Of a stretch of DNA of 64,000 nt, positions 1 to 64,000 are shown piece by piece. Location of the stretch: the sequence record NC_025447.1; one strand, written 5' to 3'. The position numbers were made by a program, and so were the translations under genes. Every line of letters begins with the position of its first letter. Within the stretch, counting starts at the first letter, position 1. Source of the DNA: Escherichia phage 121Q. The notes beneath the pieces are model-generated. The model had not been told where the DNA came from. It ran no database searches and worked only from the letters and a program-made list of their open reading frames with translations.

Positions 1-8849: not shown

Positions 8850-9535
8850 TTAAAGATTTAGATAGAATTTTATATGTACTAAGGGGTGTAATTACATTAC
8901 ATCCACAAATCAATCGAATTGAAAGTACATTTCAGTTGGAGTCAAGAGAAACTCCATATTCACATATATCAAATGTAGTTGGTTCACTCAGTACTGAAGA
9001 CTCGTCTTACGATATTTGTGTATGTGAAGTACAACCAAGTTCGGATCTTGGATTTGCTATTTTTGATAAAGAACAAAATCTCATTAGTATGTTTCAGTGC
9101 AATAATCCTTTTTGGAAAACATGCCTGTATCCAGAGTGGGCTATGCTTGATCCAACCAAGAGTACCATTAAAGTTTATGACTCTAAAAATGATGAAGTCG
9201 TTATTGATTTGGATGAGTCAATGTCAGAGGAAGAACACTTTCAGCTAATGATGATGCGTGCTATGCCTGAGTACAATGCAATGATTAACACTGTGCAATA
9301 CATTAAGGATACTATGCCATCATTGCGTACACATGAGTTTTGTCATCCTGTATTGTATGAACATTTGGATTTAGATTTCAGTACTATTAAATTCAAAGAT
9401 AGTATTATAAAATATATTCAAGAAAATGTTAAATTTAATTTCATTAGTACTATGAACAATAATCCAAAAACGAATTTTAGGCATCAGTACAATGAATCTT
9501 TTTCTAATGGTCGTGATACCAGTTGGTGGAAATAA
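8846..9535 (+). CDS. hypothetical protein (TTG start)
   Basis: ORF in track. Confidence 0.4.
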   Translation: MIKDLDRILYVLRGVITLHPQINRIESTFQLESRETPYSHISNVVGSLSTEDSSYDICVCEVQPSSDLGFAIFDKEQNLISMFQCNNPFWKTCLYPEWAMLDPTKSTIKVYDSKNDEVVIDLDESMSEEEHFQLMMMRAMPEYNAMINTVQYIKDTMPSLRTHEFCHPVLYEHLDLDFSTIKFKDSIIKYIQENVKFNFISTMNNNPKTNFRHQYNESFSNGRDTSWWK

Positions 9536-9536
9536 T

Positions 9537-9800
9537 ATGAATATCCAAGATAGATTACAATTACTGTACACTATTGAACAGGCTGCTTTTGAACTTGTTC
9601 GAAAAATATCAGATGAACTACCTAAAGGAACTAAAGTTCGTGTACGTGAGATGAATTATTTTTCTGGAGTAATTGAAGAACAAGTACTAACAGTGAATAA
9701 AGTAACATACTATGAATCTGAGTTGTCTATTCAGTGTGAATCGGATGATGGATTAATATCATATTATGGAACTGATGTAGATATAGAGGTAATAAAATGA
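9537..9800 (+). CDS. hypothetical small protein
   Basis: ATG 9537 with RBS GGTGGA, directly after previous stop. Confidence 0.45.
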   Translation: MNIQDRLQLLYTIEQAAFELVRKISDELPKGTKVRVREMNYFSGVIEEQVLTVNKVTYYESELSIQCESDDGLISYYGTDVDIEVIK

Positions 9801-10939
9801 CCCTTTTACAAATATATGAAGATTTAATGCACTTATGTAATACAAACGATGCGTTTTTTTATGTGGATCATAAAAGTCCTGCTGGTGGTACGTATCGTGT
9901 ATTCAGTTATCGTCTAGCATCATACACTGATTTCATGCAACCAAATGCGTTGGAAACCCGTGGCTCTATGTGGGAAATTGATGAAGAAGGTGACATGATA
10001 CGTTGTGCAGCACGTACAATGAAAAAGTTCTTCAATGCTTACGAGAATCCTGCTACAATGTTCCCTGCTAACACCACATGCGATGACATTGCGGTAGTTA
10101 TGCCTAAGTTGGATGGTTCGATCATCAGTACTTATCGTGATAATGATGGTGAGATTCGTTGTAAATCACATACTGCATTGTATTCTGACCATGCGATTAA
10201 CAGTACTCGACTTATTAACGAGAACCAGAATTTGTATCAGTACATCGACGAAGCGGAACGTTTAGGTTACACAGTTAATATGGAGTATACAAGCCCAGAG
10301 TACCGAATTGTATTACCATATCAGGTAGAACAACTGTTTGTACTGAACGTTCGACATCGTGTGAGTGGTGAGTTGCTATGTGGTAAAGCACTACGTGATA
10401 AGTTTCCATGCCTTGCACAGTACAGTACTAATATGACCGGAAAAGATATTCATCACACTTTTCCGGTACGAAATACCTTCCGTGAAAGCGTGGAGGAAGT
10501 TCATAAAATGCTTGATATTGAGGGTTTTGTGTGCATCCTAAATAATGGGACAATGTGTAAAATAAAGACTGACTGGTACAGTTCATTACATCTTACAAAA
10601 GATAGTATTATTATTGATTCTCATTTATATGAAGCCGTATTAAATGGTTCAAGTGATGATTTAAAACAATTGTTCAGTACTGATGAATATGCTATGCAAA
10701 AGATATTAAGAATGGAACAATTGGTATTTTCGTGCTATAATGCATTACAAGATGAAGTAGAAAGCTTCGTCAAGGAACACAAGCACTTGGAGCGAAAGGA
10801 ATTCGCAATGAAGGTTCAGGAGTGTTTAACTAATGAACTGAATCGTCAGGGCTTGGCCTTTGCAATGTATAACAATAAGAAAGTTGATTACAAAGAGACT
10901 CTTATAAAATACATGAAAATTGTACTAAAGGATTTTTAG
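9797..10939 (+). CDS. rnlA: RNA ligase 1 (T4 Rnl1-like)
   Basis: 380 aa; recalled T4 Rnl1 similarity along the length (TYRVFSY, KLDGS nucleotidyl-lysine motif, IKTDWY, GSSDDLK). Confidence 0.85.
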   Translation: MTLLQIYEDLMHLCNTNDAFFYVDHKSPAGGTYRVFSYRLASYTDFMQPNALETRGSMWEIDEEGDMIRCAARTMKKFFNAYENPATMFPANTTCDDIAVVMPKLDGSIISTYRDNDGEIRCKSHTALYSDHAINSTRLINENQNLYQYIDEAERLGYTVNMEYTSPEYRIVLPYQVEQLFVLNVRHRVSGELLCGKALRDKFPCLAQYSTNMTGKDIHHTFPVRNTFRESVEEVHKMLDIEGFVCILNNGTMCKIKTDWYSSLHLTKDSIIIDSHLYEAVLNGSSDDLKQLFSTDEYAMQKILRMEQLVFSCYNALQDEVESFVKEHKHLERKEFAMKVQECLTNELNRQGLAFAMYNNKKVDYKETLIKYMKIVLKDF

Positions 10940-10969
10940 TACTATCTAGCCTAAGCACAAGGAGAAGTG

Positions 10970-11224
10970 ATGGCTAAACCTAAGTATAAAAATGACGGTT
11001 CCCTTTCTCCGACTGAGTTCAGGAAAATACAAGAAGAAATCGATGAATTACAGCACAAACGCTCAATGAAAGGTGTGAAGATAAGTAAGAAACGAATCGA
11101 GAATACCTTCGGATGTAGTAGTACTGAATACAAGAAGAAAAGGAAACCAAAAGGTGTTAAGCCGAGAATACATGATGTAACTCGCTATACATCGAAACGT
11201 GAAAATAAATTTGATCCACTATAA
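10970..11224 (+). CDS. small basic protein
   Basis: RBS AAGGAG; Lys/Arg-rich. Confidence 0.45.
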   Translation: MAKPKYKNDGSLSPTEFRKIQEEIDELQHKRSMKGVKISKKRIENTFGCSSTEYKKKRKPKGVKPRIHDVTRYTSKRENKFDPL

Positions 11225-11233
11225 GGAGTTCAT

Positions 11234-11464
11234 ATGAAAGTTGAAGTTCAGCATAGTATTGTTCAGGATATGTCAGTAGTTAAATTTCTTTCTCTGAAAG
11301 ATTACTTCAGATGTATCAAGTTCCTAGAAGAATCTCAATTACAGTGGACCCCATTAAAGTACAGTTCATCCAATGATACAGCTAGTATTCGTTGTGATGA
11401 ATCTGTACTTGTGAAAATCTCCAAACGATTTGGAGTAGGAAAAGTTAATGAGCACAGTAAGTGA
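11234..11464 (+). CDS. hypothetical small protein
   Basis: ORF in track with RBS. Confidence 0.45.
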   Translation: MKVEVQHSIVQDMSVVKFLSLKDYFRCIKFLEESQLQWTPLKYSSSNDTASIRCDESVLVKISKRFGVGKVNEHSK

Positions 11465-11702
11465 CCTAAAATACTACAACAAAACTGCGGATACGTTTAT
11501 TACTCATTTATATGAAGAATTTAGTCGTATCCGTAAGGAATATACAGGTAAATGTATTTTATATAGTTCTTATCATAGTGGTGGAATTGAAAGTGCTTAC
11601 ATTACTAAAGTGAAGTTTTCTGATGACTATCAATTACTCTTTGAATTAGATGATTGTTTCGTTATTGAAGCTTGTTTGATAGTGGATGTTCTAGATAATT
11701 GA
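11448..11702 (+). CDS. hypothetical small protein
   Basis: ORF in track. Confidence 0.45.
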   Translation: MSTVSDLKYYNKTADTFITHLYEEFSRIRKEYTGKCILYSSYHSGGIESAYITKVKFSDDYQLLFELDDCFVIEACLIVDVLDN

Positions 11703-11708
11703 GGACAT

Positions 11709-12023
11709 ATGAATAAAGAACTTGCATTTGAGAGGATCGAAAAGTTAAAGTACATTGAAAAGGAACTAATAGAATCTGTCGAATCAATGGTCGAAGATTA
11801 CGTTTTCGATTTTAAGAAAACATTGATTGGATGTAAAGTTAAATGCTGGGATCATACAATCAGAGAATGGTTCAGTACTATAATTCTTGATGTTAAAGTA
11901 TCGCGTACTGCTATTGGTAATTTAGTAAATGGTGAATGCTTTGTATACACTGAATACAATAACGGAACAAGAAACCTTTCAAGAGGATGGCACAAACTCG
12001 AAGATGTAGAATTCATTGAGTAA
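11709..12023 (+). CDS. hypothetical small protein
   Basis: ORF in track with RBS. Confidence 0.45.
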   Translation: MNKELAFERIEKLKYIEKELIESVESMVEDYVFDFKKTLIGCKVKCWDHTIREWFSTIILDVKVSRTAIGNLVNGECFVYTEYNNGTRNLSRGWHKLEDVEFIE

Positions 12024-12035
12024 CAAGGAGTAATA

Positions 12036-12968
12036 ATGCCAACTATTACACTGACAGTTGGATTACCTGGGTGTGGCAAAACCACATGGGCAGTTCAAGA
12101 AATTAAAAATGCCAAATCGAAGACTATCAACATTAACCGTGATGACATTCGAGAATCAATGGCAGGGTCACATGATGCATACAAATTCAACGACGCTAAT
12201 GAGCAGTACGTAACTAAAATGCAGTTCAGTGCAGCAAATTCAGCAGCAGAGAATGGTTGGAACATCATTGTGTCCGATACGAACCTTAAACAACATTTCC
12301 GTGATGAATGGAAACGTTGGGCTAAAGATAATGAATACGACTACAAAGAAAAGAACTTCTACGAAGATTTCGTACCTAATGAAGATCGTGGTGCAGATGT
12401 TCATGTTTTCTTTAAGATTAAAGAGTTCGTAAAACTTTGTAAGAAACGTAACCTCATGCGTGAGCGTTCAGTACAAGATAATATCATCGACACTATGGCA
12501 GATACGTACTATTATAGTAAGGCCATGCACATTGGTTACTATGGTAATTCACGAGAAGCTGCTGTTATCGTTGATATTGACGGTACTCTTGCTCATAAAT
12601 GGGGTCGCAATCCTTACGATGAAAGTACTGTTCTTCAGGATACACCAGATGAAGAAGTTATTTTGTCTATTATCGCTGAAGCAGTTTTTCATAAACGCAA
12701 GATTATCGTCATGAGTGGGCGTACTGAAGGGTGTCGTGCTGATACCGAACAGTGGCTTAAGAATTGGGGTATTCCTTACGATGCATTGTTTATGCGAGAC
12801 ATAGATGATAAACGTCCCGATGATGTTGTAAAATTCGACCTGTACATGAAAAATGTGGTTGATCATTACGATGTTAAAAAGGTTTATGATGACCGCGATC
12901 AAGTTGTATTCATGTGGCGTAAGCTACTTGGCTTGAAAGTAATGCAAGTTGCAGAAGGAAATTTCTAA
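12036..12968 (+). CDS. pseT: polynucleotide 5-prime kinase / 3-prime phosphatase (T4 PseT-like)
   Basis: P-loop GLPGCGKTT at N-terminus, HAD phosphatase motif DIDGTL, C-terminus QVAEGNF like T4 Pnk; 310 aa. Confidence 0.9.
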   Translation: MPTITLTVGLPGCGKTTWAVQEIKNAKSKTININRDDIRESMAGSHDAYKFNDANEQYVTKMQFSAANSAAENGWNIIVSDTNLKQHFRDEWKRWAKDNEYDYKEKNFYEDFVPNEDRGADVHVFFKIKEFVKLCKKRNLMRERSVQDNIIDTMADTYYYSKAMHIGYYGNSREAAVIVDIDGTLAHKWGRNPYDESTVLQDTPDEEVILSIIAEAVFHKRKIIVMSGRTEGCRADTEQWLKNWGIPYDALFMRDIDDKRPDDVVKFDLYMKNVVDHYDVKKVYDDRDQVVFMWRKLLGLKVMQVAEGNF

Positions 12969-12973
12969 TACAA

Positions 12974-13000
12974 AAGGGATCATATGTTGGTCCCTTTTTC
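12974..13000 (+). terminator. rho-independent terminator
   Basis: AGGGATC...GGTCCCT stem plus T-run. Confidence 0.5.
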
Positions 13001-13017
13001 TTTTAAGGTATATTATA

Positions 13018-13194
13018 ATGAATGTAAAAACACAGATGTTGTTACAAAAAGAATACTTAGAAAATATAGAAATGTTCTATAGATTGTCTTTATACGAAAA
13101 TAAAGATAAAAAATATAACTTTTCTAAACAACTAAACACAAGTACTAATGATTATCTATTTTCATCAATGTTTTATGTGAGAGGTTTATTATAA
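13018..13194 (+). CDS. hypothetical small protein
   Basis: ATG after terminator with RBS AAGG. Confidence 0.35.
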   Translation: MNVKTQMLLQKEYLENIEMFYRLSLYENKDKKYNFSKQLNTSTNDYLFSSMFYVRGLL

Positions 13195-13454
13195 TGGATA
13201 AATTTCACACAGATATAACACAGATAGGTAATCTTATCAATAGTCTAATTACTGATTTAGAAGAAAAGTATTTAGGTCGAAATGTATACGTAGAAATGTA
13301 TGAAACATATGGTGTTATTGATATGATTTATTACAGTGCATTGAAGTGTGAAATACGTTTAACAGTATGTTTGTTTGAAAAAAATACATTCAACAGAAGT
13401 ACTGCAATTCGCCAAGTTGGAGTTGATGATATAGAATTATACGAGGAACAATGA
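13194..13454 (+). CDS. hypothetical small protein
   Basis: ORF in track. Confidence 0.45.
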   Translation: MDKFHTDITQIGNLINSLITDLEEKYLGRNVYVEMYETYGVIDMIYYSALKCEIRLTVCLFEKNTFNRSTAIRQVGVDDIELYEEQ

Positions 13455-13705
13455 TGTTTGAGCAAGACTTAGAGATATTCAAAAGTCATATTGATTACTT
13501 GACTATATTAGAAAATGATTTAACTACAAAGTACAAAGGTATTCGTGTTCTGTGCTGGTATGATGATTGGGATTATAAACGTGAACTCACTATTGATCGA
13601 ATTTATTTCAGTGACGGTGTACTAAATGTACATGGTGTAAATGATTTTGGTCATTCATATACATATTCTAATAATGCTAAATTTAAAAGGATCTACAATG
13701 AATGA
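13451..13705 (+). CDS. hypothetical small protein
   Basis: ORF in track. Confidence 0.45.
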   Translation: MMFEQDLEIFKSHIDYLTILENDLTTKYKGIRVLCWYDDWDYKRELTIDRIYFSDGVLNVHGVNDFGHSYTYSNNAKFKRIYNE

Positions 13706-14000
13706 ATATTATCATAATTTATTCGATTACATAAAACTAATAGATGATCTTTCTTTCGAATTTCTTAGTACTGAAAAAGTTCTTGAACCTCTCTATTATG
13801 ATTGTATTAGTTCACTATCTTTAGATGAAAAAGAGATATTATCAAATAATTTACCGTCAACCGTCTGTGTAATCAATGGTTCCAAGGCTGTGGTGTCTGA
13901 GGTTAATTTTCATAAATCACTTAATACAATTGTTTACAAGTTCGATAACACTTGGATCAATCATGTAACCAGTAATATTAAATCTGTGAGATTTTTATGA
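13698..14000 (+). CDS. hypothetical small protein
   Basis: start refined to ATG overlapping previous stop. Confidence 0.4.
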   Translation: MNEYYHNLFDYIKLIDDLSFEFLSTEKVLEPLYYDCISSLSLDEKEILSNNLPSTVCVINGSKAVVSEVNFHKSLNTIVYKFDNTWINHVTSNIKSVRFL

Positions 14001-14293
14001 ATATAAAAAAATTATTTGAACAAGTAAATTTATTGTACTGGTGTTCAGACGGTTCAGATAAGGAATATAGTGAAGTTTATTTAGAACTGTTTAGAACTGA
14101 AATTCATTATATTCGAAGATACTTAATTGATAACAAAACTAAAGTACAAGTAAGATACCATAATGGTACTTTAAAGGATGGTATAATTATTGGATTGATA
14201 GTTGCACGATGGTCTAGTAATATTAAAGTTGCAGTAAGATTAATGACTGATGATGGTGTCTACACAATAGAAGCTAGTGAGATTATATATTAA
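13997..14293 (+). CDS. hypothetical small protein
   Basis: ORF in track. Confidence 0.45.
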   Translation: MNIKKLFEQVNLLYWCSDGSDKEYSEVYLELFRTEIHYIRRYLIDNKTKVQVRYHNGTLKDGIIIGLIVARWSSNIKVAVRLMTDDGVYTIEASEIIY

Positions 14294-14599
14294 ATGGATA
14301 TACAAACATTCAATAAGCTAAAGTACTATGATAATGGTTTTGCATTAATAATTAACGAACTTGATGGGATACCATACGAATATCATAATCAATTAATGAA
14401 GATAGTAAAATGTATATGTGAAGAATTAAAAAGTATGTTTAAAAATGAATATGTTTATGATTTAGGTAATAGTAGCAAAAAACTATACATAAAAAAATTC
14501 TGGGGAACGCATTGTGGTTTAATGGTCGATTTAGGTTTAAGTTTAGACGATAATTCTGAATCATGTTCATTATATATAGATGAAATGCGAATATCATGA
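14294..14599 (+). CDS. hypothetical small protein
   Basis: ORF in track. Confidence 0.45.
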   Translation: MDIQTFNKLKYYDNGFALIINELDGIPYEYHNQLMKIVKCICEELKSMFKNEYVYDLGNSSKKLYIKKFWGTHCGLMVDLGLSLDDNSESCSLYIDEMRIS

Positions 14600-14656
14600 G
14601 ACGTATCAGAATTCGGTGATATAATTTGATTACATCACCAATGTGGAGAAGTTGAA

Positions 14657-14983
14657 GTGAATGGTTCGTTTTTAACAATTTTAGAAAAGACATCCGAGAT
14701 GCTTTCTAGTTCGTTAATGCACATTTTCAGTACTAATAATTTATACAATACCCAGGTGTTAGATTCAATTAGTAATAACTATGTGGTAAGTATATCTGAT
14801 GAAATATGTCCATTTAATGCGTATACGAATTATAGTGTAGAAGAGTTTCATATATCCGAGATTCGATGTGGTTTTGGTGCTTGGTTAGTTCTAAATGAAC
14901 GTTCAGGGACGTCTTTATACATCGAAGAAATTGATAAATTTATATACAAAGGAGTAGAATATGTTAACCCCAATCATTCTTAG
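14657..14983 (+). CDS. hypothetical small protein (GTG start)
   Basis: ORF in track. Confidence 0.4.
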   Translation: MNGSFLTILEKTSEMLSSSLMHIFSTNNLYNTQVLDSISNNYVVSISDEICPFNAYTNYSVEEFHISEIRCGFGAWLVLNERSGTSLYIEEIDKFIYKGVEYVNPNHS

Positions 14984-15590
14984 CAGTGCATATGTAATCG
15001 GTATTATTATTTCTGGTATGCTTGCATATAACTATAACAGAAGTGTTATAGGTTATGTAGTACTTGGTACAGTACTAAGTCCAGTGATTGCTATTGGTCT
15101 TCTTGTTATGCTAGGTGAGAAAAATACAAACTTCTTTATTACTAAAGAACTTGATAAAATCACCCCAGCACCAGAAACAGTTATTCCAGAAGTTAAAGAA
15201 GAAGTTAAAGAAGTTGAAGTGCAAATGCAAGTTAAAGTGTATAATACACTTGAAGAAACTGACCCTAAAGTTGTAGTGAATGTAGTTCCAGTCGTTGAAG
15301 ATGTGAAACCAAAAGCTCCTAAAGCACAGAAAAATACTAAAACTGCAAAGAAAGCTCGTTACACTAAAGGTAAGAACAAAGGTAAATCTAAGGATGAACC
15401 ACAACTAGGTGTTCATGACCATACTGCACAAATTGCAACGGCAGCGACCGCAGCAGCAATCGTAACATCACCAATCTACAACAATGATGATTACAGTGAT
15501 TATAGCCGTCACAGCAGTTCTTCCTCTGATTCTTGTTCCTATGATAGCTCTAGTTCTGATTCAAGTTCATCTTCTGGAAGTTGTGATTAA
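14961..15590 (+). CDS. membrane-anchored protein with Lys/Glu-rich middle and Ser-rich tail
   Basis: two N-terminal hydrophobic segments; low-complexity C-terminus. Confidence 0.45.
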   Translation: MLTPIILSSAYVIGIIISGMLAYNYNRSVIGYVVLGTVLSPVIAIGLLVMLGEKNTNFFITKELDKITPAPETVIPEVKEEVKEVEVQMQVKVYNTLEETDPKVVVNVVPVVEDVKPKAPKAQKNTKTAKKARYTKGKNKGKSKDEPQLGVHDHTAQIATAATAAAIVTSPIYNNDDYSDYSRHSSSSSDSCSYDSSSSDSSSSSGSCD

Positions 15591-15919
15591 TGTCAATGAA
15601 ACCACTAATTCAACATAATATTTTTTATAGGTCATTATTCAAAATTCAAGATGATTTTTATCAGACGTTGAGTAATGATCTTATAGGTAAAACTGTACGA
15701 TATTCGGAACAATACATCAAACGTATGACAAGTCAGTATATTGACCCTGAATACGAATACGACATTGAACACATTAATCCCAATACTAGAATGAAAATCA
15801 TTGAGATATTTAAGAATGGGAGAACTATAGGTGCTGAAATTGAGTACTTGAATTGTGATTGTTACATAGATACAGAGTTGAGTTTGGATTATCTTGTTTT
15901 AGTGGATGATGAGGAATAA
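15590..15919 (+). CDS. hypothetical small protein
   Basis: ORF in track. Confidence 0.4.
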   Translation: MSMKPLIQHNIFYRSLFKIQDDFYQTLSNDLIGKTVRYSEQYIKRMTSQYIDPEYEYDIEHINPNTRMKIIEIFKNGRTIGAEIEYLNCDCYIDTELSLDYLVLVDDEE

Positions 15920-15921
15920 TT

Positions 15922-16137
15922 ATGATAACATTTTTCGCAATATATGGATTTGTAGCATTTGTTACATTTATAACCAACTTTCTAGTACTTAATTGGGGTT
16001 GTTTTAAAGATGAAATCATGATTATCATGAATCTCCAAACAGCAGCACTGATGGCTATTATTTGGCCTGTAACGTTAGTATATATTTTTATTTCACTTAC
16101 CCAAGATATTATTAACAAATATAAGAGAAAGAAATAA
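15922..16137 (+). CDS. small membrane protein
   Basis: two hydrophobic segments in 71 aa. Confidence 0.45.
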   Translation: MITFFAIYGFVAFVTFITNFLVLNWGCFKDEIMIIMNLQTAALMAIIWPVTLVYIFISLTQDIINKYKRKK

Positions 16138-16388
16138 TGTTCAACAACGACTTATCACATTTGCGATATCTTATGTCTTTGGCTGATGATTTTATAAATG
16201 ATCTGAAGCCAAAATATATTGGTCAAGAAGTACGATTAATAAACTCCAGAGGGTATGGAAAATATATTATTACTGATATGTATATTAGTGGTGGTGAATG
16301 GCGTTTTAAAATTAATACTTATCTTAAAGATGGTTCTTTTGCTGGAACACAAGTTACTAAACACACTAATATTATATGGTTGGAGTAA
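16137..16388 (+). CDS. hypothetical small protein
   Basis: ORF in track. Confidence 0.45.
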   Translation: MFNNDLSHLRYLMSLADDFINDLKPKYIGQEVRLINSRGYGKYIITDMYISGGEWRFKINTYLKDGSFAGTQVTKHTNIIWLE

Positions 16389-16390
16389 TA

Positions 16391-17134
16391 ATGAAACATT
16401 TCTTAGAAGTAACCGTACCTGATGATAAAGATTTATACATTGTAGGTGATTTGCATGGTAATGGTAAACTATGGGATGCTACAGTGAAAGAATTTGGTAT
16501 TACACACAATGATTATGTTTTCAGTGTAGGTGATATTATCGACCGTGGAGAACAAAATTCAAAGCTCCTTTTTGAATTTTTGTTCGGAGAAAATCGTTAC
16601 ATGATTGCAGGTAATCATGAGATGATGTGCGTTGATTCGGAAACACTTCGAGATTGGTATCATTGTTGGATAAGTAATGGTGGTGATAAATTCCTTGATG
16701 AAGTTGGAGGAACAGGCATTCAATTCTTTCGTCAGTACTTAAAAGATCTCCCTATGATTATCCAAATCAATCACCGAGGCTTGAAGATTGGGTTAGTTCA
16801 TGCTGGAGTTCCGTTGGAATATACAACATGGGAACGATTTGTTAATGGGACAAAATCACTTAGTGCTGATATAATTGATAAGTGCTTGTGGGATAGGAAA
16901 ACATTCGATTATTGTAGAACGAATAATACCTATTATGCACCTAAGTTAGATGGAGTGCATTGTGTCTTTAGTGGACATACAGCAGTTACTGATCCACTCA
17001 TTTATGGTAATCGCATTTGGATTGATAGTCAGTTCTTGACGGGTGACTTAACTCTCGCTACTCCACAAAGTGGTGGGATGAGATACTTACGTAAAGAAAA
17101 AGATGAATACTCATTCAATCGTTTCAAAAGGTAA
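16391..17134 (+). CDS. Ser/Thr protein phosphatase-type metallophosphoesterase
   Basis: GDLHGN, GDIIDRG and GNHE motifs in canonical order. Confidence 0.75.
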   Translation: MKHFLEVTVPDDKDLYIVGDLHGNGKLWDATVKEFGITHNDYVFSVGDIIDRGEQNSKLLFEFLFGENRYMIAGNHEMMCVDSETLRDWYHCWISNGGDKFLDEVGGTGIQFFRQYLKDLPMIIQINHRGLKIGLVHAGVPLEYTTWERFVNGTKSLSADIIDKCLWDRKTFDYCRTNNTYYAPKLDGVHCVFSGHTAVTDPLIYGNRIWIDSQFLTGDLTLATPQSGGMRYLRKEKDEYSFNRFKR

Positions 17135-17139
17135 TAATT

Positions 17140-17409
17140 ATGCATGATGTAGTTAAAAAATATTTGAATGATAGATATATTATGAAAAAATCTATTAATT
17201 CTATCCTAAAAGATCATGCTAATCAAATACGTGAGATTCTATCAAATAAACTTATTGGTTGTTCAGTTGAGTTCAATTACAAAAAGAATGTAGTGAAGAT
17301 TGGAGTTATTAAACGTGTAGTTGCTGTTTATGACCAAAATGTATATGTTGAAATTGAATATGATGGTAAATTATCACAATTAAGTACTGAAGATTTAACA
17401 TTTTTATAA
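17140..17409 (+). CDS. hypothetical small protein
   Basis: ORF in track. Confidence 0.45.
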   Translation: MHDVVKKYLNDRYIMKKSINSILKDHANQIREILSNKLIGCSVEFNYKKNVVKIGVIKRVVAVYDQNVYVEIEYDGKLSQLSTEDLTFL

Positions 17410-17419
17410 GGAAATAGAA

Positions 17420-17647
17420 ATGAAAGTAATTCAAGTTATGGTAGAAAAATACCAAACTGAAGATGGTCGTATTTTTGATTCAGCTAAACAAGCTGAACAC
17501 CATGAACGTATTATTTCGGGTGCACGTAAAGTGTGTCCTACATGTAGTGGAACACAACAAGTACCGTCAGAAGATTACCGCAGCTTTTATGCTTGTCCAC
17601 ACTGTGATGGGAAAGGCTATGTAGAAAAACAAGAGGTATGGAAATGA
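17420..17647 (+). CDS. small zinc-finger protein
   Basis: CPTCSGT and CPHCDGKG motifs. Confidence 0.5.
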   Translation: MKVIQVMVEKYQTEDGRIFDSAKQAEHHERIISGARKVCPTCSGTQQVPSEDYRSFYACPHCDGKGYVEKQEVWK

Positions 17648-18057
17648 AATTGTATTGCTTAACTAATATGTACTGTCAAGGTGTCCAAGCTGGTATTCAA
17701 GCATTCCATGCTGGTGTTAAACTAATTAAAGAATATGAAGGTACTGCTTTCAGTACTATTATTGATGAATGGTACTATGAACACGAAACTATTGTAGTTC
17801 TAAATGCTGGTGGACATGATAAATTAAATTCTTATTATAACAACCTTAGCAAACAGGGGAAAGTTCCGTTTGCCAAGTTCAATGAAGCTGGATTGAATGA
17901 TGCTATTACCTGTGTAGCAGTACTGTGTACGTCTGAAATGATTGAAGACATGGCTGTTATGCGTATGAATCTTCCTGCTGGTGATCAACTAATGCAAGTA
18001 AAATATGGTGCATTGTTTGACACACTAAAAGCAATCAGTACAATGAGGACTATTTGA
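17638..18057 (+). CDS. hypothetical protein
   Basis: ORF in track. Confidence 0.45.
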   Translation: MEMKLYCLTNMYCQGVQAGIQAFHAGVKLIKEYEGTAFSTIIDEWYYEHETIVVLNAGGHDKLNSYYNNLSKQGKVPFAKFNEAGLNDAITCVAVLCTSEMIEDMAVMRMNLPAGDQLMQVKYGALFDTLKAISTMRTI

Positions 18058-19256
18058 TGGATTTTCCAGAGAAGTTATTTGTTGCACGTTCCTATGTAAA
18101 CCACAACCAAGTTGATGGTTTTATTATCGATGCAACAAAATCACATACAAAAGCGTTTGAAACAAAGAAAGAGAGAGCAGAGTACTGGGCAAAGAAGAAC
18201 AATCTTCCATCGTTATATATTGACAACGTTCCAACTACTGGATTTTGTGTAGTTGATAAATTAACAATTCATGCACGAGAAACATATTTCACAATCCGTC
18301 ACCCAGAAGGATTTGAATTTATGATTAGTGCCAAAAACATGAATGATTTAATTATCAATAACGATATAATCAAAGGTGTTTTTGTAGACCCAATGTTTTT
18401 CAACAATAACTTAGAATTAATTAATGGTAAAACAAAAACATTTGCTAAGTTAGTTGAAAAAGAAAATAAAAAAGAACAACAAAAAGAAACTGTAGCAGGT
18501 CTTAAAGTTGGTGATGGTTTCACGTATCTCAAAGAAGATTACTATTACTGCGGTAAAGTACATGCAATTTGTATAAAGAAAACTAAAGAATTTGCATACC
18601 CCGACAAAAGTTCTGTTTATCATTTACTTTTTAACAGTACTCGTGGAACTTATGCATTGAATCAACGTTTGGATAATTACAATCTGGAACCTCGTGCACT
18701 CTTGAATAAGAAAACTACGGCAGATGAAGAAATTAAACTTGCTAATGAATTTTGGCAAAGCTATAGAACAAACAGACATAATCCATTAGGTGAATCTAAC
18801 ATTCCAGTACTGGTACACAATAAATCATTTAAAGCAAAAGACCTAAAAATTAAATATGAAGAAATAAATGTTGATGATCTTATGAATAATGGACGTTTCA
18901 ACGAGAACGTACCATTTATGACTAAAGATAATGAACAATCTTATCGCGTATTTTTTGGTGTAAGTAATAATACAACACGTAGTTATTATGGACGTAGCGG
19001 GGATTATAATATTCATTATAATGATAAATTTGAACGCTTTAGTGCATACCCAGTTCAAATTGATGATAATGGAATTATGTCAATGGATGTTGATATTAAT
19101 GAGCACACATCATTTAGTACATGGAACGGTTATCGTTCACCATTCTTCCCACCAAATGAACGCAAAACATCAAGTTCTCGTTACTACCAAGATAAGCCGT
19201 GTCACGTTCAACTATCAATTAGTAATCCACTTTATATTGGAAAGTATTATCTATAA
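18057..19256 (+). CDS. hypothetical protein (400 aa)
   Basis: ORF in track; ATG overlaps previous stop. Confidence 0.5.
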   Translation: MDFPEKLFVARSYVNHNQVDGFIIDATKSHTKAFETKKERAEYWAKKNNLPSLYIDNVPTTGFCVVDKLTIHARETYFTIRHPEGFEFMISAKNMNDLIINNDIIKGVFVDPMFFNNNLELINGKTKTFAKLVEKENKKEQQKETVAGLKVGDGFTYLKEDYYYCGKVHAICIKKTKEFAYPDKSSVYHLLFNSTRGTYALNQRLDNYNLEPRALLNKKTTADEEIKLANEFWQSYRTNRHNPLGESNIPVLVHNKSFKAKDLKIKYEEINVDDLMNNGRFNENVPFMTKDNEQSYRVFFGVSNNTTRSYYGRSGDYNIHYNDKFERFSAYPVQIDDNGIMSMDVDINEHTSFSTWNGYRSPFFPPNERKTSSSRYYQDKPCHVQLSISNPLYIGKYYL

Positions 19257-19267
19257 AGGAATATACA

Positions 19268-20686
19268 ATGAGCATTTTAGCAATTCTTGAAAGCATTAAA
19301 AATACTAGCAGTACTCTGGGCAAAAAGGCTATTCTTGAACAAAATAAAGATAATGTAACTTTGCAAAAAGTTCTGAAATATACACTCGATCCTAGTATTG
19401 TAAGTGGGTATAAAAAGCTACCAGACGCTGATAACGTGTATCAACATATGACATTGGATGAAGCTATTGATAAACTAGAATGCATCTATAAGCGTGCATT
19501 GACGGGACATACAGGGCGTGATTTCATTGCTTCAGTACTAGGTAGTGTGAGTCCAGATGATGCTGAAGTTCTTCGTAAGATGCTTACAAAGAACTTAGAT
19601 TGTGGTATTCAAGAAAAGAACTGCAATGATGTATTTGGTAAAGGATTTATTAAAGATGAACCATATATGCGTTGTTCTTTGCTTGATAAAAAGACTGTTA
19701 AGAACATCAACTTCAAAGGTCATGGTTATGCTGTCTCCGAGGTCAAGATGGATGGTCAGTACTTAAACCATGTAGTCATTAATGGTGCTCTTACCTCTTC
19801 CTCCCGTAATGGTAAACTATATGACTTCTTAGGTTGTCGTGATGGTGAGATGGCAGGTCTTGCACATCAAATTCAAATGAATGATGAACGTTTTAGTAGT
19901 GGTGTCGTCTTTATGGGTGAAGGTCTAGTACTTGATAATGACGGTGAAACTATTCTTCCACGAACAACTGGTAATGGTATCATTCAGAAGGCTGGTAAAG
20001 ATAGTATTAGTCAGAATGAAGCAATGCGTACTGTATTTGTACTATGGGATGTTGTTCCGTATGATGCATTCTGTGAAGGTACATGGAATGTAAAACGTAA
20101 AGAACGTCGCGAACTTCTTGAATCTGCCATCAATGTATTGGGTAGTGATTTTGTACGTATGGTGAAATACCGTAAGGTTCAAAACATTAAAGAAGCATTT
20201 GAGTACAATAACGAACTCATGGATCAGGGTGAAGAAGGATCAGTACTGAAATGTGAAGATGGTATCTGGAAATCACATACATCTCCTAAGCAGTTGAAAG
20301 TAAAACTAAAAATGCAATTGGATTTGCGTATTGTTGGTTTCAACGAAGGTGAAGGTAAGCGTAAAGGTTCACTTGGTTCTTTACAACTTGAAAGTGCATG
20401 TGGCACACTGAAGGTAAATGTAGGAACAGGTATCCGTGAAAAAGATGCAGAGTGGACATTCAAAACCATTTGGGAACGAATGCAAGAACTAATTGGTAAA
20501 GTCGTTACCGTTGAGTGCAATGAGATTGTAATCGACAAGCGTACAGGTGAACCATCACTATTTTTACCAGTGTTTATTGAATTTAGATTTGACAAAAACA
20601 CTTGTGACGATTATACTCGTATCTTAGAAATTCGTGATAGTGCTGTTGAGGTGTTCTCTAACAGTATTATTGAAGCACTTAGCTAA
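19268..20686 (+). CDS. ATP-dependent DNA ligase (T4 gp30-like)
   Basis: N-terminus ILEQNKDN like T4 ligase; KMDG adenylation motif; 472 aa. Confidence 0.85.
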   Translation: MSILAILESIKNTSSTLGKKAILEQNKDNVTLQKVLKYTLDPSIVSGYKKLPDADNVYQHMTLDEAIDKLECIYKRALTGHTGRDFIASVLGSVSPDDAEVLRKMLTKNLDCGIQEKNCNDVFGKGFIKDEPYMRCSLLDKKTVKNINFKGHGYAVSEVKMDGQYLNHVVINGALTSSSRNGKLYDFLGCRDGEMAGLAHQIQMNDERFSSGVVFMGEGLVLDNDGETILPRTTGNGIIQKAGKDSISQNEAMRTVFVLWDVVPYDAFCEGTWNVKRKERRELLESAINVLGSDFVRMVKYRKVQNIKEAFEYNNELMDQGEEGSVLKCEDGIWKSHTSPKQLKVKLKMQLDLRIVGFNEGEGKRKGSLGSLQLESACGTLKVNVGTGIREKDAEWTFKTIWERMQELIGKVVTVECNEIVIDKRTGEPSLFLPVFIEFRFDKNTCDDYTRILEIRDSAVEVFSNSIIEALS

Positions 20687-20705
20687 TCATTTATTGGAGG
20701 TAATT

Positions 20706-21497
20706 ATGAAATTTGTTGTAACATCTGACGTACACGGTGGAACTGATTACCTCCATAGCGGTGATTACAGTGATGTAGTACTGATCATTGCTGGGGACTT
20801 CGATGAAGTTAAACGCAGTCGTTACCGTACTGGTATCGAATCACTGTGTAAGCAGTTCAAAAATGTAGTACTGGTTCCAGGTAATCACGAATATTATGGT
20901 TCCAATATCATCAAAACGCATAAAGTACTATCCAATATGCAGGATGAGATTCCTAATTTTATCTTTTTGCAAAACAAATTTGTATGGCTGGATGGAGTAC
21001 TGCTTGTTGGTAGTACTCTGTGGACAGACTTCGATAAAGGTAATTCTTTGACGAAGTTTGATGCTCGTCAGAAGATGAACGATTACAAACATATCCGTCA
21101 TGGAACAACATCAGAGCCTTGGCGTAAAAAACTGACACCTGATGATACTGAGTTTATGCATCACAAAGATAAACAATTTATCAAAAATTCTATTGACACA
21201 GTTCGCTTTATGCATGATAATGATTTCAAGGTCATCGTGATTACTCATCACGCACCAAGTTATCAAAGTGTTTCACCAAAATATAAAAATGATTCACTGA
21301 ATGGTTGTTACTGTTCCGATATGGATCAGTACATTGAAGATTTGGGTGCTGATGTTTGGATTCATGGTCATGTTCATAGTAGCTTTGACTACCACATTGG
21401 TAAGACACGTATCATTTGTAATCCACGAGGCTATGAATCGTATAGTGGATCTTGTGAGAATTTTGATTACAATCCTAAATTTGTATTTGAAATTTAA
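20706..21497 (+). CDS. calcineurin-like metallophosphoesterase
   Basis: SDVHGG, GDFD, GNHEYY and GHVH motifs; RBS GGAGG upstream of ATG 20706. Confidence 0.7.
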   Translation: MKFVVTSDVHGGTDYLHSGDYSDVVLIIAGDFDEVKRSRYRTGIESLCKQFKNVVLVPGNHEYYGSNIIKTHKVLSNMQDEIPNFIFLQNKFVWLDGVLLVGSTLWTDFDKGNSLTKFDARQKMNDYKHIRHGTTSEPWRKKLTPDDTEFMHHKDKQFIKNSIDTVRFMHDNDFKVIVITHHAPSYQSVSPKYKNDSLNGCYCSDMDQYIEDLGADVWIHGHVHSSFDYHIGKTRIICNPRGYESYSGSCENFDYNPKFVFEI

Positions 21498-21509
21498 TGT
21501 GAGGATACA

Positions 21510-21893
21510 GTGTCATTGATTTATTTTGAACTACCAGAATATACCAATTATCCAAGCCGAGTTATTTGCTCAGTTTATAGTAATGCATATCATCACTTGT
21601 TAGTGAATAGTAATAAAGCTGTGCATTATTATCGAAATAAAGAACCACGTACATTAAAGAATCGTTATGGTTTTGACCCAACTAACACTGAAGTTGAACT
21701 CTGTGATCTGTTTGGGGAAGTAATGGTGGTGTTGAAACGAGATATTCATCTTTTCCATACATACAAACTTAATCAGTACTTTATGGAAACACTGTCTATA
21801 CGTTCCCATGCTCCGATGATTAAAGTTGATTTGAATTATGTTGATGATAAATTGAAATATGATTTCATAAATTCACTTGTTTATTTGGAGTAA
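21510..21893 (+). CDS. hypothetical protein (GTG start)
   Basis: ORF in track; RBS GAGGA. Confidence 0.4.
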   Translation: MSLIYFELPEYTNYPSRVICSVYSNAYHHLLVNSNKAVHYYRNKEPRTLKNRYGFDPTNTEVELCDLFGEVMVVLKRDIHLFHTYKLNQYFMETLSIRSHAPMIKVDLNYVDDKLKYDFINSLVYLE

Positions 21894-21894
21894 T

Positions 21895-22299
21895 ATGAAT
21901 ATACGTTCAGTACGAATATTTTCATTTGTTGATATGAATGAAAAACACTCTTATGTGTTTGAAACTGTCAATAAGTTAAATCCTCATACGGCAAAAATGA
22001 TTGAAACCATGAAGATCTTGAGTTTTCATATAGAAGTTTACTATCTTCATGACGATTCTGTTTTTGTATATGATGATGGATGGTATGACGGTGTGTTTTA
22101 TGATGACATTAGCACTACTGCTGATTACTACTTTCTAGTGAGTAACCCACTATTCAGTACTAAAACTTTGTTTGACATTACCGATACAAGCGTGTATGAT
22201 ACAAGTCATGTTGAGTTACTTAAGTTTGATCCAGTATTATTCAACAAAGAAACGGCGTATTGGATGACTGATTTCTTTTCAAATATTCCAGTAAAATAG
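21895..22299 (+). CDS. hypothetical protein
   Basis: ATG with RBS GGAG. Confidence 0.45.
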   Translation: MNIRSVRIFSFVDMNEKHSYVFETVNKLNPHTAKMIETMKILSFHIEVYYLHDDSVFVYDDGWYDGVFYDDISTTADYYFLVSNPLFSTKTLFDITDTSVYDTSHVELLKFDPVLFNKETAYWMTDFFSNIPVK

Positions 22300-22302
22300 T
22301 TT

Positions 22303-22331
22303 GGACATTTTAAATCTTAGTGATATAATAC
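22303..22331 (+). promoter_or_regulatory. sigma70-like promoter (TTGGAC, 17 nt, TATAAT)
   Basis: hexamers and spacing read from sequence. Confidence 0.5.
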
Positions 22332-22363
22332 TCACTACAACGAAATAATAGAGGAAATTAACA

Positions 22364-23059
22364 ATGGTTGAACAATTCATGTTTGGTGGTTATGCTAATG
22401 GCGAAGTACGTAACATTTCTATTCCTTACGTAGTTGAGAAAGTTAATGGTTCAGAACGTACATATGATCTAGCATCTCGTATGATGCAAGACCGTATCAT
22501 TTTCCTTGATACTGATTTCAATGATCAAATGGCACATATCATCAAACAACAATTGGTGTGGTTAGACTCACAAGGTGATTCCCCTATTACATTCTACATT
22601 AGTTCACCAGGTGGTTCAGTACACGCAGGTTTGGGTATTGCAGACGTTGCTAAGTCTTGTATTTCCCCAATCCGCACTGTAGTTATGGGTTATGCGGCAT
22701 CAATGGGTTGCTATACACAATCTGTTATTGGAACTAAAGGTTTCCGTTTAGGTGGTAAACGTTCATACTTCATGTGTCACCAAGTAAGTTCTGGTACACA
22801 AGGTCTAATTACAGACCAGAAGATTTCCCTACAACATTCTGATGCACTGAATACATTGTTGACCAAAGAAATTGCAGAAGCAGTAGGCGTATCACATGAA
22901 CAATTACTAAAAGATGCTGACCGCGATTTGTGGTTAAATGCAGAAGAAGCACTTGAATATGGTGAACATGGTTTCATTGATGGTATTATTCTTGGACCAC
23001 GTAACGAAGAAGGCAAGTACTTAGTTAAGCGTCGCGGCGGTGTGGAAGAGTGGGTGTAA
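22364..23059 (+). CDS. ClpP-family serine peptidase homologue
   Basis: SPGGSVHAGLGI...GYAASMG matches ClpP core. Confidence 0.65.
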   Translation: MVEQFMFGGYANGEVRNISIPYVVEKVNGSERTYDLASRMMQDRIIFLDTDFNDQMAHIIKQQLVWLDSQGDSPITFYISSPGGSVHAGLGIADVAKSCISPIRTVVMGYAASMGCYTQSVIGTKGFRLGGKRSYFMCHQVSSGTQGLITDQKISLQHSDALNTLLTKEIAEAVGVSHEQLLKDADRDLWLNAEEALEYGEHGFIDGIILGPRNEEGKYLVKRRGGVEEWV

Positions 23060-23107
23060 GATAGATTTTGATGCCTCAATATGGGGCATCATCTTTGTGG
23101 AGATTAT

Positions 23108-23398
23108 ATGAAAGTACTAGTACGTAATAATACGGAAGTAGCAAATGTATTAGAAGATTCCGATTTTATTAATGTTGCGTTCGATCAAATTAGTGCAGTA
23201 GCACTTGAGTTAAAAAATGTGGATGAATCTGAGCGTGTACTAAATGGTTTTGCAATTGTACTTGAATTAATGAAAGAAGTACTAATTAAAAAGAACATTA
23301 ATCCAGTTGATGCGGTTCAACATGCAGAAGCTGTGCGTAAAGAACACGGTACATTCTCTGACAAAAAATACATTCAAACTGATGAGGTAAAAGAATAA
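23108..23398 (+). CDS. hypothetical small protein
   Basis: ATG with RBS GGAG. Confidence 0.45.
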   Translation: MKVLVRNNTEVANVLEDSDFINVAFDQISAVALELKNVDESERVLNGFAIVLELMKEVLIKKNINPVDAVQHAEAVRKEHGTFSDKKYIQTDEVKE

Positions 23399-23399
23399 T

Positions 23400-23846
23400 A
23401 TGTCCAATGCACAATATAAAGATGGTTATGACGCATACAAAGCAAAAGTAGTTCTAAGTGCTGAACAGCTAAAAATGCAGCATCCATTATATCGTCAGGG
23501 CTATCGTGCAGCACAAGCAGAAGCAATGAAGAAAAATAATGTAACTTTCCCTACTACGCTATATGATATTCCTAAACGTCCACACATTTTTAAAGCTGAA
23601 TGGACTGATATTATGGCAGCGACAAAGCGTCCACGTTTTGCTAAATTACACACCGATGAAGGTCGCTGGTTGCTAATGGGGATTATGAAAGCAGTTGAGA
23701 ATCAATCTCATAAGATTGTTCGTTATAAAGATGTTGTTGCTATGGTTGATAAAGCATTTGACCTTGTACTTCAATATGGTTATGATGAAGGTGTACTAAC
23801 TGTTTCTGATTGTGAAAAATATCAGTACACCCCATATCAAAAATAA
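23400..23846 (+). CDS. hypothetical protein
   Basis: ORF in track. Confidence 0.45.
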   Translation: MSNAQYKDGYDAYKAKVVLSAEQLKMQHPLYRQGYRAAQAEAMKKNNVTFPTTLYDIPKRPHIFKAEWTDIMAATKRPRFAKLHTDEGRWLLMGIMKAVENQSHKIVRYKDVVAMVDKAFDLVLQYGYDEGVLTVSDCEKYQYTPYQK

Positions 23847-23857
23847 TATTACAAATA

Positions 23858-23885
23858 GGAATCCAGTACTGGATTCCTCTTTTTA
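23858..23885 (+). terminator. rho-independent terminator
   Basis: AGGAATCCAGTACTGGATTCCT perfect palindrome plus T-run. Confidence 0.7.
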
Positions 23886-23970
23886 TTGCTGTATATCAAT
23901 TTTCATCGATCAAAAAATGATCTATATAAGCTAAATACCCAAGGAATCATTGTTACTAGGGTAGGTGAAT

Positions 23971-24519
23971 ATGCAGCAATATAATTTAACTGAAGAACAA
24001 AGTGATATTTTTTATCATCATATGTTTTTAATTGATGAGTTTGCTTTGAAAATTAATTCTGAAGCAATTGATATATTGAAGAAATGGTATTCATGTTATA
24101 ATAAAAACAAAAAGTGGTATTGGTTTAATAGAAATTTAAAGTCATTTTTAAAAACAATAACACAAGTTGATAGTGTAGAAATGATACATAGTTCAATTGG
24201 ATATAGTTATTTGACTAAACACAATAATACTATGATGTTATCCGGTTTTAAAGTTGAAAGAATTTCAAAGCTTACAGGTTTATCATTAAAAACAATTTTA
24301 TATGATATAGAAAAGATTTGGAAAACTATAGAATTCATGCACAAAAATATGTCATTCATATATAGAAATTATGATATATTCACTGAGGTACGTCAATATC
24401 ATAATAAACCTTATGTATTGAATGAAAAGTACTATAATCATATGGAAGTTTGTTCTAAACTCGTTGATGATTGGAATCTAGAGGGACATAATGAAATACA
24501 CACACCTAAGTATAGATGA
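23971..24519 (+). CDS. hypothetical protein in a very AT-rich islet; possible HTH
   Basis: ORF in track; composition visibly more AT-rich than neighbours. Confidence 0.4.
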   Translation: MQQYNLTEEQSDIFYHHMFLIDEFALKINSEAIDILKKWYSCYNKNKKWYWFNRNLKSFLKTITQVDSVEMIHSSIGYSYLTKHNNTMMLSGFKVERISKLTGLSLKTILYDIEKIWKTIEFMHKNMSFIYRNYDIFTEVRQYHNKPYVLNEKYYNHMEVCSKLVDDWNLEGHNEIHTPKYR

Positions 24520-25015
24520 TACTAATATCTGGTTAGATAACATAATCAAGACATTAGAATTAATTAAACTTACATTACAAAAAACTACTGATATTGAAAT
24601 TAATATTAAACAAGAAATATTAAACTATTATCATAGAAACAAATATAGCACGTTTATCTCTAAATTAATTTATGGATTATATGATATTGAAGATATTTGC
24701 ATCGGTTACAGTACTGGTATTTGCTTCACTGTTAATGGTTTAAAAAATGATTTAAATTTCAGACTTTCCGATGAAGAGCAAGATTTTCGTAGATTTTGTG
24801 ATAATATTATGGATACAGACAAAATTACATTTGTGATTGAATTAAATCAAACATGGTCTACATATGCAGATAAACCATTTGAAATTAATGAAACAGATGT
24901 GTTAAACTATATTCGAGTTATGAAAATTCATGATTTGTGTAAAAACGCATTGTTAAGTATTGGAGCTTATAATGAAACATACGACTTGGTTGAAGATAGC
25001 AGAAGTAGTTGCTGA
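24491..25015 (+). CDS. hypothetical protein (AT-rich islet)
   Basis: ORF in track. Confidence 0.4.
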   Translation: MKYTHLSIDDTNIWLDNIIKTLELIKLTLQKTTDIEINIKQEILNYYHRNKYSTFISKLIYGLYDIEDICIGYSTGICFTVNGLKNDLNFRLSDEEQDFRRFCDNIMDTDKITFVIELNQTWSTYADKPFEINETDVLNYIRVMKIHDLCKNALLSIGAYNETYDLVEDSRSSC

Positions 25016-25451
25016 GGAAAGTAAATGTATTTCACAAAAAGTTGGTTGTGTTATTGTTAAAAATAATAGAGTATTGAGTACTGGATACAATGGAACGCCA
25101 TCTAAGCAGCCAAACTGTTGTGATGTAAATCAACATTTAGTGAACGATGGTCGTTTTCAAGACTGGGTTGATGATGCAGCAAAACATGAACATCATGAGT
25201 GGAGTAATATTCATGAGATCCATGCAGAGATGAACGCTTTACTGTATAGTTCTCCTACTGAACGCCAAGGAGCAACTCTTTACACAACTCTACAACCATG
25301 CTATACTTGTTCTAAGTTAATCGCAGGTAGTGGGATTACCCGTGTAATTTATCACAAAAGTTATCCACGAACACCACCTGAAGCGATTAAAGTACTGGAA
25401 GATGCTGGGATTATTGTTAACTGCATTTATGACAAGGGTATGAATCAATGA
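24972..25451 (+). CDS. cd: dCMP deaminase (T4 Cd-like)
   Basis: ESKC...STGYNG N-terminus, zinc motifs HAEMNA and PCYTCSKLI. Confidence 0.8.
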   Translation: MKHTTWLKIAEVVAEESKCISQKVGCVIVKNNRVLSTGYNGTPSKQPNCCDVNQHLVNDGRFQDWVDDAAKHEHHEWSNIHEIHAEMNALLYSSPTERQGATLYTTLQPCYTCSKLIAGSGITRVIYHKSYPRTPPEAIKVLEDAGIIVNCIYDKGMNQ

Positions 25452-25702
25452 CATTTATGATTGTTGGATTTCTATCAATATTAGTATTATTTTTTATAAC
25501 AGTAATGTTTGTTATTGATGATAATGACATTTCTCAACGAAACTATGAAGTGCGTTTTTCTGCACAAAACAACAAGTACTACATTGTAAACTGTATACAC
25601 CGTAGTGAGAAAAGGGTAACAAGTAGATTTGGATTTACCATTTATTATAAAGACCGAGTAGAAGCTGACATGATTTGTCAGAAGCTTAATACTGTAGAAT
25701 AA
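25448..25702 (+). CDS. small membrane protein
   Basis: N-terminal hydrophobic segment. Confidence 0.45.
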   Translation: MTFMIVGFLSILVLFFITVMFVIDDNDISQRNYEVRFSAQNNKYYIVNCIHRSEKRVTSRFGFTIYYKDRVEADMICQKLNTVE

Positions 25703-25733
25703 AAAAAAAGGAGCCACAAGGCTCCTTTTTTGT
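25702..25733. terminator. bidirectional rho-independent terminator
   Basis: A-run, GGAGCC...GGCTCC stem, T-run; sits between convergent genes. Confidence 0.7.
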
Positions 25734-26110
25734 TAACCAGGGATGTTACAATAATACAAATCCCAAGGGTGATATTTCATTTCTCCAGTACTCAATTTAA
25801 TTTTATGAAACTGGAATGATTCGGCAAATGCACTATCATCAATCTTAATACAAAAAGTATTTTTTGCTAAAGTTGGTGCAATCTCTAGTGCAGTTTTAGT
25901 TGCATCTAATCTGATTTTATCTTTATCAAAACTTGTTATAGTTACAAAACGATAAACATTAAAATCAGTGTCGATAAGATCGTAAACACAACTAGAACGT
26001 TGATTAAAGATGTTCAAGTTATATTTCAATTCACCGTTTATATTAGCGGCGGTTACACAAAAGCCGCCGATATTGAATGGTAATTTACCTTGTGCTGCTA
26101 TAGCTTTCAT
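25733..26110 (-). CDS. hypothetical protein on the minus strand (125 aa)
   Basis: ORF in track; RBS GAGGAAA upstream on minus strand. Confidence 0.5.
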   Translation of the reverse strand: MKAIAAQGKLPFNIGGFCVTAANINGELKYNLNIFNQRSSCVYDLIDTDFNVYRFVTITSFDKDKIRLDATKTALEIAPTLAKNTFCIKIDDSAFAESFQFHKIKLSTGEMKYHPWDLYYCNIPG

Positions 26111-26238
26111 ATTTTATTTCCTCTTATTAATAAACAACTACTTTTACAGATTGTTGTACCTTTTATATTTACACCGTCAACTAAATATCCACCTAAAGTG
26201 AATGGAAATTGGTCTTGTCCTGCGATTGGTTCCCCCAT
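26107..26238 (-). CDS. small minus-strand ORF (43 aa) resembling the N-terminus of the downstream 125 aa protein
   Basis: hand-translated; RBS AAGGAG 9 nt upstream; stop overlaps next start (ATGA). Confidence 0.35.
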   Translation of the reverse strand: MGEPIAGQDQFPFTLGGYLVDGVNIKGTTICKSSCLLIRGNKI

Positions 26239-26357
26239 TAAGGGCACTCCTTATAAAAAAGCTTTACATTTGGTATGGGTTTGTGATAGAATCTTCACAG
26301 TGATTGTACTAAGGGGATTATCAGATGAGGGAAATTTGAGTTAAGTACAGAAAAAGT

Positions 26358-26386
26358 TTGACTTAAGTGTTTAAGTACTATATTAT
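26358..26386 (+). promoter_or_regulatory. sigma70-like promoter (TTGACT, 17 nt, TATTAT)
   Basis: read from sequence; precedes the 26420-29475 gene block. Confidence 0.45.
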
Positions 26387-26419
26387 TTATATCTTCCTAA
26401 CCAAAATTAAGGATTTGTT

Positions 26420-27028
26420 ATGAAAAGACTATGGCTTGAGGTAGTACAAGCAGTAATGCTTCTGATGTTGATAAATTTTCCAGCCAGTGCTGGTGTTGAA
26501 AGTAAAAATGTGATAAAGTACAATCCTGAAACACGTAATGTATATTTCATCTCAGATATTACGGATGGGTCACTAAAGCGTATGATGGAGTTGTATGATA
26601 AAGAACACTATGATACCATTACCATCACATCGCCAGGTGGTGATTTTGATGCTGGGATTAAAATGGCAAACTTCGTTAGAGACAATGGTATAAATTTAAT
26701 TGTTTCTAGGTATTGCAACTCAGCATGTACTGTGGTATTCTTCAGTGTAGCTTTTGAAAAGCGATACATGATAAATCGCTCAGTACTGGGACTTCATAAC
26801 ATTTCTATTAAAAGTAATGTTAAAGACGGTGATAATTCTTTTGTATCAGTTAGGCAGCTATCAACTTTTACTGAAGAAATGGCAACTAAAGTAGGTTTTC
26901 TATTTACACTATATTCTGCAAATGGAATTCCACCAGACGTTCTATATAAAGTTAGCCGTTCGCGTGGTGAAGATGTTGTAATATTAACAAAACCAGAACT
27001 GGTTTTTTACGGTTCAGTCAAACAATAA
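26420..27028 (+). CDS. secreted ClpP/SppA-fold (peptidase-like) protein
   Basis: N-terminal signal-peptide-like segment; ITITSPGGDFDAG...SRYCNSACT resembles ClpP/S49 core. Confidence 0.45.
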   Translation: MKRLWLEVVQAVMLLMLINFPASAGVESKNVIKYNPETRNVYFISDITDGSLKRMMELYDKEHYDTITITSPGGDFDAGIKMANFVRDNGINLIVSRYCNSACTVVFFSVAFEKRYMINRSVLGLHNISIKSNVKDGDNSFVSVRQLSTFTEEMATKVGFLFTLYSANGIPPDVLYKVSRSRGEDVVILTKPELVFYGSVKQ

Positions 27029-27098
27029 AAATAATTAAAATAACAGGATGATTATGATGTACTTCCTTTGTTATTAATTATATTGAGATTATATAACT

Positions 27099-27359
27099 AT
27101 GACAAACATCCAAAATTTGACATCTATTATTTTTTATGCTACAGTAGTGATGTATATTACTGTACTTTTCCTAACAGTTTTCATTTACAAAGATTACAAA
27201 AATGGCTTTATTGATAACACAACAATGAAGTTCAATTCAAAGTTTGAAGCAATAATTTATTATGTTCTGGCAACATCATATTTGGTGTGTCTAATGTTAT
27301 TAGGTACATTGATTTATATTTTATATACAACTTTATTTGCAATTGGAGCTATTTTATGA
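27099..27359 (+). CDS. small membrane protein
   Basis: two hydrophobic segments. Confidence 0.45.
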   Translation: MTNIQNLTSIIFYATVVMYITVLFLTVFIYKDYKNGFIDNTTMKFNSKFEAIIYYVLATSYLVCLMLLGTLIYILYTTLFAIGAIL

Positions 27360-27952
27360 CATGTATCATTGCACACACTGATGGTGTAACTTCTTTTATT
27401 GCAGGGGACAAACTGGGAAGTAACGGGTTCACAAAGTCCGTTCAAACTGAGCCTAAAGTATTTGAGAAAGAATTCATTAAAATCAATGATGATGCTGGTT
27501 TGACCCGTACAAAAGAAATTATGGCGATTGGTTACACCACATCATTCCGTATGGGTCAACTTCTTACTTACAGTTTGAATCTACCACAGCAAGATGCAAA
27601 TGAGACGTTTCCACAGTACTTAGTACTGAAAGTTATTCCTATTATTCGTCAAATGTTCAAAGAGGAATGGGGTTCTCGTGATCCTTCACAAGAAGTAGGT
27701 GGTGGACAGTTCATCATTCTTCACAATCATACAATTTATGAAGTTCAAGAAGATTTTTCAGTTCTTCAACCGAAAACACGAATCACCGCCGTAGGTAGCG
27801 GAACATATCATGCTATTGCAGCAATGCAAGCATATATTGAAGTTGAAAATGAATCAAAAGTGCCACTACATGAACGCATCAAATCAATTTTTAAAATTGT
27901 CAGTGATAATGTAACTAGTGTAAGTGCCGAGTTTGATGTTTTAAAGTATTAA
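27356..27952 (+). CDS. HslV/proteasome beta-subunit-like Ntn-hydrolase peptidase
   Basis: Thr directly after initiator Met; IAGD and AVGSGTYHAIAAMQA resemble HslV IAGD and GSGG...A signatures. Confidence 0.55.
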   Translation: MTCIIAHTDGVTSFIAGDKLGSNGFTKSVQTEPKVFEKEFIKINDDAGLTRTKEIMAIGYTTSFRMGQLLTYSLNLPQQDANETFPQYLVLKVIPIIRQMFKEEWGSRDPSQEVGGGQFIILHNHTIYEVQEDFSVLQPKTRITAVGSGTYHAIAAMQAYIEVENESKVPLHERIKSIFKIVSDNVTSVSAEFDVLKY

Positions 27953-27970
27953 AATTATAAGAGAGAATAG

Positions 27971-28165
27971 ATGATGGCATACACAATTTATGAATGGGTT
28001 TTGAGTTTTTTTATAGTTTTTTCTATTGTTGTAATTTATAACAATGCTAAATGCTTATACAGGGACTTGAAATCCAATGGTTATCACAAAGATAATAATT
28101 TTATGTATGCCTATCATATTGGAATAATTCTGTTATTATCAATATATTTAATTGGTTTTTCATAA
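27971..28165 (+). CDS. small membrane protein
   Basis: hydrophobic 64 aa ORF. Confidence 0.45.
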   Translation: MMAYTIYEWVLSFFIVFSIVVIYNNAKCLYRDLKSNGYHKDNNFMYAYHIGIILLLSIYLIGFS

Positions 28166-28174
28166 GGATCGAAT

Positions 28175-28927
28175 ATGATATCAGAAAAATTTATAAGTAA
28201 TGAAGGTAAAAAAAGATTACTGATTATATCTGGTGCAGGACTTTCAGTCGAAAGTGGGATGGAACCTTTTCGATTTGATGATGGTTTGTGGGATACATTT
28301 AAAATTAATGATGTATGTAACATTGCTAGTTTAACTACAAAATATCATGTTGTTCATTCTTTCTATAATACATTGCGTGTAAAATTGGGACAATGCGAAC
28401 CAAATGCAATGCATTATTTTATAAAATCGTTAGAAGAACAATATGGTGATTGCTTCCTTCATATGACTTCTAACATGGACGATCTTTATACTCGTATTGG
28501 TGGTCATGAGCTTAAACTTCATGGAAACTTGTGCGAAGTTATTGAAAATTATAGTATCAATTCTGATGATTATAATGTTATTAACTGCGGATACGAACCA
28601 TACATACCAAAACATGATGTTTTTGCTAAACCAAATGTGGTAATGATTGGAGAATATCATCGTTATGTTGATGGTATACGCTTACCAATTTACGAAGAAC
28701 GAAATAATGTGTTGAAATCTCTTAATGAAAATGATACAGTTATTGTAATTGGTAGTAGCGATACAGTACTAGTATGGTCGAGATTAGCAGCAGCATTACC
28801 ATGTTATAGTGTTAATGTTAACATTCGTAAAAATGATAATGATTTTTTGTTTAATGAAAAAGTTATCAAGCCAGCAACCAAAGCAATACCACATCTAGAG
28901 ACTATAATTAAGGAACGTATGAAATGA
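28175..28927 (+). CDS. Sir2 (sirtuin)-family NAD-binding protein
   Basis: GAGLS..SGM..FR, TSNMDDL, LHG and VIGSSDTV match Sir2 motifs. Confidence 0.6.
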   Translation: MISEKFISNEGKKRLLIISGAGLSVESGMEPFRFDDGLWDTFKINDVCNIASLTTKYHVVHSFYNTLRVKLGQCEPNAMHYFIKSLEEQYGDCFLHMTSNMDDLYTRIGGHELKLHGNLCEVIENYSINSDDYNVINCGYEPYIPKHDVFAKPNVVMIGEYHRYVDGIRLPIYEERNNVLKSLNENDTVIVIGSSDTVLVWSRLAAALPCYSVNVNIRKNDNDFLFNEKVIKPATKAIPHLETIIKERMK

Positions 28928-29475
28928 GTGTTAAAGAAGTTCCCTTTGGTGAATATGGCTCACGTGCAAATTTTGTATTTTGTTATTTCTTTGCAAGAAA
29001 ATGTAACCCTTACAAAAACTATGAGTTGAATGATATACCAGAAGTAAATTTAGTTTTACTACAATTACGATGGGATGGTCTTCTTGGTGGATGTGGTGGA
29101 ACCGTAGAAAGTACTGATATCTCACTAGAAGATGCGTTGCGTCGTGAAGTTCAAGAAGAAATGGATTACAATATTTTTGTTTCCCATCTTCGACCACTCA
29201 AAACTTTTGAAATTTACCCAGGTGCAAACAGTCATAGTTTTAGCTATGAAGTAAGCTATGACGAGTTGAAACACATTAGAGATGGATACACTAATGCTAA
29301 ACATGCGAGTGCTGAAGTTGCTGGTGTAAATTTATGTCATATTTCTCGTTATTCTAAGGGACAAAATCGAGAAGCGGGATATAATAATCTTATGACACAG
29401 AACTTCATCGGTACAGCAAAACAAGAATTGGAGTATCTGGTTCAAAAAGAAAACTTACTAATTAGTTATCTATAG
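28924..29475 (+). CDS. Nudix-like hydrolase (atypical Nudix box)
   Basis: GGCGGTVE...RREVQEEM resembles the Nudix signature but spacing is imperfect. Confidence 0.4.
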   Translation: MSVKEVPFGEYGSRANFVFCYFFARKCNPYKNYELNDIPEVNLVLLQLRWDGLLGGCGGTVESTDISLEDALRREVQEEMDYNIFVSHLRPLKTFEIYPGANSHSFSYEVSYDELKHIRDGYTNAKHASAEVAGVNLCHISRYSKGQNREAGYNNLMTQNFIGTAKQELEYLVQKENLLISYL

Positions 29476-29484
29476 GAGTTTAAC

Positions 29485-29805
29485 ATGTCTTACGCAATGT
29501 TTTTGGATGATATTCGTGATGCAAATCTATATTATCCAAACCAAGATATGGTGGTATGTCGTGACTTTAAAAGTGCATGTGAATATGTTATTGAAAATGG
29601 AATTCCAGCATTTGTATCATTCGACCATGACTTGGGTGATGTGAGCGAAGACGAAAAGACTGGATATTCTTTTGCTAAGTTTCTTATTGATTATATGTTT
29701 GATAATAATATTAAAGAACCGTTTGAGTACTTTGTTCACAGTAGTAATCCTGTTGGTAAAATTAATATTGAAACATACTTAAACAATGGATTTAACGCAT
29801 TATGA
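29485..29805 (+). CDS. hypothetical protein
   Basis: ORF in track with RBS. Confidence 0.45.
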   Translation: MSYAMFLDDIRDANLYYPNQDMVVCRDFKSACEYVIENGIPAFVSFDHDLGDVSEDEKTGYSFAKFLIDYMFDNNIKEPFEYFVHSSNPVGKINIETYLNNGFNAL

Positions 29806-30104
29806 TTCAAACACACATCAAAAGTCTTATTTGTACTGTTCTGTTAGGTGCAGGAGTTCTTTGGTTCGGACAGTATCACGAGAACACTAAGCGTACCAAC
29901 ATTCACTACAATACCGCAGAAGTTGTTAGTTTAGGACAATGTAGCGAGTCCAAATGTTCATTCATGTATAAAACCCAAAGTGGTGAAGTACGTAATGGAC
30001 TATCAAGAGAACCAGTTTCAATTGGTCAACTTGTTTACCAGGAGTGCTGGGAAGAAAAGGTTCGAGGTTCACGTTGCTATGTTGAATACGAACCAAATAT
30101 GTAA
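29802..30104 (+). CDS. membrane-anchored small protein
   Basis: N-terminal hydrophobic segment. Confidence 0.45.
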   Translation: MIQTHIKSLICTVLLGAGVLWFGQYHENTKRTNIHYNTAEVVSLGQCSESKCSFMYKTQSGEVRNGLSREPVSIGQLVYQECWEEKVRGSRCYVEYEPNM

Positions 30105-30164
30105 TAATCCGAGTCAATAACATTAGTCGAGTACAAGGATGTACTCATAACTCAAGGATGTTTT

Positions 30165-31604
30165 ATGAAAAAATATACAATTGACACAAACGTACTACTA
30201 TCTGACCCTAATGCATCTATTGCTTTTGATGGTGCTGCAATCATTCTACCATTTACAGTACTGGAAGAATTAGATTCGATTAAGAGTCGTAATGTAGATG
30301 TTTCACGCGATGCTCGTGTTGCTATTCGTAACATTGAAGCAATTATTGCAGATGCATCACATGACGAGATTAGTAGTACTGGTGTTAATATTGCTGATGT
30401 TCATACCAATATGAATCCTGATAGCAAATTGTTTGTTATTACAAACGAAGAAGCTGAGGCACTAATTCGTACTAAAGGTACAGAAGAGAAAGTTCAAACC
30501 CTTCTCAAAAGTACTGTACCTGATGATAAAATCATTCTGGTAGCTTTAGCAACAGAATCAGTACTGGTAACTCGTGATATCAACATGCGTATCAAAGCAC
30601 TAAGTTATGGTGTCGAGGTACAAGATTATCGCCATGATATTGTTATTGGTGATAGTGATTTGATTCACATTGGTCAACACCATCTGGAAATCAATTTTTG
30701 GGAAGTATACAGCAACTTAACCAATACTAATATTCAATCCGAACAAGTTGGTCGTCGTTTGTATCATTACATTTCTAAAAGCTTGATTGAACATCTGCTT
30801 CCACAAAATCTATGCATCGGTGATTATCTATATGATGATGCTGACGTATTATTTGTGTACGAAGGACAATCAGCAATTGAGGAAGATGATGGAACACTAA
30901 CACCAGAAGATATTTTGGTATTCCAAGACATTGGACAATCAGTGTCTTTACGTGCTAAAGTATGGGATATTAAAGCAAAGAATATCCAACAAGCACTCGC
31001 CATCAACAGTATTCTCGATCCTGATGTACATCTAACAGTACTGCTAGGTTCTGCTGGTACTGGTAAAACACTAATTACAATTGCTACTGCATTAGAATTA
31101 GTACTGGAAAAACGTAAATACGACCGAATCATCTTCTCTAAAACTCAAGACTCACAGTTTGAAGATATTGGTTTCTTGCCAGGTTCAGAAGCAGAAAAAG
31201 TGATTCCATTCTGTGGAGCCGCGATTGATGCGTTAGAGTTTCTTCATAAAGATGATGCCAATCCACAAGGTAGTATTGAAGAGATTATGAAACGTAATGT
31301 TATTCAATTTAAAGCACTAAACTTTGTACGTGGACGTTCATTCACCAACACTATTCTAGTAGTTGATGAATTCCAAAACATTACACCTGCACAAGCAAAA
31401 ACCATCTTGACACGAGCAGGGTTAAACTGTAAAGTAGTAATTATGGGTAACTTGAGTCAGATTGACAGTAAGTTTATTAGTCCTGTTAACAGTGGTTTGA
31501 CATATGTAACTGAGAAGTTTAAAGACTGGGCAGGTTGTCGTGTCATCGAACTAGAAGGTGTTGTTCGTTCACCACTGGCTGAATTTGCTGAAGAAAATAT
31601 GTAA
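30165..31604 (+). CDS. phoH: PhoH-like ATPase with N-terminal PIN-like domain
   Basis: Walker A LLGSAGTGKT and Walker B VVDEFQN; 479 aa. Confidence 0.8.
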   Translation: MKKYTIDTNVLLSDPNASIAFDGAAIILPFTVLEELDSIKSRNVDVSRDARVAIRNIEAIIADASHDEISSTGVNIADVHTNMNPDSKLFVITNEEAEALIRTKGTEEKVQTLLKSTVPDDKIILVALATESVLVTRDINMRIKALSYGVEVQDYRHDIVIGDSDLIHIGQHHLEINFWEVYSNLTNTNIQSEQVGRRLYHYISKSLIEHLLPQNLCIGDYLYDDADVLFVYEGQSAIEEDDGTLTPEDILVFQDIGQSVSLRAKVWDIKAKNIQQALAINSILDPDVHLTVLLGSAGTGKTLITIATALELVLEKRKYDRIIFSKTQDSQFEDIGFLPGSEAEKVIPFCGAAIDALEFLHKDDANPQGSIEEIMKRNVIQFKALNFVRGRSFTNTILVVDEFQNITPAQAKTILTRAGLNCKVVIMGNLSQIDSKFISPVNSGLTYVTEKFKDWAGCRVIELEGVVRSPLAEFAEENM

Positions 31605-31672
31605 TATTGTATGGGACATAATGTCCCATACATGATATAATGTTGTTATCATAATACAGAAGGAGATATAAA

Positions 31673-31861
31673 ATGGCTAAACAACCTAAGAAACAAGAAC
31701 CAGTAGCAAAAGTTAAGAAAGAGAAAGTTATTCAATCCAAAGAACAACGTATGTACGAACAACGTAAGAGTGAAACCCTATCCGGTCTACAAGCTCTACG
31801 CAAGCAAGGTGTACTAACTCGTGCACAGTACCGTGAACTAGTAGCTCAGAAAGGTTTTTGA
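31673..31861 (+). CDS. small basic protein
   Basis: RBS AAGGAG; Lys-rich. Confidence 0.45.
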   Translation: MAKQPKKQEPVAKVKKEKVIQSKEQRMYEQRKSETLSGLQALRKQGVLTRAQYRELVAQKGF

Positions 31862-31966
31862 TTCATTTGAAGCAATATTGTGGAGTTCTTAATAAATACT
31901 TTTATAAGAATAATAATACTTTTTATTAAATTAAAAAGAACTCCATGTGTTATTTCAGTTTTTCGT

Positions 31967-31991
31967 CCCTGTCTTTTGGCAGGGATTTTTT
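31967..31991 (+). terminator. rho-independent terminator
   Basis: CCCTG...CAGGG stem plus TTTTTT. Confidence 0.6.
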
Positions 31992-32087
31992 ATATCTATA
32001 TCTTGACAAAAGGAACAAATCATGAGAACATGTATTAAAGGAAGAATGACTTTCCATTAGGTTATTTTAACTTAAAGGAGATTTCAT

Positions 32088-32645
32088 ATGTTTTTTGACC
32101 AAACATTTACGTTGTATCACGATTCTGGTAAAGTTGAGATTGTAGACGATCTACTTCAATACATTGCTGACCATCAAGGGATAGATCGTTTCCACAGTAA
32201 GATGAAATTTGATTTAGCAGAATTCAACAAAAAGAATCGTGAAACTTTTTGGAAGAACCGTTTCTATTACGAAATGTTCCCAGAAGAGTTTGTGGGTTAT
32301 TATCTTTGTACTGAAAAAGGATTACTTGTATCTCCTGATTTACTTATGGGTGAATACATGATACTCTATAATGAGTACTGGGAACATAAACGTAAAGCTC
32401 GTGATACGGAATGGCGACATAAGCGTTCGTATATGTACAAACATAACCACTCCCGATACAAGCGTCCTAAGACTCAACAAGAGCGTCGTATGGCTTGTGC
32501 AGTACTGAAGGATGAGGGGGAACCTGATATACGTGGAAGACGTAAGATGCGTTCATTACCATCGTATTGGGACGATATCAGAACAAGACATAGTACTGGC
32601 TGGAAATACAGTACTAAACGTAAACATCAATACAAAGGGAGCTAA
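32088..32645 (+). CDS. hypothetical protein with basic C-terminus
   Basis: RBS AAGGAG. Confidence 0.5.
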   Translation: MFFDQTFTLYHDSGKVEIVDDLLQYIADHQGIDRFHSKMKFDLAEFNKKNRETFWKNRFYYEMFPEEFVGYYLCTEKGLLVSPDLLMGEYMILYNEYWEHKRKARDTEWRHKRSYMYKHNHSRYKRPKTQQERRMACAVLKDEGEPDIRGRRKMRSLPSYWDDIRTRHSTGWKYSTKRKHQYKGS

Positions 32646-32663
32646 TGCTCCCTAATTTTATAG

Positions 32664-33002
32664 GTGAACTTTATGAACAAAATTGACGTTACTGTAGTGA
32701 TTGGTTATATTGAAATTGAACCGTGTGGCATTGATACCTTTATTGACACTCTTAATAAGTATCGTGCTGAATATAACGGTCACATTAGTCTTTCACCAGA
32801 CAGTGGTTACGGCGGTTTTCATGGATACAATGTAATTTGGACCAGAGAAGAAACTGACGAAGAATATAATACACGAATTGAAGCTGAATCTAAAAGATGT
32901 GAAGAAATTGAACGTCAAGAAATGAAACACTTAATGAACAAGAAATCATTAAGTACCGAAGAGAAATCTAAACTGCTAAAATACATCAAGGATTACATGT
33001 AA
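32664..33002 (+). CDS. hypothetical protein
   Basis: ORF in track. Confidence 0.45.
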   Translation: MNFMNKIDVTVVIGYIEIEPCGIDTFIDTLNKYRAEYNGHISLSPDSGYGGFHGYNVIWTREETDEEYNTRIEAESKRCEEIERQEMKHLMNKKSLSTEEKSKLLKYIKDYM

Positions 33003-33649
33003 TGAAAAATGTAACTCAAGAAAAGATTCTGTACCTTGCAAAGTACAATGGTGGTTTCAATATCATTAGCCGTGAGTACAGTGGTAATTTGGCTAAGTTG
33101 ATTGACAGTTTGTTAGAATTTGATTTCATTAAATGGGAAACTAATGAACTTTGGTACGAATATGCTGGTCAGAAATGGGAAAGTGATTATGATAATGCAA
33201 TACATTCATACACTATCACCAAAGCAGGTGAAGTTCGATTAGCCATTATGCGTTGTGCATATACTTACAAAAATCATAAAGGTGAAGAAAAACATATTCG
33301 CAGAAATGAAGAGCTATTACTTCTTATGGAAGCAGCAAAAGTTACAATGCATGATTTGTTCCACCACCCACGTTGGTATGAAAATCTAACAAAAGCAGAG
33401 TACAAAGCTTTACGTTACATTGATGAACAAAACAACACGGTTCAACAAGAACATGCTGAGGATGGTGAACTATCCATCAGAAATGTATTTGAGACTACCA
33501 ATACTGAAAGTATTACTGAAATTTCAGTGCAAATGGCTATCAAAGCTATGGAACTATTCAAAACACAATACGATGGTGTTAATTCAGATGAAGTAGAGCG
33601 TGAGTTCATTACGCGAGTACAAATTGCATTACATAAATCAAAAAAGTAG
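33002..33649 (+). CDS. hypothetical protein
   Basis: ORF in track. Confidence 0.45.
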   Translation: MKNVTQEKILYLAKYNGGFNIISREYSGNLAKLIDSLLEFDFIKWETNELWYEYAGQKWESDYDNAIHSYTITKAGEVRLAIMRCAYTYKNHKGEEKHIRRNEELLLLMEAAKVTMHDLFHHPRWYENLTKAEYKALRYIDEQNNTVQQEHAEDGELSIRNVFETTNTESITEISVQMAIKAMELFKTQYDGVNSDEVEREFITRVQIALHKSKK

Positions 33650-33655
33650 GTTCAT

Positions 33656-33835
33656 ATGAAATTTTTACTTGTACTAATCGCAGTTCTTATGGTATTATCT
33701 TGTTCAGTTAGTAATGGTTCATACATTTACGTATCAGTATTTGAAGAAGCTCCCGACAACTGTGTATTAACTCACACTGGAATTGTGTTAGTTAATGGTA
33801 AACCATCAATCGAGTACTTATGTATAGGTGATTAA
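33656..33835 (+). CDS. small putative lipoprotein (59 aa), not in ORF track
   Basis: hand-translated; signal peptide with lipobox-like LSC. Confidence 0.35.
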   Translation: MKFLLVLIAVLMVLSCSVSNGSYIYVSVFEEAPDNCVLTHTGIVLVNGKPSIEYLCIGD

Positions 33836-33838
33836 ATT

Positions 33839-34069
33839 ATGAAATTATTATATATTTTTATTATTTCTTCTATTGTATTTCTGAGTGGATGTGCTCCTAA
33901 AGTTGATGAGATGGATGCTGAAATCATCCGTCAAGGTTTAACAAAACTAAATCATCAAGGAACACTATACGCATGTCATACTATGCGTCATGGGCAAGAT
34001 CTTAACCTCATGTGCAGGAAGATTGTGAATCGCAAACGTCTTAATACTGTTCCGAAGGATGCACAATGA
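33839..34069 (+). CDS. small putative lipoprotein
   Basis: signal peptide ending in lipobox LSGC. Confidence 0.5.
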   Translation: MKLLYIFIISSIVFLSGCAPKVDEMDAEIIRQGLTKLNHQGTLYACHTMRHGQDLNLMCRKIVNRKRLNTVPKDAQ

Positions 34070-34236
34070 AAGAAGTAATTGACTACAAATGTAAAAATTG
34101 TGGCAAAGATAAGGGTAAGCATTCAGTACAAGGAATGGCTTGCCCGAATCCAGGTCGTGGTAATTTCAGAGGGTTCAGTACTGAAAAGTCTTACGAACCG
34201 GATCATACCAAACCTGTAATGGGTTATAAATTATGA
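34066..34236 (+). CDS. small zinc-ribbon protein (56 aa), not in ORF track
   Basis: hand-translated; CKNC...CPNP; overlapping stop/start on both sides. Confidence 0.35.
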   Translation: MKEVIDYKCKNCGKDKGKHSVQGMACPNPGRGNFRGFSTEKSYEPDHTKPVMGYKL

Positions 34237-34592
34237 GTGATTATGTAGCATTTCTTCATCGCTTTGGAGAAGCTAAAGAAAAACATATTATCCGTATGCC
34301 ATTATATGGTGAAAAAGACTGGTACAAAAGTACTATCAGTGTAGGTGCATTTCGTGACCGTGAAGCTGGATTCTTTCTGGGTAAGCAACATGAACGAGAG
34401 GTACTTTGCTCACTTTGGCGTTTAGATGAATGGGATAGTGAGAACGTAAGAACTGCTGAATCAATGATGGCTATTGTTGGTATTGCGAACTATCAGCACC
34501 CATATGATCTATTACCTACATTTGAACATGCTTCTTTGTTTGACTTTTACAAAGCAGTAGGGTATGATTATAAAAAGAAACGTTACGTTTAA
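34233..34592 (+). CDS. hypothetical protein
   Basis: ORF in track. Confidence 0.45.
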   Translation: MSDYVAFLHRFGEAKEKHIIRMPLYGEKDWYKSTISVGAFRDREAGFFLGKQHEREVLCSLWRLDEWDSENVRTAESMMAIVGIANYQHPYDLLPTFEHASLFDFYKAVGYDYKKKRYV

Positions 34593-34638
34593 CATCAGTA
34601 CTGCCATCGTGTGCAGTACTTTTTAATTGGAGATTACT

Positions 34639-35253
34639 ATGACTACATCGGAAAAGTACTGGTGGATTTTGGGTCATCCTAAATTCATAAACAAAGATAT
34701 GGTTCCAGCTAGGATTGATATTGAACCTCATGATGTGTGTCCAATGACAAATCGAATTGAAGATTTCAAAGCATTGAATACAAAGACTCAATTTTGGGTA
34801 GAATTTCTTTCACCAATGTATATTGAGCAAGACGACGAATGGGTACAAGCACATGATTATCAATTGGATTGTGGTGGTGATACGTATGAAGAGGCCATTG
34901 ATGAATTATACAAAAATGTGCTAAGAACATATGGTGATTATACCCAACAGGAAGCAGATGATAAATTTCATAAAATACATTCATTCAATGCATCACAATC
35001 AATATATAATCCCGCTAAAACAGTTTGGGAGGAACGACACAGTTGGAGTTCATGTGTAATCGATGAAGAAACCAAAGAAAAAATTATCGATGACATAAAA
35101 AATTTAAAAAATACAATCCAAGCCTTGCGTGCATTCATAAAGTCTTGTACAATAGAAGAACAGCAAGAGGCAAAGATACATTTGGAGAGTGAAGAATGTA
35201 AACTTTGGGTTCTAGAAAAATCACTTGAAAAGGGTATAGACTTAGACTTATGA
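34639..35253 (+). CDS. hypothetical protein
   Basis: ATG with RBS GGAG. Confidence 0.45.
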   Translation: MTTSEKYWWILGHPKFINKDMVPARIDIEPHDVCPMTNRIEDFKALNTKTQFWVEFLSPMYIEQDDEWVQAHDYQLDCGGDTYEEAIDELYKNVLRTYGDYTQQEADDKFHKIHSFNASQSIYNPAKTVWEERHSWSSCVIDEETKEKIIDDIKNLKNTIQALRAFIKSCTIEEQQEAKIHLESEECKLWVLEKSLEKGIDLDL

Positions 35254-35618
35254 ATAGTAAATTGGAGAAACTTGTTGAAGAATTACGCCGGATGCCACCT
35301 ATTGAGCAAGTAGGGAACTACAAGCGGTATCGTGTGATTGCTCGTGCACTGGATAAAAAAGGTCGAGTACTGGCAACCCGCACAAATTCTTATACACAGA
35401 CACATCCAGTACAGAAAGGTTTTGCAATTCGTGCTGGACGTCCACAAGGTGAATTTCTCCATGCTGAAATTTCTTGCTTATTAGCTGCACGTGCTGATGT
35501 TCATACTTTACTGATTGCACGGATAAGTAAAGATGGTATTCCTGTACCTGCTAAACCATGTGAAATTTGCACATTAGCAATTATGGAATACGGGGTTAAG
35601 GAAATTATCCACACATGA
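35250..35618 (+). CDS. small cytidine/deoxycytidylate-deaminase-fold zinc protein
   Basis: HAE and PCEIC zinc-ligand motifs in 122 aa. Confidence 0.55.
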   Translation: MNSKLEKLVEELRRMPPIEQVGNYKRYRVIARALDKKGRVLATRTNSYTQTHPVQKGFAIRAGRPQGEFLHAEISCLLAARADVHTLLIARISKDGIPVPAKPCEICTLAIMEYGVKEIIHT

Positions 35619-35839
35619 AGAAAATCGAGCGTTATACAAACCATACTGTTGTAGTTGAAAATGATATATTTTATTATTATATTTTCAGACCTATACATTG
35701 TTGCCAAATAACAACATTCAATAGTGGAAGGTTTTATGACAAGAACTTTCACATTACTGAGTTAGCAAAATATTCCAGTACTGAACACTTTAGTAATCTA
35801 GTATATGTGTACTGTATACCAAACCCAAATAATAAGTAG
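35615..35839 (+). CDS. hypothetical small protein
   Basis: ORF in track. Confidence 0.4.
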   Translation: MKKIERYTNHTVVVENDIFYYYIFRPIHCCQITTFNSGRFYDKNFHITELAKYSSTEHFSNLVYVYCIPNPNNK

Positions 35840-35848
35840 GAGATTAAA

Positions 35849-36208
35849 ATGGCTAAAACTATTTCTTTAAAAAATGAAAATGTAGGACAACGCAAAGATG
35901 GTTTCTTTGGATTCTCATGGACAACATTATTCTTTGGACCGTTCCCTGCATTGTTTCGTGGTGACTTTATTACGTTCATCGGTGCATTTGTAATTTACTT
36001 CATCCTCAACGCAGTGTCATTTTGGATTGTGGGTACAATTGCAATGGTCGTGTGGGCATTTCTTTACAATAAGTACTACACAGTGAATCTCATTAAGAAT
36101 GGGTATAAATTCAATGGCACACATGAAGAAAATGCTGAAGCTGCAATGGCTTTACAAATTGATTTGAATAAAAACAACACAGTTGATAAAAACAAAGATC
36201 CAGAATAA
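35849..36208 (+). CDS. membrane protein
   Basis: RBS AGGAG; hydrophobic segments. Confidence 0.5.
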   Translation: MAKTISLKNENVGQRKDGFFGFSWTTLFFGPFPALFRGDFITFIGAFVIYFILNAVSFWIVGTIAMVVWAFLYNKYYTVNLIKNGYKFNGTHEENAEAAMALQIDLNKNNTVDKNKDPE

Positions 36209-36427
36209 ATGGAAAAATATGACATAATTTACGATTATTATGGTAAGGCTTATATGAAGTGTGGGCGTTATGTTGAACTCTCTAATAGAGAATCAATAGA
36301 TCCCCACACTCTTATAACAATTCATAATTCGTACTATAAAAAAGTTACAATAGCTAATTTCGCTACATACGTGAATAATCCATTATTTCCTTACATTATT
36401 CAGTACTACTGTCGAGTTATAAAATAA
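36209..36427 (+). CDS. hypothetical small protein
   Basis: ORF in track. Confidence 0.4.
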   Translation: MEKYDIIYDYYGKAYMKCGRYVELSNRESIDPHTLITIHNSYYKKVTIANFATYVNNPLFPYIIQYYCRVIK

Positions 36428-36436
36428 GGTAAAAAA

Positions 36437-36847
36437 ATGTTAGCCGATGATTTTATGTCTCTAAGTACCAAGATATTTGATATATTAGGAGATGAAATAG
36501 ATTTCCACCTAAATGATACAACTATACCGTTCGAAGATGGTGGTTATTTTTTTGCATTTGGTTATAAGTACAATGTTGATTTCTCAATTCCGATTCCTGA
36601 TGGAAGTGATTATACATCATCAACATATTTTGAATTTCAGTTCAACGGACACAAAGAGCGTTTACTAACATATAGACGTAAAGGTAATTTCAGTAGACCA
36701 GAGATTATATTAATGGATATTGAAAAACGAATAGAAATTGCAAAGAATAATCCATTCTTCAGTTCTTATGCGTTAAACCAACTTATTGAACTATTTGATG
36801 GCTATCCAGACAGAATACGAGGGTCGTTACGTATCAATGCAGAATGA
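36437..36847 (+). CDS. hypothetical protein
   Basis: ORF in track. Confidence 0.45.
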   Translation: MLADDFMSLSTKIFDILGDEIDFHLNDTTIPFEDGGYFFAFGYKYNVDFSIPIPDGSDYTSSTYFEFQFNGHKERLLTYRRKGNFSRPEIILMDIEKRIEIAKNNPFFSSYALNQLIELFDGYPDRIRGSLRINAE

Positions 36848-37022
36848 AATCTTTAAAAAAGAATACGATGGTGAAAGTCTCTATGATATTCAGAGAGATG
36901 TGCATGAAGCCTTCGATTCAAGATTTAACCCATTAGCTGAACAAATCCCACAAGATGAGTTTGGTTTTCAAGAAGGGACGTTCACAGTAACTATTACATG
37001 GAGTCCAGATGAGACTAGCTAA
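36837..37022 (+). CDS. hypothetical small protein
   Basis: ATG inside track ORF 36786. Confidence 0.35.
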   Translation: MQNEIFKKEYDGESLYDIQRDVHEAFDSRFNPLAEQIPQDEFGFQEGTFTVTITWSPDETS

Positions 37023-37125
37023 ACTTGTCATAGGTTGCAGTGCACTTGCTGCATATATGCTTTTTTCCGCACCAACCAATGTATTACTGCTAATTTGGGC
37101 AGTTGTTATATTAGCAGTACTTTAA
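37009..37125 (+). CDS. tiny hydrophobic peptide (38 aa), not in ORF track
   Basis: hand-translated MRLAKLVIGCSALAAYMLFSAPTNVLLLIWAVVILAVL; followed by terminator. Confidence 0.3.
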   Translation: MRLAKLVIGCSALAAYMLFSAPTNVLLLIWAVVILAVL

Positions 37126-37148
37126 AAGCACCCTTGTGGTGCTTTTTC
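37126..37148 (+). terminator. rho-independent terminator
   Basis: GCACC...GGTGC stem plus T-run. Confidence 0.5.
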
Positions 37149-37285
37149 TATTTGTGCAAATAAAAAGCAATGTGACTTTTCCTTGATATAGGTCAAGAGA
37201 AATAACCTGTTCTGACGCTATAATGTTGTCTGGTGATATTAAATATCTTCACCCCCAGATGATTTCAAAATACAAGGAATGTACA

Positions 37286-39091
37286 ATGCAATTAGATAAA
37301 TTATATACCGATGTAACAAATTTCCTAAATCAGAGTAATACTGATCTTACTAATGAAAACGCTAATAAAGATGCAAAATGCGTCAATACACATAGAGATT
37401 TACTAGCAGGTATTCTATCTAAGCATTATTCACAAGATGTTATTCCCACCGAGTTAATGCAATGGCATAATGATGGATATGGTCATATTCATGATTTAGA
37501 TTACTATATTAGCCCATTGACCAATTGTTGCTTGGTTAACTATCCTGATATGCTTAAAAACGGCTTCACTATTGGTTGTGCTAAAATTGAAGAACCAAAA
37601 AGTTTCAGTGTAGCTTGCACAGTACTGACACAAATTGTCCAAGCTGTTGCCAGTTCCCAGTATGGTGGTCAATCTTTGGCTCACATTGATGTCGGATTAG
37701 AACCTTACGTTCAAAAGTCATGGGATAAGCTGTTAGAAAAACAAAAGAAATATAATCTAAGTGATGAATTCATTGAAGAAGAACTACGTAAAGAAGTGTA
37801 TGATGGCTGCCAAACATTACTTTACCAAACTAATTCAATGATTAGTACTAATGGTCAAGCTGCATTTATTTCTCTTAGTTTAGGTCTTAACACTTCTAAA
37901 TTTGGCAAATTAATCACTGAACAGTACTTAAAAGTCCATGAGAATGGTTTAGGTAAAGATAAGATTACTCCAGTGTTTCCTAAAGTAATTTTCTTTTTAC
38001 AAGATGGTATAAACATGAATACCAACGATAGTAATTATGACCTTAAACAGTTAGCTATGCGTTGTGCATCAAAACGAATCTACCCTGACTTTGTTTCAGT
38101 ACCATTAAATCACAAAGTGACTGGAAGTAGTAGTACTGCTGTAACACCGATGGGCTGTCGTTCATTCTTAGGAAAATGGGAAGATTCAAATGGAAATGAA
38201 CAATACAACGGTCGTTTCAATTTAGGTGTGGTTTCTATCAATTTACCTCTAATTGCTCTTGAGAGTACTTCTGACGGAGAGTTTTTTGATAAGATAGACG
38301 AGCATATGAATATTGCATATCGTGCTCAGATGAACCGCGTAGAGCGTTTAAAAGGCACTAAAGCAAAGCAAAATCCAATTTTGTTCATGGAAGGTGCATT
38401 AGCACGTTTAGGTGCAGAAGAAACCATTGACAAGCTATTTTACAATGGTTATGCTAGTATTAGTATTGGTTATGTTGGACTTGTTGAATGTTCAGAAATC
38501 CTCACTGGTTCTATCAGTAAGGAGTTTTGTATGTCAGTACTGAATTATATGAAAGTAAAATGCGATGAGTTCAAAAAAGAGAGTAATATAGCTTTTAGTC
38601 TATATGGAACTCCAGCAGAGTCACTTTGTTATAAATTTGCACGTTGTATTGAAGCAAAATATCCTTCAGTACTAAAACGTGATTACATCACAAATTCCTT
38701 CCATCAACCAGTATGGGTAGAAAGTTCTCCATTTGATAAATGGAGTTATGAAGAAGGCTTTGCTTACCTAAGTAACGGTGGAAACATCAGTTATGTTGAA
38801 TCTCCAAACTTAGCAAACAACATTCAAGCACTTGAAACATTAGTTAACTATGCTTACACGAAGATACCATATTTTGGTATTAACCAACCAGTTGACCATT
38901 GTTATGAATGTGGCTTCCAGGGTGAGTTCAGTGTAGATAAACATGGTTTCCACTGTCCGGTATGTGATAATCGTAATGAGAAGACAATCTCAGTGATTCG
39001 TCGTGTTTCTGGTTACTTGGGTAATCCTTCTTCGCGTGGATTCAATAAAGGCAAACAACAAGAGTGTTGTGAGCGTATTCAGCACAAATAA
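37286..39091 (+). CDS. nrdD: anaerobic ribonucleoside-triphosphate reductase NrdD (class III)
   Basis: N-terminus NENANKD like T4 NrdD; C-terminal glycyl-radical region RVSGYLGNP; no intron; start set at ATG with RBS AAGGA. Confidence 0.9.
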   Translation: MQLDKLYTDVTNFLNQSNTDLTNENANKDAKCVNTHRDLLAGILSKHYSQDVIPTELMQWHNDGYGHIHDLDYYISPLTNCCLVNYPDMLKNGFTIGCAKIEEPKSFSVACTVLTQIVQAVASSQYGGQSLAHIDVGLEPYVQKSWDKLLEKQKKYNLSDEFIEEELRKEVYDGCQTLLYQTNSMISTNGQAAFISLSLGLNTSKFGKLITEQYLKVHENGLGKDKITPVFPKVIFFLQDGINMNTNDSNYDLKQLAMRCASKRIYPDFVSVPLNHKVTGSSSTAVTPMGCRSFLGKWEDSNGNEQYNGRFNLGVVSINLPLIALESTSDGEFFDKIDEHMNIAYRAQMNRVERLKGTKAKQNPILFMEGALARLGAEETIDKLFYNGYASISIGYVGLVECSEILTGSISKEFCMSVLNYMKVKCDEFKKESNIAFSLYGTPAESLCYKFARCIEAKYPSVLKRDYITNSFHQPVWVESSPFDKWSYEEGFAYLSNGGNISYVESPNLANNIQALETLVNYAYTKIPYFGINQPVDHCYECGFQGEFSVDKHGFHCPVCDNRNEKTISVIRRVSGYLGNPSSRGFNKGKQQECCERIQHK

Positions 39092-39099
39092 GGTAAATT

Positions 39100-39432
39100 A
39101 TGGATTTAAAGCCAATTGTGGTTAACAAATACAAAGAACCGTATGATGTGTATATTGGACGTGGGTCTAAATGGGGAAACCCATTTACCCATATTAAAGA
39201 TAAACAAACTAAAGCCGAATTCATTGTTAGTACAAGAGAAGAATCAATTGAAAAATTCAGAGAATACATTATTGAACGTATTTCTTGTGGAGAAGTTAAG
39301 ATTGATGAATTACTTGAACTCGCAGGGAAACGCCTTGGTTGTTTCTGTAAACCCAAATCATGTCACGGCGATGTTCTTGTCGAAATAGTGAGTGCAATAT
39401 TAGATGAATTACCAGACGATAATCAAGGATGA
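39100..39432 (+). CDS. conserved phage protein of unknown function (DUF4326-like, recalled from memory)
   Basis: IGRGSKWGNPF and CxCxxxxCHGDVL motifs. Confidence 0.5.
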   Translation: MDLKPIVVNKYKEPYDVYIGRGSKWGNPFTHIKDKQTKAEFIVSTREESIEKFREYIIERISCGEVKIDELLELAGKRLGCFCKPKSCHGDVLVEIVSAILDELPDDNQG

Positions 39433-39874
39433 TTTAGTAAATGGAGAGGGCGTTCGCTGCTCTTTATTTGTTAGTGGGTGTTCGCACGGATGTGATGGTT
39501 GCTTCAATGAAGAAGCATGGGACTACCGAAGTGGACAAGAGTTCAGTACTGAAACAGTTGAGATTATACTACAGGAACTAAAAAAACCATATGTTAGTGG
39601 TTTGTCACTTCTAGGCGGCGATCCATTAATGAAAAAGAATATAGATGAAGTTTTAAATCTATGCAAAGTAGTTAAAGAAACTTATCCTAGTAAAACTATT
39701 TGGTGCTGGAGTGGGTATACTTTAGATGAGATTATGAAAAATCATGCTAAAGATATACTTCAGTACTTAGATGTATTAGTTGATGGTAAGTTTATCGAGT
39801 CCGAAAAGAATTTAAAATTACCTTTCCGTGGTTCAAATAATCAAAGAATACTATATAAAAATAAAGATTTTTAA
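39404..39874 (+). CDS. nrdG: anaerobic ribonucleotide reductase activating protein NrdG (radical SAM)
   Basis: MNY start, FVSGCSHGCDGC cysteine cluster, 156 aa like T4 NrdG. Confidence 0.9.
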   Translation: MNYQTIIKDDLVNGEGVRCSLFVSGCSHGCDGCFNEEAWDYRSGQEFSTETVEIILQELKKPYVSGLSLLGGDPLMKKNIDEVLNLCKVVKETYPSKTIWCWSGYTLDEIMKNHAKDILQYLDVLVDGKFIESEKNLKLPFRGSNNQRILYKNKDF

Positions 39875-39877
39875 CAT

Positions 39878-39901
39878 AAGCACCCGTTGGGTGCTTTTTT
39901 G
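39878..39901 (+). terminator. rho-independent terminator
   Basis: AGCACCC...GGGTGCT stem plus TTTTTT. Confidence 0.65.
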
Positions 39902-39908
39902 TTATGTA

Positions 39909-39916
39909 TATAAATA
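39909..39916 (+). promoter_or_regulatory. T4-type late promoter box TATAAATA
   Basis: exact TATAAATA ~35 nt upstream of the tail-fiber gene start. Confidence 0.45.
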
Positions 39917-39950
39917 CATTAACTAATATCTAATTTATAAGGGATATATA

Positions 39951-42647
39951 ATGTCAAAGAAAATATATGGTGGCTTGGATGTCACACATAATGTGACAGT
40001 TAATGGTAAAAGAACAATACAAGGTATCAATGATCAAGTATTTGATGCTAATGGCAATATGGAGCTAGATACTTATTCAAGAGATGAAGTACTAGATATC
40101 GTCAGTATGATGCCAATTTCCCATTATGGGTCACAAAACTATCTTCCTGCTGGTGTATCTGGTGATTTCAATGGTGCATCTGAAAACCAGTCCCAACGTA
40201 GAAATAAAATTTTATTAGAAAACGATGGTACACTCGTATTATTACGTAGTGGTACAAACGGTAGTGTTGAGGGATTATATTATTCATATTTGGCTAACGC
40301 ATTATCAGTTGATGACATGAGCCGTACAATTAACACCAGTCGTCAATACAAGCCTGGTTTTTTCGGTTCAAATCGCGTCGCAATTGGCTTATACAATACT
40401 GATCCAAATATTTTACTCGGTAGATATGTAGACACTTCTAACAGTACTAATGGATTGTTTATTTCTATTACTAATGGTACATTAGATGATAAATTACATA
40501 CTGGTTTTTTTGTAAATCAAGCAGATATTTGCCCTGAAGGTGGTATAGAATTTGCAATGATGGCTGAAGATGGTTCAATCTATGTCTTTAGTGTTCTTAA
40601 TGAAAATAACCAACTACAGTTAGTTGTTGTCCGAGTTGTATATAATATTAGCAATGGAACATATACGGCAACTCGTATTACAGGATGGACTACAAAAACA
40701 TTCTATAATACAACTTATTCTGCACAGAATAACATGGTTATTACTAATCAAGTAACTTCAACTAATATAGCAGATAAGCCTTATGTGTATGTACCACAAA
40801 ACCTACGTGGTATTGGGATTTATATGACATCCATTGATTTGTATGTTGCACAGCAACCAGGAACACAGAACTTTCGTTTTAGAATGAATGGTGATGCATG
40901 GTTTACAATGGCGACATATAATGCCCGACCACAACATAGCTACAGCTTTGCATTTAATATGAGTACTAAACAATGCACCCTAGACGCTGGGAATGACATA
41001 GGTTCATATCAAGCACCATTGGTTATAACCAATACTGGTTCTGCATTAGTGCCTACAGGTAACGTTTTAAATAATGATCCATTATATAATCATGCTAATG
41101 CAAGAAACATTTATAGTTCTTATTTTTACTTAAGTTCAGGTGAAGCTTTTTGTACTGTGTGTCCAAACTTAGCAGAACCATTACTTATGCAAAAAGCAAA
41201 GTTTCCTATACAAATTGTTTATAGTATGATTAACGTTCGTGCAGTACAATCAACTGATTTTAAAGGTGGAGTTGTTAGACCATCCTTTGGTTCAGCAGTT
41301 GGTTCATTTATTAATGGTGTGGAGTTGTTACCAGATAATAGTACTAAACAATATTCACGTGCGTCTGGTAGTGGTGGGTTTAGACCATCATATGCAGTTC
41401 ATAAAAGTACTCCTAATTTTACATTTAAATCATTATCTTTAGGAACCATACAAGGTTATGAACCTACAACTGAACGTGGTTATGTAGATGATAATGCCAA
41501 TAATAGAATTTTCATTAGTAGTATTTCAGGTTCAACTGTAACAACTAATGGCGGTATTTTTATGGTTGGTCAACGTTATTCACAATCATTTTCATATGAT
41601 AAAAACTTAAATGGTACTGGTGTTATTAGTGTTACACAATCAGTTCTAGATAACTTTAGAAATACAGAATATGCTAAAGTTCTAAGTGACTGGAACTTAT
41701 CTTCACAAGCTTATCGTGATATGACATTATTTGTTCCACAACAAACTGACATTCCGGCTTTTGTTATGTTGAGTACTATAACAAATGACTATAAAAACTA
41801 TATTAGAATTGCTGAAGTTAACGTTAATACTAGAGTTGGAAATATAACATCTATTACCTTTAAGCGTTTAGTACTAGAAAATACATATGGTGAAAACTTT
41901 ACACCTAATGGTAATGGTTCGATTGCATCTTCTTCTGTTGGGTTAACAATTTATGATGGTGGTTCATTCTACTTCATTGGTGGTTCTGACCCATTAACAC
42001 ATCCAACAATAGGAAATACAGCAACTCATCAATTTAGAGCATATGTAACTAAATCAACTGCACAATTTACAAGTTTTGTTATTACTGGTTCTCATGCCAG
42101 TTATGAACAAGGAAGACAACCCACTGCGTTGCCTGGTATTGGATTTGGTATTTTTGATCCACTGGATTATACAAATAAAATGTCATTTCAAAAATATGGA
42201 ACAACGATAGCCGACTATAATAACTGGACTCCACAAGGTAGCCCAATTAACGTAGTATCACAAGACGTTGCTCAAGGGTTTATTGTTTATTTTACAGAGG
42301 AAACACCAGTTATACTATCAGGTAAGTCTTTTACACTACCAGTTTCAAATATTGATTTGAGAACTATAAAATCTAATCCAGCAAATACAACATTTTATGT
42401 ATATGTTAAATTAGAACAAGGGTTGGCAAACTACTACATAACTACTGATGTTATTTCCGAAACAGGAACAACTGCATATAATATTTTTTGGATAGGTACT
42501 ATTCAAACTAACGCAATTCAAATCGAAACTATTAATATACAAAAACGTTCACGTTTAGATATATTTGGTGCTTCACTTGAATCAGCAGGTTCATCGTTCC
42601 CAGTTAGCTACGGTCTACCATCACAAACAGGAACCATAAACTGGTAA
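39951..42647 (+). CDS. tail fiber / receptor-binding protein, paralog 1 (898 aa)
   Basis: Asn/Ser/Thr/Gly-rich; N- and C-terminal modules shared with the next two ORFs; late promoter upstream. Confidence 0.5.
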   Translation: MSKKIYGGLDVTHNVTVNGKRTIQGINDQVFDANGNMELDTYSRDEVLDIVSMMPISHYGSQNYLPAGVSGDFNGASENQSQRRNKILLENDGTLVLLRSGTNGSVEGLYYSYLANALSVDDMSRTINTSRQYKPGFFGSNRVAIGLYNTDPNILLGRYVDTSNSTNGLFISITNGTLDDKLHTGFFVNQADICPEGGIEFAMMAEDGSIYVFSVLNENNQLQLVVVRVVYNISNGTYTATRITGWTTKTFYNTTYSAQNNMVITNQVTSTNIADKPYVYVPQNLRGIGIYMTSIDLYVAQQPGTQNFRFRMNGDAWFTMATYNARPQHSYSFAFNMSTKQCTLDAGNDIGSYQAPLVITNTGSALVPTGNVLNNDPLYNHANARNIYSSYFYLSSGEAFCTVCPNLAEPLLMQKAKFPIQIVYSMINVRAVQSTDFKGGVVRPSFGSAVGSFINGVELLPDNSTKQYSRASGSGGFRPSYAVHKSTPNFTFKSLSLGTIQGYEPTTERGYVDDNANNRIFISSISGSTVTTNGGIFMVGQRYSQSFSYDKNLNGTGVISVTQSVLDNFRNTEYAKVLSDWNLSSQAYRDMTLFVPQQTDIPAFVMLSTITNDYKNYIRIAEVNVNTRVGNITSITFKRLVLENTYGENFTPNGNGSIASSSVGLTIYDGGSFYFIGGSDPLTHPTIGNTATHQFRAYVTKSTAQFTSFVITGSHASYEQGRQPTALPGIGFGIFDPLDYTNKMSFQKYGTTIADYNNWTPQGSPINVVSQDVAQGFIVYFTEETPVILSGKSFTLPVSNIDLRTIKSNPANTTFYVYVKLEQGLANYYITTDVISETGTTAYNIFWIGTIQTNAIQIETINIQKRSRLDIFGASLESAGSSFPVSYGLPSQTGTINW

Positions 42648-42658
42648 AGGATTACATA

Positions 42659-43246
42659 ATGGCATTTAAAATAAGAGCAGACCTTAAGGCAATGCAACAA
42701 GTTACAGTACAGGGTAAAAGTACTGGACTTGGTGTATTAGGTAATAATATGACTTATTACCCAACAAATTCAAATGGGGAATGTACATTCCCCTCTATTA
42801 CCAAAGATGAAGTTAACTTTATTGTCAATGGATTACCACTTACACAATACGGAGAATTGTATGATGACGCTAGTCTAAATATTACTTCATCAGGCTATAG
42901 TCTTACATTTAATAGACAGATACCATCATTTATTGGTGGTTATCTTTATAAATTTCCAGCAGTTTCTATTTTTGCTTCAACTGTTTCATCTGGAACACAA
43001 ACACAATATGTATATGCAACGTTAGTTCTCGGTGAACCAATTTATAAAATATCACCAACACAAATACAAGAATCTGAAATTATAATGTTTATTGGAACAC
43101 TGACCGTTGGTACAAGTGGTATTACAAATATAAACATTAATAAAGTATCCAGATTTAGTACATATAGACCTAGTGTTACACAAAAAGGTTCTTCATTCCC
43201 AGTCAGTACTGGAAAACCATCAGAAACTGGTACAATTGGTTGGTAA
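42659..43246 (+). CDS. short tail-fiber-like protein, paralog 2 (195 aa)
   Basis: shares N-terminal and C-terminal (SSFPVSTGKPSETGT) modules with flanking long fibers. Confidence 0.45.
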   Translation: MAFKIRADLKAMQQVTVQGKSTGLGVLGNNMTYYPTNSNGECTFPSITKDEVNFIVNGLPLTQYGELYDDASLNITSSGYSLTFNRQIPSFIGGYLYKFPAVSIFASTVSSGTQTQYVYATLVLGEPIYKISPTQIQESEIIMFIGTLTVGTSGITNININKVSRFSTYRPSVTQKGSSFPVSTGKPSETGTIGW

Positions 43247-43262
43247 ATTAAGGAAAAGAAAG

Positions 43263-45992
43263 ATGTCATCAAAACGAATTATAGGAAGTGCCGAGATCCT
43301 TGGGAACTTGGCAATTGGACAAAGGTACGCTATGCGTACTTTTAATGGAACCTCACCGAATGCCAATACTGGAATTGTTCAATATCCAATATATAAGCGT
43401 TCAGAAGTTCAAAGTATTTTAGATATGTTGCCTATATCACGTGTAGGAGAAATGGATTACTTGCCATTAAACGTAAGTGGGTCGTATGAAGGTGCTACAC
43501 CTATGTCAAGTGACCAAGTAGTTCAGCCAACAATTATTGAAGATGATGGAACCGCCGTTGTTCTGCGTAGCGGAACCAATGGTAGTACTAAAGGTTTTTA
43601 TTATTCATTTATACGAGAAATCAGAAATATAACCATGATTTCACAAGAAAGTGTTATTTCAACCAATTCAATGTATAAACCTTCAATTATGAGTAGTACA
43701 GAGAATATTAAGTATTTTATTGGCTCTAATGGTTATGAAATGCTTGGATGTTTAAGTACAGAAGATAATTATATTTTTACTATAACTAATGGTACATTCA
43801 ACGAAGTATCACATATTCATGCTAAAGTACCAAGTACTTCTTTTGGTAATGATATGCCTATATATACTCATATTGTTGGAACAAAAGTATATATTTGGTG
43901 TAAAGATAAAAGTGTTTCTAATTTAGGATTAGCACTTTCAATTTATACAGTAGAGCTAAGTGATGTGAAAGCAAGCTCAATGGCATCATTAACAAAAGTT
44001 ACTGGATTATCAGGGCAAACTGTTCGAAATACAAGTTATTCTGCATCTAATAACATAAGAGTGTTTGATAGATTATATAGTGTTGGTACTAGCTCGGATT
44101 CATTATTCGAAGTTACATCACCAGTCTCACGTGTAGAATTTTCGGATTATACAGACTTTAATATACAAGCAAACGTTAGTACTGATTTATCCAAAATACG
44201 TGTAACTTTATACCCAACCCATAGAATGGTTACACCTTTATATATTTCAACAGTGTATGGTACTGGTATCAGTTTTGTTTATAATATAAACTCAAAATCT
44301 ATGTCACTAGATGGTTCTGCTCGTGCTCCTGCTACAGTTTCATATGATAATGGATTTCAAGTTTCTAACCCATTTGAAATCAATATGGTCAACTTTACTG
44401 GGACAACTGCTGCTGGTGTATTAGGAAACGCAGGTGGTTTATGTCAAACCAAAGATGGTTTAGTATTTGCATCTAAATTTAGATGGAGTTCAACTGAATT
44501 TTATGGTCTACAACGATATAAGGTTAGTGGTACACCGTTTGATTCATGGGTTGCTAGTACTAGATCCGCAAGTAACGTTATAAATGCAAACGTTTTACCA
44601 GTTTTTGGTAGTGCTGTTGGTGCAAACCTATTAGGTGTACGTTTCATCGATAATAGAAAAATATTATTAGCATGTTCTGGTACGTATGATGATGTAACAT
44701 ATAATTATAATAATACTGTTTTTTCTGAAATAGGCTCACAACCAACATATCAATATAACTCAGTTCAAAATAATACTACATTAAATGGTTTTGCACCACA
44801 ATCTAATCGTAAACAAATAGGTGATGATTTTACATACACTGCTATGATTTCTCTTGTTGATACCGATGGTAGTGTTAGATGTTATGGAACATCATTCATT
44901 GAAGGTGTATATAAAACAAGTGGTGGATTATTAAACCCAGATACTTTAGAATTTGATGAAACATATACAATAGAACCAACGGTATTAGAATCATTAAAAC
45001 AAGATATTTTTGCTAATCTAGGAAACTCTGGCATTGTTGGTACACTATCTGGACAAATTGTATTATATTATGTACCTGATAATACTTTTTCTAAATCCAT
45101 TGCAGTAGTTTCAGCATATAATCTTAACAATAACCAAGGTTATGCAATCTATGCCGAAGTTGATGTTGTATTATCTGGAACTAACATAACTTCAGCTACA
45201 TTGGTAAGTACTAGATATGAGACACTTAGTTCTGTTACCGGAATTATTACTGAAGCATATATGAAACGTTGTACTGGTCTAACAGTTGCTAAATATTCAG
45301 GATTTGGTTACATTGGTGTTGATGCAGTTCATCAATTTTCACAACCAGGTAATGCACAATTTAAGATGATGATAGCTAAAACAGTAGATGGTGTCATAAC
45401 ATCAAATCGTTTTTTATCATCTAGTTACATCCAACTCGGTGCAGCATATCAACATGGTGTTATTCCTGGTGTTGGTTTTGGATATTACAATTTTCAAGAT
45501 TCTGACTATCAAACCAAATCTGTATTCAGCGTTTTTGGTACAACATCTGCTGAAATGGATGGTTTAATTAGCGGAAATGGTAGCGTTAAAGAAAAGATTG
45601 TGGTAGTATCACAAGACGTTGCACAAGGATTCTCAGTGTACTTTACACGTGAAGTCCCGGTGTTTTTAGGTGGAATTTTCGACAGACTACCTATACAAAG
45701 TGTAGATTTAAGTACTGTAAAAAGTAATCCAGCTAATACTACGTTCTATTTGTATATACAAATGAACAGGAATACTAAGAAAGCTTCATATGTTATTAGT
45801 ACTGAAACAATTGATGAATCTTTAACTAGCACTTACATTGGTAAGATAGTTACTGGAACTTCAGGAATAACTTCAATTGATACAGAAAAAGTAACTCGTT
45901 TTTTGACATATCGTCCAAGTACAACGAAACGTGGTTCAGCGATACCTGCCAGTACTGGTGTACCATCAGGTCCAGGTACACGTTGGAAATAA
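43263..45992 (+). CDS. tail fiber / receptor-binding protein, paralog 3
   Basis: start refined to ATG after previous stop with RBS AAGGAAAAG; N-terminus aligns with 39951 ORF. Confidence 0.5.
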   Translation: MSSKRIIGSAEILGNLAIGQRYAMRTFNGTSPNANTGIVQYPIYKRSEVQSILDMLPISRVGEMDYLPLNVSGSYEGATPMSSDQVVQPTIIEDDGTAVVLRSGTNGSTKGFYYSFIREIRNITMISQESVISTNSMYKPSIMSSTENIKYFIGSNGYEMLGCLSTEDNYIFTITNGTFNEVSHIHAKVPSTSFGNDMPIYTHIVGTKVYIWCKDKSVSNLGLALSIYTVELSDVKASSMASLTKVTGLSGQTVRNTSYSASNNIRVFDRLYSVGTSSDSLFEVTSPVSRVEFSDYTDFNIQANVSTDLSKIRVTLYPTHRMVTPLYISTVYGTGISFVYNINSKSMSLDGSARAPATVSYDNGFQVSNPFEINMVNFTGTTAAGVLGNAGGLCQTKDGLVFASKFRWSSTEFYGLQRYKVSGTPFDSWVASTRSASNVINANVLPVFGSAVGANLLGVRFIDNRKILLACSGTYDDVTYNYNNTVFSEIGSQPTYQYNSVQNNTTLNGFAPQSNRKQIGDDFTYTAMISLVDTDGSVRCYGTSFIEGVYKTSGGLLNPDTLEFDETYTIEPTVLESLKQDIFANLGNSGIVGTLSGQIVLYYVPDNTFSKSIAVVSAYNLNNNQGYAIYAEVDVVLSGTNITSATLVSTRYETLSSVTGIITEAYMKRCTGLTVAKYSGFGYIGVDAVHQFSQPGNAQFKMMIAKTVDGVITSNRFLSSSYIQLGAAYQHGVIPGVGFGYYNFQDSDYQTKSVFSVFGTTSAEMDGLISGNGSVKEKIVVVSQDVAQGFSVYFTREVPVFLGGIFDRLPIQSVDLSTVKSNPANTTFYLYIQMNRNTKKASYVISTETIDESLTSTYIGKIVTGTSGITSIDTEKVTRFLTYRPSTTKRGSAIPASTGVPSGPGTRWK

Positions 45993-45998
45993 ATTTAA

Positions 45999-46025
45999 AG
46001 CTCGTCTATTGACGGGCTTTTCTTT
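45999..46025 (+). terminator. rho-independent terminator
   Basis: GCTCGTC...GACGGGC stem plus T-run. Confidence 0.5.
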
Positions 46026-46059
46026 TATGTGTATAATTGAATAAAAATAGGAGGAAATT

Positions 46060-46626
46060 ATGGTCAAATCTTTATTACCGCCACCAAAACGTCACAAAAT
46101 CAAAGAAATGAAAGAACAACGTACATTAAAGATGTACATCAATTTAGTTAAGTTACTGTGTAAAAGTCCATCGCTCAAAGCAGAGTTTAAAACTGATGAT
46201 GACCGCAAAGCACTAATTGAGATGAAGTATATGCTCAGTAAAATGTCCTTTTACAAATTTGTAAAAGAATACGCATCTGACCCATTTAGTCCTCGTTGGA
46301 GAGCCAAACCAAGAGAGTATTTTTACGGTGGTTCATATACGGATCTCATTCAAGACACAGTGATGGGAGTTGAATTTGAAATCGATTATGAGCCGAATGG
46401 TGTGGAAAGCTGGCCGATTGAGAAACGTTTACCAAGTGAAGAAGAAATTTATGTTTATGCAAGAAAACTTTCAAATTTCAGTTCAAGAATTACTCTAGGC
46501 AATTTAGATTCATTTATTATTTTCTATACACGTGTTGGTGTAGATAAAATGGTAACTAAACTCAATGAACTTTCATTACAACAAAAACAGATTAATGCAT
46601 ACAAAGACATTACTGATTTATACTAA
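46060..46626 (+). CDS. hypothetical protein, triplicated family member 1
   Basis: RBS GGAGG; shares central motif with next two ORFs. Confidence 0.5.
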   Translation: MVKSLLPPPKRHKIKEMKEQRTLKMYINLVKLLCKSPSLKAEFKTDDDRKALIEMKYMLSKMSFYKFVKEYASDPFSPRWRAKPREYFYGGSYTDLIQDTVMGVEFEIDYEPNGVESWPIEKRLPSEEEIYVYARKLSNFSSRITLGNLDSFIIFYTRVGVDKMVTKLNELSLQQKQINAYKDITDLY

Positions 46627-46638
46627 TGAGGAATGGAT

Positions 46639-47154
46639 ATGTTTTTTGGATCAGTTGGAAAACAAAACAGTACTTTAATTTGGCATGAAATTATCTTTAA
46701 AATTATATCTAAAAGCTACTCACTAAAGGATATTATTACCACAGATAATGATAGACGTATCCTGTTAGATGCAAAATATAAATTGAGCAAACACCCTTTA
46801 CTTTCTTTAATCATTGATTACGTTAATGATTATGAATCTAGTCGTTGGAAGTGGGAAGACGGCGGTTTATTTCGTGGAAAAACATTCTACGGTGCGGAAC
46901 GATATGTTTTCAGTGATACATCAAATGGCGTTAAGTTTGTTATTAGAAACTTTAACTCCAAAGAAAATGATTATCTTGAAAGTGGAGTGAAAGTATATAT
47001 CGATAATAATAGCAATGTACTAACATATGACGAATCACTAATTATGTTACAAATAATGCGTGGAGTTGAAGGTGTAAGAAACAACCTTACTAAATTGAAA
47101 ATCCAGCAAAATGATATACATAATAGACAGAAAATTAAGGGTTTATATAAATGA
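46639..47154 (+). CDS. hypothetical protein, triplicated family member 2
   Basis: ORF in track. Confidence 0.45.
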   Translation: MFFGSVGKQNSTLIWHEIIFKIISKSYSLKDIITTDNDRRILLDAKYKLSKHPLLSLIIDYVNDYESSRWKWEDGGLFRGKTFYGAERYVFSDTSNGVKFVIRNFNSKENDYLESGVKVYIDNNSNVLTYDESLIMLQIMRGVEGVRNNLTKLKIQQNDIHNRQKIKGLYK

Positions 47155-47660
47155 TTTCATTTTTCAAAAAGAAACAAAAAGTTGATGAAACCGGATTAGA
47201 ATCGTTTCTGTGGACTCTTATCATCAAAAAAAGCCCATTGATGAAAGAATATGCTATCAATGATGCTAATAGAAAAACTATCATTGAATACAAATATGAA
47301 TTATCTAAATGTGATCCAATTGTTTATCACTTTGCGAAGTACTGTTCAAAAAATTTATCGGATATCACAATCGACCACGAGTCAGTCCCGATGAGTTTTC
47401 CTTATGGTGATTGGGTAGATACTTTTGATATTTTTGATGGGTCAAATGGTTTCAGTTTCTTTTACTCGTCAAATAAAGCAAATGTTCGTATTAAAACAGA
47501 CATAGGTTGGACACAGCATAGCTCAAATAAAGAAGATTATAATTTATTAGCTGACGTATACCGAAGTGTGAAGAATTCAAAGGATATTGATGAAAGAATT
47601 AAAAAGCAAAATCGTATATCTTTATCACTTGAAACATACAAGTCAAAGTATGGTGGTTAA
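47151..47660 (+). CDS. hypothetical protein, triplicated family member 3
   Basis: ORF in track. Confidence 0.45.
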   Translation: MISFFKKKQKVDETGLESFLWTLIIKKSPLMKEYAINDANRKTIIEYKYELSKCDPIVYHFAKYCSKNLSDITIDHESVPMSFPYGDWVDTFDIFDGSNGFSFFYSSNKANVRIKTDIGWTQHSSNKEDYNLLADVYRSVKNSKDIDERIKKQNRISLSLETYKSKYGG

Positions 47661-47662
47661 CT

Positions 47663-48064
47663 ATGACTACAGTTGATGATATCTATAGCACTATACGCAA
47701 TATGAGTACAGATAGAAAAGTATTTGGCGATAAAGAAAAATCTAAGTGTTATGGTATTGATTCTTTTGATATAATTTCTTATGAGTACAATACAAGTGGA
47801 AATAGTTCACTGAATATCGTCTGTCCTCGTGACCCAGAAAATAATTTTATGTATGTTGAAATTAATAATGATGGAATGTTTTTTACAAAAGTTTTCAAAG
47901 GTGGAATTAATTACGAACCTATTGAATGTATGAATGAAGAAACTTTCTTTCAAGAAGATACAATTATCAATTTAGGTTTTAGTTTTGATGATTATAAAAC
48001 ATTAGAACATGACTTTAATCGTTATTATAATGGTTTCTTAAAGGAGTTAACAATTTATCTATGA
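47663..48064 (+). CDS. hypothetical protein
   Basis: ORF in track. Confidence 0.45.
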   Translation: MTTVDDIYSTIRNMSTDRKVFGDKEKSKCYGIDSFDIISYEYNTSGNSSLNIVCPRDPENNFMYVEINNDGMFFTKVFKGGINYEPIECMNEETFFQEDTIINLGFSFDDYKTLEHDFNRYYNGFLKELTIYL

Positions 48065-49293
48065 ATAACCAATATATTGAACAAACAATAGTGAAACACT
48101 TGGCTGGGTCACAAGCCTACGGAACCAGTACACCTGAAAGTGATACTGATTATCGTGGTATTTTTCTTGCTAATAAAGAATTTATTCTTACACCCTTCTA
48201 TAAGGTCAAAGAGGTAGCTGATAAAAGCGAAGAAGATACTAAATTCTATGAGTTGAATCAGTATTTAAAATTATACACTGAAGCTAACCCTAATATTCTT
48301 GAATCACTTTGGGTTGAACCTGAACACATTGTTGAAAGTACTGAAATTTATGACTATCTTCGTTCATTTAACCAAAAACTTCTTAGTTCCAAGATTGCAT
48401 TTTCATATACTGGTTATGCATATAATCAGATTAAGCGTATGACAAATCATCACGGTTGGATGGATAAAGAGCGTATTGCTGAAAAACGATTAAATGAGAT
48501 TTTAGAAGAACACCCTGTCGATGAGGTTCTTGCGTGGATGTATGATTCATTCCCACAGTATCTTGTTGAACGTTTAGATACATCCAACTTACATCCATTT
48601 AATGCTAAAAAGATTGATTTTGAAAAATATATGCGTGATACATCATTGCAGTTAGTTTCGAAAAATCCATTAAAGCAATATCATTTCGTAAGATTAGTGC
48701 ATAACTACACTACTGAAAAAATTCTTGATCGTGATTTCAATTTATTGAATTTTAATAATGGTTATGAACTAATTCATTACGGAGAAAACATTTTTGCGAT
48801 TGTTAAGAATCCTAATGAAAGCACTATTAACCATGATGGTTCATTGCGTTATTTTTCAAAAGAACGTAGTACTGAAGAGTTGAAAAACAAACCAGAACTA
48901 ATTGTCAAATTTAACGAAAAAGAATATCAGGAAAATAGTGAGAATAGGAAAAGTTATCATAAATGGAAAGAAAATCGTAATGCCAAACGTGCTATTTTAG
49001 AATCACAACACGGATACGATTGTAAACATGCTATGCACACAATCCGACTTTTGAATAGTGCAGAAGAAGCATTACAAAGTGGAATTATTCAAGTTAAACG
49101 ACCAGATGCACAAATGTTGATGGATATTCGTAATGGTAAATGGAAGTATGAAGAAGTATTAGAATATTTCGATGATAAAGTACAATACATTCGTGATGTT
49201 CTATATAAGAAATCAGTACTTCCTAAAAAACCAAACATCAAGTTAGCATCAAAAATTATCATTGATATTAGAGAAATGCAATGGTATAAGTAA
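48061..49293 (+). CDS. Pol-beta-superfamily nucleotidyltransferase
   Basis: N-terminal GSQAYGTSTPESDTDYRGIF matches the hG[GS]...D.D signature. Confidence 0.5.
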   Translation: MNNQYIEQTIVKHLAGSQAYGTSTPESDTDYRGIFLANKEFILTPFYKVKEVADKSEEDTKFYELNQYLKLYTEANPNILESLWVEPEHIVESTEIYDYLRSFNQKLLSSKIAFSYTGYAYNQIKRMTNHHGWMDKERIAEKRLNEILEEHPVDEVLAWMYDSFPQYLVERLDTSNLHPFNAKKIDFEKYMRDTSLQLVSKNPLKQYHFVRLVHNYTTEKILDRDFNLLNFNNGYELIHYGENIFAIVKNPNESTINHDGSLRYFSKERSTEELKNKPELIVKFNEKEYQENSENRKSYHKWKENRNAKRAILESQHGYDCKHAMHTIRLLNSAEEALQSGIIQVKRPDAQMLMDIRNGKWKYEEVLEYFDDKVQYIRDVLYKKSVLPKKPNIKLASKIIIDIREMQWYK

Positions 49294-49307
49294 CATATAC
49301 AAGTGTA

Positions 49308-49499
49308 ATGGTACTAAAAATGCCATTACACTCAATAAATACTCAATATAAATTAACACAAGGATTAAGTATGGCACAACAAATTTTCACAGATATCCAC
49401 ACTACCGGAGTTATTAAATTTCAAAATAATTTTTCTGGTGCTACTGGTGTAGACATTAAAAATGATGGTTTTAACATTGTCAGTACTCGGATCTATTGA
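49308..49499 (+). CDS. small ORF overlapping the next gene; possibly 5-prime part of a frameshifted gene
   Basis: ORF in track; overlaps 49462 ORF by ~38 nt. Confidence 0.3.
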   Translation: MVLKMPLHSINTQYKLTQGLSMAQQIFTDIHTTGVIKFQNNFSGATGVDIKNDGFNIVSTRIY

Positions 49500-49998
49500 T
49501 GGTGAAGATAGTTCTCTTAGTGATTCTGTGATTGCATCATTCGGAACTAATAAAAACAGTTCTTTTATTATATCTGGATGGACTGGAATGACTGATTCTG
49601 AAAATAATGTTAAGATAAAAGCTAAAGCTACTAACGAGAATCATGAAACAGAATGGGTAACATTATATGATAGTGCAAGTAATAAGTTATATAATGTATT
49701 AAGTTCTAATAATATTTTAATTAATCCACTGTCGGGCAATTCTGTTTTTAATATTAATTTATCTGATAGAAATACTACTATTTCGATTGGTGCGGCTCCT
49801 ACTGAAGTTTATTCAATTACCATCCTATTAACACAACAAACAGGTTCAAACCTAGTTAATTGGGGTTCTAATGTTAAATGGTCATATAACAGACCAGTTG
49901 TTCTTTCTTATGAAATTGGTGAAAAAGATATTATTTCATTAGAAACATATGATAAAGGAGTTACATGGTACGGTGCATTAATTAGAGCAGGAGTATGA
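49462..49998 (+). CDS. hypothetical protein, possibly structural
   Basis: ORF in track; Asn/Ser-rich. Confidence 0.4.
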   Translation: MMVLTLSVLGSIDGEDSSLSDSVIASFGTNKNSSFIISGWTGMTDSENNVKIKAKATNENHETEWVTLYDSASNKLYNVLSSNNILINPLSGNSVFNINLSDRNTTISIGAAPTEVYSITILLTQQTGSNLVNWGSNVKWSYNRPVVLSYEIGEKDIISLETYDKGVTWYGALIRAGV

Positions 49999-49999
49999 T

Positions 50000-52789
50000 A
50001 TGTTAAACAATAATATTGATAATATTGTACAACTTCTTTATGGGCATCACAAATTTATTGAAAGAAATACTGGTGATACAATAGACCCAACAGTACAACA
50101 TTATGTGGTGAACAATCAGGGTGTTTTGGCGAACAACCGTCATTTTATTAACTATTCTGCAATGGAAGGTCAACCAAACGGTGACGGAACAACAGAAGGT
50201 CAAAGTCTATTAATTTTAGGATACATTTATGCGTATCTGGCAACAAATGATCCAATGTTTTTAGATAAGGCAAAGTGGTATTGGGACGCATATCATCAGT
50301 ACTTTTATGCTGGACGTGAATTACCAGATCCACCTACACCACTACAATGTAACTGGATAGTTAATGCCAAAGAACCTATATTGGCTAACTGGCCTTTAGC
50401 TGATGATGGCTGGCCCACACATGGTGGTTTCAAGGGAGTAGAATTTACATTTACTAATGGTCAATGTAAAATACCACATGGTGCACCATATTATGGTCAG
50501 TTCTTGGATAAAGTGACATTTGCATTCAAAGGTGCGTTAGCATGGAACCAAATAAATGCTTCAGTAAAAGCATTATTACCAGATGGTAGTGTTGATTGGG
50601 ATACACCAGGTGAACAATATGATGTTGACTGGATTATCGATTTCATGGGTAGAAAAATCGACTGGGATGGTAATATTTTAGCAGAAGGTTTTGACGAATC
50701 TGAAAAAGGAACTGTTCAATTAAAGAATACAACAATTAATGGTGTATATAAATTAAATTTTGCAAATCGTCAACCAGTAGAATATGGTGGTGTGATAATT
50801 CAACGAAATGAAATGCAACACAACCGCCCTCTTCATGTTCCAATTGATTTGGAATTTGCTGATAACGCATCAGATGCAGAATTATGGTTTAGTGATGCTT
50901 CTTATTTGTTATATAAAATAACAAAAGAAAGAAAACATTATTTGGGTTGGAAATGTTCACTACTAACGTGTTATGCTTATGGTGATATTGACTCCAGAGA
51001 TAAATTTTTCAGACAAAGTACAATTGTAACCACACCATTCACTGATGGTATTTCCTATGAATATTTTTATCCTAGTGATGCTATTGCTAAGTTTGGTAGA
51101 AATTCTCTAGGATATATTACTATCAGGCAAGACCAAAGTGCACAAAGTACTATGGAACAACAAGCTATTTGGTTCAGGGTCAATGCTGATTCTAAATTAC
51201 TTGTAGACTATGGTGGTGTATGTGATGATGGTAAGCCGTTATCATTTAAACCAGTACTGGAATTGTCAAAAACAAAAAATGACCATGATGTTGTTCGTTA
51301 TCGTTGTGGCTTACCGGAAAGTAAAGACCAAAATATCACACATTCATTAACACCTTTAAGTGCATTTGTTAGAGAAAAGAAAGCAGATGGTTTCCCTTAT
51401 ATAATTGCTGATAGTAGAATTGTTGTTCCTTATGGTGCAGCTACGTCCGAAATGATATATAGTACTGATATATTAGTTACACGCCGCGATACCATTAATC
51501 AGTTAGTTTGTGGTGAAGATGATGGTGCTGTTATTGGATTTTGGCTATTAGCAACAAATAAGTCTGAAGTTAAATCTTTTACCTATCGTTCATATGAAGA
51601 TGATTACAATATAAGAATTGTAGATGATAATGGTTGGAGATGGTGGTGGATGATTCCTGCAACACACGGGGAATGGACTACAATCACACTAAGTTCCGAT
51701 ACATTACGTTTATCTGGGTATCAGCCAAATCATCCAAGTTCTGACCCAAGACCAGATGCACCAGTTTATAGTGAACTAGAAGATATTACTATTTTACCTG
51801 ATACAACCCCAGTAGATGGTGTTGCTGCAATAATTGATTGGTATTGTATTAATGACATTCCAGAATTATACACGGATGCTGACGGTGATGACTATACTAT
51901 GACATTTTCAATAACAATTGCAGGTGAATCACCATATACTGCACAGTTAGGGGATTGTGTAATCAAGGATTATTTGTTAAACTCATTGCATTACACACCA
52001 GGAACAATACCATTTTCTAACATCACTGACCCGTATGCGAACCAGTATTCAGGATGGCGTGGTTTACCGTATCCAGGTTATCAATATCCTGTGATATATT
52101 GTTTTAAAGACCAGCCAGTAGATAACACACGCTTAGGAAACATGTTAAGCTTTATGAAAGATTCCCAAACATGGTTTACTCAACAATTCGGTACTGTTGG
52201 TCCGTGTGCACAAGCATATGTTTGGAACCGCTGGGATAACTTAAAATATGGTGAACCAGATACATTTACTATGCTACATTGGGGTGATCAAGCATGGAGT
52301 GGGTATGAACCACGTGCGTTCTTTGGGGCTGCCAGAGCATGGCAAGAACTCGCAGAGAGAGGAATTGAACCACCAGCAGATCTTGTTGAATTTTGTGAGA
52401 ATTGGATTCACTTTTTAATTCAATTTCAAAAAGATAATGATGGTCGTTCACCAACAATCTTCAATAAAGATGGCACAGTTGAAGGTCCAGATTGGGACTT
52501 TACAGGTCATATGTGTGGGTTGTGGTTAGCTGGGGCTTGTGCTGCTGGATTGGCTGGATGTAAAATAGAAGGTCTAACAACACTCGCTGATAACTTAGTT
52601 CTCGAACTTCAAAAGAATTATGTTATTGTAAATCCAGGTTCACCAATGAATGGTTCATGGAGTCCAGCAGTTAGAGAAGGTACTGATAATGGTATGTTTT
52701 TTGGTTTCTGGGCAGGTGAGATTATGCGTGGATTGGGATTATACTCAATGTACCGCTTAAACACACCAAATCGTTTCCGTGATTTATAA
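50000..52789 (+). CDS. large protein (929 aa), possibly virion-associated or carbohydrate-active; function unknown
   Basis: long Trp/Tyr/Gly-rich ORF directly after fiber-like genes. Confidence 0.4.
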   Translation: MLNNNIDNIVQLLYGHHKFIERNTGDTIDPTVQHYVVNNQGVLANNRHFINYSAMEGQPNGDGTTEGQSLLILGYIYAYLATNDPMFLDKAKWYWDAYHQYFYAGRELPDPPTPLQCNWIVNAKEPILANWPLADDGWPTHGGFKGVEFTFTNGQCKIPHGAPYYGQFLDKVTFAFKGALAWNQINASVKALLPDGSVDWDTPGEQYDVDWIIDFMGRKIDWDGNILAEGFDESEKGTVQLKNTTINGVYKLNFANRQPVEYGGVIIQRNEMQHNRPLHVPIDLEFADNASDAELWFSDASYLLYKITKERKHYLGWKCSLLTCYAYGDIDSRDKFFRQSTIVTTPFTDGISYEYFYPSDAIAKFGRNSLGYITIRQDQSAQSTMEQQAIWFRVNADSKLLVDYGGVCDDGKPLSFKPVLELSKTKNDHDVVRYRCGLPESKDQNITHSLTPLSAFVREKKADGFPYIIADSRIVVPYGAATSEMIYSTDILVTRRDTINQLVCGEDDGAVIGFWLLATNKSEVKSFTYRSYEDDYNIRIVDDNGWRWWWMIPATHGEWTTITLSSDTLRLSGYQPNHPSSDPRPDAPVYSELEDITILPDTTPVDGVAAIIDWYCINDIPELYTDADGDDYTMTFSITIAGESPYTAQLGDCVIKDYLLNSLHYTPGTIPFSNITDPYANQYSGWRGLPYPGYQYPVIYCFKDQPVDNTRLGNMLSFMKDSQTWFTQQFGTVGPCAQAYVWNRWDNLKYGEPDTFTMLHWGDQAWSGYEPRAFFGAARAWQELAERGIEPPADLVEFCENWIHFLIQFQKDNDGRSPTIFNKDGTVEGPDWDFTGHMCGLWLAGACAAGLAGCKIEGLTTLADNLVLELQKNYVIVNPGSPMNGSWSPAVREGTDNGMFFGFWAGEIMRGLGLYSMYRLNTPNRFRDL

Positions 52790-52790
52790 C

Positions 52791-52819
52791 TTGACATAGA
52801 AAAAGTAATTATGTATAAT
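52791..52819 (+). promoter_or_regulatory. sigma70 promoter (TTGACA, 17 nt, TATAAT)
   Basis: consensus hexamers with 17 nt spacer. Confidence 0.6.
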
Positions 52820-52820
52820 C

Positions 52821-52852
52821 AGAGAACTTCATATGGAGTTCTCTTTTTTTTA
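52821..52852 (+). terminator. rho-independent terminator
   Basis: AGAGAACT...AGTTCTCT stem plus eight T. Confidence 0.6.
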
Positions 52853-52864
52853 TAAGGTGATAAA

Positions 52865-53284
52865 ATGTTAAATGAACGTATTAAAAATGCACTACATGTA
52901 TTGAACCAAGAAGTCAATTCTATTCATAAAAGTACTGACCGTTATAAAGTAATGCATGAAATCAAACAAGAATTGGAATCTATTAATAAGGGAGAGTGGT
53001 GGTATCTTCAGCCCGAATATCAAACTCGTGAATTAAACGATGTTGAAAAAGAAATTGTCAAATTCATCACTACTCGTTATTGTGATACATCAGAGAATGA
53101 TGTATCAGCGAACTTCAATCTTACTAAATTGGAAGTCGAAGAAAAATTCCATTTTGATTGGCTTGATTGGATTGAAATGGTAATGGAACTAGAAGAAAAA
53201 TTCAATGTTGAAGTTGATGAAAAGTTCGAGAATAATGAAACTAAGCTGTATGAACTAGTAGAACATATTCAAAAAATGTTGTAA
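52865..53284 (+). CDS. hypothetical protein
   Basis: ORF in track with RBS. Confidence 0.45.
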   Translation: MLNERIKNALHVLNQEVNSIHKSTDRYKVMHEIKQELESINKGEWWYLQPEYQTRELNDVEKEIVKFITTRYCDTSENDVSANFNLTKLEVEEKFHFDWLDWIEMVMELEEKFNVEVDEKFENNETKLYELVEHIQKML

Positions 53285-53337
53285 AACTATACAATTGTAT
53301 ACTCTAAATAATATCATCAACTATAGGAGATATTATT

Positions 53338-53712
53338 ATGAGTATGTTAGAAATAATTGTTTCAAAAATTCTTATTCCATTTTGGAAACCAATTTCTTTT
53401 GTATTATTAATTGGCGGTTCAGCTTATGCTGGTTGGGAAGCTAATACTTATTACAGTGGATATCAACAAAGCATAGAGCAACAAATAGCTAAAAAAGTTG
53501 ATACCGCCTTGGATAAAATGCAACAAGAAAATGCAAAAAATTACCTTGAAACTAAAAAAATCATGGAAGATAATGCTAAAGTTATTGAAACAAAGGTTCC
53601 TTTTATTGTAGAACGTGAAGTTTATAAGAATGTATGTTTAGATGAAGATGGTGTAAAAGTACTGAATGAACTAAAACAAAATTCTCAAGCAGCGAGGAAT
53701 AAATTCAAATGA
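53338..53712 (+). CDS. putative i-spanin (Rz-like)
   Basis: N-terminal transmembrane segment then charged helical region; next gene is a lipoprotein with overlapping start. Confidence 0.45.
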   Translation: MSMLEIIVSKILIPFWKPISFVLLIGGSAYAGWEANTYYSGYQQSIEQQIAKKVDTALDKMQQENAKNYLETKKIMEDNAKVIETKVPFIVEREVYKNVCLDEDGVKVLNELKQNSQAARNKFK

Positions 53713-54017
53713 AAAAATTATTAGTTCCAATGATTTCTTTTTTAATTATAAGTGGGTGTGCCGAGCAAGTAAAACTACAATCCCCCGCACCAATTAAACA
53801 AGAAATTCTGTTAGAAAGATGTGATGATGATACACCTCTACCACAAAAAATTATGATTGACAAAAATGGTTTTAAAGGTTATGATGGTGCAGAAATTCTT
53901 AAAGTACTTACTCGTTGGGATGCAGTCTACAATGAATGTGCTTTAAAACACGACGCATTGATTAAAACTATTCGTGATTTACAAGGTAAAGATATTAAAA
54001 TCAATATCAAGGAATAA
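53709..54017 (+). CDS. putative o-spanin lipoprotein (Rz1-like)
   Basis: signal peptide with lipobox LIISGC. Confidence 0.45.
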   Translation: MKKLLVPMISFLIISGCAEQVKLQSPAPIKQEILLERCDDDTPLPQKIMIDKNGFKGYDGAEILKVLTRWDAVYNECALKHDALIKTIRDLQGKDIKINIKE

Positions 54018-54018
54018 A

Positions 54019-54630
54019 ATGAACAAATATCATGTTTACTATACGACAAAATTATCACTTCTTGAAGAATTAAATCAACGAAGTACTAAGATGAAACGCT
54101 ACACTTTAAATGGTATTACTTTTCGATATTTCCCACAAAAAGTTCTTACTTTTGTTAAGAATCCAAAATGCGTGGCATGTGGGATTGAAGCTACTGAAGT
54201 ACGCATTGAACGTTCATTATGTTCTGATCCAGTATATGGTAAACCACATTTAAATGTATATGCTGTATGTGGTCTTTATGAAGTTTTAATGACAGTTGAC
54301 CATAATCATCTGGCATCTAAGGGTGGACCTGATTTAGAGTCAAACTTTAATACTATGTGCTCCAGATGTAATCAACTACGTTCGAATAAAACTGAAACAG
54401 TTGATGAGTTTCTTGAGAAAGTTAAAGGTCGTAATCTTCTCCAAGAACATATGAATAATTTCTTTAATGTACAAAAAAAGAAAAATAACATTGACAAGTC
54501 GAAACTACTAGAAGAACGTAGGTTACGTCAAGAATTATGGGAAACTGATCATCTATGGCATGTTCGAGAGTTTGGTCGTCATATGAAAGCTTTGAAAAAA
54601 GAACAGAAGAAATTGAATAAACATGATTGA
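54019..54630 (+). mobile_element. HNH homing endonuclease gene
   Basis: Cys pair CVAC, HNH core VDHNHLASKGG...N...CSRCN. Confidence 0.6.
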
Positions 54631-54643
54631 TATGATATTATAG

Positions 54644-54671
54644 GGACTTGAGTATTCAAGTCCTTTTTTTT
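54644..54671 (+). terminator. rho-independent terminator
   Basis: GGACTTGA...TCAAGTCC stem plus eight T. Confidence 0.65.
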
Positions 54672-54682
54672 GGAGAAAATAA

Positions 54683-55039
54683 ATGAAATCTAAAATCTTT
54701 TTACCGCAGTTAATGTGGCATCTGGCAGAGTTAGATGAAGATGATGAATATACTGACTATGGTACATGGGATGACAGTACTGAATCATTCAATCCAGATG
54801 TTAAGTACAAAATCATTAGTAATGAAAGTAAAGGGCATAGACGATGGACAGAAGAATTTGATCTAGTTTTTCTTGACATGAACACGAACAAATATTATCA
54901 TTGTACGTATGAACGAGGTTTAACAGAAGATAGACCAGCAGAACCATTCAGAAATGAAACTGATGGTGTTAAGTGCTATGAAGTTTCTGTTACCAGAGAA
55001 GAAATTATCACTTATCGAACTTTGTGGAAATACTTGTAA
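54683..55039 (+). CDS. hypothetical protein
   Basis: RBS GGAG. Confidence 0.45.
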   Translation: MKSKIFLPQLMWHLAELDEDDEYTDYGTWDDSTESFNPDVKYKIISNESKGHRRWTEEFDLVFLDMNTNKYYHCTYERGLTEDRPAEPFRNETDGVKCYEVSVTREEIITYRTLWKYL

Positions 55040-55437
55040 TGCTAAAAGAATTAGATTTTTCAAACTTAGAAATCATCAGTGCTGTTAAAAATATCTCTGA
55101 CTTTGGAGATGAGAAGTCAGTACTGGTAACTGTTACATTCGTCAAAGAACAGGATAGCTATAGCCATTTAGATGGTATTGAAGAACTAATTCACAAGACT
55201 AATCTACAAAACGATGGTAAACTCATTAAGCTTCAGGCTTCCTATACGCAAAAATCGTCATTTTTTGTAGACCTAAATAATGTAGTCAAGGTGGTATACA
55301 ATCACCCTGAACACAAATACAGGAACACGACAAGAAACGAGAATGATGCTATAGACTCCAATATCAAAGAGGATGTCGAATTCATCAACACAATTTTTGA
55401 TCGTTGTTCCAAGGATTTGAAAAAGGTATACATGTAA
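55039..55437 (+). CDS. hypothetical protein
   Basis: ATG overlapping previous stop. Confidence 0.4.
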   Translation: MLKELDFSNLEIISAVKNISDFGDEKSVLVTVTFVKEQDSYSHLDGIEELIHKTNLQNDGKLIKLQASYTQKSSFFVDLNNVVKVVYNHPEHKYRNTTRNENDAIDSNIKEDVEFINTIFDRCSKDLKKVYM

Positions 55438-55438
55438 C

Positions 55439-55466
55439 GGGACATAACACATCCTAGTGATATAAT
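55439..55466 (+). promoter_or_regulatory. sigma70-like promoter (GGGACA, 16 nt, TATAAT) upstream of repeat copy B
   Basis: read from sequence. Confidence 0.35.
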
Positions 55467-55523
55467 GTATATTGTAAAATGACAACGGACATTGAAAAAT
55501 GGATAATGAGAACCTACTTCTCT

Positions 55524-56041
55524 TGAAAATGTAAAGGATAGATGAGCTTTACCGTTGTAGCGAACAGCAAAAGAAACCTGTTAGAGTACTGGCATTCAAA
55601 CAAACACGATGTAAGACCACGAATCACGGCGACACGGCTGTATAAAGAACTCCGATAAGCATACAGAGAGTTCCTAGATAGATGTATAAGGTTCGCACCT
55701 TACCAGATTTGCTAAGGGAGTTTAAGAATAGCGGACGCAATTTTACAAGAAAGTTGCGTCCAAAATTTGAGAACAGGTACTACTTTGATCGAATAGAGTT
55801 AGTACTGAGTGCTGTTGATGAAAAGACCAGCGACCGTTGCATATGACTGCGATAGAGAGAAACCGAGCAACCCGCTTTCGCTCTCTAAATTTTGGTACAA
55901 GAAAGATCCGTCCAAAATTTGAGAAATTCGCAATTCGATAATATCCGATGCCATCATCGTCAAGAGAGACTTAATTGTCTCTTTTTTATTACCTTCATTC
56001 CCCTGCGGGGGGATGTAATAGTCCTCAACAAATCCCGTCAA
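55524..56041 (+). ncRNA. candidate large structured noncoding RNA, copy B of the two-copy element
   Basis: same conserved blocks as 856-1310 in the same order; extra insertions; intergenic. Confidence 0.5.
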
Positions 56042-56127
56042 GTTTTTAAAGTACATTATCATTTTCAGAAGGAACTAGTTTACGAAGTAAACGCAGTGAC
56101 TTCTTGAGTTACGAGAGAACGAAGTGA

Positions 56128-56556
56128 ATGAGTAACACAACGAAAATATCCGATAAATCCGAATTAACACAAATGTTATTCAAAGAATATTTTGAGTTTC
56201 AGATAAAAGACGAACAACAATTACCACAGCAATATTTGAAAAGAATTAAAGATCCGTCAGTAATTACTAAAGAAACTAATTTTTATAATAGTATTTTGGA
56301 TTTCGTTAAATCAGTTCATACAACAAGACCTATTGTAGTTTTGTTTTTTGATAAATCTATTCCTTTAGTAGTTCCTGAAAATGTATTTTTTATTTCAGAA
56401 ACTGATTTAAATAATCAAAGTACTGTAAGTAGATTAAGAAATTGCTTACTTGTAGTATGTGATTCTTCTTTGTATAATAACAGAATACTATGGGATAGAA
56501 GTAAACGCAATGCAGTTTCGGAAATGAATCCTGAAATTACCTTTATTATTAACTAA
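56128..56556 (+). CDS. hypothetical protein
   Basis: ORF in track. Confidence 0.45.
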   Translation: MSNTTKISDKSELTQMLFKEYFEFQIKDEQQLPQQYLKRIKDPSVITKETNFYNSILDFVKSVHTTRPIVVLFFDKSIPLVVPENVFFISETDLNNQSTVSRLRNCLLVVCDSSLYNNRILWDRSKRNAVSEMNPEITFIIN

Positions 56557-56588
56557 ATAATAAGAGAATAACTCTAAGGAGAGATATT

Positions 56589-57029
56589 ATGGAAGATATT
56601 AATGATTTACGACACGTAATGGACTTTATCGGAAGTACTGAAGAAGATAATTCATATGATGAAGTACTATTAACTTTTATTGAAAATAGTTTGTTTTTAA
56701 GTTCTGCTGCACATAACTGGCACTTACAATGTCATTTTTATACAAAGCATTTACAATTAGATGAACTATATAAAGAATTACCAGAATATGTAGACGCATT
56801 TGTTGAAGGTATCATGAATAATCGTGGTGCTTTGCAAGTTGGGACTGGTAATAGTTATCGTTTTACACCAATTGAAGATTGTGTACCAATTCTTGAAGAA
56901 TATGTTGAGCAATGCAGAGCAATTCATGATATGCTTGAAGAATCGGGTGATTACGGCAGTGTAAACACATTAGAAGATATTATGAGTTTTGTTGAAGGAA
57001 CACTTTACAAACTTAAAGTTTTACAATAA
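56589..57029 (+). CDS. hypothetical protein, possibly ferritin/Dps-like four-helix bundle
   Basis: AAHNWHLQCHF..H..LDELY loosely resembles the Dps AHWN...F...H..LD motif; weak. Confidence 0.3.
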   Translation: MEDINDLRHVMDFIGSTEEDNSYDEVLLTFIENSLFLSSAAHNWHLQCHFYTKHLQLDELYKELPEYVDAFVEGIMNNRGALQVGTGNSYRFTPIEDCVPILEEYVEQCRAIHDMLEESGDYGSVNTLEDIMSFVEGTLYKLKVLQ

Positions 57030-57036
57030 ACTATAT

Positions 57037-57066
57037 GGAGAGTCGCTATGACTCTCCTTTTCTTTT
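57037..57066 (+). terminator. rho-independent terminator
   Basis: GGAGAGT...ACTCTCC stem plus T-run. Confidence 0.6.
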
Positions 57067-57077
57067 GGAGAAATAAT

Positions 57078-57710
57078 ATGAAATCGCATGAGTTAGCAAA
57101 ATTACTACTATCTCAACCAAATCTAGAAATTTATCATTATGATGCAGAGAGTGACTTGCATTATCAGAATTTTGATAATAAATTAATGGTTACACCATCT
57201 GGTATTTTCACAACGGTAAAACCTACATCAGTTTCTGAAAATGTACTTACACCATACGAAACCCCCCTCTTGGGTCATGTGCAAATTTTCTTTAAGGATG
57301 GTACTATTACTCCAAAATTGGAGGGTTCACATATTCAAACTGTTCTTAGCTTAGAATATGGGTTGGTATTTAACATTCCTTATGAAAAGCCAATTGTTTT
57401 ATTAGGTAAAAATCAATCAACACAATTCTCTAATCAACATACTGTTTGTTATACATCTGATGATATTGATTTCATTTCAGTACTGACAGAATATGATCCT
57501 AATACTTGGCACGAAACATGGAAAACTATGTCATATGATGAAGCAATTGAATGTGGTAAAAATTTAGCCAAAATGTTATTTTCACCGAAAAAAGAACTTT
57601 CACAAGAACAAAATGAATCATTTTCTAAAGATTTTCCTGATTCTGAATTCAATGTTAAAGTATCAACTACCAAAATTGGTGAATTTCTAAATGAAAATCA
57701 AAAAGATTAA
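57078..57710 (+). CDS. hypothetical protein, paralog of the 58080 ORF
   Basis: RBS GGAG; N-terminus MKSHELAKLLLSQPNLEIYH resembles MKAKDLAALLMQNPEMEVYH. Confidence 0.5.
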   Translation: MKSHELAKLLLSQPNLEIYHYDAESDLHYQNFDNKLMVTPSGIFTTVKPTSVSENVLTPYETPLLGHVQIFFKDGTITPKLEGSHIQTVLSLEYGLVFNIPYEKPIVLLGKNQSTQFSNQHTVCYTSDDIDFISVLTEYDPNTWHETWKTMSYDEAIECGKNLAKMLFSPKKELSQEQNESFSKDFPDSEFNVKVSTTKIGEFLNENQKD

Positions 57711-58083
57711 ATTCCACCAGCATTGTTCTATACATGTCTGTGATGATTGTGGTATACAAATGAGTGATATTTATACAGTTTCCTGTAAAGGTTTCAAATT
57801 CACTCATGGTGAACCTGCTTACTGTTATGGTACAGAAGAAGGTGATATCGAGATAGTACTGAAAGAATTGTTCCAGTACTTGCAAAGTGTCGGTCATGAT
57901 GTTACAATACCCACATATTATGAAGATGATTATGATGCACATGTAGAAGAAAATACATATTATAATCAATTCGTTTATGGTAATGGTTTTATCACATACC
58001 TACATGAGAATGGTATTGAGGTAAAAACTAAGTACACCAGTGATGATTATGATGATGATAATTCTATGGAGATTGAAGATTGA
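57691..58083 (+). CDS. hypothetical protein with Cys-rich N-terminus
   Basis: ORF in track. Confidence 0.45.
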   Translation: MKIKKIKFHQHCSIHVCDDCGIQMSDIYTVSCKGFKFTHGEPAYCYGTEEGDIEIVLKELFQYLQSVGHDVTIPTYYEDDYDAHVEENTYYNQFVYGNGFITYLHENGIEVKTKYTSDDYDDDNSMEIED

Positions 58084-58664
58084 AAGCAAAAGACTTGGCA
58101 GCACTGTTGATGCAGAATCCTGAAATGGAAGTGTATCATGAGCACATGCACATTGATGACATGTGTGACGCTTACTATTCACCAGAAAATGTGTCTGGTA
58201 TTGAAATCACCCCTAGTGGAGTATTCATCAGTACTGAACGTATTGATTTGAATTCCCAGCAAGAAATCAAAACTCCACATAATAAACCTCGCATTGGTGC
58301 TATTGACCTAGTATTTCATCAGGACCGTTTGGTGGAATATGATGAAGACGATGGTACTACCCAAACTGATGTTGAGAATGTTGTTTTTCGTTTTTATAAT
58401 GCATACGAAGACCCAACTACTGGAGAAGATTTCTTCCGTGAGCTATTAGAGGATGGGGAAGTTTATGGTCAGGATGGTACGGTTTTTGTACTAGACCCTA
58501 ACTATGAGCCAGATCACAATACATGGCAATTCTATACACCAGAAGATGTAATGGAAGTTAAAGTACTTATGGATATTGACGATAAATGGAATCCTATGTA
58601 TACTTCAATGACATATGAAGAAGCCAAAGAATACTTCGTTTCTAAACTAAACATTACAAAATAA
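58080..58664 (+). CDS. hypothetical protein, paralog of the 57078 ORF (TTG start)
   Basis: ORF in track. Confidence 0.45.
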   Translation: MKAKDLAALLMQNPEMEVYHEHMHIDDMCDAYYSPENVSGIEITPSGVFISTERIDLNSQQEIKTPHNKPRIGAIDLVFHQDRLVEYDEDDGTTQTDVENVVFRFYNAYEDPTTGEDFFRELLEDGEVYGQDGTVFVLDPNYEPDHNTWQFYTPEDVMEVKVLMDIDDKWNPMYTSMTYEEAKEYFVSKLNITK

Positions 58665-58681
58665 TAAGGATTCACAAATTT

Positions 58682-58963
58682 ATGAAAATTGTTGCAAGTG
58701 CATGGATGAAACTACCAGATGGTACAACTGCTTTTGAAGAATATGGCTTTGTTGAAAGTGTAGATGAATTAAAGCGTTTCAAAAGTGAAAATGATGATGA
58801 TGTGTTTGATATTGTATTTGTATATCATCATATTCCTAATGATACTGATTATGAACATTATTATTATCATCCTGATTTGTTGGAAACACTTGTATGCGAC
58901 AACTATCATGAAATTGATGAAAATACAGCTTTACTAATGTTGAGTACCGTATCTCCGGTATAA
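58682..58963 (+). CDS. hypothetical small protein
   Basis: ORF in track. Confidence 0.45.
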   Translation: MKIVASAWMKLPDGTTAFEEYGFVESVDELKRFKSENDDDVFDIVFVYHHIPNDTDYEHYYYHPDLLETLVCDNYHEIDENTALLMLSTVSPV

Positions 58964-58971
58964 GGAGTAAT

Positions 58972-59451
58972 ATGTATAATCTTATAATTATCCGCGAACC
59001 ATATGAATCTGACAACAGTTCAACTGATGGTGAGGTTTTAGTATATCAAAGTTATGAACAAAGTGGCATTGAACATGAATTAAAAGATTATTTACGTCAA
59101 CATATATATCTATATCGTTCAAAACCACATGAACAGTATGGCGATATAATGTTTATCGTAACTCATAATGGTGCAGTAATTGAACATGTAAATATGACAA
59201 ATAACATGTATTTTCATAATTACACTGACACGTCTAAAGAATTAGGAAACGATTTCAATGCTGTTTACAATGCATTGCGTATCAATTTTTTTAAAAATGA
59301 CAAATTCTGTACTGATATTAGATTAGAAGAAGCAAATACAAAAAAGAAACTTTCTCGAAAATACGAGAGTGATAGAAAAAAAGAACAAGAGATTCAGCGT
59401 TTACACGAATTGATGAAAAAATACCCTAATGAGGTACAACATGGCTCTTAG
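58972..59451 (+). CDS. hypothetical protein
   Basis: RBS AAGGAG. Confidence 0.5.
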   Translation: MYNLIIIREPYESDNSSTDGEVLVYQSYEQSGIEHELKDYLRQHIYLYRSKPHEQYGDIMFIVTHNGAVIEHVNMTNNMYFHNYTDTSKELGNDFNAVYNALRINFFKNDKFCTDIRLEEANTKKKLSRKYESDRKKEQEIQRLHELMKKYPNEVQHGS

Positions 59452-59779
59452 AGGTTCAAATCAATATAAATGTATTGCAGAGATCAGGAAGAAAGATGGA
59501 ACACTTGTAGACCGAACATTAAAGGAAGAATATAAAGAACTACGTGATGTGGTGCATAATGATAGTTATGGCGGGATGCGTCGTCAAAAAATTTATGAAT
59601 ATCTAAAGAAAGGTTTAGAAATTCAGGTTAATGGTCTTCATTGTATTCAAACAAAAAATGATCCTGATATTCTACGTTTGTTGAAAGAAGATAAGATTGA
59701 AATGTTTAATGTTCCTATTTCATTCTATGGTAATAAACTAAAATGTAAGCATACTTTCTTGAGGATTAAAAATGGTTGA
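59441..59779 (+). CDS. hypothetical basic protein
   Basis: ATG with RBS GAGG. Confidence 0.45.
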   Translation: MALRGSNQYKCIAEIRKKDGTLVDRTLKEEYKELRDVVHNDSYGGMRRQKIYEYLKKGLEIQVNGLHCIQTKNDPDILRLLKEDKIEMFNVPISFYGNKLKCKHTFLRIKNG

Positions 59780-59996
59780 TTCATTTATGAAAAAAATCTT
59801 TAAAAATTTACTATCTGGATTTGAAAAAGCAGTCCGTCTTATTTTCAGTTCAGTTGTAATGGTTATTACAGTACTGGCATTTTCTCTAGTACTGCATTTT
59901 GTACCATTCTGGTTAGTCTTTATTGTACTTATTGCTCTGCTAGGTGCACATGTTTATTATGTTTACCGTGACGCATTGGATGATGATAACGATTAA
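59772..59996 (+). CDS. small membrane protein
   Basis: two hydrophobic segments. Confidence 0.45.
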   Translation: MVDSFMKKIFKNLLSGFEKAVRLIFSSVVMVITVLAFSLVLHFVPFWLVFIVLIALLGAHVYYVYRDALDDDND

Positions 59997-60002
59997 ATGT
60001 AT

Positions 60003-60029
60003 TTGACCTCACTATGTGGGGTCTTTTTT
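60003..60029 (+). terminator. rho-independent terminator
   Basis: GACC(T)C...G(G)GGTC stem plus TTTTTT. Confidence 0.5.
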
Positions 60030-60041
60030 AAGGAAAATTAT

Positions 60042-60494
60042 ATGCTTATAGAAACAGAAACATTTAAGCGTTTTATAGACGTATGTCGTGATACGTGTTT
60101 TTGTTTTCTTTCATCACAAGAACAGTTCGATGCAATGAGTGATGTGTTAGGATATCGCCGTTCGGTATTGATGTATTTTGATGGTCCTTTGATTGAAGTT
60201 CATGATGATGTGTATTCCCTCCAATATGTATCAATTAACAATGCGTTCATCTTTATTGCTGACACGTACTCAATTGTAGTTGAGGAACGTGGTAAAGGTA
60301 TACCAACAACACACTATATTGATTGTCAAAGAACTGATTGTGTTTATAGTTCTGGACTAATACAAACACCAATTCCCTATCCTAGCATTTATATAAACAC
60401 ACTCCATCAAGAAATTATTGAGTACTGTAATAGTATTTCTGATAGAGATACACAGTATTTTCCTATTGTATTATTGAAAGGAGTTAGAACATGA
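60042..60494 (+). CDS. hypothetical protein
   Basis: ATG after terminator with RBS AAGGAAA. Confidence 0.45.
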   Translation: MLIETETFKRFIDVCRDTCFCFLSSQEQFDAMSDVLGYRRSVLMYFDGPLIEVHDDVYSLQYVSINNAFIFIADTYSIVVEERGKGIPTTHYIDCQRTDCVYSSGLIQTPIPYPSIYINTLHQEIIEYCNSISDRDTQYFPIVLLKGVRT

Positions 60495-60880
60495 GATGGA
60501 AGAAACGTCACATTAAGCGTTTTGAGAAAATAATTAAAAAATATTACTCACATAAGTTAGATCCGATGATTCTTCAGCTAAGGACCAGTATTTTTGATAG
60601 ACGTTATCCGCAGTGTTTAGAATCGTACAGTCGTAAGCGTTCCAAGAATGAATACCAGGTGTATCGTTATGATTTATCTGAATTGTTTTTGAATACTCGT
60701 GTATCAGTACCAATCAAGCTGTACTCAAGGGTAAAACGAAGTAGGGTTCAAGATATTACATATGGATATCTTATGATTGAAATCGACGACCTCAATGAAA
60801 AAACTGGCAGAAATTACAGTACTTTATGTCTGGAAAATCATGATTCAATAAAAAGAATCATAGAAGAGTTGGGAAAGTGA
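60491..60880 (+). CDS. hypothetical basic protein
   Basis: ORF in track. Confidence 0.45.
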   Translation: MRWKKRHIKRFEKIIKKYYSHKLDPMILQLRTSIFDRRYPQCLESYSRKRSKNEYQVYRYDLSELFLNTRVSVPIKLYSRVKRSRVQDITYGYLMIEIDDLNEKTGRNYSTLCLENHDSIKRIIEELGK

Positions 60881-60909
60881 GATTTTTAGTGCTATAATTG
60901 GAGATGAGT

Positions 60910-61254
60910 ATGAAATACATCGATAAAGGTACAGTGGAGACACAGTACTGGAATATCCATATTGCTGGTGATATTCAAACAGCAAGAGAGTACACAAGAA
61001 AGTTTGCGTTTAAGCATGGCTTTTGTGTACAATTAATTCCCTGTGAATATATCTACACTGGCGGTCTTGAAAGTGGGATGTGTGCTCGTATTATTCAGTA
61101 CCCACGCTTTCCAAAAGAAGAAGTATATCTCAACCGAGATGTATTAAACTATGCAAAGGGTTTAGCTGAAGAGTTGTGTCAAAAGAGCTTTACTATAGAG
61201 CGAAATAATGATACAATTTATTATGAAAGTGATGAACCTTTACACAAGAAATAA
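60910..61254 (+). CDS. hypothetical protein
   Basis: ATG with RBS GGAG; TATAAT box just upstream. Confidence 0.45.
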   Translation: MKYIDKGTVETQYWNIHIAGDIQTAREYTRKFAFKHGFCVQLIPCEYIYTGGLESGMCARIIQYPRFPKEEVYLNRDVLNYAKGLAEELCQKSFTIERNNDTIYYESDEPLHKK

Positions 61255-61265
61255 AAGGAAAATAT

Positions 61266-61397
61266 ATGAATGGACTAAAGAAATTTGGTAAAGATTTTCT
61301 AAAATGTATACGCTATACATATGATGCAAACCCAGAAATGACTGCTATTGTGGGTGTGTTTATTACACTCGTTGTATTAAGCTTTATTGTGGTGTAA
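61266..61397 (+). CDS. tiny membrane peptide (43 aa), not in ORF track
   Basis: hand-translated; C-terminal hydrophobic segment. Confidence 0.3.
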   Translation: MNGLKKFGKDFLKCIRYTYDANPEMTAIVGVFITLVVLSFIVV

Positions 61398-61400
61398 CAT

Positions 61401-61604
61401 ATGATTGAAATTAATGCTGATATCTATTGTAGTGCAGCACCAAATTACTTCATTTATGCACTAAGTACATTTGGTGAAACTGAAGGTGAAACTTTTGTTT
61501 TAGTAGAGAATACTACATGGTTCAAAACAAGTAATAAAATTCCGAAAGATGTTTTGGAAACATATGTTCGTATTGAAAATAAAAACATATATGTAATTTT
61601 ATAG
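61401..61604 (+). CDS. hypothetical small protein
   Basis: ORF in track. Confidence 0.4.
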   Translation: MIEINADIYCSAAPNYFIYALSTFGETEGETFVLVENTTWFKTSNKIPKDVLETYVRIENKNIYVIL

Positions 61605-61611
61605 GTAAAAT

Positions 61612-62022
61612 ATGATTGAAATGGAAGGAACTCTGGTGTATGATCCAGACCGTGGCACTATGAAAAAGAAGAAGGACTTCTGGTTAGTACTGCAACTTCC
61701 ATTACAGTTGGTTAGATACTACCAGTACTTCATCAGAACTGATTTACATATTGACGTTAAAGATCCTCAATGGGGAGCACATGTTAGTATAGTGCGTGGT
61801 GAAGTACCACCACATGAAGAGTTCTGGAAAAAATACGATGGAATGAAAGTAAAGATAAAGTTCAATCCTTGTATTGAGATAGTAAAAGATAAAAAGAATC
61901 CAGGTTCATTCTTTATCATTGAATTTGAAGATGATTTCATCACACACATTAGAAACGAACTAGGACTACCAACCAAGTACTTTAAATATCACATAACTGT
62001 AGGTAGAACCTACTACGATTAA
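61612..62022 (+). CDS. hypothetical protein
   Basis: ORF in track. Confidence 0.45.
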   Translation: MIEMEGTLVYDPDRGTMKKKKDFWLVLQLPLQLVRYYQYFIRTDLHIDVKDPQWGAHVSIVRGEVPPHEEFWKKYDGMKVKIKFNPCIEIVKDKKNPGSFFIIEFEDDFITHIRNELGLPTKYFKYHITVGRTYYD

Positions 62023-62190
62023 TGTGGTTTTTACAGTAAATATGTCTTGTAATAAAATAAAAATATGCTATACTACTTAAACATTTGAAAAGAACGTTTT
62101 TGTACTGTAGAAAGTCCGATGAGGCTTTTGCAAATGGCCTCTTTGCCATCTTTGTGATTGCCCATCTTAACAATCAACAAAGGAGGCGTT

Positions 62191-63117
62191 TTGAAACAAG
62201 CGAAAAAAGCACTGAAAACTAAGACTACTTATGGTGTTCTAGTTTGCACAGTACTTGTCGCTGCGATTGGATTTTATGGTTTTTCTCAAAATGATCGTGT
62301 ATCATCATCGGACGAAAGTCAGGTACACAATTTAAAACCACAAGTTACGCAAATTCAAAAGCAGGAATTACCAAAGGTAGAAATATCAAAGGATGTTCCA
62401 CGCGGCGAGAAGCATTATACGGTTCAACCTGGTGATAGTTATTATTCTATTGCTAAAAAGTTTAAACCTAAAAATGTACAACTTGAAGAGTATGTTATTT
62501 TGTTGAAAAATATCAATTTAAATGCTACTCTTCATACTTCTCAGGGTATCTTTATCCCAACAAAAGAGGATTTGAAGAACGTATTGTTACCAGATGTGAC
62601 TGTACTGTTTGATTATAATGATCCAGAAATTGTCAATCACATCAAAGAAGCTGAAGGTTCAATTGAATTTCAGTCCAAGAACAAACGCCGTTTACTTGGT
62701 GGGAAAGTCGGAGTTCCTTTCCACAATTCTAAATTTCATCCCTACAAGGACATGAAAGGTAATTATACAATAGGTTATGGGCATTATTTGGGTAGAAAAG
62801 AATCTGATGCGATTAAGTACAGAAACGGTATTACCAAAGCTCAAGCCAACAAACTTTTAATGCAAGATATGAAAAGAACATATGATGACTTTTTATTATT
62901 GATGCAGAAAAAAGAAGCAGTAAATCTGACCAAAGAACAACAACGTATTCTTTATGAAATGTCCTATACAATGGGTGTTGATAAATTAGCAACGTTTAAT
63001 AAACTTTGGAAAAGTGTGAAAAATGATAACCCTAAGAAATTTAAAAAAGAAATTATGAATTCCTTATGGTATCGTCAAGTTACAAACCGAGCAGATTTGT
63101 TGTTAAGTTCACTCTAA
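62191..63117 (+). CDS. endolysin: N-terminal membrane anchor, LysM-like segment, T4-lysozyme-family (GH24) catalytic domain; TTG start
   Basis: RBS AAAGGAGG 5 nt upstream of TTG; hydrophobic segment; LysM-like YTVQPGDSYYSIAKKF; YTIGYGHYLG resembles the T4 lysozyme core. Confidence 0.6.
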   Translation: MKQAKKALKTKTTYGVLVCTVLVAAIGFYGFSQNDRVSSSDESQVHNLKPQVTQIQKQELPKVEISKDVPRGEKHYTVQPGDSYYSIAKKFKPKNVQLEEYVILLKNINLNATLHTSQGIFIPTKEDLKNVLLPDVTVLFDYNDPEIVNHIKEAEGSIEFQSKNKRRLLGGKVGVPFHNSKFHPYKDMKGNYTIGYGHYLGRKESDAIKYRNGITKAQANKLLMQDMKRTYDDFLLLMQKKEAVNLTKEQQRILYEMSYTMGVDKLATFNKLWKSVKNDNPKKFKKEIMNSLWYRQVTNRADLLLSSL

Positions 63118-63133
63118 AAAAGGTAGGTAAATT

Positions 63134-63466
63134 ATGCTAAAATTAAATATTCAAGGTAATGTTGATTTTACTACAGCAATTCAAGATGCAATTTACGATG
63201 GTGCTAAATGTCTTGAAAAGTTCCGTACTTCAACTGTAATGGATATTGAAGTTCATGTGAAGAAAGAGCATAAGTCTCAATACTCTGTGACTCTAACATC
63301 AGGTAGTAAATCAGTTACTGCCGATGCAGCAGATTTATACAAAGCAATTGGTGATTCATTTGAAAAAATGGAAACTGTATTCAGTAAAGACAAAAGCATT
63401 AAATTACACCGCCGAAACCATCCAGAACACCCAGTTCTTGATGATTTGACAGAAAACGAAGAGTAA
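63134..63466 (+). CDS. ribosome hibernation factor homologue (HPF/RaiA family)
   Basis: colinear resemblance to E. coli HPF recalled from memory (LNI.GN.V..T.A, KLE, DLY.AI). Confidence 0.55.
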   Translation: MLKLNIQGNVDFTTAIQDAIYDGAKCLEKFRTSTVMDIEVHVKKEHKSQYSVTLTSGSKSVTADAADLYKAIGDSFEKMETVFSKDKSIKLHRRNHPEHPVLDDLTENEE

Positions 63467-63477
63467 TATATACTAAA

Positions 63478-63506
63478 GGGACAGATTAATTCTGTCCCTT
63501 TTCTTA
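63478..63506 (+). terminator. rho-independent terminator
   Basis: GGGACAG...CTGTCCC stem plus T-run. Confidence 0.65.
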
Positions 63507-63519
63507 TGGAGTTTTAATT

Positions 63520-63915
63520 ATGAATTATTCCTGGATGGAAATTGTAAAATCTATAATATCAACACATGATATGGACTTACCTGAACACCTAGTTATTAAT
63601 AGATGGTACTATCCATATCCAGATAACCGTTGTGTTGGGATTGGATTTTTTATTAATGAAAAATCTCAATATATTGGATTAATTGAAGATTATACAAAAA
63701 CCAACATTGCGTTCTCTATTGAGTTGAATGTAGATCACATAAAATACTACACTAATAAAATGGACGAAGACGATGGTGATGTTATAATTCCAGCAGAAAT
63801 AGACGAAGCTTCATTTTTTCAGTTATCATTAATTCATGATGTATCTGATATTACTTATGATAATGTGAAAGACCTTTTTATATTGTACAATAAACTGTAT
63901 AATTACTTTTTATAA
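63520..63915 (+). CDS. hypothetical protein
   Basis: RBS GGAG. Confidence 0.45.
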   Translation: MNYSWMEIVKSIISTHDMDLPEHLVINRWYYPYPDNRCVGIGFFINEKSQYIGLIEDYTKTNIAFSIELNVDHIKYYTNKMDEDDGDVIIPAEIDEASFFQLSLIHDVSDITYDNVKDLFILYNKLYNYFL

Positions 63916-63928
63916 TGGAGATAAATTT

Positions 63929-64000
63929 ATGGAATATACAATATGTATAGTTATATGTATCATATCCTTACTAGTCGGGGTTGGTGTGATGATTTATTGT
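63929..64000 (+). CDS. membrane protein, 3-prime truncated by window end
   Basis: ATG with RBS GGAG; hydrophobic N-terminus. Confidence 0.35.
   Translation, partial: MEYTICIVICIISLLVGVGVMIYC

Follow-up and report, generated by a model that had tools for sequence, protein, structure and literature searches.

All of the receptor-remodelling phage lipoproteins known to us (Llp, Cor and Rtp45) come from siphophages and are encoded beside the gene for the receptor-binding protein, and the way in which they remodel receptors from the periplasm has been explained structurally only recently. The T4 genes imm and sp lie among early replication and nucleotide-metabolism genes and not among tail genes; Imm is an inner-membrane protein, Sp (Spackle) is a soluble periplasmic inhibitor of the tail lysozyme, and neither is a lipoprotein. 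Jumbo myoviruses are promoted for therapy, but to our knowledge next to nothing has been established about the receptors that they use or the exclusion systems that they carry.

Llp and Rtp45 are periplasmic lipoproteins of the outer membrane that block receptors (PMC9586334, PMC12685063). T5 Llp is made as a precursor of 77 aa, with a mature part of 62 aa that carries Ser at position +2, and its Cys11-Cys58 disulphide is essential for function/FhuA binding (PMC9586334); the fold determined by NMR (7QJF) consists of four beta strands and a 3-10 helix. Rtp45 has a precursor of 76 aa and a mature part of 57 aa (~6 kDa) with Ser at +2 and two extra Cys, and it binds LptDE from the periplasmic side (PMC12685063).

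Here we analyzed a locus within a 64,000-nucleotide stretch of Escherichia phage 121Q (NC_025447.1), hereafter the window, which derives from an Asteriusvirus-type jumbo coliphage with PBECO4, G17 and SHEFM2K as relatives. A sequence-only reading had described a cluster of two small lipoproteins and a zinc-ribbon peptide at this locus, and had considered superinfection exclusion or receptor masking as the function. The features discussed below are as follows.

ORF1, 33656-33835, + strand: predicted 59-aa prolipoprotein; phrog_22308 (function unannotated)
ORF2, 33839-34069, + strand: predicted 76-aa prolipoprotein; no significant PHROG, Pfam or NCBIfam family
ORF3, 34066-34236, + strand: 56-aa CCHC mini-protein; phrog_10623
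ORF4, 34233-34592, + strand: 119-aa protein, phrog_9342 (no function given); final gene of the unit
Exchangeable module, 33663-33878, + strand: ORF1 body and the coding region of the ORF2 signal peptide, mapped by blastn junctions
Intrinsic terminator, 34597-34620, + strand: 8-bp stem AGTACTGC...GCAGTACT, followed by TTTTT
i-spanin/o-spanin pair, 53338-53712 and 53709-54017: Rz-like i-spanin and lipoprotein o-spanin, overlapping

Small genes with lipoprotein signals

The three ORFs of the sequence-only reading are all present on the + strand exactly as it described them; ORF1 and ORF3 are shorter than 60 aa and would be missing from the ORF track if this track had a 60-aa minimum. In the window ORF1 to ORF3 are closely packed and translationally coupled, the start of ORF3 overlapping the ORF2 stop via ATGA and the start of ORF4 overlapping the stop of ORF3, and the transcription unit holding ORF1 to ORF4 ends at the terminator at 34597-34620, to which a terminator annotated in G17 is equivalent in position. 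ORF1 and ORF2 have PhoH, dCMP deaminase and NrdD/G as neighbours, a nucleotide-metabolism region, and the closest tail genes are found about 15.6-16 kb downstream. A T4-type late-promoter motif, TATAAATA, does not occur in the ORF1-ORF4 operon. Because a sigma-70 promoter scan gave only the chance level (24 found, 24.6 expected), the timing of expression cannot be read from the promoters, and the absence of TATAAATA is the only informative point. PADLOC annotation for defence and anti-defence systems found nothing.

Such short frames, with no meaningful PHROG or Pfam family for ORF2, could be taken for chance open frames in AT-rich DNA or for non-functional remnants. However, the dN/dS values (NG86) were 0.15-0.18 for ORF1, 0.12-0.16 for mature ORF2 and 0.04-0.12 for ORF3, i.e. 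0.04-0.18 overall with many synonymous changes (ORF4 gave 0.13-0.36); the genes are kept across genera, they have Shine-Dalgarno sequences and coupled starts, and the long ORFs of the window are distributed 80 to 3 between the + and - strands. This conservation pattern refutes the explanation by chance frames or remnants, to which we give practically no chance, and ORF1 and ORF2 are genuine genes under purifying selection.

The signal peptide of ORF1 comprises residues 1-15 (33656-33700) and is followed by Cys16 (codon 33701-33703) in a VLSC lipobox, the leader being MK-FLLVLIAVLM-VLS-C16, while that of ORF2 comprises residues 1-17 (33839-33889) followed by Cys18 (codon 33890-33892) in an LSGC lipobox, the leader being MK-LLYIFIISSIVF-LSG-C18. 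We applied a PROSITE-PS51257-like rule to the window's ATG ORFs of 40 aa or more; it demands positive charge in the n-region, a hydrophobic h-region free of charges and a lipobox [LVI..][ASTVI..][GAS]-C with the Cys at position 15-35. Three of the 240 window ORFs passed, namely ORF1, ORF2 and the o-spanin at 53709-54017, and Pfam LPAM_1 also matched ORF2 weakly (E = 0.086). No homolog, however distant, departs from the lipobox Cys: the ORF1-type lipoboxes vary among VLSC, ISSC, STAC and LSGC and their Cys never does, and in the 19 sequences of the ORF2 family Gly(-1)-Cys(+1) is invariant and position +2 is A, T or S. The claim that two adjacent ORFs carry signal peptides with lipobox-like Cys is thus borne out, both by lipoprotein prediction, which had been proposed as its check, and by this invariance, and the signal exceeds what chance would give. 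In the ORF2 family the mean identity is 80% in the mature part, against 38% in the signal peptide and 27% in its h-region, which is the pattern to be expected if a lipoprotein leader is cleaved off. Position +2 is occupied by S, A, T, V or R across all homologs, and Asp is never found there. In E. coli the residue after the lipobox Cys governs sorting to the outer membrane, and by this +2 rule the absence of Asp predicts outer-membrane sorting. ORF1 and ORF2 are therefore very probably both true outer-membrane lipoproteins.

Small predicted outer-membrane lipoproteins with extra Cys could also be o-spanins (Rz1-like lysis proteins). The third ORF that passed the lipobox rule has precisely these properties, with two extra Cys and Ala at +2, but it is the phage's own o-spanin, paired with the Rz-like i-spanin in a canonical overlapping arrangement at 53338-54017 (phrog_1152, E = 6.6e-29), and this implies that ORF1 and ORF2 are not spanins. 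While o-spanins are encoded with or inside the i-spanin gene, neither ORF1 nor ORF2 adjoins an i-spanin-like gene (N-terminal TM segment and coiled coil); moreover, their proline content is just 3-5%, and most relatives do not have ORF1. The real pair effectively refutes a spanin identity, which we consider extremely improbable.

The mature domain of ORF1 would have 44 aa (4.7 kDa, pI 4.3) with Ser at +2 and conserved Cys21 and Cys41 in mature numbering, and that of ORF2 59 aa (6.8 kDa, pI 9.3) with Ala at +2, conserved Cys29 and Cys42 and the motif Y-x-C-H...L-x-L-M-C-R-K. In each mature protein the two non-lipid Cys are kept in all homologs, and these pairs probably form a disulphide. AF2 modelled mature ORF1 as four beta strands (pLDDT 84) and ORF2 as one helix and three strands (pLDDT 66). 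Alignment of the two mature domains by hhalign found no relationship, and on this result we rejected the idea that ORF1 and ORF2 are paralogs.

Distribution and modular evolution

ORF1 is an accessory gene, being present in 12 of about 36 related genomes, and ORF2 is nearly core in the genus. Homologs of ORF1 occur in Eneladusvirus phages (BF, fHe-Yen9-04 and pEa_SNUABM_19), Munch, fENko-Kae01 and A4, all having the lipobox Cys and two further Cys. Taking the homologs of ORF1 and ORF2 together, these Cys are kept throughout, also at 35-45% identity in Serratia BF, Yersinia fHe-Yen9-04, Munch, EJP2 and Hallingskeid. By hhalign, BF gp127 was weakly supported as a relative of ORF2 (E = 5e-4). The best PHROG match of ORF2 (phrog_20679, E = 0.0082) covered only signal-peptide residues 2-21, and among 1.84 billion representative proteins ORF2 had only three genuine clusters. 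A word-indexed search of 5.8 billion proteins and an exhaustive HMM search of the 1.84 billion added just a few relatives from phages and metagenomes, and neither yielded a bacterial family for ORF1 or ORF2.

In G17 and PBECO4 the module at 33663-33878 is replaced by ~1.6 kb that contain a WGR-domain gene, a 126-aa gene and an alternative signal peptide for ORF2. Homology restarts 11 nt ahead of the lipobox Cys codon, such that the nucleotide identity of ORF2 to its G17 counterpart is 55% in the signal-peptide region but 100% in the mature region. Signal-peptide types and mature-domain types also reassort in the ORF2 family. As judged from these alignments, the ORF2 signal peptide has been swapped as a module at the lipobox; this is a neat case of modular recombination within a gene, although the principle is not new. 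A guess that the short ORFs left as remnants in G17 and PBECO4 are MazG-like had no Pfam support and was withdrawn. A comparison of arrangements that included WPEC5 and the SD phages showed that ORF1 has been exchanged, deleted or pseudogenised in close relatives, and that the SD phages, which were propagated on Salmonella, have lost both lipoproteins. Such exchange and loss is what would be expected of accessory genes for host interaction.

ORF3 and the supposed three-gene cluster

The candidate ligands of ORF3 are C9, C12, H19 and C26-P27, i.e. C-x2-C-x6-H-x6-C (CCHC), and C-x2-C-x6-H-x6/8-C-P is invariant in the family alignment of 10 diverse homologs. The site would bind metal, and ORF3, which has no signal peptide, is predicted to be cytoplasmic. 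A classical zinc ribbon has two CxxC (or CxxH) knuckles and four ligands, whereas ORF3 has three Cys only and no second CxxC knuckle, and its matches to zinc-ribbon models were far below the cut-offs (Pfam Zn_ribbon_8, E = 0.17; NCBIfam TIGR02605, E = 0.14). It resembles mini-proteins of the phrog_10623/Zn_ribbon_8/TIGR02605 type in being short and in having an N-terminal CxxC knuckle with further conserved ligands. Of the Cys-rich zinc-ribbon peptide of the earlier description, therefore, a small overlapping peptide of 56 aa and putative metal-binding type is retained, and the two-knuckle ribbon is not.

The tight packing and translational coupling in the window, and the recurrence of lipoprotein and ORF3-type genes within a shared syntenic region in several jumbo phages, would be consistent with ORF1, ORF2 and ORF3 being a single functional module. 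However, phage A4 lacks ORF3 and Turkey5 has a replacement in its place, yet the two lipoproteins are retained, and no lipoprotein gene adjoins the ORF3 homologs of Phapecoctavirus and Erwinia phage S6. ORF3 also lacks an export signal, and its Munch and Kae01 versions are joined to another domain that looks cytoplasmic (a vWA-like guess for the Munch domain was withdrawn, as Pfam did not support it). The linkage of the supposed cluster is thus not obligatory, and a functional three-gene module is highly unlikely.

Possible functions and comparison with known systems

Our best guess for ORF1 and ORF2, made by analogy and held tentatively, is superinfection exclusion. Their precursors would leave the cytoplasm through Sec, receive the lipid on the invariant lipobox Cys and then be processed by signal peptidase II, leaving a domain of 44 aa (ORF1) or 59 aa (ORF2), probably disulphide-stapled and beta-rich, that would face the periplasm from the outer membrane. 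Co-transcribed with their nucleotide-metabolism neighbours and probably made ahead of the late genes, the two proteins may bind, from the periplasm, to a host structure that lies in the outer membrane or spans the envelope and that phages use for entry, and infected cells and lysis debris would then no longer adsorb or admit more phage, as with Llp, Cor and Rtp45. ORF3 would act separately in the cytoplasm, as a metal-binding CCHC mini-protein with nothing but the operon in common with the two. The close parallel of the architecture to the structurally characterised T5 Llp and Rtp45 argues for exclusion, as does the location among nucleotide-metabolism genes without a late-promoter motif. Several observations argue against it. 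ORF1 and ORF2 lie ~16 kb from the tail genes, whereas llp and rtp45 abut the genes of receptor-binding proteins. The presence of ORF1 does not co-vary with the single tail-protein allele examined, that of a 929-aa tail protein, which is one of many fibre genes and is at least 99.7% identical between ORF1-plus and ORF1-minus phages. There is also no sequence similarity to Llp, Cor or Rtp45, and no match in fold was detected. Homology to these three proteins was rejected on the basis of NCBIfam, PHROGs and blastp/hmmsearch against T5 and Rtp sequences: NCBIfam NF047972 (Cor) did not match ORF1 or ORF2 at E up to 1, and against T5 Llp and Rtp45 the signal peptides alone aligned.

The lipoproteins might instead alter the physiology of the host envelope for the phage's own replication or lysis without excluding other phages. 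Examples of such a role are inhibition of a periplasmic or outer-membrane-anchored muralytic enzyme, lysis timing, and Spackle-like protection from lysis-from-without. The nearly core ORF2, with its well-conserved mature part, fits a conserved enzyme target better than a variable receptor, and neither gene is linked to receptor-binding-protein genes. However, searches of Pfam, NCBIfam and PHROGs did not link the lipoproteins to any known lysozyme inhibitor or lysis regulator, and the mature domains are smaller than inhibitors of the MliC/PliC type, which have ~100 aa; the locus is 20 kb away from the spanin genes, and ORF1 is dispensable in two thirds of the relatives. We consider this role rather unlikely.

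It is likewise conceivable, but not probable, that the lipoproteins reprogram the cell by targeting another envelope machine (flagellar basal body or stators, Rcs via RcsF, Bam, Lpt or Tol-Pal), with exclusion being secondary. ORF1 homologs occur in fENko-Kae01, whose dependence on the flagellum was shown experimentally, and an ORF1 identical to that of the window occurs in SHEFM2K, which is reported to use flagellar structures; in addition, Rtp45 is an example of a ~6-kDa phage lipoprotein that docks on an essential outer-membrane machine, LptDE (PMC12685063). This evidence is purely circumstantial and predicts no partner, and many Asteriusviruses that presumably share the entry route do not have ORF1. 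A bolder combination, which we regard as a long shot, is that ORF1 and ORF2 represent two new families of jumbo-phage exclusion lipoproteins, both orphans in sequence, which act on something other than a classical porin or TonB-dependent receptor; ORF1 could then dock periplasmically on the flagellar L/P-ring, rod or stators, or on a secondary surface receptor, and switch off the entry of flagellotropic phages. If this were true, it would be a new exclusion mechanism, and the swapping of ORF2 leaders at the lipobox would mark an arms-race hotspot.

Conserved orphan lipoproteins of 4.7 and 6.8 kDa are cheap to assay by plasmid expression and phage challenge. If superinfection exclusion is indeed their function, they would indicate which terminal receptor Asteriusvirus and Eneladusvirus phages use, and interference between the phages of a cocktail would be predicted; if they do not exclude phage, they are simply two further accessory genes. 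Published accounts of the Asteriusvirus phages Sharanji, fEgEco12 and JP4 mention neither lipoproteins nor superinfection exclusion, and we found no literature on these genes.

Among the described systems, T5 Llp is similar to ORF1 and ORF2 in being a small prolipoprotein (77 aa, compared with 59 and 76 aa) of a virulent phage, with a beta-rich mature domain of ~5-7 kDa, a +2 residue suited to outer-membrane sorting and exactly two further Cys. They differ in that llp divergently adjoins the receptor-binding-protein gene oad, whereas ORF1 and ORF2 are in a nucleotide-metabolism operon; Llp is made early, whereas ORF1 and ORF2 would probably be; and Llp targets FhuA, whereas the hosts' FhuA is not implicated for ORF1 and ORF2. 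Rtp45 is also a small mature lipoprotein with two extra Cys, but it is unrelated in sequence, and its gene comes from a small siphophage and abuts the receptor-binding-protein gene rtp44, whereas ORF1 and ORF2 come from a jumbo myovirus; Rtp45 itself shows that the class of exclusion lipoproteins is polyphyletic in sequence. A PHROG search found no homology of ORF1 or ORF2 to Imm or Sp of T4. Nevertheless, Imm and Sp are made early by a large virulent myovirus and act in exclusion at the envelope, and their genes, like ORF1 and ORF2, lie amid those for nucleotide metabolism.

Layout and lipoprotein character of the locus

The source of the window is an Asteriusvirus-type jumbo coliphage, and the 4-kb stretch around ORF1–ORF3 matches 34 phage records (SHEFM2K, CRJP21, G17, Sharanji and PBECO4 among them) at 87–97% nucleotide identity. 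The three ORFs marked in the sequence-only reading all lie on the + strand exactly where it had placed them, and a fourth gene and a terminator follow.

Features of the lipoprotein locus
33656-33835, +: ORF1, prolipoprotein, 59 aa, MKFLLVLIAVLMVLS then C at the cleavage point
33839-34069, +: ORF2, prolipoprotein, 76 aa, MKLLYIFIISSIVFLSG then C at the cleavage point
34066-34236, +: ORF3, 56 aa
34233-34592, +: ORF4, fourth gene, 119 aa
34597-34620: clear intrinsic terminator 3' of ORF4

The Shine-Dalgarno sequence of ORF2 (AGGTGA) is inside the 3' end of ORF1, and ATGA is shared by the ORF2 stop and ORF3 start and again by the ORF3 stop and ORF4 start. Genes for PhoH, dCMP deaminase and NrdD/G surround this operon, and the long ORFs of the window number 80 on the + strand versus 3 on the − strand. 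Directly 5' of ORF1 is a 215-aa gene (33002-33649), whose product may be virion-associated despite its nucleotide-metabolism neighbourhood, because the fENko-Kae01 homolog (ENKO_152, 282 aa, L017 244-1092) carries the GenBank flag 'identified with LC-MS/MS analysis'.

Among the window's ATG ORFs of 40 aa or longer (n = 240), only three pass a PROSITE-PS51257-like rule that asks for K/R close to the N-terminus, an uncharged h-region, a lipobox and Cys at 15–35; ORF1 and ORF2 are two of the three. Every ORF1 homolog has the lipobox Cys and two more Cys, the lipobox being VLSC in Turkey3/5, ISSC in A4, STAC in Serratia BF, Yersinia fHe-Yen9-04 and Erwinia pEa_SNUABM_19, and LSGC in Munch and fENko-Kae01. 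In the ORF2 family (n = 19) the leader is 38% identical, the h-region 27% and the mature part 80%, with Gly(−1)-Cys(+1) invariant and A, T or S at +2. The signal peptides with lipobox cysteines proposed earlier are thus upheld. Against diverged relatives, dN/dS (Nei-Gojobori) was 0.15–0.18 for ORF1, 0.12–0.16 for mature ORF2, 0.04–0.12 for ORF3 and 0.13–0.36 for ORF4; that these are chance ORFs has next to no probability, and the lipoprotein assignment is sound.

In E. coli, lipoproteins without Asp at +2 are sorted to the outer membrane by the Lol pathway; Asp at +2 was found in no member of either family, and therefore Lol-dependent outer-membrane sorting is predicted for both. Each mature domain has exactly two conserved Cys (C21/C41 in ORF1 by mature numbering, C29/C42 in ORF2), which fits a periplasmic disulphide. 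AlphaFold2 gave a confident four-strand beta model of mature ORF1 (pLDDT 84) and a moderate model of ORF2 with one helix and three strands (pLDDT 66).

ORF1 belongs to phrog_22308, where no function is assigned. The sole PHROG match of ORF2 (phrog_20679, E = 0.0082) covers signal-peptide residues 2–21, and no meaningful PHROG family was found for it. For the lipoproteins, Pfam, NCBIfam (including the Cor model NF047972) and PADLOC gave nothing significant, and PDB sequence searches gave no matches. The two mature domains are unrelated by hhalign; the BF gp127-type second lipoprotein of Eneladusvirus gave a weak alignment to ORF2 that spans both Cys (E = 5e-4). Just three genuine ORF2 clusters came out of an exhaustive HMM search through 1.84 billion representative proteins; all are 63–75 aa long and have a lipobox and the motif Y-x-C-H...L-x-C-R. 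Public genomes already hold ORF1–ORF3 as hypothetical proteins, and our searches of the literature on Asteriusviruses and related terms found no study of them. We class ORF1 and ORF2 as two orphan families among small phage-encoded outer-membrane lipoproteins.

The CCHC protein ORF3

ORF3 had been read as a zinc-ribbon peptide clustered with the lipoproteins, and both parts of that description call for correction. In ten diverse homologs C-x2-C-x6-H-x6/8-C-P is invariant, and F-x-G-F...Y-x-P-D..K-P comes after it; by this pattern the motif is a CCHC site and not a two-knuckle zinc ribbon, models of which scored far under threshold. Relatives of ORF3 were found in 173 phage records, chiefly of Phapecoctavirus but also of an N4-like Erwinia phage, and outside jumbo phages no lipoprotein genes were found beside them. 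ORF3 is also absent from A4 and replaced in Turkey5, so its link to the lipoproteins is merely positional, and an integrated three-gene module of ORF1–ORF3 is very unlikely.

In Munch (L010 1492-2001) and Kae01 (L017 1153-1662) the ORF3-type domain is the C-terminal part of a 169-aa protein, and in EJP2 (L013 2190-2740) and Hallingskeid (L012 4829-5576) the corresponding ~110-aa protein is encoded just 5' of the ORF3 type, a Rosetta-stone-type link. This partner begins MK..(A/V)(I/V)D(S/T)S, gave nothing in a Pfam search and has no counterpart in the window. Hallingskeid also has a tandem 61-aa ORF3 paralog.

Exchange of ORF1 and ORF2 among relatives

The order GroES ... 112-aa gene ... 215-aa gene ... 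lipoprotein(s) ... 208-aa gene – dCMP deaminase is kept across Asteriusvirus, Eneladusvirus, Munch/Kae01-like phages, EJP2 and Hallingskeid, with varying lipoprotein content. ORF1 and ORF2 occur together in the window, SHEFM2K, Turkey3/5 and A4; BF, Yen9-04 and pEa_SNUABM_19 have ORF2-like and ORF1-like genes in reversed order and overlapping; Munch and Kae01 have the ORF1 type without the ORF2 type, and EJP2 and Hallingskeid the ORF2 type without the ORF1 type. Within the genus ORF2 is almost universal, and ORF1 is full-length in 12 of ~36 records.

Junction mapping showed that in G17 and PBECO4 the segment 33663-33878 (ORF1 and the ORF2 leader) is swapped for ~1.6 kb in which a gene for a WGR-domain protein (Pfam E = 1.1e-10) and a 126-aa gene come with another version of the ORF2 leader. 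Homology restarts 11 nt 5' of the lipobox Cys codon, and nucleotide identity of ORF2 to G17 is 55% in the leader region versus 100% in the mature region. About two thirds of Asteriusviruses have this cassette at the ORF1 position (G17 L002 2167-3769; PBECO4 L003); its WGR protein is 323 aa with the domain C-terminal, and wherever the 126-aa gene occurs, a particular ORF2 signal peptide (MKNIF...LCGC) goes with it. In WPEC5 the order is ORF1 – 126-aa gene – ORF2 with a G17-type leader (L022 470-850), and the WGR gene is missing. ORF2 leader types b and c are each paired with both mature types A and B, which shows recombination at the lipobox.

ORF1 of ph0011 has an internal deletion and a premature stop. 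In the Salmonella SD phages ORF1 and the ORF2 leader are entirely gone, leaving a mature-domain remnant without an in-frame start; it is not exportable because just '...CVLCGC' remains of the leader, right after a stop codon. These Salmonella-propagated examples are SD-2_S15 (L021 ~880-1095), SD-1_S14, SD-6_S16 and SD-15_S21, where the remnant is annotated as 52 aa from an internal Met; Salmonella-propagated Asteriusvirus genomes are smaller (310–326 kb). Given such exchange, deletion and leader swaps, ORF1 and ORF2 are accessory, frequently exchanged genes, a status that would be typical of host-interaction functions. The locus 32000-36000 is itself a mosaic. Its flanks are nearest G17 and Sharanji (97% nucleotide identity), yet SHEFM2K, CRJP21, E9.1 and JP4 share its exact ORF1 and ORF2 proteins with flanks that match at only ~94%, a pattern that indicates that co-circulating Asteriusviruses have recently exchanged the lipoprotein module.

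Candidate function and known exclusion systems

The third lipobox ORF of the window belongs to another pair of genes.

Spanin genes
53338-53712: i-spanin, 124 aa, N-terminal TM segment, phrog_1152 'Rz-like spanin' (E = 6.6e-29)
53709-54017: o-spanin, 102 aa, lipobox ISGC, phrog_2425

The o-spanin gene overlaps the i-spanin gene end by ATGA, a spanin pair is likewise annotated in SHEFM2K, and these two genes are the phage's i-/o-spanin pair. Small lipoproteins could themselves be spanins, but for ORF1 and ORF2 we rejected this as extremely improbable: the pair sits at 53338-54017, no i-spanin-like gene was found beside either ORF, and their proline content is merely 3–5%. An HNH endonuclease ORF (53974-54630, phrog_23285) overlaps the o-spanin gene 3' end, and just 5' of the spanins a 139-aa ORF (52865-53284) has weak acyl-carrier-protein-like matches (phrog_5934, E = 1e-7; phrog_4154, E = 5e-6).

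The T4-type late-promoter octamer TATAAATA is absent from the lipoprotein operon. The + strand of the window (64 kb) has a single copy versus ~10.5 expected from base composition, at 39909 in an intergenic gap 42 nt 5' of an 898-aa gene (39951-42647, phrog_3573); this scarcity and siting before a large gene suggest that it serves as a promoter and is avoided elsewhere. A sigma-70 promoter scan was at chance level, so that the timing of ORF1 and ORF2 expression is unproven. Upstream, a hairpin ATGGGACATAATGTCCCAT at 31613-31641 leads into a site resembling an extended −10 promoter TGATATAAT just 5' of a lysine-rich 62-aa ORF (31674-31862, MAKQPKKQEPVAKVKKEK...), after which comes a strong terminator (31965-31986).

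Superinfection exclusion or receptor inactivation, in which ORF1 and ORF2 would act from the periplasmic side, is a plausible if tentative candidate function; we favour it for the Llp/Rtp45-like architecture, the PhoH–dCMP deaminase–NrdD/G context and the missing late motif. Modulation of the envelope or of lysis and action on another envelope machine are both rather unlikely. Among the relatives, fENko-Kae01 is flagellum-dependent and SHEFM2K is reported to be so. The 929-aa tail protein showed no co-variation with the presence of ORF1.

Phages make exclusion proteins early in infection, and Llp of T5 is periplasmic and lipidated, with a disulphide (Cys11-Cys58) essential for binding (PMC9586334); Rtp45 (~6 kDa) binds LptDE where the outer membrane faces the periplasm (PMC12685063).

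Small lipoproteins compared (precursor; mature; +2 residue; extra Cys)
T5 Llp: 77 aa; 62 aa; Ser; 2
Rtp45: 76 aa; 57 aa; Ser; 2
ORF2: 76 aa; 59 aa; Ala; 2
ORF1: 59 aa; 44 aa; Ser; 2

Like Llp and Rtp45, ORF1 and ORF2 are small lipoproteins with two extra Cys in each. No homology or fold match to known exclusion lipoproteins was found, and direct alignment with the T5 llp and rtp45 products was limited to signal peptides. Whereas llp and rtp45 adjoin receptor-binding-protein genes, ORF1 and ORF2 adjoin none. T4 imm and sp sit among early replication genes, and the ORF1/ORF2 operon resembles them in lying not among tail genes but among nucleotide-metabolism genes.

What the first reader, a model, noticed from the sequence alone, without database searches (positions are those of the whole stretch)
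35250..35618. Second, minimal CDA-fold deaminase in addition to the canonical dCMP deaminase
A 122 aa ORF carries the HAE and PCxxC zinc motifs of the cytidine/dCMP deaminase fold but is much shorter than and unrelated in context to the T4-like cd gene at 24972. Small CDA-fold enzymes include tRNA adenosine deaminases and nucleic-acid-targeting deaminase toxins; a phage copy could act on nucleotides, tRNA or DNA.
Basis: partly seen in the sequence, partly recalled or inferred. Interest (0 to 1): 0.55.

Follow-up and report, generated by a model that had tools for sequence, protein, structure and literature searches.

The report
Minimal phage zinc deaminase, second copy
A jumbo coliphage carries, besides its ordinary T4-type dCMP deaminase, a conserved 122-residue stripped-down zinc deaminase from a large phage-only family; databases already label it "dCMP deaminase", but nobody has tested its substrate.

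Summary

The window is an Asteriusvirus jumbo coliphage, and the protein is identical to a Sharanji protein. The 121Q ortholog is already annotated "dCMP deaminase", and a 2017 paper on the related phage CBB notes "two CMP/dCMP deaminases".

New here: the protein belongs to a large, essentially phage-only family of 84-166 aa. Members include phiKZ gp260, T4-like cyanophages and rV5-like Aeromonas phages. Its closest solved relatives by sequence are dCMP deaminases, but it lacks three of their features:
- the G(Y/W)N(A/G) allosteric motif;
- the HAExNA motif;
- everything after strand β4.

It adds a conserved [T/S]HPxQ helix and an invariant Arg, and the family is uniformly basic (median pI 9.6).

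In three other complete phage genomes it is the only CDA-fold gene, alongside a thymidylate synthase. In phiKZ it also coexists with a Dcd-type dCTP deaminase.

The most likely role is an unregulated cytosine-nucleotide deaminase feeding dTMP synthesis. A polynucleotide or tRNA substrate is not excluded.

The parts
35250..35618 (+). Mini-deaminase gene (122 aa plus stop), cytidine-deaminase (CDA) fold, phage-only family
35460..35468 (+). H71-A72-E73: zinc ligand His and catalytic proton-shuttle Glu, at the start of helix 72-80
   Evidence: E73 is 157/157 and H71 is 156/157 in distant relatives.
35556..35570 (+). P103-C104-E-I-C107: the two Cys zinc ligands, at the start of helix 105-114
   Evidence: C104 and C107 are 157/157.
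35400..35414 (+). T51-H52-P53-V54-Q55: family-specific motif that opens an extra helix (53-61) between β2 and the HAE helix. It replaces the long allosteric insert of dCMP deaminases.
   Evidence: T/S51 is 157/157, H52 142, P53 143 and Q55 139 of 157.
35379..35390 (+). R44-T45-N46-S47: the position of the dCMP-deaminase G(Y/W)N(A/G) motif. Only the Asn is kept.
   Evidence: The motif definition is from PMC12088426.
35520..35522 (+). R91: near-invariant Arg at the end of β3, a candidate phosphate ligand (inferred)
   Evidence: 154/157.
34639..35253 (+). Upstream 204-aa ORF (phrog_16370). Its stop overlaps the deaminase start (ATGA). It sits at -1 in all three Rak2-like lineages. Function unknown.
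35615..35839 (+). Downstream 74-aa ORF whose start overlaps the deaminase stop (ATGA). It has no family match and is not conserved outside Asteriusvirus.
34597..34620 (+). Terminator-like hairpin that closes the preceding transcription unit
   Evidence: Also annotated in G17.
37124..37146 (+). Terminator-like hairpin that ends the small-ORF unit holding the deaminase, just before nrdD
   Evidence: Also annotated in G17.
24972..25451 (+). Canonical T4-type dCMP deaminase (cd), 159 aa, with GYNG, HAEMNA and PCYTC. Used as the internal comparison.
37223..39091 (+). nrdD (anaerobic ribonucleotide reductase), the next transcription unit. Context only.

Best explanation
The ORF encodes an active, zinc-dependent hydrolytic deaminase reduced to the bare cytidine-deaminase (CDA) core: α1-β1-β2-(THPxQ helix)-α2(HAE)-β3-α3(PCxxC)-β4. 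H71, C104 and C107 would hold the zinc that activates water. E73 would shuttle the proton. N46 would contact the sugar, and R91 with other basic residues would bind phosphate. All of these residue roles are inferred from the superfamily. The protein descends from the dCMP-deaminase lineage but has lost the dCTP/dTTP allosteric motif and the α4/β5 elements that build the regulated hexamer. The most likely role is a constitutive, unregulated deaminase of a free cytosine (deoxy)nucleotide. dCMP is most likely; dCTP/dCDP, deoxycytidine or 5-methyl-dCMP are possible. It would convert C-pool into U/T-pool precursors for thymidylate synthase in a phage with 33% G+C growing in a host with about 51% G+C (the host figure is from memory). 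It would work beside the regulated canonical Cd. Shown here: fold, motifs, conservation, phage-wide distribution and genomic co-occurrence. Inferred: zinc binding, catalysis, substrate and lack of regulation.
For: Fold and catalytic site.
Closest solved relatives by family profile are dCMP deaminases, aligned over the full length: S-TIM5 4p9c at E 5.9e-10, S. mutans at 1.5e-7, and human DCTD and T4 Cd at 1.6e-5. They rank ahead of classical TadA (3e-4) and cytidine deaminase (0.01).
The aromatic residue after β4 (H121; Y, F or H in 149/157) matches the VxY of dCMP deaminases.
All 61 sampled members hit PF00383.
The family is essentially phage-only: 194 GenBank phage records, 92 IMG/VR loci, and only 2 MAG contigs among about 185,000 prokaryote genomes.
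Six-frame scans of complete genomes show it is the only CDA-fold ORF in three phages: Aeromonas phage 4L372D (with thymidylate synthase, dUTPase and RNR), Synechococcus phage S-T4 (with ThyX, MazG and RNR) and phiKZ (with thymidylate synthase, DHFR and RNR).
RNR genes lie within about 7 genes in 6 of 38 lineages, including nrdD/G here.
Asteriusvirus encodes thymidylate synthase, dNMP kinase, DHFR and NT5C (PMC7247149).
Window G+C is 33.4%.
Related phages have been annotated the same way (PMC5259590).
Against: No family member has been assayed, and I found no literature on phiKZ gp260 function.
The protein fails three dCMP-deaminase features: G(Y/W)N(A/G), HAExNA and the α4/β5 elements.
It coexists with a canonical dCMP deaminase here and with a Dcd-type dCTP deaminase in phiKZ. 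Either substrate level would therefore be redundant in one of those phages.
No thymidylate synthase, dUTPase or MazG lies within 6 kb in 77 viral loci.
The family is uniformly very basic: median pI 9.64 and 97% above 8.5, against 6.7 for the canonical Cd. The missing C-terminus may leave the active site open. Both traits would also suit a polynucleotide substrate.
The M. capricolum tRNA deaminase is nearly as good a profile hit (3.3e-7).
Confidence: 0.5

Rival explanations
1. It is a polynucleotide cytosine deaminase acting on ssDNA or RNA of the host or of competitors. The basic surface binds nucleic acid, and the truncated C-terminus leaves the active site open for a flipped-out base.
For: The family-wide pI is 9.6, against 6.7 for the canonical Cd. 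The protein ends at β4, so nothing caps the site. Very small DNA deaminases exist; for example the 108-aa DddB chain appears among the structural hits. Phage enzymes annotated as dCMP deaminases have been shown to deaminate ssDNA as well as nucleotides (bioRxiv 10.1101/2024.12.05.627091). 33 of 61 members also touch the MafB19-deam model at E<0.01. The protein is redundant with Cd here and with Dcd in phiKZ.
Confidence: 0.18
2. It is a TadA-like tRNA adenosine deaminase that converts A34 to inosine, for example in the conserved phage tRNA-Ser(ACU).
For: JGI records name some members 'tRNA(Arg) A34 adenosine deaminase TadA'. The M. capricolum tRNA deaminase is the third-best profile hit. The HAE(I/V)xAL motif resembles TadA rather than HAExNA (the TadA motif is from memory). 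The pI is basic. Asteriusvirus genomes carry a tRNA-Ser with anticodon ACT (A34) that is 100% identical in 16 genomes.
Against: There is no match to the NCBIfam TadA model, which the canonical Cd does touch. The C-terminal helices that hold the anticodon arm in TadA are absent (the TadA role is from memory). Phages 4L372D, S-T4 and phiKZ carry the family but encode no A34 tRNA. Only 17 records hold the tRNA-Ser(ACU), against 34 that hold the deaminase region. Inosine in the AGN split box would misread AGA (Arg) as Ser (general knowledge). The JGI names are automatic COG labels.
Confidence: 0.07
3. It is a nucleoside-level cytidine/deoxycytidine deaminase, or a small-molecule deaminase like the tetrameric cytidine deaminase (CDA) or blasticidin-S deaminase (BSD). 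It would serve salvage of nucleosides released from host nucleic acids.
For: The top Foldseek PDB hits are tetrameric CDAs and BSD of the same size, with TM 0.49-0.57. Longer family members carry a short 'TTDxGFxYE' tail directly after β4, suggesting a C-terminal hairpin as in CDAs (inferred). A nucleoside substrate would not duplicate either Cd or Dcd. Asteriusvirus encodes a deoxypyrimidine 5'-nucleotidase.
Against: TIGR01354 scores 13.8 bits against a cut-off of 113.65. The B. subtilis CDA profile hit is only E 0.011. The first zinc ligand is His, not the Cys of tetrameric CDA/BSD, and the PCGxCRQ motif is absent (these signatures are from memory). A very basic protein with an invariant Arg suggests a phosphorylated ligand.
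Confidence: 0.12
4. It is a catalytically dead remnant or a purely structural or regulatory protein, for example a nucleotide binder or a partner of the upstream 204-aa protein.
For: The fifth strand and all C-terminal elements are missing. It is translationally coupled to a conserved upstream ORF of unknown function in Rak2-like phages.
Against: All three zinc ligands and the catalytic Glu are invariant or nearly so across 157 distant relatives. dN/dS is 0.044. The short-tailed form is about half of the family rather than a one-off truncation. The upstream partner is absent outside one phage clade.
Confidence: 0.04

Closest known systems
Zinc-dependent dCMP deaminases (DCTD / ComEB / T4 Cd; the closest is cyanophage S-TIM5 Cd, PDB 4P9C, 138 aa)
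   Same: Both have the HAE and PCxxC zinc site, the Asn at the end of β2 and an aromatic residue after β4. These are the best full-length profile matches (E 5.9e-10 to 1.6e-5). Both occur in phage nucleotide-metabolism settings.
   Different: The mini protein has no G(Y/W)N(A/G) allosteric motif (RTNS here), no HAExNA (HAEISC here), and no α4/β5, so it lacks the elements of the regulated hexamer. It adds a [T/S]HPxQ helix and a β3-α3 hairpin with an invariant Arg. Its pI is 9.7 against 6.7. It has no ComEB model hit.
TadA-type tRNA adenosine deaminases (including the M. capricolum enzyme, PDB 6L2L/6L2M)
   Different: The mini protein lacks the C-terminal helices and does not match the TadA model. 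In three phages that carry the family no A34 tRNA is encoded.
Tetrameric cytidine deaminase and blasticidin-S deaminase
   Same: Similar length (120-135 aa). These are the top Foldseek hits.
   Different: The mini protein uses a His rather than a Cys first ligand, lacks the strand after β4 and has weak sequence relation (E 0.011). TIGR01354 scores far below its cut-off.
Phage 5mC-selective 'dCMP deaminases' (mSCD-B5 and relatives, bioRxiv 10.1101/2024.12.05.627091)
   Same: Both are phage-encoded and annotated as dCMP deaminase. That work shows such enzymes can take modified nucleotides and ssDNA.
   Different: mSCD-B5 is a 154-aa full-length enzyme of the PBCV-1/T4 type, encoded next to a dCMP-methylating thymidylate-synthase homolog. 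Here no thymidylate synthase lies within 6 kb, and no genome-wide cytosine replacement is reported in the Asteriusvirus papers read here.
Minimal toxin DNA deaminases (DddA, DddB, SsdA)
   Same: Both are small proteins built on the bare deaminase core. The mini family is also strongly basic.

Membership tests
Cytidine-deaminase (CDA)-fold zinc deaminase superfamily (Pfam PF00383 / IPR002125) | H(C)xE and PCxxC zinc-binding and catalytic motifs | tested here: met
   HAE is at 71-73 and PCEIC at 103-107. E73, C104 and C107 are 157/157 and H71 is 156/157 in distant relatives.
Cytidine-deaminase (CDA)-fold zinc deaminase superfamily (Pfam PF00383 / IPR002125) | Score above the curated Pfam gathering cut-off | tested here: met
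   29.4 bits against 25. 61 of 61 family members match PF00383.
Cytidine-deaminase (CDA)-fold zinc deaminase superfamily (Pfam PF00383 / IPR002125) | Three-layer α/β/α deaminase fold with the two motif helices packed on a mixed sheet | tested here: met
Cytidine-deaminase (CDA)-fold zinc deaminase superfamily (Pfam PF00383 / IPR002125) | Bound zinc and hydrolytic deamination | not testable with these tools
   Needs metal analysis and enzyme assays.
dCMP deaminase (DCTD / ComEB / T4 Cd) | G(Y/W)N(A/G) allosteric-site motif (definition from PMC12088426) | tested here: not met
   The window protein has R44-T45-N46-S47. In the family, position 45 is Y in 17/157 and position 47 is mostly S. The canonical cd in the same window has GYNG.
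dCMP deaminase (DCTD / ComEB / T4 Cd) | HAExNA helix signature, as seen in the S-TIM5, S. mutans and window Cd sequences | tested here: not met
   The sequence here is HAEISC. Family position 75 is A, S, D or H among the common residues, with no Asn among the six commonest. S-TIM5 has HAEQNA and S. mutans HAEMNA. The window Cd has HAEMNA.
dCMP deaminase (DCTD / ComEB / T4 Cd) | Protomer of about 20 kDa with α4 and β5 after β4, building a ring hexamer (PMC12088426) | tested here: not met
   The protein ends one residue after β4 (E118-121 of 122). The profile alignments end at residue 115-118 of 138 in S-TIM5 and 150-152 of 184 in S. mutans. The oligomeric state was not tested.
dCMP deaminase (DCTD / ComEB / T4 Cd) | Match to the curated model (NCBIfam TIGR02571 ComEB) | tested here: not met
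   No hit for the mini protein. The canonical Cd scores 69.4 bits, itself below the equivalog cut-off.
dCMP deaminase (DCTD / ComEB / T4 Cd) | Closest solved relatives by sequence are dCMP deaminases | tested here: met
   4p9c at 5.9e-10, 2hvv at 1.5e-7, and 2w4l and 1vq2 at 1.6e-5, with full-length alignments.
dCMP deaminase (DCTD / ComEB / T4 Cd) | dCMP to dUMP activity modulated by dCTP and dTTP | not testable with these tools
   Needs enzyme kinetics.
TadA tRNA A34 deaminase | Match to the curated TadA model (NF008113) | tested here: not met
   No hit at E<=1.
TadA tRNA A34 deaminase | C-terminal helices that bind the anticodon arm (from memory of TadA-RNA structures) | tested here: not met
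   No residues follow β4.
TadA tRNA A34 deaminase | An A34 tRNA substrate accompanies the enzyme | tested here: inconclusive
   Asteriusvirus has a conserved tRNA-Ser(ACU). 4L372D, S-T4 and phiKZ have none. The host tRNA-Arg(ACG) is always available.
Tetrameric cytidine deaminase / blasticidin-S deaminase | Match to TIGR01354, and a Cys first ligand (CAE) | tested here: not met
   13.8 bits against a cut-off of 113.65. The first ligand is His71.
Polymorphic-toxin nucleic-acid deaminases (MafB19, DddA/SCP1.201, SsdA, Bd3614) | Match above the cut-off to a toxin-deaminase Pfam model | tested here: not met
   MafB19-deam scores 14.6 bits against 27. At family level, 33/61 touch MafB19-deam and 11/61 touch Bd3614-deam at E<0.01.
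Polymorphic-toxin nucleic-acid deaminases (MafB19, DddA/SCP1.201, SsdA, Bd3614) | Delivery or targeting domain and an adjacent immunity gene | tested here: not met
   It is a stand-alone 122-aa protein. No neighbour is conserved across 38 lineages. No PADLOC model matches.

The most novel reading that the evidence does not exclude
These 84-166-residue, strongly basic deaminases, about half of which stop at strand β4, are not pool enzymes. On this reading they are the smallest natural polynucleotide deaminases. Phages as different as phiKZ, T4-like cyanophages and Rak2-like jumbo phages would use them early in infection to edit host or phage RNA or tRNA, or host ssDNA. In Asteriusvirus a possible target is the conserved A34 tRNA-Ser(ACU). 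That would explain why they coexist with a regulated dCMP deaminase here and with a dCTP deaminase in phiKZ.
Probability: 0.2. Interest if true: 0.7.

Novelty: new variant of a known kind. Interest (0 to 1): 0.3.

Why it matters
As it stands this is a routine annotation. It is a second CMP/dCMP-type deaminase in a jumbo phage, already labelled as such in several GenBank records and noted in print for phage CBB.

The added value is that the label hides a distinct, widespread and untested subfamily. That subfamily lacks the regulatory and oligomerisation elements that define dCMP deaminases. It is the only cytidine-deaminase (CDA)-fold gene in model phages such as phiKZ (gp260) and in marine cyanophages.

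If it is an unregulated dCMP or dCTP deaminase, it fills a missing step in how AT-rich phages turn host C nucleotides into T. In cyanophages the route would be MazG, then deaminase, then ThyX. If it acts on polynucleotides, it would be a very compact natural scaffold of interest for base editing, and a new kind of phage takeover function.

Tried and rejected
- Single-sequence search of PDB chains gave nothing significant; the best deaminase hit was E 1.2. Only family profiles worked.
- The search for related loci with the broad alignment A2 failed because no stretch was conserved enough. A1 was used instead.
- Pfam and PHROG scans of the neighbouring ORFs gave no function.
- A search for a conserved partner gene across 38 lineages found none. 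The 347-aa neighbour in phage 4L372D, annotated as GAP32_076-like, is unrelated to the 349-aa gene near the deaminase in Rak2-like phages.
- I asked whether the 74-aa downstream ORF could encode the missing β5 strand. I rejected this because the ORF is not conserved outside Asteriusvirus.
- Thymidylate synthase, dUTPase, MazG and canonical cd were sought within 6 kb in 77 viral loci, and none was found.
- Literature searches for phiKZ gp260 function and for small phage deaminases found nothing relevant. The S-TIM5 structure paper is not in the held library.
- PADLOC gave no hit.
Full report
WHAT IS THERE. ORF 35250..35618 (+) encodes 122 aa: MNSKLEKLVEELRRMPPIEQVGNYKRYRVIARALDKKGRVLATRTNSYTQTHPVQKGFAIRAGRPQGEFLHAEISCLLAARADVHTLLIARISKDGIPVPAKPCEICTLAIMEYGVKEIIHT. 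HAE is at residues 71-73 and PCEIC at 103-107. Its ATG overlaps the stop of an upstream 204-aa ORF (ATGA), and its stop overlaps the start of a 74-aa ORF. Terminator-like hairpins at 34597-34620 and 37124-37146 bound a unit of small ORFs that ends just before nrdD (the same sites are annotated in G17).

The window is an Asteriusvirus jumbo coliphage. It is 98.8% identical to vB_EcoM_G17 and Sharanji over 3.2 kb, and the protein is 100% identical to a Sharanji protein. A canonical cd gene lies at 24972..25451. It encodes 159 aa, is 39% identical to T4 Cd, and has GYNG, HAEMNA and PCYTC.

IS IT REAL AND NON-RANDOM. Yes, on four counts:
- Pfam PF00383 scores 29.4 bits against a cut-off of 25, and PHROG_174 'dCMP deaminase' gives 6.6e-13.
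- A family profile searched against 1.84 billion representative proteins finds 4441 clusters at E<=1e-3 and 1063 at E<=1e-10. The best 150 are all 96-166 aa.
- In 157 relatives no more than about 60% identical, E73, C104 and C107 are invariant. H71 is present in 156, N46 in 155 and R91 in 154.
- dN/dS against the E9.1 ortholog is 0.044.

- guanine deaminase: 9.9
- Tad3: 9.5
- TadA-8e: 9.3
- T4 Cd: 9.0
- blasticidin-S deaminase (BSD): 8.9
- PBCV-1 bi-DCD: 8.7

Foldseek against the PDB puts tetrameric cytidine deaminases (CDAs), BSD and human DCTD on top, with probability 1.0 and TM 0.49-0.57. The cytidine-deaminase fold is therefore secure. The sheet has four strands, and the chain stops one residue after β4. 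Structure alone does not pick a clade.

WHICH CLADE. A profile of 61 diverse members was searched against all PDB sequences (a similar ranking came):

| Solved protein | E-value |
|---|---|
| cyanophage S-TIM5 dCMP deaminase | 5.9e-10 |
| S. mutans dCMP deaminase | 1.5e-7 |
| M. capricolum tRNA deaminase | 3.3e-7 |
| human DCTD and T4 Cd | 1.6e-5 |
| PBCV-1 bi-DCD and S. pyogenes TadA | 3e-4 |
| B. subtilis CDA | 0.011 |

All 61 members hit PF00383, 33 also touch MafB19-deam and 11 touch Bd3614-deam. NCBIfam gives no ComEB or TadA hit and only noise-level scores elsewhere. There is no PADLOC hit.

Against the published definition of DCTDs (HxE, PCxxC, the G(Y/W)N(A/G) allosteric motif, and hexamers of about 20-kDa protomers; PMC12088426), the protein keeps only the catalytic motifs:
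- Positions 44-47 read RTNS. In the family, Tyr at position 45 occurs in 17/157 and position 47 is mostly Ser.
- The HAExNA Asn is absent.
- α4 and β5 are missing.

The canonical Cd in the same window has all of these features, which serves as an internal control.

Family-specific features are a [T/S]HPxQ...A helix between β2 and the HAE helix, a β3-α3 hairpin with the near-invariant R91 and G96, and an A-K-P-C context. After PCxxC the tail comes in two classes. About half of the 199 proteins have 14-18 residues and end at β4, as here. About 39% have 23-31 residues with a short 'TTDxGFxYE' extension. The family is uniformly basic, with median pI 9.64 and 97% above 8.5. The window protein has pI 9.71 and its canonical Cd 6.69.

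DISTRIBUTION. tblastn finds the family in 194 GenBank phage records:
- Synechococcus T4-like phages: 57
- phiKZ-like Pseudomonas phages: 47, including PHIKZ260
- Escherichia: 31
- Aeromonas: 15
- Klebsiella: 10
- others: the remainder

IMG/VR gave 92 confirmed loci from contigs of 4 to 378 kb. A scan of one genome for each of about 185,000 prokaryote species found two hits, both on short MAG contigs. Annotators call these proteins 'dCMP deaminase', 'cytidine deaminase', 'CMP/dCMP-type deaminase domain-containing protein', 'TadA' (an automatic JGI label) or 'hypothetical'.

The 121Q ortholog is annotated dCMP deaminase. [quoted passage not shown] PHIKZ260 has its own primary TSS in the early infection phase (PMC8244752). 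I found no functional study of any member.

CONTEXT. I called genes in 81 loci and grouped them into 38 lineages by deaminase identity. No neighbour is conserved across lineages. RNR genes lie within about 7 genes in six lineages: NrdA/B with glutaredoxin in four, and NrdD/G in two, including this one. No thymidylate synthase, dUTPase, MazG or canonical cd lies within 6 kb.

The upstream 204-aa ORF (phrog_16370) sits at -1 with an ATGA overlap in all three Rak2-like lineages. It has an N-terminal domain with invariant H13, N47, T48, W53, E55, H72, D77, G79, G80 and E85. Its model gave only helical-hairpin matches.

WHOLE-GENOME TESTS. I ran six-frame scans with the family profile, with the canonical Cd, and with a motif pattern. 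As a positive control, the window returns both genes. In all three other genomes the mini deaminase is the only CDA-fold ORF:

| Phage (genome size) | Other nucleotide-metabolism genes |
|---|---|
| Aeromonas phage 4L372D (138.7 kb) | thymidylate synthase, dUTPase, NrdA/B, NrdD |
| Synechococcus phage S-T4 (181 kb) | ThyX, MazG, NrdA/B |
| phiKZ (280 kb) | thymidylate synthase, DHFR, dTMP kinase, RNR, and a Dcd-type 'dCTP deaminase' (gp214/217) |

The family therefore travels with thymidylate synthesis and can be the only zinc deaminase. It also coexists with a dCMP-level enzyme here and with a dCTP-level enzyme in phiKZ. A simple one-to-one substitution does not explain every case.

tRNA TEST. 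4L372D, S-T4 and phiKZ encode no tRNA with A34. Sharanji and 15 other Asteriusvirus genomes do encode an identical tRNA-Ser with anticodon ACT and loop CUACUAA. Only 17 records hold it, against 34 that hold the deaminase region. Inosine at position 34 in the AGN box would misread AGA. The TadA-like reading is therefore weak but not closed for this phage.

MECHANISM. The zinc site, the catalytic Glu and the fold are shown by sequence and model. Zinc binding, hydrolytic deamination at C4 of a cytosine ring, sugar contact by N46 and phosphate contact by R91 and neighbouring Lys/Arg are inferred from the superfamily. The most likely substrate class is a free cytosine (deoxy)nucleotide, handled without dCTP/dTTP control. 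It would add C-to-U/T flux for a phage with 33.4% G+C.

In cyanophages a MazG, then deaminase, then ThyX route is plausible; the MazG preference for dCTP is from memory of the literature. I put about 0.5 on a nucleotide-pool role, with dCMP the most likely substrate, about 0.12 on nucleosides, about 0.25 on polynucleotides including tRNA, and the rest on other or inactive. Work from NEB shows that phage enzymes annotated as dCMP deaminases can prefer 5-methylated substrates and act on ssDNA. Those are full-length 154-aa enzymes (10.1101/2024.12.05.627091).

VERDICT. The existence of the gene and its generic label are already in databases and in one paper. What is new is the delineation of a phage-only mini-deaminase subfamily that fails the regulatory and architectural criteria of dCMP deaminases and has no tested substrate. 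Interest is modest unless the polynucleotide reading proves true.

Noticed in passing
L096 27470-27561 (-) = Sharanji OR545507.1 95470-95561. Same phage group, outside the window.: A tRNA-Ser with anticodon ACT (A34; anticodon loop CUACUAA). It is 100% identical in 16 Asteriusvirus genomes even though these genomes differ by about 8-10% elsewhere. A34 tRNAs are rare in bacteria, and inosine here would misread AGA. How this tRNA decodes, and whether A34 is modified, is open.
   Followed up: partly
window 34639-35253 (+): A 204-aa ORF (phrog_16370), translationally coupled to the deaminase and kept at -1 in all Rak2-like lineages. Its N-terminal domain of about 100 aa has invariant H13, N47, T48, W53, E55, H72, D77, G79, G80 and E85 and also occurs alone in proteins of 134-190 aa. 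The C-terminal part is a helical hairpin. No Pfam family matches and the fold search was uninformative.
   Followed up: partly
window 35615-35839 (+): A 74-aa ORF that overlaps the deaminase stop codon. It has no Pfam or PHROG match and is not found downstream of the deaminase outside Asteriusvirus.
   Followed up: partly
window 39100-39432 (+): A DUF4326 protein (E 6e-24) sits between nrdD and nrdG. This placement is conserved in G17 and E9.1.
   Followed up: no
L101 19929-20498 and 21393-21554 (phiKZ gp214 and gp217); L101 46758-47117 (gp260): phiKZ carries a Dcd-type 'dCTP deaminase', annotated in two pieces, as well as the mini CDA-fold deaminase gp260. gp260 has HSE instead of HAE and its own early TSS. 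It is a convenient model for testing the family.
   Followed up: partly
window 35250-35618 compared with the whole window: The deaminase ORF has 41% G+C, against 33.4% for the window and 37.7% for the canonical cd. This could reflect amino-acid constraint or a different origin.
   Followed up: no
window 33900-37300: Seven terminator-like hairpins were found where 1.3 are expected from shuffles. Promoter-like sites are not enriched (13 found, 15.2 expected).
   Followed up: no
L096 39182-40042 (Sharanji gp251) and L095 5089-5715 (gp280): Asteriusvirus encodes a HaeIII-type C5-cytosine methyltransferase and a deoxypyrimidine 5'-nucleotidase (NT5C). Turnover of 5mC-containing DNA would yield 5-methyl-dCMP, a possible alternative substrate for one of the two deaminases.
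   Followed up: no
L091 11237-11659 (-) (Synechococcus phage S-T4, NC_048049.1): The mini-deaminase gene is present but unannotated in this RefSeq record. It lies in the gap between a 2OG-Fe(II) oxygenase and endonuclease V.
   Followed up: yes

Follow-up and report, generated by a model that had tools for sequence, protein, structure and literature searches.

Gene layout and transcription signals

The analysed window is a 64,000-nt stretch of the genome of Escherichia phage 121Q (NC_025447.1). Three tandem genes, here called A, B and C, were studied together with the signals that flank them:

39878..39896, plus strand: terminator-like hairpin with T-run (8 pairs, 5 GC), which closes the nrdD/nrdG unit and forms the upstream boundary of A-B-C
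39909..39917, plus strand: TATAAATAC, ~35 nt before the start codon of A and resembling a T4-late-type promoter
39951..42647, plus strand: gene A, 898 aa, position-1 long paralog
42659..43246, plus strand: gene B, 195 aa, position-2 short paralog without the propeller core
43263..45992, plus strand: gene C, 909 aa from ATG 43263, position-3 long paralog with the architecture of A
45997..46020, plus strand: strong terminator-like hairpin with T-run immediately after C, the downstream unit boundary
46009-46037: near-consensus sigma70-type promoter after C, for the next genes

The ORFs of 898, 195 and ~910 aa described by an earlier, sequence-only reading were recovered as stated, with C re-started to 909 aa. 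The ORF list carries C as a 939-aa GTG ORF starting at 43173. On the basis of the RBS AAGGAAAAG and of alignments to A and CBB_149 that run from residue 2-3, the true start is almost certainly the ATG at 43263.

The genes are separated by gaps of 11 nt (A-B) and 16 nt (B-C), and B is preceded by its own RBS. The only plus strand occurrence of TATAAATA in the 64 kb is the one at A (both strands: 3, against 12.6 expected). ATAAATAC occurs three times on the plus strand, each time in an apparently intergenic position as judged by eye against the ORF list, and one copy lies upstream of the virion proteins gp315c/gp314c. A late-type motif is found at the matching place before the first gene in CBB, SNU50 and Yen9-03, and the equivalent of the 39878..39896 hairpin is kept upstream of CBB_147, SNU50_139 and Yen_140. 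The putative late promoter of structural genes given in the CBB paper is ATAAATA. These signals point to a single late-type transcription unit comprising A, B and C.

The window belongs to an Asteriusvirus jumbo phage: the stretch 39951-45992, the one used for this comparison, is 100% identical to SHEFM2K and 99.8% identical to G17, both of that genus. The trio adjoins nrdD/nrdG and lies away from the main structural block, a location that counts against a host-recognition assembly.

Paralogy of A, B and C and origin of the short form

A, B and C are paralogs, and B consists of the N-terminal ~70 and C-terminal ~120 residues of a long form. The parts of A and B are delimited as follows:

A, aa 1-75: N-module
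A, aa ~76-773: predicted beta-propeller core
A, aa 774-870: C-module, predicted beta-sandwich
A, aa 871-898: conserved C-tail
B, aa 1-~70: N-module, including LPLTQYG
B, aa 77-162: C-module
B, aa 163-195: conserved C-tail

The C-module is homologous in all pairs: B 77-195 matches A 774-898 (36% identity, E 1e-16) and C 787-906 (43%, E 7e-24), and A matches C at 47% over 135 aa. For the N-module, which ends in a P-[IL]-[ST]-x-[YF]-G motif, the match is strong between A and C (39%, E 4e-21), modest between B and A (33%, E 6e-7, pairwise) and marginal between B and C (E 0.001-0.02); an HMM of the B family, in contrast, picks up the N-termini of the full-length middle genes in CBB and SNU50 with values of 2e-16 to 1e-19. 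The sequence-only reading had proposed N- and C-terminal modules common to all three proteins, which holds fully for the C-module and, for the N-module, least clearly for B and C. Its description of the 195-aa form as two ends joined is borne out by the alignment of both B modules to the long-form ends. The conserved end motif that it gave is exact in A and B; C reads G-S-A-I-P-A-S-T-G-V-P-S-G-P-G-T, with the leading S one residue farther. A tail consensus G-[SG]-x-[FI]-P-x-S-x-G-x-P-x3-G-x3-W reaches Ea35-70 and is looser in phage EL.

The central regions of A and C, earlier held to differ, have diverged but are homologous over their full length. The two proteins are alignable end to end in one HSP (27% identity, E 2e-61), and the isolated cores still align at E 3e-8 (42.7 bits; the best of 50 shuffles reached 22.7), with identities of ~20-22% in the cores and 34-46% in the ends. 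The phrog_3573 HMM covers both (A 1.1e-274, residues 1-898; C 1.3e-266, residues 25-908), and phrog_26864 covers B (4.4e-115, residues 1-195), whose matches are to paralog families only. PHROGs thus places the long and short forms in separate families, which obscures their kinship, and phrog_3573, phrog_26864 and phrog_7449 have no functional label. Searches of Pfam and NCBIfam with A, B and C gave no match, sequence searches of the PDB with the three proteins and with the A1 and A2 profiles brought up no meaningful match, and blastp comparison of the halves of the A core detected no internal duplication. Selection acts on A and C (dN/dS = 0.04). B is 99.5% identical in phAPEC6, with only 4 differences, so that its dN/dS is uninformative.

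Each of the three positions has its own 1:1 orthologs across genera. About 40 orthologs with 45-96% identity are colinear and almost gap-free; the core merely diverges faster (36-58% identity at the far end, against 57-85% for the ends). This pattern speaks against the modular exchange, or cassette swapping, of receptor-binding domains that had been suggested from the layout. C and CBB_149 are 35.5% identical, and the C ORF is intact in phAPEC6 though unannotated there. Three paralogs were found in the RaK2-like phages sampled, and the trio is present in GAP32. A universal rule of three was considered and rejected: the C-module was found in two EL genes only, and a partial metagenomic locus (L013) has one long and one short form. 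In Ea35-70 three genes (gp018-020) contain the C-module; with gp017 they make up a gp131-type cluster of four genes.

B has kept a length of 195-202 aa in orthologs that are as little as 45% identical, 40 columns spread over both modules being invariant, and its neighbours are unchanged in a metagenomic contig; it is evidently a conserved functional gene in its own right. For each of the two modules the best match lies in the 913-916 aa middle genes CBB_148 and SNU50_140 (HMM: N 1e-19, C 4e-44). B is thus the positional ortholog of the full-length middle paralog of CBB and Eneladusvirus minus residues ~94-793, and arose by internal deletion of the ~700-residue propeller body exactly at the domain borders. 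The picture of B as a cassette missing its core gives way to that of a conserved gene derived from a full-length paralog. XaC1 has a short gene at position 1 too (190 aa), whose two modules are of position-1 type; this implies that loss of the core took place on at least two occasions, and at the same borders. The start of the C-module, SQDVAQGF, is kept in RaK2-like long forms and degenerate in all three short forms; some short forms fuse '...LPVSSFGSKDYLPPNVSG' straight onto 'GWIVYFTDETP...'. Short forms turn up repeatedly among jumbo phages. They account for ~40% of the top-scoring clusters of a family of ~425 clusters: of the 149 tabulated among the best 150 listed, ~60 are of 150-260 aa and ~66 of 880-1020 aa.

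Predicted folds, virion evidence and proposed function

For A, AF2 predicts a compact multi-propeller structure that is all beta (pLDDT 87, pTM 0.81). The core resembles lectin- or glycosidase-type beta-propellers, the C-module is a predicted beta-sandwich like the shoulder domain of RBPs and TssK, and the conserved C-terminal peptide is predicted to be disordered when alone. Elongated trimeric fibrous repeats and fibre Pfam domains of the T4 gp34-37 or P2 gpH type are absent from the compact model and from the Pfam and NCBIfam results. The label of tail fibre used in the sequence-only reading is therefore a loose one.

The A ortholog of phAPEC6, gp323c, was detected in the virion proteome (4 peptides, 5.6% coverage). 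B and C are unannotated in phAPEC6 and hence lay outside that proteome search; the annotation behind the only Asteriusvirus virion proteome thus omits two of the three genes. The orthologs of B and C in fENko-Kae01 (for C, CDS_170) gave 3 and 2 spectral counts, below the authors' cut-off, in a preparation that was ultrafiltered only, the B-ortholog peptides being in the >300 kDa fraction. CBB_147-149 were not detected in CBB virion MS. The 'structural protein' labels in CBB were discarded as direct MS evidence, since CBB_147-149 are missing from the MS table of the paper. Counts this low suit a tail part present in few copies and not a capsid decoration. At least two relatives bearing the trio are reported to be flagella-dependent, the claim for SHEFM2K being second-hand.

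A virion role in host recognition, as had been proposed, is plausible in view of the phAPEC6 ortholog, the shoulder-like fold of the C-module, the predicted propeller core and the gp131-type anchor in relatives. The reading that we prefer, and to which we give about an even chance, is that A, B and C are late, low-copy virion proteins of one receptor-binding assembly at the baseplate periphery, with B as a hub-only subunit. In such an assembly the long subunits A and C would attach by their short N-terminal segment, and the modelled lectin/glycosidase-type propeller body would be their likely ligand-binding part. The C-terminal beta-sandwich would form a hub with an RBP/TssK shoulder fold, and the conserved C-terminal peptide probably docks onto a partner. 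B, left with the assembly parts after excision of the propeller, may be a structural subunit that co-assembles with A and/or C or occupies an equivalent site, so that the complex would be completed with fewer propeller heads. Points against this reading are the absence of CBB_147-149 from the CBB MS results, the sub-threshold counts in fENko-Kae01, the C-terminal place of a domain that is N-terminal in RBPs and TssK, the lack of a detectable gp131-type N-domain in the trio, and a paralog number that departs from three in some phages.

Shoulder-type domains are usually homotrimers (p2 RBP, TssK), and the fold of the C-module would suit three independent homo-oligomeric RBPs at separate sites, with several specificities and hence the host-range breadth that the sequence-only reading had offered as an alternative; B would then be a small stub or cap without a head, filling or blocking one type of site. 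The greater divergence of the A and C cores than of their ends is as expected for different ligands, and both the 1:1 orthologs at each position and the fibres seen at several ring positions of phAPEC6 agree with separate sites. A head-less homotrimer has no obvious use, however, yet short forms are conserved and have arisen repeatedly; the tight operon linkage and conserved gene order favour co-assembly, and in the closest analogue with structural data, phiKZ gp131/133/134/135, paralogs with shared ends are modelled as one hetero-oligomer. Separate-site RBPs are on balance rather unlikely. Genes for phage fibre chaperones often adjoin fibre genes, and B is a small gene between two large ones of one late operon with weak MS support for its presence in particles; it might be a non-virion assembly factor that mimics the shared hub, helps A and C to fold or oligomerise and is then released. 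We consider this distinctly unlikely: Pfam, PHROGs and NCBIfam hold no chaperone-family match of the Tfa, gp38 or gp57A type, B retains the N-module and the conserved C-terminal docking tail that are expected to hold a virion subunit, and a full-length paralog stands at the same position in CBB and Eneladusvirus. Furthermore, the short form Ea35-70 gp018 is annotated as a virion structural protein, and the >300 kDa fraction of fENko-Kae01 contained peptides of the B ortholog.

Hair-like fibres, or whiskers, without assigned genes are known from phAPEC6 and CBB, gp323c is a virion protein without an assigned place, and three paralogs could correspond to three ring positions in phAPEC6. That the trio encodes these fibres is nevertheless very unlikely. 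The model of A consists of globular propellers and not of a ~119 nm filament, the very low MS coverage argues against presence at every capsid hexamer, relatives carry the phiKZ gp131 baseplate-fibre anchor, and the trio occurs in GAP32, a phage in which the authors of the CBB paper did not expect whisker genes. The origin of B by internal deletion could also suggest a decaying, functionless remnant of the deleted paralog, a view that is left with almost no credence. It is effectively refuted by the conservation of B: frame and length (190-202 aa) are kept in many lineages at identities down to 45%, with the invariant columns noted above, and the gene's own RBS, its near-identity in phAPEC6 and the large share of short forms among the family clusters point the same way.

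The mixed-subunit assembly invites a wider and more speculative proposal, which we put forward tentatively and think somewhat improbable: mixed receptor-binding complexes would require hub-only short paralogs as subunits, and by evolving such forms repeatedly jumbo phages in general would adjust how many propeller heads each complex bears. The conserved C-terminal peptide G-S-x-[FI]-P-x-S-x-G-x-P...W would serve as docking element throughout this previously undescribed module. If this were true, a complex would carry three heads in CBB/GAP32/Eneladusvirus, two in Asteriusvirus and one in XaC1, and avidity or steric bulk would be traded against specificity at a fixed docking geometry. Little is known of how RaK2-like jumbo coliphages recognise their hosts. 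The present analysis defines a widespread, unannotated module (N-anchor, predicted propeller body, shoulder-like hub and docking tail), unites long and short forms from separate 'unknown' database families in a single family, and ties the module to the phiKZ gp131 family, the sole jumbo-phage fibre system with structural data. It also provides targets for host-range engineering and for the reading of future baseplate maps.

Comparison with known systems

The predicted C-module is shoulder-like in comparison with the siphophage RBPs (lactococcal p2 ORF18, phage 1358 RBP), SPP1 gp22 and TssK of the T6SS, at identities of only 4-14%. In RBPs and TssK the shoulder is N-terminal and the head follows, whereas the sandwich of A occupies aa 774-870 of 898, after the propellers; unlike in RBPs and TssK, a conserved tail of 30 residues comes after the shoulder-like domain in A, B and C. 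The resemblance of the A core to the AAL fucose lectin, GH130, GH43, sialidases and the propeller platform of the S. aureus phage phi11 RBP is one of generic fold only (identity 5-10%).

Kinship with phiKZ gp26/gp27/gp28 was considered and dropped, as blastp and HMM comparisons gave no homology; the 898 aa length of gp27 is a coincidence. The C-terminus of phiKZ gp26 inserts into partners.

phiKZ gp131/133/134/135 have their N-termini in common and were fitted as the hetero-hexameric base of a baseplate fibre, with the gp131 propeller distal (Sycheva 2012; phiKZ structural atlas 2026, PMC13250141). The gp131 structure is absent from the top 50-60 fold matches listed for A, and no sequence similarity between the two was found. 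The gp131-type N-domain (~250 aa, the fibre base) was found in none of A, B and C by blastp or by the A1 HMM against gp131-135, and the same HMM gave no match to the C-module and tail in gp131-135. A, B and C differ further from gp131-135 in that both ends, and not the N-terminus alone, are shared and that the propeller region of A and C is ~2x as long. The gp131-type N-domain is present in Ea35-70 gp017-019 and in EL ORF114/115; in Ea35-70 gp019 and EL ORF114/115 this domain (E 2e-20 to 1e-7) is joined to an A-like body and the C-module, and Ea35-70 gp018 (420 aa), a short form in the same cluster, consists of this N-domain and the C-module only. As a gp131-type N-domain could be detected in none of A, B and C, their link to the baseplate fibre rests on domain fusion in these distant phages. 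Like phiKZ gp131-gp135, A, B and C are tandem jumbo-myovirus paralogs with common terminal assembly modules and a differing remainder; in both groups the longest member has a beta-propeller body, predicted in the case of the trio, and very short members exist (gp132 = 110 aa).

Locus and transcription unit

The 6-kb stretch holding the neighboring genes A, B and C, the sole stretch compared, is 100% identical in Escherichia phage SHEFM2K, 99.8% in G17 and Sharanji, and ~94% in PBECO4 and phAPEC6. On this identity the window is assigned to Asteriusvirus, as part of a RaK2-like jumbo myovirus of ~350 kb. The three ORFs of the sequence-only reading at 39951-45992 are present as described, with C resized to 909 aa. 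A mechanical ORF for C begins at GTG 43173 and overlaps B; ATG 43263 was adopted because of a good RBS and because alignments with A and with CBB_149, the phage CBB ortholog of C, begin at residue 2-3.

Features of the A-B-C locus
39878-39896, + strand, hairpin with T-run, 3' of nrdG
39909-39917, + strand, TATAAATAC, between the nrdG hairpin and A
39951-42647, + strand, gene A, 898 aa
42659-43246, + strand, gene B, 195 aa
43263-45992, + strand, gene C, 909 aa from ATG 43263
45997-46020, + strand, strong terminator after C
46009-46037, near-consensus sigma70-type promoter, immediately past the A-B-C terminator

Genes nrdD and nrdG lie 5' of A; 3' of C are small genes of no known function, a nucleotidyltransferase and a 929-aa tail protein (phrog_2871). 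The A-B and B-C spacers measure 11 and 16 nt. ATAAATAC has three + strand copies in the window (31892, 39910 and 49335), apparently all intergenic in a by-eye check against the ORF list, and TATAAATA is rarer than expected (3 sites vs 12.6), its sole + strand copy being the one upstream of A. The ATAAATAC copy at 49335 precedes a 42-aa ORF (ATG 49371), a 178-aa ORF and the 929-aa tail protein (gp314c). By position and size the 42-aa ORF is apparently the ortholog of phAPEC6 gp315c; gp315c (from virion MS) and gp314c are virion proteins in phAPEC6. The hairpin and ATAAATAC arrangement is kept 5' of the first trio gene in CBB, an Eneladusvirus and a Yersinia phage. The CBB paper put ATAAATA forward as a late promoter serving the structural genes; it also notes a gp55-like sigma factor. 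Given the terminators, the ATAAATAC motif, the short spacers and the arrangement conserved in relatives, A-B-C is read as one late operon, on the basis of consensus matches and conservation.

Several smaller features flank the operon. Right past its terminator and the sigma70-type promoter, 46060-47660 encodes three tandem small paralogs of 188, 173 and 169 aa (phrog_18641 and phrog_7868, function unknown), the first two 29.5% identical (E 6e-15). A 110-aa ORF (39100-39432) lies between nrdD and nrdG, overlapped by a probably spurious antisense ORF of 104 aa (39042-39356). Further downstream in the CBB locus is CBB_154, annotated with a DUF4326 domain.

Homology, predicted folds and divergence

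The C-terminal module proposed to be shared, about 120 aa, was confirmed as homologous in all three proteins by pairwise alignment: B vs A 36% (E 1e-16), B vs C 43% (E 7e-24) and A vs C 47%. The proposed N-terminal module (~70 aa) is clear between A and C (39%, E 4e-21), modest between B and A (E 6e-7) and only marginal between B and C. The conserved C-terminal motif is real and forms a portion of a longer tail, G-[SG]-x-[FI]-P-x-S-x-G-x-P-x3-G-x3-W, retained as far away as phage Ea35-70 and, in a looser form, in Pseudomonas phage EL. The central regions, described as different, are homologous in A and C: the full-length proteins align in a single end-to-end HSP (27% identity, E 2e-61), one PHROG profile covers both over their full length, and the cores alone give E 3e-8, well above shuffled controls.

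An AF2 model of A from a 43-sequence alignment is confident and all-beta (pLDDT 87.3, pTM 0.81), with ~52 strands within residues 86-770; it is uncertain at both ends, over the first ~70 residues and the final 28. The model of B is confident at residues 70-160 only, a beta-sandwich. As modeled, the propeller proteins are compact, so that "tail-fiber" does not suit them as a morphological term. The conserved tail is disordered in the monomer models of both A and B and may be a peptide that becomes ordered only on a partner.

Exchange of receptor-binding domains had also been suggested. Among A orthologs of 96% to 45% identity, core replacement was sought and none was seen: the proteins are colinear and almost gap-free, and the core just diverges faster (at the far end, 36-58% identity vs 57-85% for the N-module, C-module and tail). 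The dN/dS of A and C is 0.04, and both are under strong purifying selection. Synonymous divergence between positions 37223-52789 and the phAPEC6 locus (L001, MK817115) is 0.51 for A, 0.27 for nrdD, 0.10 for C, 0.045 for nrdG, 0.02 for B and 0.005 for the 929-aa tail protein. Such strong variation from gene to gene points to an ordinary recombination patchwork of whole genes and not to domain swapping; the recent history of A appears to differ from that of its neighbors.

Long and short forms

The trio has positional orthologs in other RaK2-like phages: A with CBB_147 and SNU50_139 (46% identity), B with CBB_148 and SNU50_140, and C with CBB_149 and XaC1_225. All members of the trio are ~900 aa long in CBB, GAP32 and Eneladusvirus. 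A B-family HMM matches residues 1-93 (1e-19) and 793-913 (4e-44) of full-length position-2 proteins, which bears out the description of B as two ends joined and indicates a position-2 gene lacking approximately residues 94-793. In Xanthomonas phage XaC1 positions 1 (190 aa) and 2 (194 aa) are both short, each with the two end modules typical of its position, so the core was lost on at least two occasions, each time at the same domain borders. 'SQDVAQGF', which opens the C-module in RaK2-like long forms, has degenerated in each of the three short forms, as expected if this segment packs against the propellers.

By exhaustive profile search, the module is present in 425 clusters. Among these, the size table covers 149 of the best 150 listed: ~60 have 150-260 aa and ~66 have 880-1020 aa, the remainder including longer proteins. 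In some short forms '...LPVSSFGSKDYLPPNVSG' joins 'GWIVYFTDETP...' directly, a junction that reads as clean excision of the body. Another lineage has a long form followed directly by a 235-aa short form with both ends in common. The metagenomic protein P0197 (2488 aa) holds two tandem units (P-x-S-x-YG, propellers, C-module without tail) and further domains; the unit thus behaves as a reusable module.

Proposed role and relation to phiKZ baseplate fibers

For phAPEC6, the published virion proteome includes the A ortholog gp323c (98.6 kDa), identified from 4 unique peptides at a coverage of 5.6%. The phAPEC6 orthologs of B and C are intact (L001 14709-18042) and carry no CDS, only a 114-nt ORF annotated within C, so that proteome could not have detected them. 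Phage fENko-Kae01 has the same trio (897, 195 and 921 aa); by MS its B ortholog had 3 spectral counts and its C ortholog 2, both under the authors' cut-off and from particles purified by ultrafiltration only. MS of CBB detected none of the three orthologs, and their 'structural protein' label, which that paper's MS table does not support, is presumably homology-derived. Presence in the virion has real support for A and weak support for B and C. For a protein of 100 kDa, counts this low are more in keeping with a low-copy part of the tail than with a capsid decoration.

In the reading put forward here, for which the chances are about even, A, B and C would be late products that are built into the tail, probably at the edge of the baseplate, attaching via the common N-module, the C-module as hub and the C-terminal tail. 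A and C would bind structures of the host surface through their propeller bodies, and B would be a hub-only subunit completing the assembly without an extra head. Within this reading a virion tail or host-recognition role is probable, and true hetero-oligomers are a tentative proposal. That the body was lost repeatedly and precisely at its borders, while both ends were retained and conserved, is readily understood if the ends are required for building a common structure and is hard to explain if the paralogs each act alone. A rather unlikely alternative is that the proteins form separate homo-oligomers, B being a stub. That B is an assembly factor, later released, is improbable. More doubtful still is a part in the 'hairs' on capsid and tail of phAPEC6 and CBB, which are unassigned; a globular fold, low abundance and the presence of the trio in GAP32 speak against it. 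A dead remnant is scarcely credible, and B is not debris: its orthologs hold 195-202 aa at identities as low as 45%, 40 columns are invariant across both modules, and a metagenomic contig at 45% identity keeps the order nrdG, 904-aa gene, 202-aa gene, next gene.

Adsorption of fENko-Kae01 requires flagella, and SHEFM2K is said, at second hand, to use flagellar structures; both statements concern the phage and are not tied to A, B or C. In databases the three are hypothetical proteins of PHROG families without known function, and a literature search found no published description of the module, the long/short relationship or the gp131 link. The recurrent hub-only paralog and the fusions in Ea35-70 and EL are useful and mildly surprising points for specialists and do not change the field.

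Nucleus-forming jumbo phages, too, have the C-module and an A-like body, encoded next to baseplate genes. In Ea35-70 gp019 and EL ORF114/115 the first ~250 aa are homologous to the N-domain of phiKZ gp131/gp133/gp134/gp135 (E 2e-20 to 1e-7), and the A-like remainder begins at a P-x-S-x-YG motif.

The gp131-type cluster of Ea35-70
L014 3285-5523 and L007 1010-8002, four genes (gp017-020) of this chimallivirus

Here gp017 is a gp131-type N-domain only; gp018 (420 aa), a short form within the cluster, joins that domain to 'PMVQFG' and the C-module; gp019 and gp020 are long forms with the A-like body, gp020 having ~150 aa past the conserved ...W. In phiKZ, gp132 (110 aa; locus L010 10810-11142) is a mini-paralog that matches gp131 residues 214-289 only, and so is another very short member of a fiber paralog cluster.

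In the phiKZ atlas of 2026 (PMC13250141) six gp131-like N-termini (three gp131 with gp133, gp134 and gp135) were fitted per fiber base, twelve such bases stand on the outer baseplate, and the gp131 propeller is distal and the likely host-binding part. By the Ea35-70 and EL fusions, the A-like body takes exactly the place of this propeller in some phages. The gp131-type N-domain is not detectable in A, B or C, which places them outside the gp131 family; the link is one of analogy and domain fusion. phiKZ offers a structural precedent for co-assembling paralogs of unequal lengths with a common assembly module. Clusters of paralogous baseplate receptor-binding proteins are known in jumbo phages, and by analogy A-B-C would be one such cluster.

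Follow-up and report, generated by a model that had tools for sequence, protein, structure and literature searches.

By alignment, the open reading frame (ORF) described here, in the following simply the NTase, encodes a complete member of the RlaP family of nucleotidyltransferases, whose two halves are split by about 150 residues (aa 135-283) that replace a linker of about 28 residues. What was observed is that both domains belong to this family, that the catalytic residues are intact and that the gene co-occurs with RNA-repair genes at the genome level. By homology, the phage enzyme probably adds one or two NMPs onto the 3'-OH of RNA, most probably tRNA, as a counter to ribotoxins that excise nucleotides. 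This interpretation as an RNA-end nucleotidyltransferase draws its support from homology and is already known in kind: Pfam has an entry for the RlaP family, its jumbo-phage members have been catalogued, and the family is partly characterised.

The analysed stretch of 64,000 nt, here called the window, belongs to a jumbo coliphage of the PBECO4/phAPEC6/BF17 type (Asteriusvirus-type; 99.8% identity over 6.8 kb by megablast). Near-identical copies of the gene are annotated in several GenBank relatives, where it is labelled 'nucleotidyltransferase'. Its start codon is an ATG, located 14 nt 3' of a Shine-Dalgarno-like AAGGAG at 48041-48046. This ATG shares the letters ATGA (48061-48064) with the TGA stop of an upstream ORF of 133 aa, and the two are possibly translationally coupled. 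This position of the 133-aa ORF, directly 5' of the NTase, is restricted to the closest subclade (loci L007-L010 and L017). The transcription unit containing the NTase may start at a promoter-like site that overlaps a terminator-like hairpin, where it has to be considered that promoter-like sites in this region were not more numerous in the consensus scan than expected from shuffled sequence. No tRNA genes were found within the window. The positions of all these elements are collected in Table 1.

Table 1. Features of the NTase gene, its surroundings and candidate partner genes in the window.
Feature	Position	Strand	Basis and remarks
RlaP-family nucleotidyltransferase gene	48061..49293	+	410 aa plus stop; ORF call, PF10127, phrog_388, AF2 model
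N-terminal Pol-beta NTase domain, aa 1-134	48061..48462	+	alignments to Pfam RlaP, T4 NrdC.11, L113
Catalytic codons G16-S17	48106-48111	+	
Catalytic codon D28	48142-48144	+	
Catalytic codon D30	48148-48150	+	
Catalytic codon D59 (third carboxylate)	48235-48237	+	
Insertion between the RlaP halves, aa 135-283	48463..48909	+	
C-terminal helical (HEPN/KNTase_C-like) domain, aa 284-410	48910..49290	+	
GYD|CKHAMH motif of the C-terminal domain	49012-49038	+	
133-aa ORF, phrog_22376, function unassigned	47663..48064	+	stop overlaps NTase start codon
Terminator-like hairpin	45997-46020	+	consensus scan only
Sigma-70-like promoter, 11/12 matches, overlapping the hairpin	46009-46037	+	consensus scan only
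Rnl1-type RNA ligase, candidate downstream partner	9797..10939	+	PF09511 + PF20819
Pnkp polynucleotide kinase/phosphatase, candidate end-healing partner	12036..12968	+	PF25109 (E 1.9e-43) + AAA_33

The initial annotation had proposed a Pol-beta-type nucleotidyltransferase and, as a check, profile searches against RNA-repair nucleotidyltransferase and CD-NTase families. These searches placed the protein in the RlaP family above the curated threshold, and the CD-NTase models gave no match. In detail, Pfam PF10127 RlaP ('RNA repair pathway DNA polymerase beta family') matched with E=6.3e-16 and 59.3 bits against a cutoff of 23, over residues 13-131 only (profile positions 24-144 of 249). PHROG phrog_388 'nucleotidyltransferase' matched over the full length of the protein with E=2.8e-76. 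Matches of this strength to a chance ORF are not to be expected. NCBIfam returned only a sub-threshold, spurious match, and none of the PADLOC models, including those for CD-NTases, matched at E<=1. The family is large, with 844 homologues in a protein database clustered at 90% and 10,516 representatives at E<=1e-3 in a 50% library.

Members of the RlaP family carry an hG[GS] motif, a [DE]x[DE] motif and a third carboxylate. In an alignment of 38 diverse homologues, the corresponding G16-S17, D28-x-D30 and D59 (the Pol-beta triad) of the NTase were invariant. Loss of the active-site carboxylates had been named beforehand as an observation that would speak against the assignment; D28, D30 and D59 are all there. 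The peptide quoted at that time as a minimal nucleotidyltransferase signature, GSQAYGTSTPESDTDYRGIF, corresponds to residues 16-35. However, the description as 'minimal' had to be given up, since the protein consists of three parts: the NTase domain, an insert of 150 aa and a helical domain.

The C-terminal part could be assigned with the help of a bridging sequence, a 277-aa protein from Abditibacteriota (L113) that is matched by Pfam RlaP from end to end (21-248 of 249). Residues 7-134 of the NTase align to residues 1-125 of this protein (E 9e-21), including the G16-S17, D28-x-D30 and D59 motifs, which line up with the corresponding residues there. Residues 284-408 align to its residues 154-277 (45% identity, E 6e-31). 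A Pfam search with the isolated C-terminal 110 residues returned nothing relevant, and the homology of the C-terminal domain to RlaP is established only via L113. Additionally, NrdC.11 of phage T4, which has been assigned to the RlaP family (Carruthers, Fatma & Huang, bioRxiv 10.64898/2025.12.29.696909) and belongs to its SSN cluster 5, aligns N-terminally over residues 2-154 (E 2e-13) and also in the C-terminal region (E 6e-5). It is because of the two-block alignment to L113 and the alignment of T4 NrdC.11 at both ends that we regard the protein as a complete RlaP.

The AlphaFold2 model calculated with the alignment (pLDDT 91.1, pTM 0.81) has the architecture of KNTase-type enzymes, with a HEPN-like bundle C-terminal to the NTase domain. 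In the C-terminal domain, residues W302, R306, N307, R310, E314, D320, K322, H326, R329, E336, R347, D349, R357 and G359 are invariant among the 38 sequences, within a conserved block that is rich in basic residues. Inspection of this alignment by eye showed no R-x4-6-H, the canonical HEPN motif, among the conserved residues; therefore, the C-terminal bundle resembles a scaffold of the KNTase_C type more than a HEPN RNase. The insertion of about 150 residues was modelled confidently as well, and no solved fold matched it (aa 135-283) in the structure search. Its helical part (aa ~135-197, the first ~65 residues) is confined to the jumbo-phage clade, whereas its alpha/beta part (aa ~198-283) is common to relatives of about 350 aa in other phages and in cyanobacteria. 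The insertion could alter substrate choice. When PDB chains were searched by sequence, with the NTase itself and with the family profile, no similar solved structure was found.

Functional insight into the family comes from a December 2025 preprint, not peer-reviewed and itself noting unresolved issues, on two compact Pseudomonas RlaPs, PfRlaP and PaRlaP, that are encoded between rtcB and rtcA (Carruthers, Fatma & Huang, bioRxiv 10.64898/2025.12.29.696909). In vitro, both enzymes lengthen RNA at its 3'-OH by one or two NMPs or dNMPs, with dATP accepted as a donor and with higher activity in Mn2+ than in Mg2+, and they neither extend DNA nor label protein. On a mimic of a cleaved tRNA they favour the 3' end on the anticodon side (the 5' half) over the acceptor 3' end, and with their help a tRNA that lacks one nucleotide of the anticodon loop regains part of its aminoacylation. 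The authors proposed that RlaP serves as an antidote to ribotoxins that excise nucleotides, RloC being one. The RloC lesion had been considered to defeat T4-type repair (PMC3458546). The characterised enzymes are exclusively compact Pseudomonas proteins of RtcB operons.

In the case of phages, Iyer, Anantharaman, Krishnan, Burroughs & Aravind (2021, PMC7824862) found RlaP to be the commonest end-restoring nucleotidyltransferase of jumbo phages, with a distribution that mirrors that of RNA ligases, and predicted that it is their nucleotide-restoring partner. In the same work, CCA-adding and Thg1 enzymes were given analogous roles at tRNA ends. The main idea of the initial annotation, that the enzyme could extend the T4-type tRNA repair pair by rebuilding 3' ends, is in fact this published prediction, because Iyer et al. 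2021 (PMC7824862) had stated it. Homology, through the in vitro data on RlaP and this prediction, speaks for the idea, but a physical linkage to Rnl1 or Pnkp was not found.

Comparison with these known systems places the phage enzyme more precisely. It shares with PfRlaP and PaRlaP the PF10127 match, the G-S, D-x-D and D motifs and, via L113, the order of the two domains, with the NTase first and the helical domain last. The bacterial enzymes are, however, compact and sit between rtcB and rtcA, while the phage protein carries the insertion of about 150 aa and has no adjacent ligase. T4 NrdC.11 is likewise a phage homologue of RlaP whose genome contains Rnl1 and Pnkp at non-adjacent positions. 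It differs in its length (336 aa), in its middle region and in its neighbours mobD and nrdC.10, and identity is about 29%. The T4 protein is dispensable in the laboratory, where the block nrdC.11-mobD.3 can be deleted (PMC9825161), and this fits a conditional function of the counter-defence type. With the jumbo-phage RlaP of Iyer et al. 2021 (PMC7824862), the present enzyme has in common the predicted template-independent restoration of nucleotides before ligation. That proposal was argued from co-distribution, whereas the neighbourhoods of the present clade link to CCA-adding and Thg1-like genes and not to ligases.

Altogether, the following course of events appears probable. Using the G-S, D-x-D and D triad and a divalent metal, the enzyme would take one or two NMPs from NTPs and attach them to the 3'-OH of an RNA that has been broken or trimmed. 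This RNA would be held in a cleft that the NTase domain forms with the basic C-terminal helical domain. By this addition, nucleotides cut out by host ribotoxins such as RloC could be replaced during infection, and the Pnkp and Rnl1 of the phage, or its CCA-adding enzyme, would then complete the repair. For this clade we infer the RNA substrate, the tRNA target, the position that is repaired and the role in counter-defence.

RNA ligase 1 and polynucleotide kinase/phosphatase, both of which the initial annotation had reported in the window, were confirmed by Pfam matches (Table 1). They are encoded 36-38 kb upstream of the NTase. To describe gene neighbourhoods, 80 viral loci with their flanks were surveyed by calling and clustering ORFs and searching them with a query panel (RtcB and Rnl2 not being part of the panel), and a neighbour-joining tree of the NTase relationships among them separated three genomic contexts. 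An Rnl1-like gene lay within 10 kb in 1 of the 80 viral loci, and the same count was obtained for Pnkp-like genes. At least 581 full-length bacterial relatives exist, which are chromosomal and come mostly from filamentous cyanobacteria; among 80 bacterial loci, neither a recurrent neighbour nor a nearby ligase was found. The family-defining adjacency to ligases, from which the name RlaP originates, therefore fails for this clade. Co-occurrence at the genome level holds, and it reaches beyond jumbo phages, since vequintavirus SSE121 encodes two annotated RNA ligases and a CCA enzyme besides its NTase orthologue. The neighbours of the bacterial relatives include pentapeptide-repeat proteins, HisRS, CemA and a protein of the metallo-beta-lactamase fold.

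The physical linkage that is kept in this clade is instead one to tRNA-end enzymes. All nine loci of deep-branching lineages, which include the Vequintavirinae, encode a CCA-adding enzyme 0-2.5 kb upstream of the NTase and on its strand, with a gene that overlaps the NTase start in one of them (L020); a CCA gene is linked in this way in the isolates SSE121 and CR8 as well. In one subclade of the jumbo phages, a gene for a Thg1-like enzyme of tRNA 5'-end repair, whose identity is backed by a match to 4kgk (E 8.5e-37), lies 1.8-3 kb upstream (8 loci), as it lies upstream in the isolates Serratia BF and Xanthomonas XbC2. A fusion of CCA and NTase genes was suspected at locus L077 and ruled out, as what is present there is a split CCA gene directly upstream of an intein-containing NTase.

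These neighbours, together with a ligase or PNK adjacency that was essentially never seen among the 80 viral loci, point to an explanation in which the NTase would maintain tRNA acceptor ends along with a CCA-adding and/or Thg1-like enzyme rather than fill gaps in the anticodon loop. It could, for example, be a backup for or repair trimmed 3' ends, perhaps with a bias for tRNA-His, on tRNAs of the phage or of the host. A HisRS fragment near the NTase gene in CR8 and a HisRS gene directly upstream in a cyanobacterial locus (L117) fit this bias, but with them the tRNA-His observations amount to three anecdotes. We consider acceptor-end maintenance possible but rather unlikely. Neither a CCA nor a Thg1-like gene adjoins the NTase in the subclade of the window itself: in SHEFM2K, a phage of 98.8% identity, the canonical CCA enzyme is encoded about 17 kb downstream of the NTase, just past the end of the window. 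Moreover, the synteny could be inherited gene order instead of functional coupling, the rebuilding of 3' ends is already covered by this canonical enzyme, and on the tRNA mimic, the characterised RlaPs acted on the 3' end of the anticodon side in preference to that of the acceptor (bioRxiv 10.64898/2025.12.29.696909). Class II CCA-adding enzymes do resemble the NTase in belonging to the Pol-beta superfamily, in adding nucleotides to RNA 3' ends independently of a template and in being its frequent neighbours in other phages. They are, however, of another family (PolyA_pol head and HD domain), and the phage lineage has its separate canonical copy.

A wider form of this thought is more speculative still. 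The insertion-bearing RlaPs of phages and cyanobacteria (~350-410 aa) might be a distinct subfamily, in which the alpha/beta domain would recognise tRNA and acceptor ends would be repaired independently of ligases with CCA-adding and Thg1-like enzymes, possibly with a tRNA-His bias; to phages, this would serve against toxins of the host by which tRNA ends are trimmed or modified. We regard this proposal as doubtful.

The fold leaves room for activities other than RNA repair. The closest solved folds are those of kanamycin nucleotidyltransferase ANT(4') and Hailong HalB, in which a Pol-beta NTase is followed by a HEPN/KNTase_C-like helical domain. Correspondingly, the protein could be an enzyme that AMPylates a HEPN-type toxin of the host (like MNT antitoxins), a producer of HalB-like short oligonucleotides that jam a host sensor, or a modifier of small molecules (aminoglycoside-NTase-like). 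However, this similarity is at the level of the generic fold: Foldseek gave nothing below E 0.001, and the similar folds had 8-17% identity. MNT-HEPN systems are defined by a minimal NTase of ~100-150 aa and an R-x4-6-H HEPN RNase; the present protein has 410 aa, it has no adjacent HEPN gene, its conserved residues include no canonical HEPN R-x4-6-H, and MNT structures align to the NTase core only. Adding that no PADLOC model matched, that both domains are squarely RlaP and that protein and DNA were not labelled by the characterised enzymes (bioRxiv 10.64898/2025.12.29.696909), such a counter-defence or other activity outside RNA repair is very improbable. The alternatives that the initial annotation had listed, synthesis of a nucleotide signal and a toxin-antitoxin-type nucleotidyltransferase, gained no support.

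The third genomic context is that of a large environmental T4-like clade, in which uvsX-, gp32- and uvsW-like genes surround that of the NTase (their labels were verified against PDB sequences). This setting was found in about 33 of the 52 sequence groups of viral relatives; being a context of DNA metabolism in the largest environmental clade, it counts against the tRNA repair model. It would rather fit an action on DNA 3' ends, similar to a terminal transferase, in recombination or replication, as would the CCA and NTase cassette of L077, which is placed within a split family-B DNA polymerase gene, and the acceptance of dATP as a donor by RlaP (bioRxiv 10.64898/2025.12.29.696909). Against this, the clade of the window is without uvsX-, gp32- or uvsW-like neighbours, and T4-type replication modules often host unrelated accessory genes. 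Since DNA acceptors were also not extended by the characterised RlaPs (bioRxiv 10.64898/2025.12.29.696909), we find a role at DNA ends very hard to credit.

Finally, a CD-NTase-like synthase of second messengers, for which the shared Pol-beta fold and nothing else can be put forward, is extremely improbable and is effectively excluded by the profile searches: no PADLOC CD-NTase model matched, a CdnC structure appeared only at a Foldseek E of ~1 with a probability of 0.04, and no effector or sensor partner was found near the NTase.

The initial annotation had placed the gene beside a block of tail-fibre genes, and indeed 49462..49998 and 50000..52789 match PHROG tail-fibre and tail families, but the adjacency turned out to be incidental. 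In all 13 jumbo relatives compared, counterparts of 49308..52789 are absent at the NTase locus. The genes on either side are common to all 13: upstream, two phrog_3573 proteins of ~900 aa and 1-4 phrog_18641/7868 paralogues, and downstream, those from 52865 onward, which lie there 1.4-1.9 kb from the NTase. In line with this, megablast matches of slurp01, UE-S1 and ph0011 break right after the NTase. The 929-aa tail protein of the cassette shares 56% identity over its full length with the gp038 tail protein of vequintavirus SSE121, and it agrees in mass with the 105-kDa tail fibre gp314c found in phAPEC6 virions; the NTase itself is absent from the phAPEC6 virion proteome list. The tail genes are thus a lineage-specific, vequintavirus-type receptor-binding cassette inserted beside the NTase. 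Because the cassette is specific to the lineage, its proximity is uninformative on the function of the enzyme, and a functional tie between NTase and tail fibres, which had been considered, was rejected on the grounds that this vequintavirus-type module is missing there in the other jumbo relatives.

In conclusion, as the idea of a repair kit has already been published for the RlaP family, the main value of the present analysis is confirmation. It makes two modest additions, namely an inserted domain of 150 aa that matches no known fold, and a gene linkage that is conserved with CCA-adding or Thg1-like enzymes instead of ligases. Both raise the question of which RNA 3' end, that of the anticodon loop or that of the acceptor, is repaired by this clade. 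If the reading by homology is true, the phage would carry an almost complete tRNA repair kit, in which Pnkp heals the ends, RlaP refills the excised nucleotides, Rnl1 seals and the CCA-adding enzyme rebuilds 3' ends, and this kit would be a counter to nucleotide-excising anticodon nucleases such as RloC.

The gene order around the RlaP-family nucleotidyltransferase (NTase) of the window was compared with that of 13 other jumbo-phage loci, and the features of the window considered here are collected in the table. Upstream of the NTase, each of the 13 relatives has 1-4 members of the family to which the three short tandem paralogues (phrog_18641/phrog_7868) belong, and the pair of long paralogues (phrog_3573) is kept in 12 of the 13, the exception being L007, a locus whose upstream flank is cut. 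Pfam searches gave no match for the three short paralogues, nor for the phrog_3573 proteins. The small ORF between the latter matches their C-terminal ~120 residues. Additionally, the virion list of the related phage phAPEC6 includes a 98.6-kDa hypothetical protein, gp323c, which may be the counterpart of one phrog_3573 paralogue. The block that starts with the paralogues, includes the NTase and extends to the tail genes is flanked by strong terminator-like hairpins, each paired with a near-consensus sigma-70-like promoter (consensus matches only).

Features of the window
Feature	Window position	Remark
Two tandem ~900-aa paralogues	39951-45992	phrog_3573
195-aa ORF between the phrog_3573 paralogues	42659-43246	phrog_26864
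Terminator-like hairpin and near-consensus sigma-70-like promoter, 11/12 matches	45997-46037	consensus match only
Three tandem paralogues, 188/173/169 aa	46060-47660	two phrog_18641, one phrog_7868
GYD/CKHAMH motif, intein site of other alleles	49012-49038	window NTase intein-free
'Tail fiber' (178 aa) and 'tail' (929 aa) genes	49462-52789 (also 49308-49499)	directly 3' of NTase
Terminator-like hairpin and sigma-70-like promoter, 12/12 matches	52791-52844	consensus match only
Calcineurin-like phosphoesterase, two copies	16376-17134, 20634-21497	
ATP-dependent DNA ligase	19268-20686	
ClpP	22364-23059	

Genes related to tRNA-His recur near the NTase in unrelated genomes (collected loci L004, 2212-2982; L005, 8476-9069; L117, 6213-7742). 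In the case of the jumbo phages this is a Thg1-like tRNA-His guanylyltransferase, which in one subclade lies inside the phrog_18641/phrog_7868 block; in Cronobacter phage CR8 it is a fragment annotated as 'histidyl tRNA synthetase', and in a cyanobacterial MAG (L117) a full HisRS stands directly upstream of the NTase relative. This recurrence may be a coincidence. In an environmental phage contig (L077, 2795-9850), a family-B DNA polymerase gene is divided into an N-terminal and a C-terminal half, and a split CCA-adding enzyme and an intein-containing NTase sit between the two. Further nucleic-acid and NAD-related genes occur in the window at 16376-23059 and 28175-31604, and the annotation of the relative SHEFM2K places Sir2, Nudix and PhoH-like genes in the window as well.

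Inteins were found inside the NTase in several phage alleles of 680-780 aa (L068, L077, P0094, P0121, P0131), exactly between D and C/T of the invariant GYD[C/T]KHAMH motif. They start with C-Y-x-D..TEFLT and terminate in H-G-N; the L077 allele gave a weak LAGLIDADG match. The +1 residue at this site is Cys in the intein-free window NTase, versus Thr in most intein-free homologues.

Among the bacterial relatives (L090-L169), full-length forms of ~355 aa, which contain the alpha/beta portion of the insert, are common in filamentous cyanobacteria (Nostoc, Calothrix, Tolypothrix, Oscillatoria and Planktothrix), where their genes stand alone on the chromosome; such forms are also present in Myxococcota and Planctomycetota. 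No conserved operon partner was found in this set.

Downstream of the NTase, counterparts of the 178-aa and 929-aa tail genes are absent from the same position in all 13 other jumbo-phage loci, and window homology with the related phages slurp01, UE-S1 and ph0011 breaks at ~49332. In the vequintavirus SSE121, tail protein gp038 is 56% identical to the 929-aa protein over the full length of the latter, and the C-terminus of gp037 shares 57% identity with that of the 178-aa protein. The tail genes look like a receptor-binding cassette swapped between jumbo Asteriusvirus-type phages and Vequintavirinae.

Follow-up and report, generated by a model that had tools for sequence, protein, structure and literature searches.

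The 64,000-nucleotide stretch of Escherichia phage 121Q analysed here (NC_025447.1; hereafter the window) shares 98% identity with Escherichia phage slurp01 and with PBECO4-type jumbo phages (~350 kb, Asteriusvirus). It contains exactly two copies of one element, with no third found by either nhmmer or a covariance model. Copy A lies on the + strand at 743-1318 and comprises a predicted promoter (743-770), a hairpin with a run of seven Ts (775-806) and a core of 481 nt (838-1318). Copy B, on the same strand, has a core of 549 nt (55507-56055), and the two copies align with 78% column identity. The ORFs that flank copy B are complete and belong to unrelated families, DUF7325/phrog_9016 upstream and phrog_35272 downstream. 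No paralogous or shared flanking genes were found when copies A and B were compared, and all of the large ORFs between them are on the + strand.

Read from 5′ to 3′, copy B resolves into a series of predicted parts, all on the + strand. Its predicted promoter (55439-55466) consists of GGGACA, 16 nt and TATAAT with a TG extended -10, and places the start of the transcript near 55473. A 5′ leader that is variable in upstream alignments runs from this start to the conserved core (55473-55511). The first segment of the core (55512-55562) contains the H1 hairpin (CTT 55522-24/AAG 55534-36, loop GAAAATGTA), in which 3/3 pairs change on both sides, as well as an invariant GATGAG and the H2 hairpin (GCT 55546-48/AGC 55559-61), in which two of three pairs do so. 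The long-range helix H3 (ACAGC 55564-68/GCTGT 55637-41, spanning 55564-55641) is paired in 100% of cells, with three compensatory pairs, and reads AGTGC/GCACT and TGAGC/GCTCA in copy B orthologues. It encloses H4 (CTGT 55578-81/ACGG 55626-29; 100% paired, one compensatory pair) and the optional insert V1 (55583-55625), which falls into length classes of 1, 15, 26, 43 and 51 nt. Between 55647 and 55702, the H5 hairpin (GAACT 55647-51/AGTTC 55669-73), with all five pairs compensatory, is joined by a conserved GATAGA..TATA linker to the H6 hairpin (TAAGG...CCTTA, 55687-55702), the stem of which varies as AAGG/CCTT, AGG/CCT, GAG/CTC and ATGG/CCAT.

The next segment (55711-55774) begins with an invariant AAGGGA (55712-17), and H7 (GTTT 55720-23/GAAC 55771-74; 4/4 pairs compensatory) closes box module 1. 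This module is a 12-bp hairpin, GGACGCAATTTT (55733-44)/AAAGTTGCGTCC (55750-61), followed by CAAAATTTGAGAA, with a predicted dG of -16.8 kcal/mol; in phage A4 it shows the compensatory change GGA/TCC to GGT/ACC. The long hairpin H8 (55776-55806) has 12/12 pairs compensatory, and its loop, ATCGAAT (55788-94), forms the 5′ strand of pseudoknot PK2, for which the 3′ strand is ATTCGAT (55933-39). Besides the H9 hairpin (TGCTG 55810-14/CAGCG 55828-32) and the invariant GACCGTTG, the segment at 55810-55840 holds GTTGC (55836-40), the 5′ strand of pseudoknot PK1, which pairs with GCAAC (55867-71) in the loop of H11. H10 (TGCGA 55848-52/TCGCA 55928-32) closes a domain at 55848-55939 that contains H11 (GAGAG 55855-59/CTTTC 55875-79) and H12 (TCT 55882-84/AGA 55922-24). 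H12 carries box module 2 (55887-55925), which copy A lacks; its stem is AAATTTTGG (55887-95)/CCAAAATTT (55912-20) with the apical loop TACAAGAAAGATCCGT and a predicted dG of -12.4 kcal/mol, and it shows the compensatory change TTGG/CCAA to TTAG/CTAA in phage Turkey5.

The H13 hairpin (GATG 55947-50/CGTC 55958-61, 55947-55961) ends in a conserved CGTCA; being 92% paired with one-sided variation only, it is more weakly supported than the other helices. V4 (55965-55987), an optional terminator-like hairpin that copy A lacks, lies between H13 and H14 and consists of AGAGAC (55965-55970), TTAATT and GTCTCT (55977-55982) followed by TTTTT (55983-55987). The final segment of the core (55995-56040) contains the G+C hairpin H14 (TCCCC 55999-56003/GGGGG 56008-12, with outer TC/GA pairs) and a conserved 3′ tail that ends in CAAATCCCGTCA (56029-40). 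Beyond the core, two hairpins with an ACGAAGT apex (56078-92 and 56108-36; together 56078-56136) occupy the 3′ flank, the second of which contains the ATG (56128) of the next ORF.

An earlier note, made from the letters of the window, had described copy B as ~60 nt longer than copy A, with a box, GCGTCCAAAATTTGAGAA, present twice in B and once in A. Both points hold: the cores differ by 68 nt, and the box occurs in copy B at 55756-55773 (exact) and 55908-55925 (one mismatch, CCGTCC...) and in copy A at 1074-1091 only (two mismatches), three matches against 0.10 expected by chance. The repeated unit of copy B is 30 nt long (55744-55773 and 55896-55925; 93% identical), or ~38 nt if one gap is allowed. 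The note's idea of an internal duplication thus stands insofar as this unit is present twice, but the arrangement is not peculiar to copy B, because the second site is boxed in 30 of 71 distinct copies of the family. The terminator-like hairpin that it placed upstream of the shared CCCCTGCGGGGGG block (56000-56012 in copy B, 1269-1281 in copy A) was also confirmed in B and is missing from A, which has a run of seven Ts after the preceding helix, H13. With box module 1 only, a short V1 and no V4, copy A is the less decorated paralogue.

The note's suggestion of a modular RNA with variable peripheral stems agrees well with the wider comparison. The differences between A and B are grouped at four separate points of insertion (V1, the two box sites and V4), which are filled or left empty in different combinations across 71 members around a conserved core with strong covariation. 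Assembly artefacts, which the note had also considered, do not account for these differences: copy B is found at full length and 96-98% identity in 31 independent phage genome records, and its orthologues in Turkey5 (87%) and A4 (80%) carry the same layout, with both boxes and the T-run hairpin kept through compensatory changes. Judged by these comparisons, the box and hairpin specific to copy B are optional plug-in stems of a predicted RNA, not errors. Both are also old on the same evidence, being retained with compensatory changes in orthologues and recurring across the family.

The fold was obtained from an alignment of 40 non-redundant copies, the columns of which were searched for covarying pairs; this yielded ~14 helices and two pseudoknots in a model of 78 pairs. 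Standard pairs fill 97.2% of 2,992 cells, against 78.0% in column shuffles (0/500 reached the observed value), and sliding the partners by 1-3 columns in the same 40 copies left 38-44% paired. Changes on both sides were seen in 53 of the 78 pairs, amounting to 557 cells against 149 in shuffles. In PK2, which joins the H8 loop (55788-94) to 55933-39, all seven pairs are compensatory and 99.6% of cells are paired. G·U pairs far outnumber A·C pairs (224 versus 14), which points to the + strand as the one that folds, and the single-sequence fold of copy B has a z score of -3.58 relative to shuffled sequences. The 78-pair model was scored on the same alignment from which it was derived; the slid-partner and shuffle controls, together with the independent comparison with the Turkey5 and A4 orthologues, speak against circularity. 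The pattern by which a structured RNA is recognized, base pairs of one strand kept by compensatory substitutions across homologues, was thus found here, and the predicted RNA fold is conserved, strand-specific and pseudoknotted.

Several other pairings were considered and rejected. The stem AGAGAG...CTCTCT, which the earlier note had proposed to covary between the copies, is paired in only 66% of the cells from 40 copies, against 100% for GAGAG (55855-59) with CTTTC (55875-79) and 97% for TCT (55882-84) with AGA (55922-24), the true partners in this region. A closing pair between GATGAG and CNCGTC, suggested by RNAalifold, is conserved, but no compensation was seen by eye on the alignments and it was therefore left out of the scored model. 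A closing helix between the 5′ leader and the 3′ tail has a 28-nt match of 75% in copy B; across 37 copies the duplex energies were no better than in shuffles (mean z -0.4), and only a short UGAC/GUCA match recurs, with no covariation.

Elements of this family measure ~470-600 nt and are found at four to five copies per genome across Rak2-like jumbo phages. BLASTN placed the element in 60-70 phage records at ~4.4 places each (Asteriusvirus has four, most other genera five); the hosts of this clade include Escherichia, Salmonella, Klebsiella, Erwinia, Yersinia, Serratia, Cronobacter, Pectobacterium and Xanthomonas. Within one genome the copies are spaced by 50-150 kb. Three of the four copies in slurp01 were placed, at 135.4 kb (A), 188.0 kb (B) and 266.8 kb, and four copies were mapped in each of two 350-370-kb metagenomic contigs, all four on one strand. 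Further copies were recovered from viral and metagenomic contigs of 350-370 kb by pattern scans followed by an nhmmer filter. Matches in the pattern scans were mostly due to chance and lay in G+C-rich bacteria (we estimate ~80 chance matches for a 19-nt gapped pattern in 596 Gb), and only those confirmed by nhmmer were kept.

The element shows no sign of coding for protein. No conserved ORF was found in 40 cores, in each of which the longest + strand ORF measures between 23 and 82 aa; no reading frame was seen in the alignments to be kept between copies, and the indels between copies have sizes that are not multiples of three. Some GenBank records annotate one to four hypothetical proteins on the element, and this annotation needs to be corrected.

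The box forms the 3′ part of a hairpin module, and we surveyed 71 distinct copies with a small HMM of this module. Site 1 corresponds to helix H7 and site 2 to helix H12. Of these copies, 35 carry a box solely at site 1, as copy A does, and 12 solely at site 2; six carry none. The remaining 18, copy B among them, have both sites filled and include every bacterial-island copy that was classified (7 of 8 bacterial loci). As the box is found at site 1, site 2, both or neither, the layout of copy B is one of several recurring architectures. The second box of copy B is most similar to its own first box, and an unusual ACAAGAAAG loop is common to both, which makes some within-molecule copying, or shared ancestry inside Asteriusvirus, likely. 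In the A4 orthologue the two boxes have diverged from each other. Our own reading is that the second box, at a site boxed in many other lineages, goes back to common descent or to an ancient conversion event within Asteriusvirus.

V4 lies 12 nt upstream of the CCCCTGCGGGGGG block, and its presence sets the length of the linker between H13 and H14, which is 45-55 nt with the hairpin against 16-25 nt without. In copy B the stem has 6-9 bp with three G-C pairs, a predicted dG of -9.4 to -10.8 kcal/mol and a U-run of six. Phage copies that carry V4 have predicted dG values of -5.5 to -12 kcal/mol, and a run of U6-7 is kept in 25 copies. The stems themselves differ between phage lineages (GTACAC/GTGTAC, GATCC/GGGTC and AGTACT/AGTACT), and the A4 orthologue has two compensated pairs (GAGAC/GTCTC to GAACC/GGTTC). 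Differing stems beside a constant U-run, together with the compensation in A4, fit selection for a terminator-like element. Copies in bacterial islands have a hairpin at this site and no U-run. A simple consensus terminator scan did not call the V4 hairpin of copy B on the + strand, in our view because the maximal 9-bp stem consumes part of the T-run. This miss, the A+T-rich stem and the conserved sequence beyond it argue against efficient termination. Our best guess is that V4 in phage copies, hairpin and U6-7 run together, is an intrinsic terminator or attenuator: termination there would give a ~515-nt transcript ending after H13, and a polymerase that reads through would transcribe H14 and the tail as well before entering the downstream gene.

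Promoters of one type precede most copies. A TGnTATAAT extended -10 with a -35 of the TGAAAC/GGGACA type was found 40-80 nt 5′ of the core in 34 of 38 family representatives, and that of copy B is kept in the Turkey5 and A4 orthologues. These predicted promoters match the 'divergent RpoD-like' class that was described in phages CBB and GAP32, which has a -35 of TGAAACG and mostly precedes DNA-synthesis genes (PMC5259590). Beyond the conserved tail, between one and three hairpins with an apex of the ACGAAGT type follow in most family members; in the intergenic DNA of the window, ACGAAGT occurs only at the 3′ flank of copy B. By prediction, each copy is a self-contained transcription unit in which a phage-type promoter and a leader precede the core of ~14 helices, with further hairpins on the 3′ side.

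The family extends to bacterial chromosomes, where it is found as one copy per integrase-bearing island of Enterobacterales. We identified such copies in Serratia fonticola (complete chromosome), a Serratia sp., Enterobacter chinensis and an Enterobacteriaceae isolate, in Buttiauxella and Enterobacteriaceae MAGs, and in two of 5,426 complete E. coli genomes; plasmids gave no match to the element. In promoter type, leader and 3′ hairpins the island copies match those of phages, and an integrase, either a tyrosine or a large serine one, is encoded immediately upstream. At three loci (L168, L249 and L182) the element faces a gene for a CI-like repressor, and in two of the three a Cro-like gene comes next. 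In E. coli LR-29-1 it is part of a 10.8-kb island at ffs, alongside the candidate defence system PDC-M45. The unrelated flanks of copy A, copy B and the island copies argue that the function of the element is not tied to its neighbour genes.

By these comparisons copy B belongs to an unannotated family of ~470-600-nt RNAs that are predicted to be multi-helix and doubly pseudoknotted, and is its most fully decorated paralogue. We lean, with modest confidence, towards a structural RNA that stands on its own, whether as the scaffold of a ribonucleoprotein or as an assembly of RNA only; in it the box hairpins would be docking modules and V4 a terminator or attenuator. Such an RNA would act in trans, as the RNA part of a ribonucleoprotein or of an assembly made of RNA alone, and we infer that its box hairpins would dock a protein or another RNA part. 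Two observations fit this picture poorly. Where V4 is missing, no clear terminator separates the element from the next gene, so that the RNA could be a long 5′ leader instead, and H14 and the tail are as conserved as the core, which sits badly with efficient termination at V4. A leader of this kind might work in cis in the manner of put or nut: the nascent RNA, by itself or together with a phage protein that binds the box hairpins, would modify the polymerase, and V4 would gate modified polymerases into downstream co-directional arrays. The arrangement of promoter, element, terminator-like hairpin and genes does resemble pL-nutL-tL1, with a promoter directly upstream of every copy (34 of 38 representatives by scan), same-strand genes downstream of every copy (as between A and B, where the large ORFs are all on the + strand) and copies without V4 running into the next gene without a terminator; the shared promoter class would even allow an infecting phage to switch on the island copies. 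We nonetheless consider this cis role unlikely, given a size and fold that far exceed those of known antiterminator RNAs (HK022 put is ~70 nt), the high conservation of H14 and the tail 3′ of the supposed gate, and the several island copies that converge on a CI-like repressor gene and lead no operon. We know of no antiterminator RNA that approaches ~500 nt, 14 helices and two pseudoknots.

Multiple copies in unrelated intergenic contexts, in phages as well as integrative islands, could also be the mark of a large ribozyme or mobile RNA, for example one that is intron-like or self-processing and spreads among the intergenic sites of mobile elements. The joining regions near the pseudoknots, such as GACCGTTG and CAACCCGCTT, are invariant in 40 of 40 copies, as is typical of catalytic cores. 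Yet no gene is interrupted (the ORFs beside copy B are complete), the element has its own predicted promoter, models of group I and group II introns, RNase P and ribozymes gave no match at E<=10, it has no associated reverse transcriptase or homing endonuclease, and target-site duplications and terminal repeats were not found, which together leave this explanation doubtful. Compensation at 53 of 78 pairs, long-range and pseudoknot pairs among them, and the G·U to A·C ratio of 224:14 indicate that one strand folds, as RNA or as single strand; sites in double-stranded DNA need neither compensation nor an excess of G·U. A DNA-level role as replication origin, as recombination or packaging site or as promoter-stem-loop cassette is accordingly most improbable, despite the dispersed and co-oriented copies within a genome and the promoter-plus-hairpin arrangements on the 5′ side (for example, 743-806). 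We give almost no credence to an assembly artefact, to a very recent, functionless, tandem-like duplication or to a region encoding small proteins. The 93% identity between the boxes of copy B and the one to four hypothetical proteins in some records might suggest one or another of these, but the same architecture recurs in 31 independent genomes, orthologues at 80-87% identity keep boxes and hairpin with compensatory changes, bacterial islands share the two-box layout, and there is neither a conserved ORF nor a restriction of indels to multiples of three.

Going further than our preferred reading of a free-standing structural RNA, the family could represent a new class of large functional RNA that is common to lytic jumbo phages and the integrative islands of their hosts; we put this forward tentatively, as an outside chance. 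By analogy with ROOL and GOLLD, it may be an RNA-only homo-oligomer in which PK2 is an intermolecular kissing contact, or else a new large ribozyme. Alternatively, it might be infection-responsive: as the island copies have the phage-type TGAAAC promoter, the islands might express the RNA only during infection by a jumbo phage. In that case the islands, as satellites or defence islands, would turn the phage's own RNA to their use or act against it. Conserved structure to this degree is rare among large RNAs of bacteria and phages, and OLE, GOLLD, ROOL and raiA each opened new biology. The family is present in cultivable jumbo phages of E. coli, Salmonella, Klebsiella, Erwinia, Yersinia, Serratia, Cronobacter and Pectobacterium, some of them under study for phage therapy, and in two sequenced E. 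coli strains, which makes it directly testable by genetics and cryo-EM. Paralogues with plug-in modules also provide a natural deletion series that separates the core from the peripheral stems.

The family is an unannotated RNA outside Rfam 15. No Rfam 15 model, those of tmRNA and 6S included, matched anywhere in the window at its gathering score, only chance matches to snoRNAs and sRNAs appeared for the two copies at E<=10, and the element-bearing phage and bacterial loci matched only SRP RNA and STnc450, both outside the element. Models of ROOL, GOLLD, group I and II introns, RNase P and other ribozymes gave no match even at E<=10, and ARAGORN found no tRNA or tmRNA in the window. In the literature we found no paper that describes the element and no transcriptome for Asteriusvirus or other Rak2-like phages. 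The long non-coding RNAs ncRNA001-004 of phage PA5oct, which were defined by RNA-seq, are intergenic and 236-619 nt long, and two of them are highly expressed throughout infection (PMC7318152). They resemble the element in their related jumbo-phage lineage, intergenic position, similar size and lack of a known function. As homologues they were rejected: a covariance model of the central domain did not match ncRNA002 or ncRNA004, the covariance model R1 gave one match in PA5oct (E=0.043) outside the annotated ncRNAs, and no common motifs were seen by eye. With neither a model match nor common motifs, homology is not detectable.

Other phage RNAs share parts of this organization. HK022 put and lambda nut (boxA/boxB) are similarly promoter-proximal, occur in several copies per phage genome and have covarying stems, with small conserved hairpins that possibly bind factors and a terminator-like hairpin followed by long same-strand operons. 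The element differs from put in being seven or more times larger and having two pseudoknots, and from both in its conserved sequence beyond the terminator-like hairpin and its presence where no operon follows. The pRNA of phi29 is ~170 nt long and present as a single copy beside the genome end. It is likewise a phage-encoded structured RNA that functions through covarying loop-loop pairing, to which PK2 offers a possible analogy; no similarity between it and the element was found. ROOL and GOLLD differ from the element in their hosts (Firmicutes or lake and rumen communities as opposed to Gammaproteobacteria), in often adjoining tRNA genes (only 2 of 40 element loci hold tRNAs, >3 kb away) and in lacking the four to five paralogous copies per genome. 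They are alike in measuring several hundred nucleotides, in having many covarying helices and pseudoknot-like long-range pairs, in their phage or prophage-like carriers and in being apparently free-standing genes. Cryo-EM structures of ROOL and GOLLD have been published (PMC12286853). PK2 could be an intermolecular kissing contact of the kind that those RNAs have.

Copies A and B, the two members of the pseudoknotted RNA family in the window, are both driven by predicted promoters of a phage-specific class that combines GRRACA/TGAAAC at −35 with TGnTATAAT. These promoters lie at 743–770 for copy A and 55439–55466 for copy B, and the class recurs in at least two further places in the window (16847–16875 and 31613–31641). 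It matches the 'divergent RpoD-like' promoters of the jumbo phage CBB (PMC5259590), and promoters of the same type precede the island copies of the RNA. At copy A, a hairpin followed by seven T residues (GGTGAC...GTCACC TTTTTTT, 775–806) follows within about 5 nt of the promoter; the two elements together span 743–806. This promoter-then-terminator arrangement is kept in the copy A orthologues, and the corresponding promoter-proximal hairpin is annotated in phage GAP32 as a Rho-independent terminator.

The 3′ side of copy B carries two hairpins with an ACGAAGT apex (56078–56136), the second of which encloses the ATG (56128) of the next ORF together with its likely ribosome-binding site. Both are kept in the more distant copy B orthologues of phages Turkey5 and A4, and similar hairpins come after most members of the family; those that follow copy B may act as processing or translational-control signals. 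The 5′ leader of copy B (55476–55503) and its 3′ tail (56038–56065) are 75% complementary over 28 nt. Because this pairing is not conserved across the RNA family, it is probably due to chance or specific to the lineage. Mechanically called ORFs of 82–87 aa overlap the RNA at 55799–56062 (minus strand) and 1072–1320 (plus strand), and one to four hypothetical proteins are annotated on it in several public GenBank records (for example, PQ390715 and OR699181). All of these are very likely to be false gene calls.

Single copies of family members also occur in bacterial chromosomes: from Serratia, Enterobacter and Buttiauxella, from one Enterobacteriaceae isolate, and from 2 of 5,426 E. coli genomes. 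The bacterial loci carry the RNA at L237 3691–4150 (minus strand), L168 2859–3403, L249 2479–3021 (minus strand), L220 6321–6862, L223 5403–5902, L182 6463–7037 and L275 20001–20560. A tyrosine or large serine integrase adjoins the RNA in these chromosomes; in L168, L249 and L182 a CI-like repressor faces it, followed in L168 and L249 by a Cro-like gene. The E. coli island (L275), 10.8 kb long and located at ffs, further encodes PDC-M45, a candidate defence system. Both this island (22999–23592) and the window (39100–39432) encode a protein with a DUF4326 domain, which is common in phages; the two proteins are 41% identical over 109 aa.

The related jumbo phage PA5oct produces highly expressed lncRNAs (PMC7318152). 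These (L276 14452–14902 and L277 617–1235) have no detectable relation to the RNA family. Large non-coding RNAs of more than one class may thus be present in jumbo phages of this wider group.
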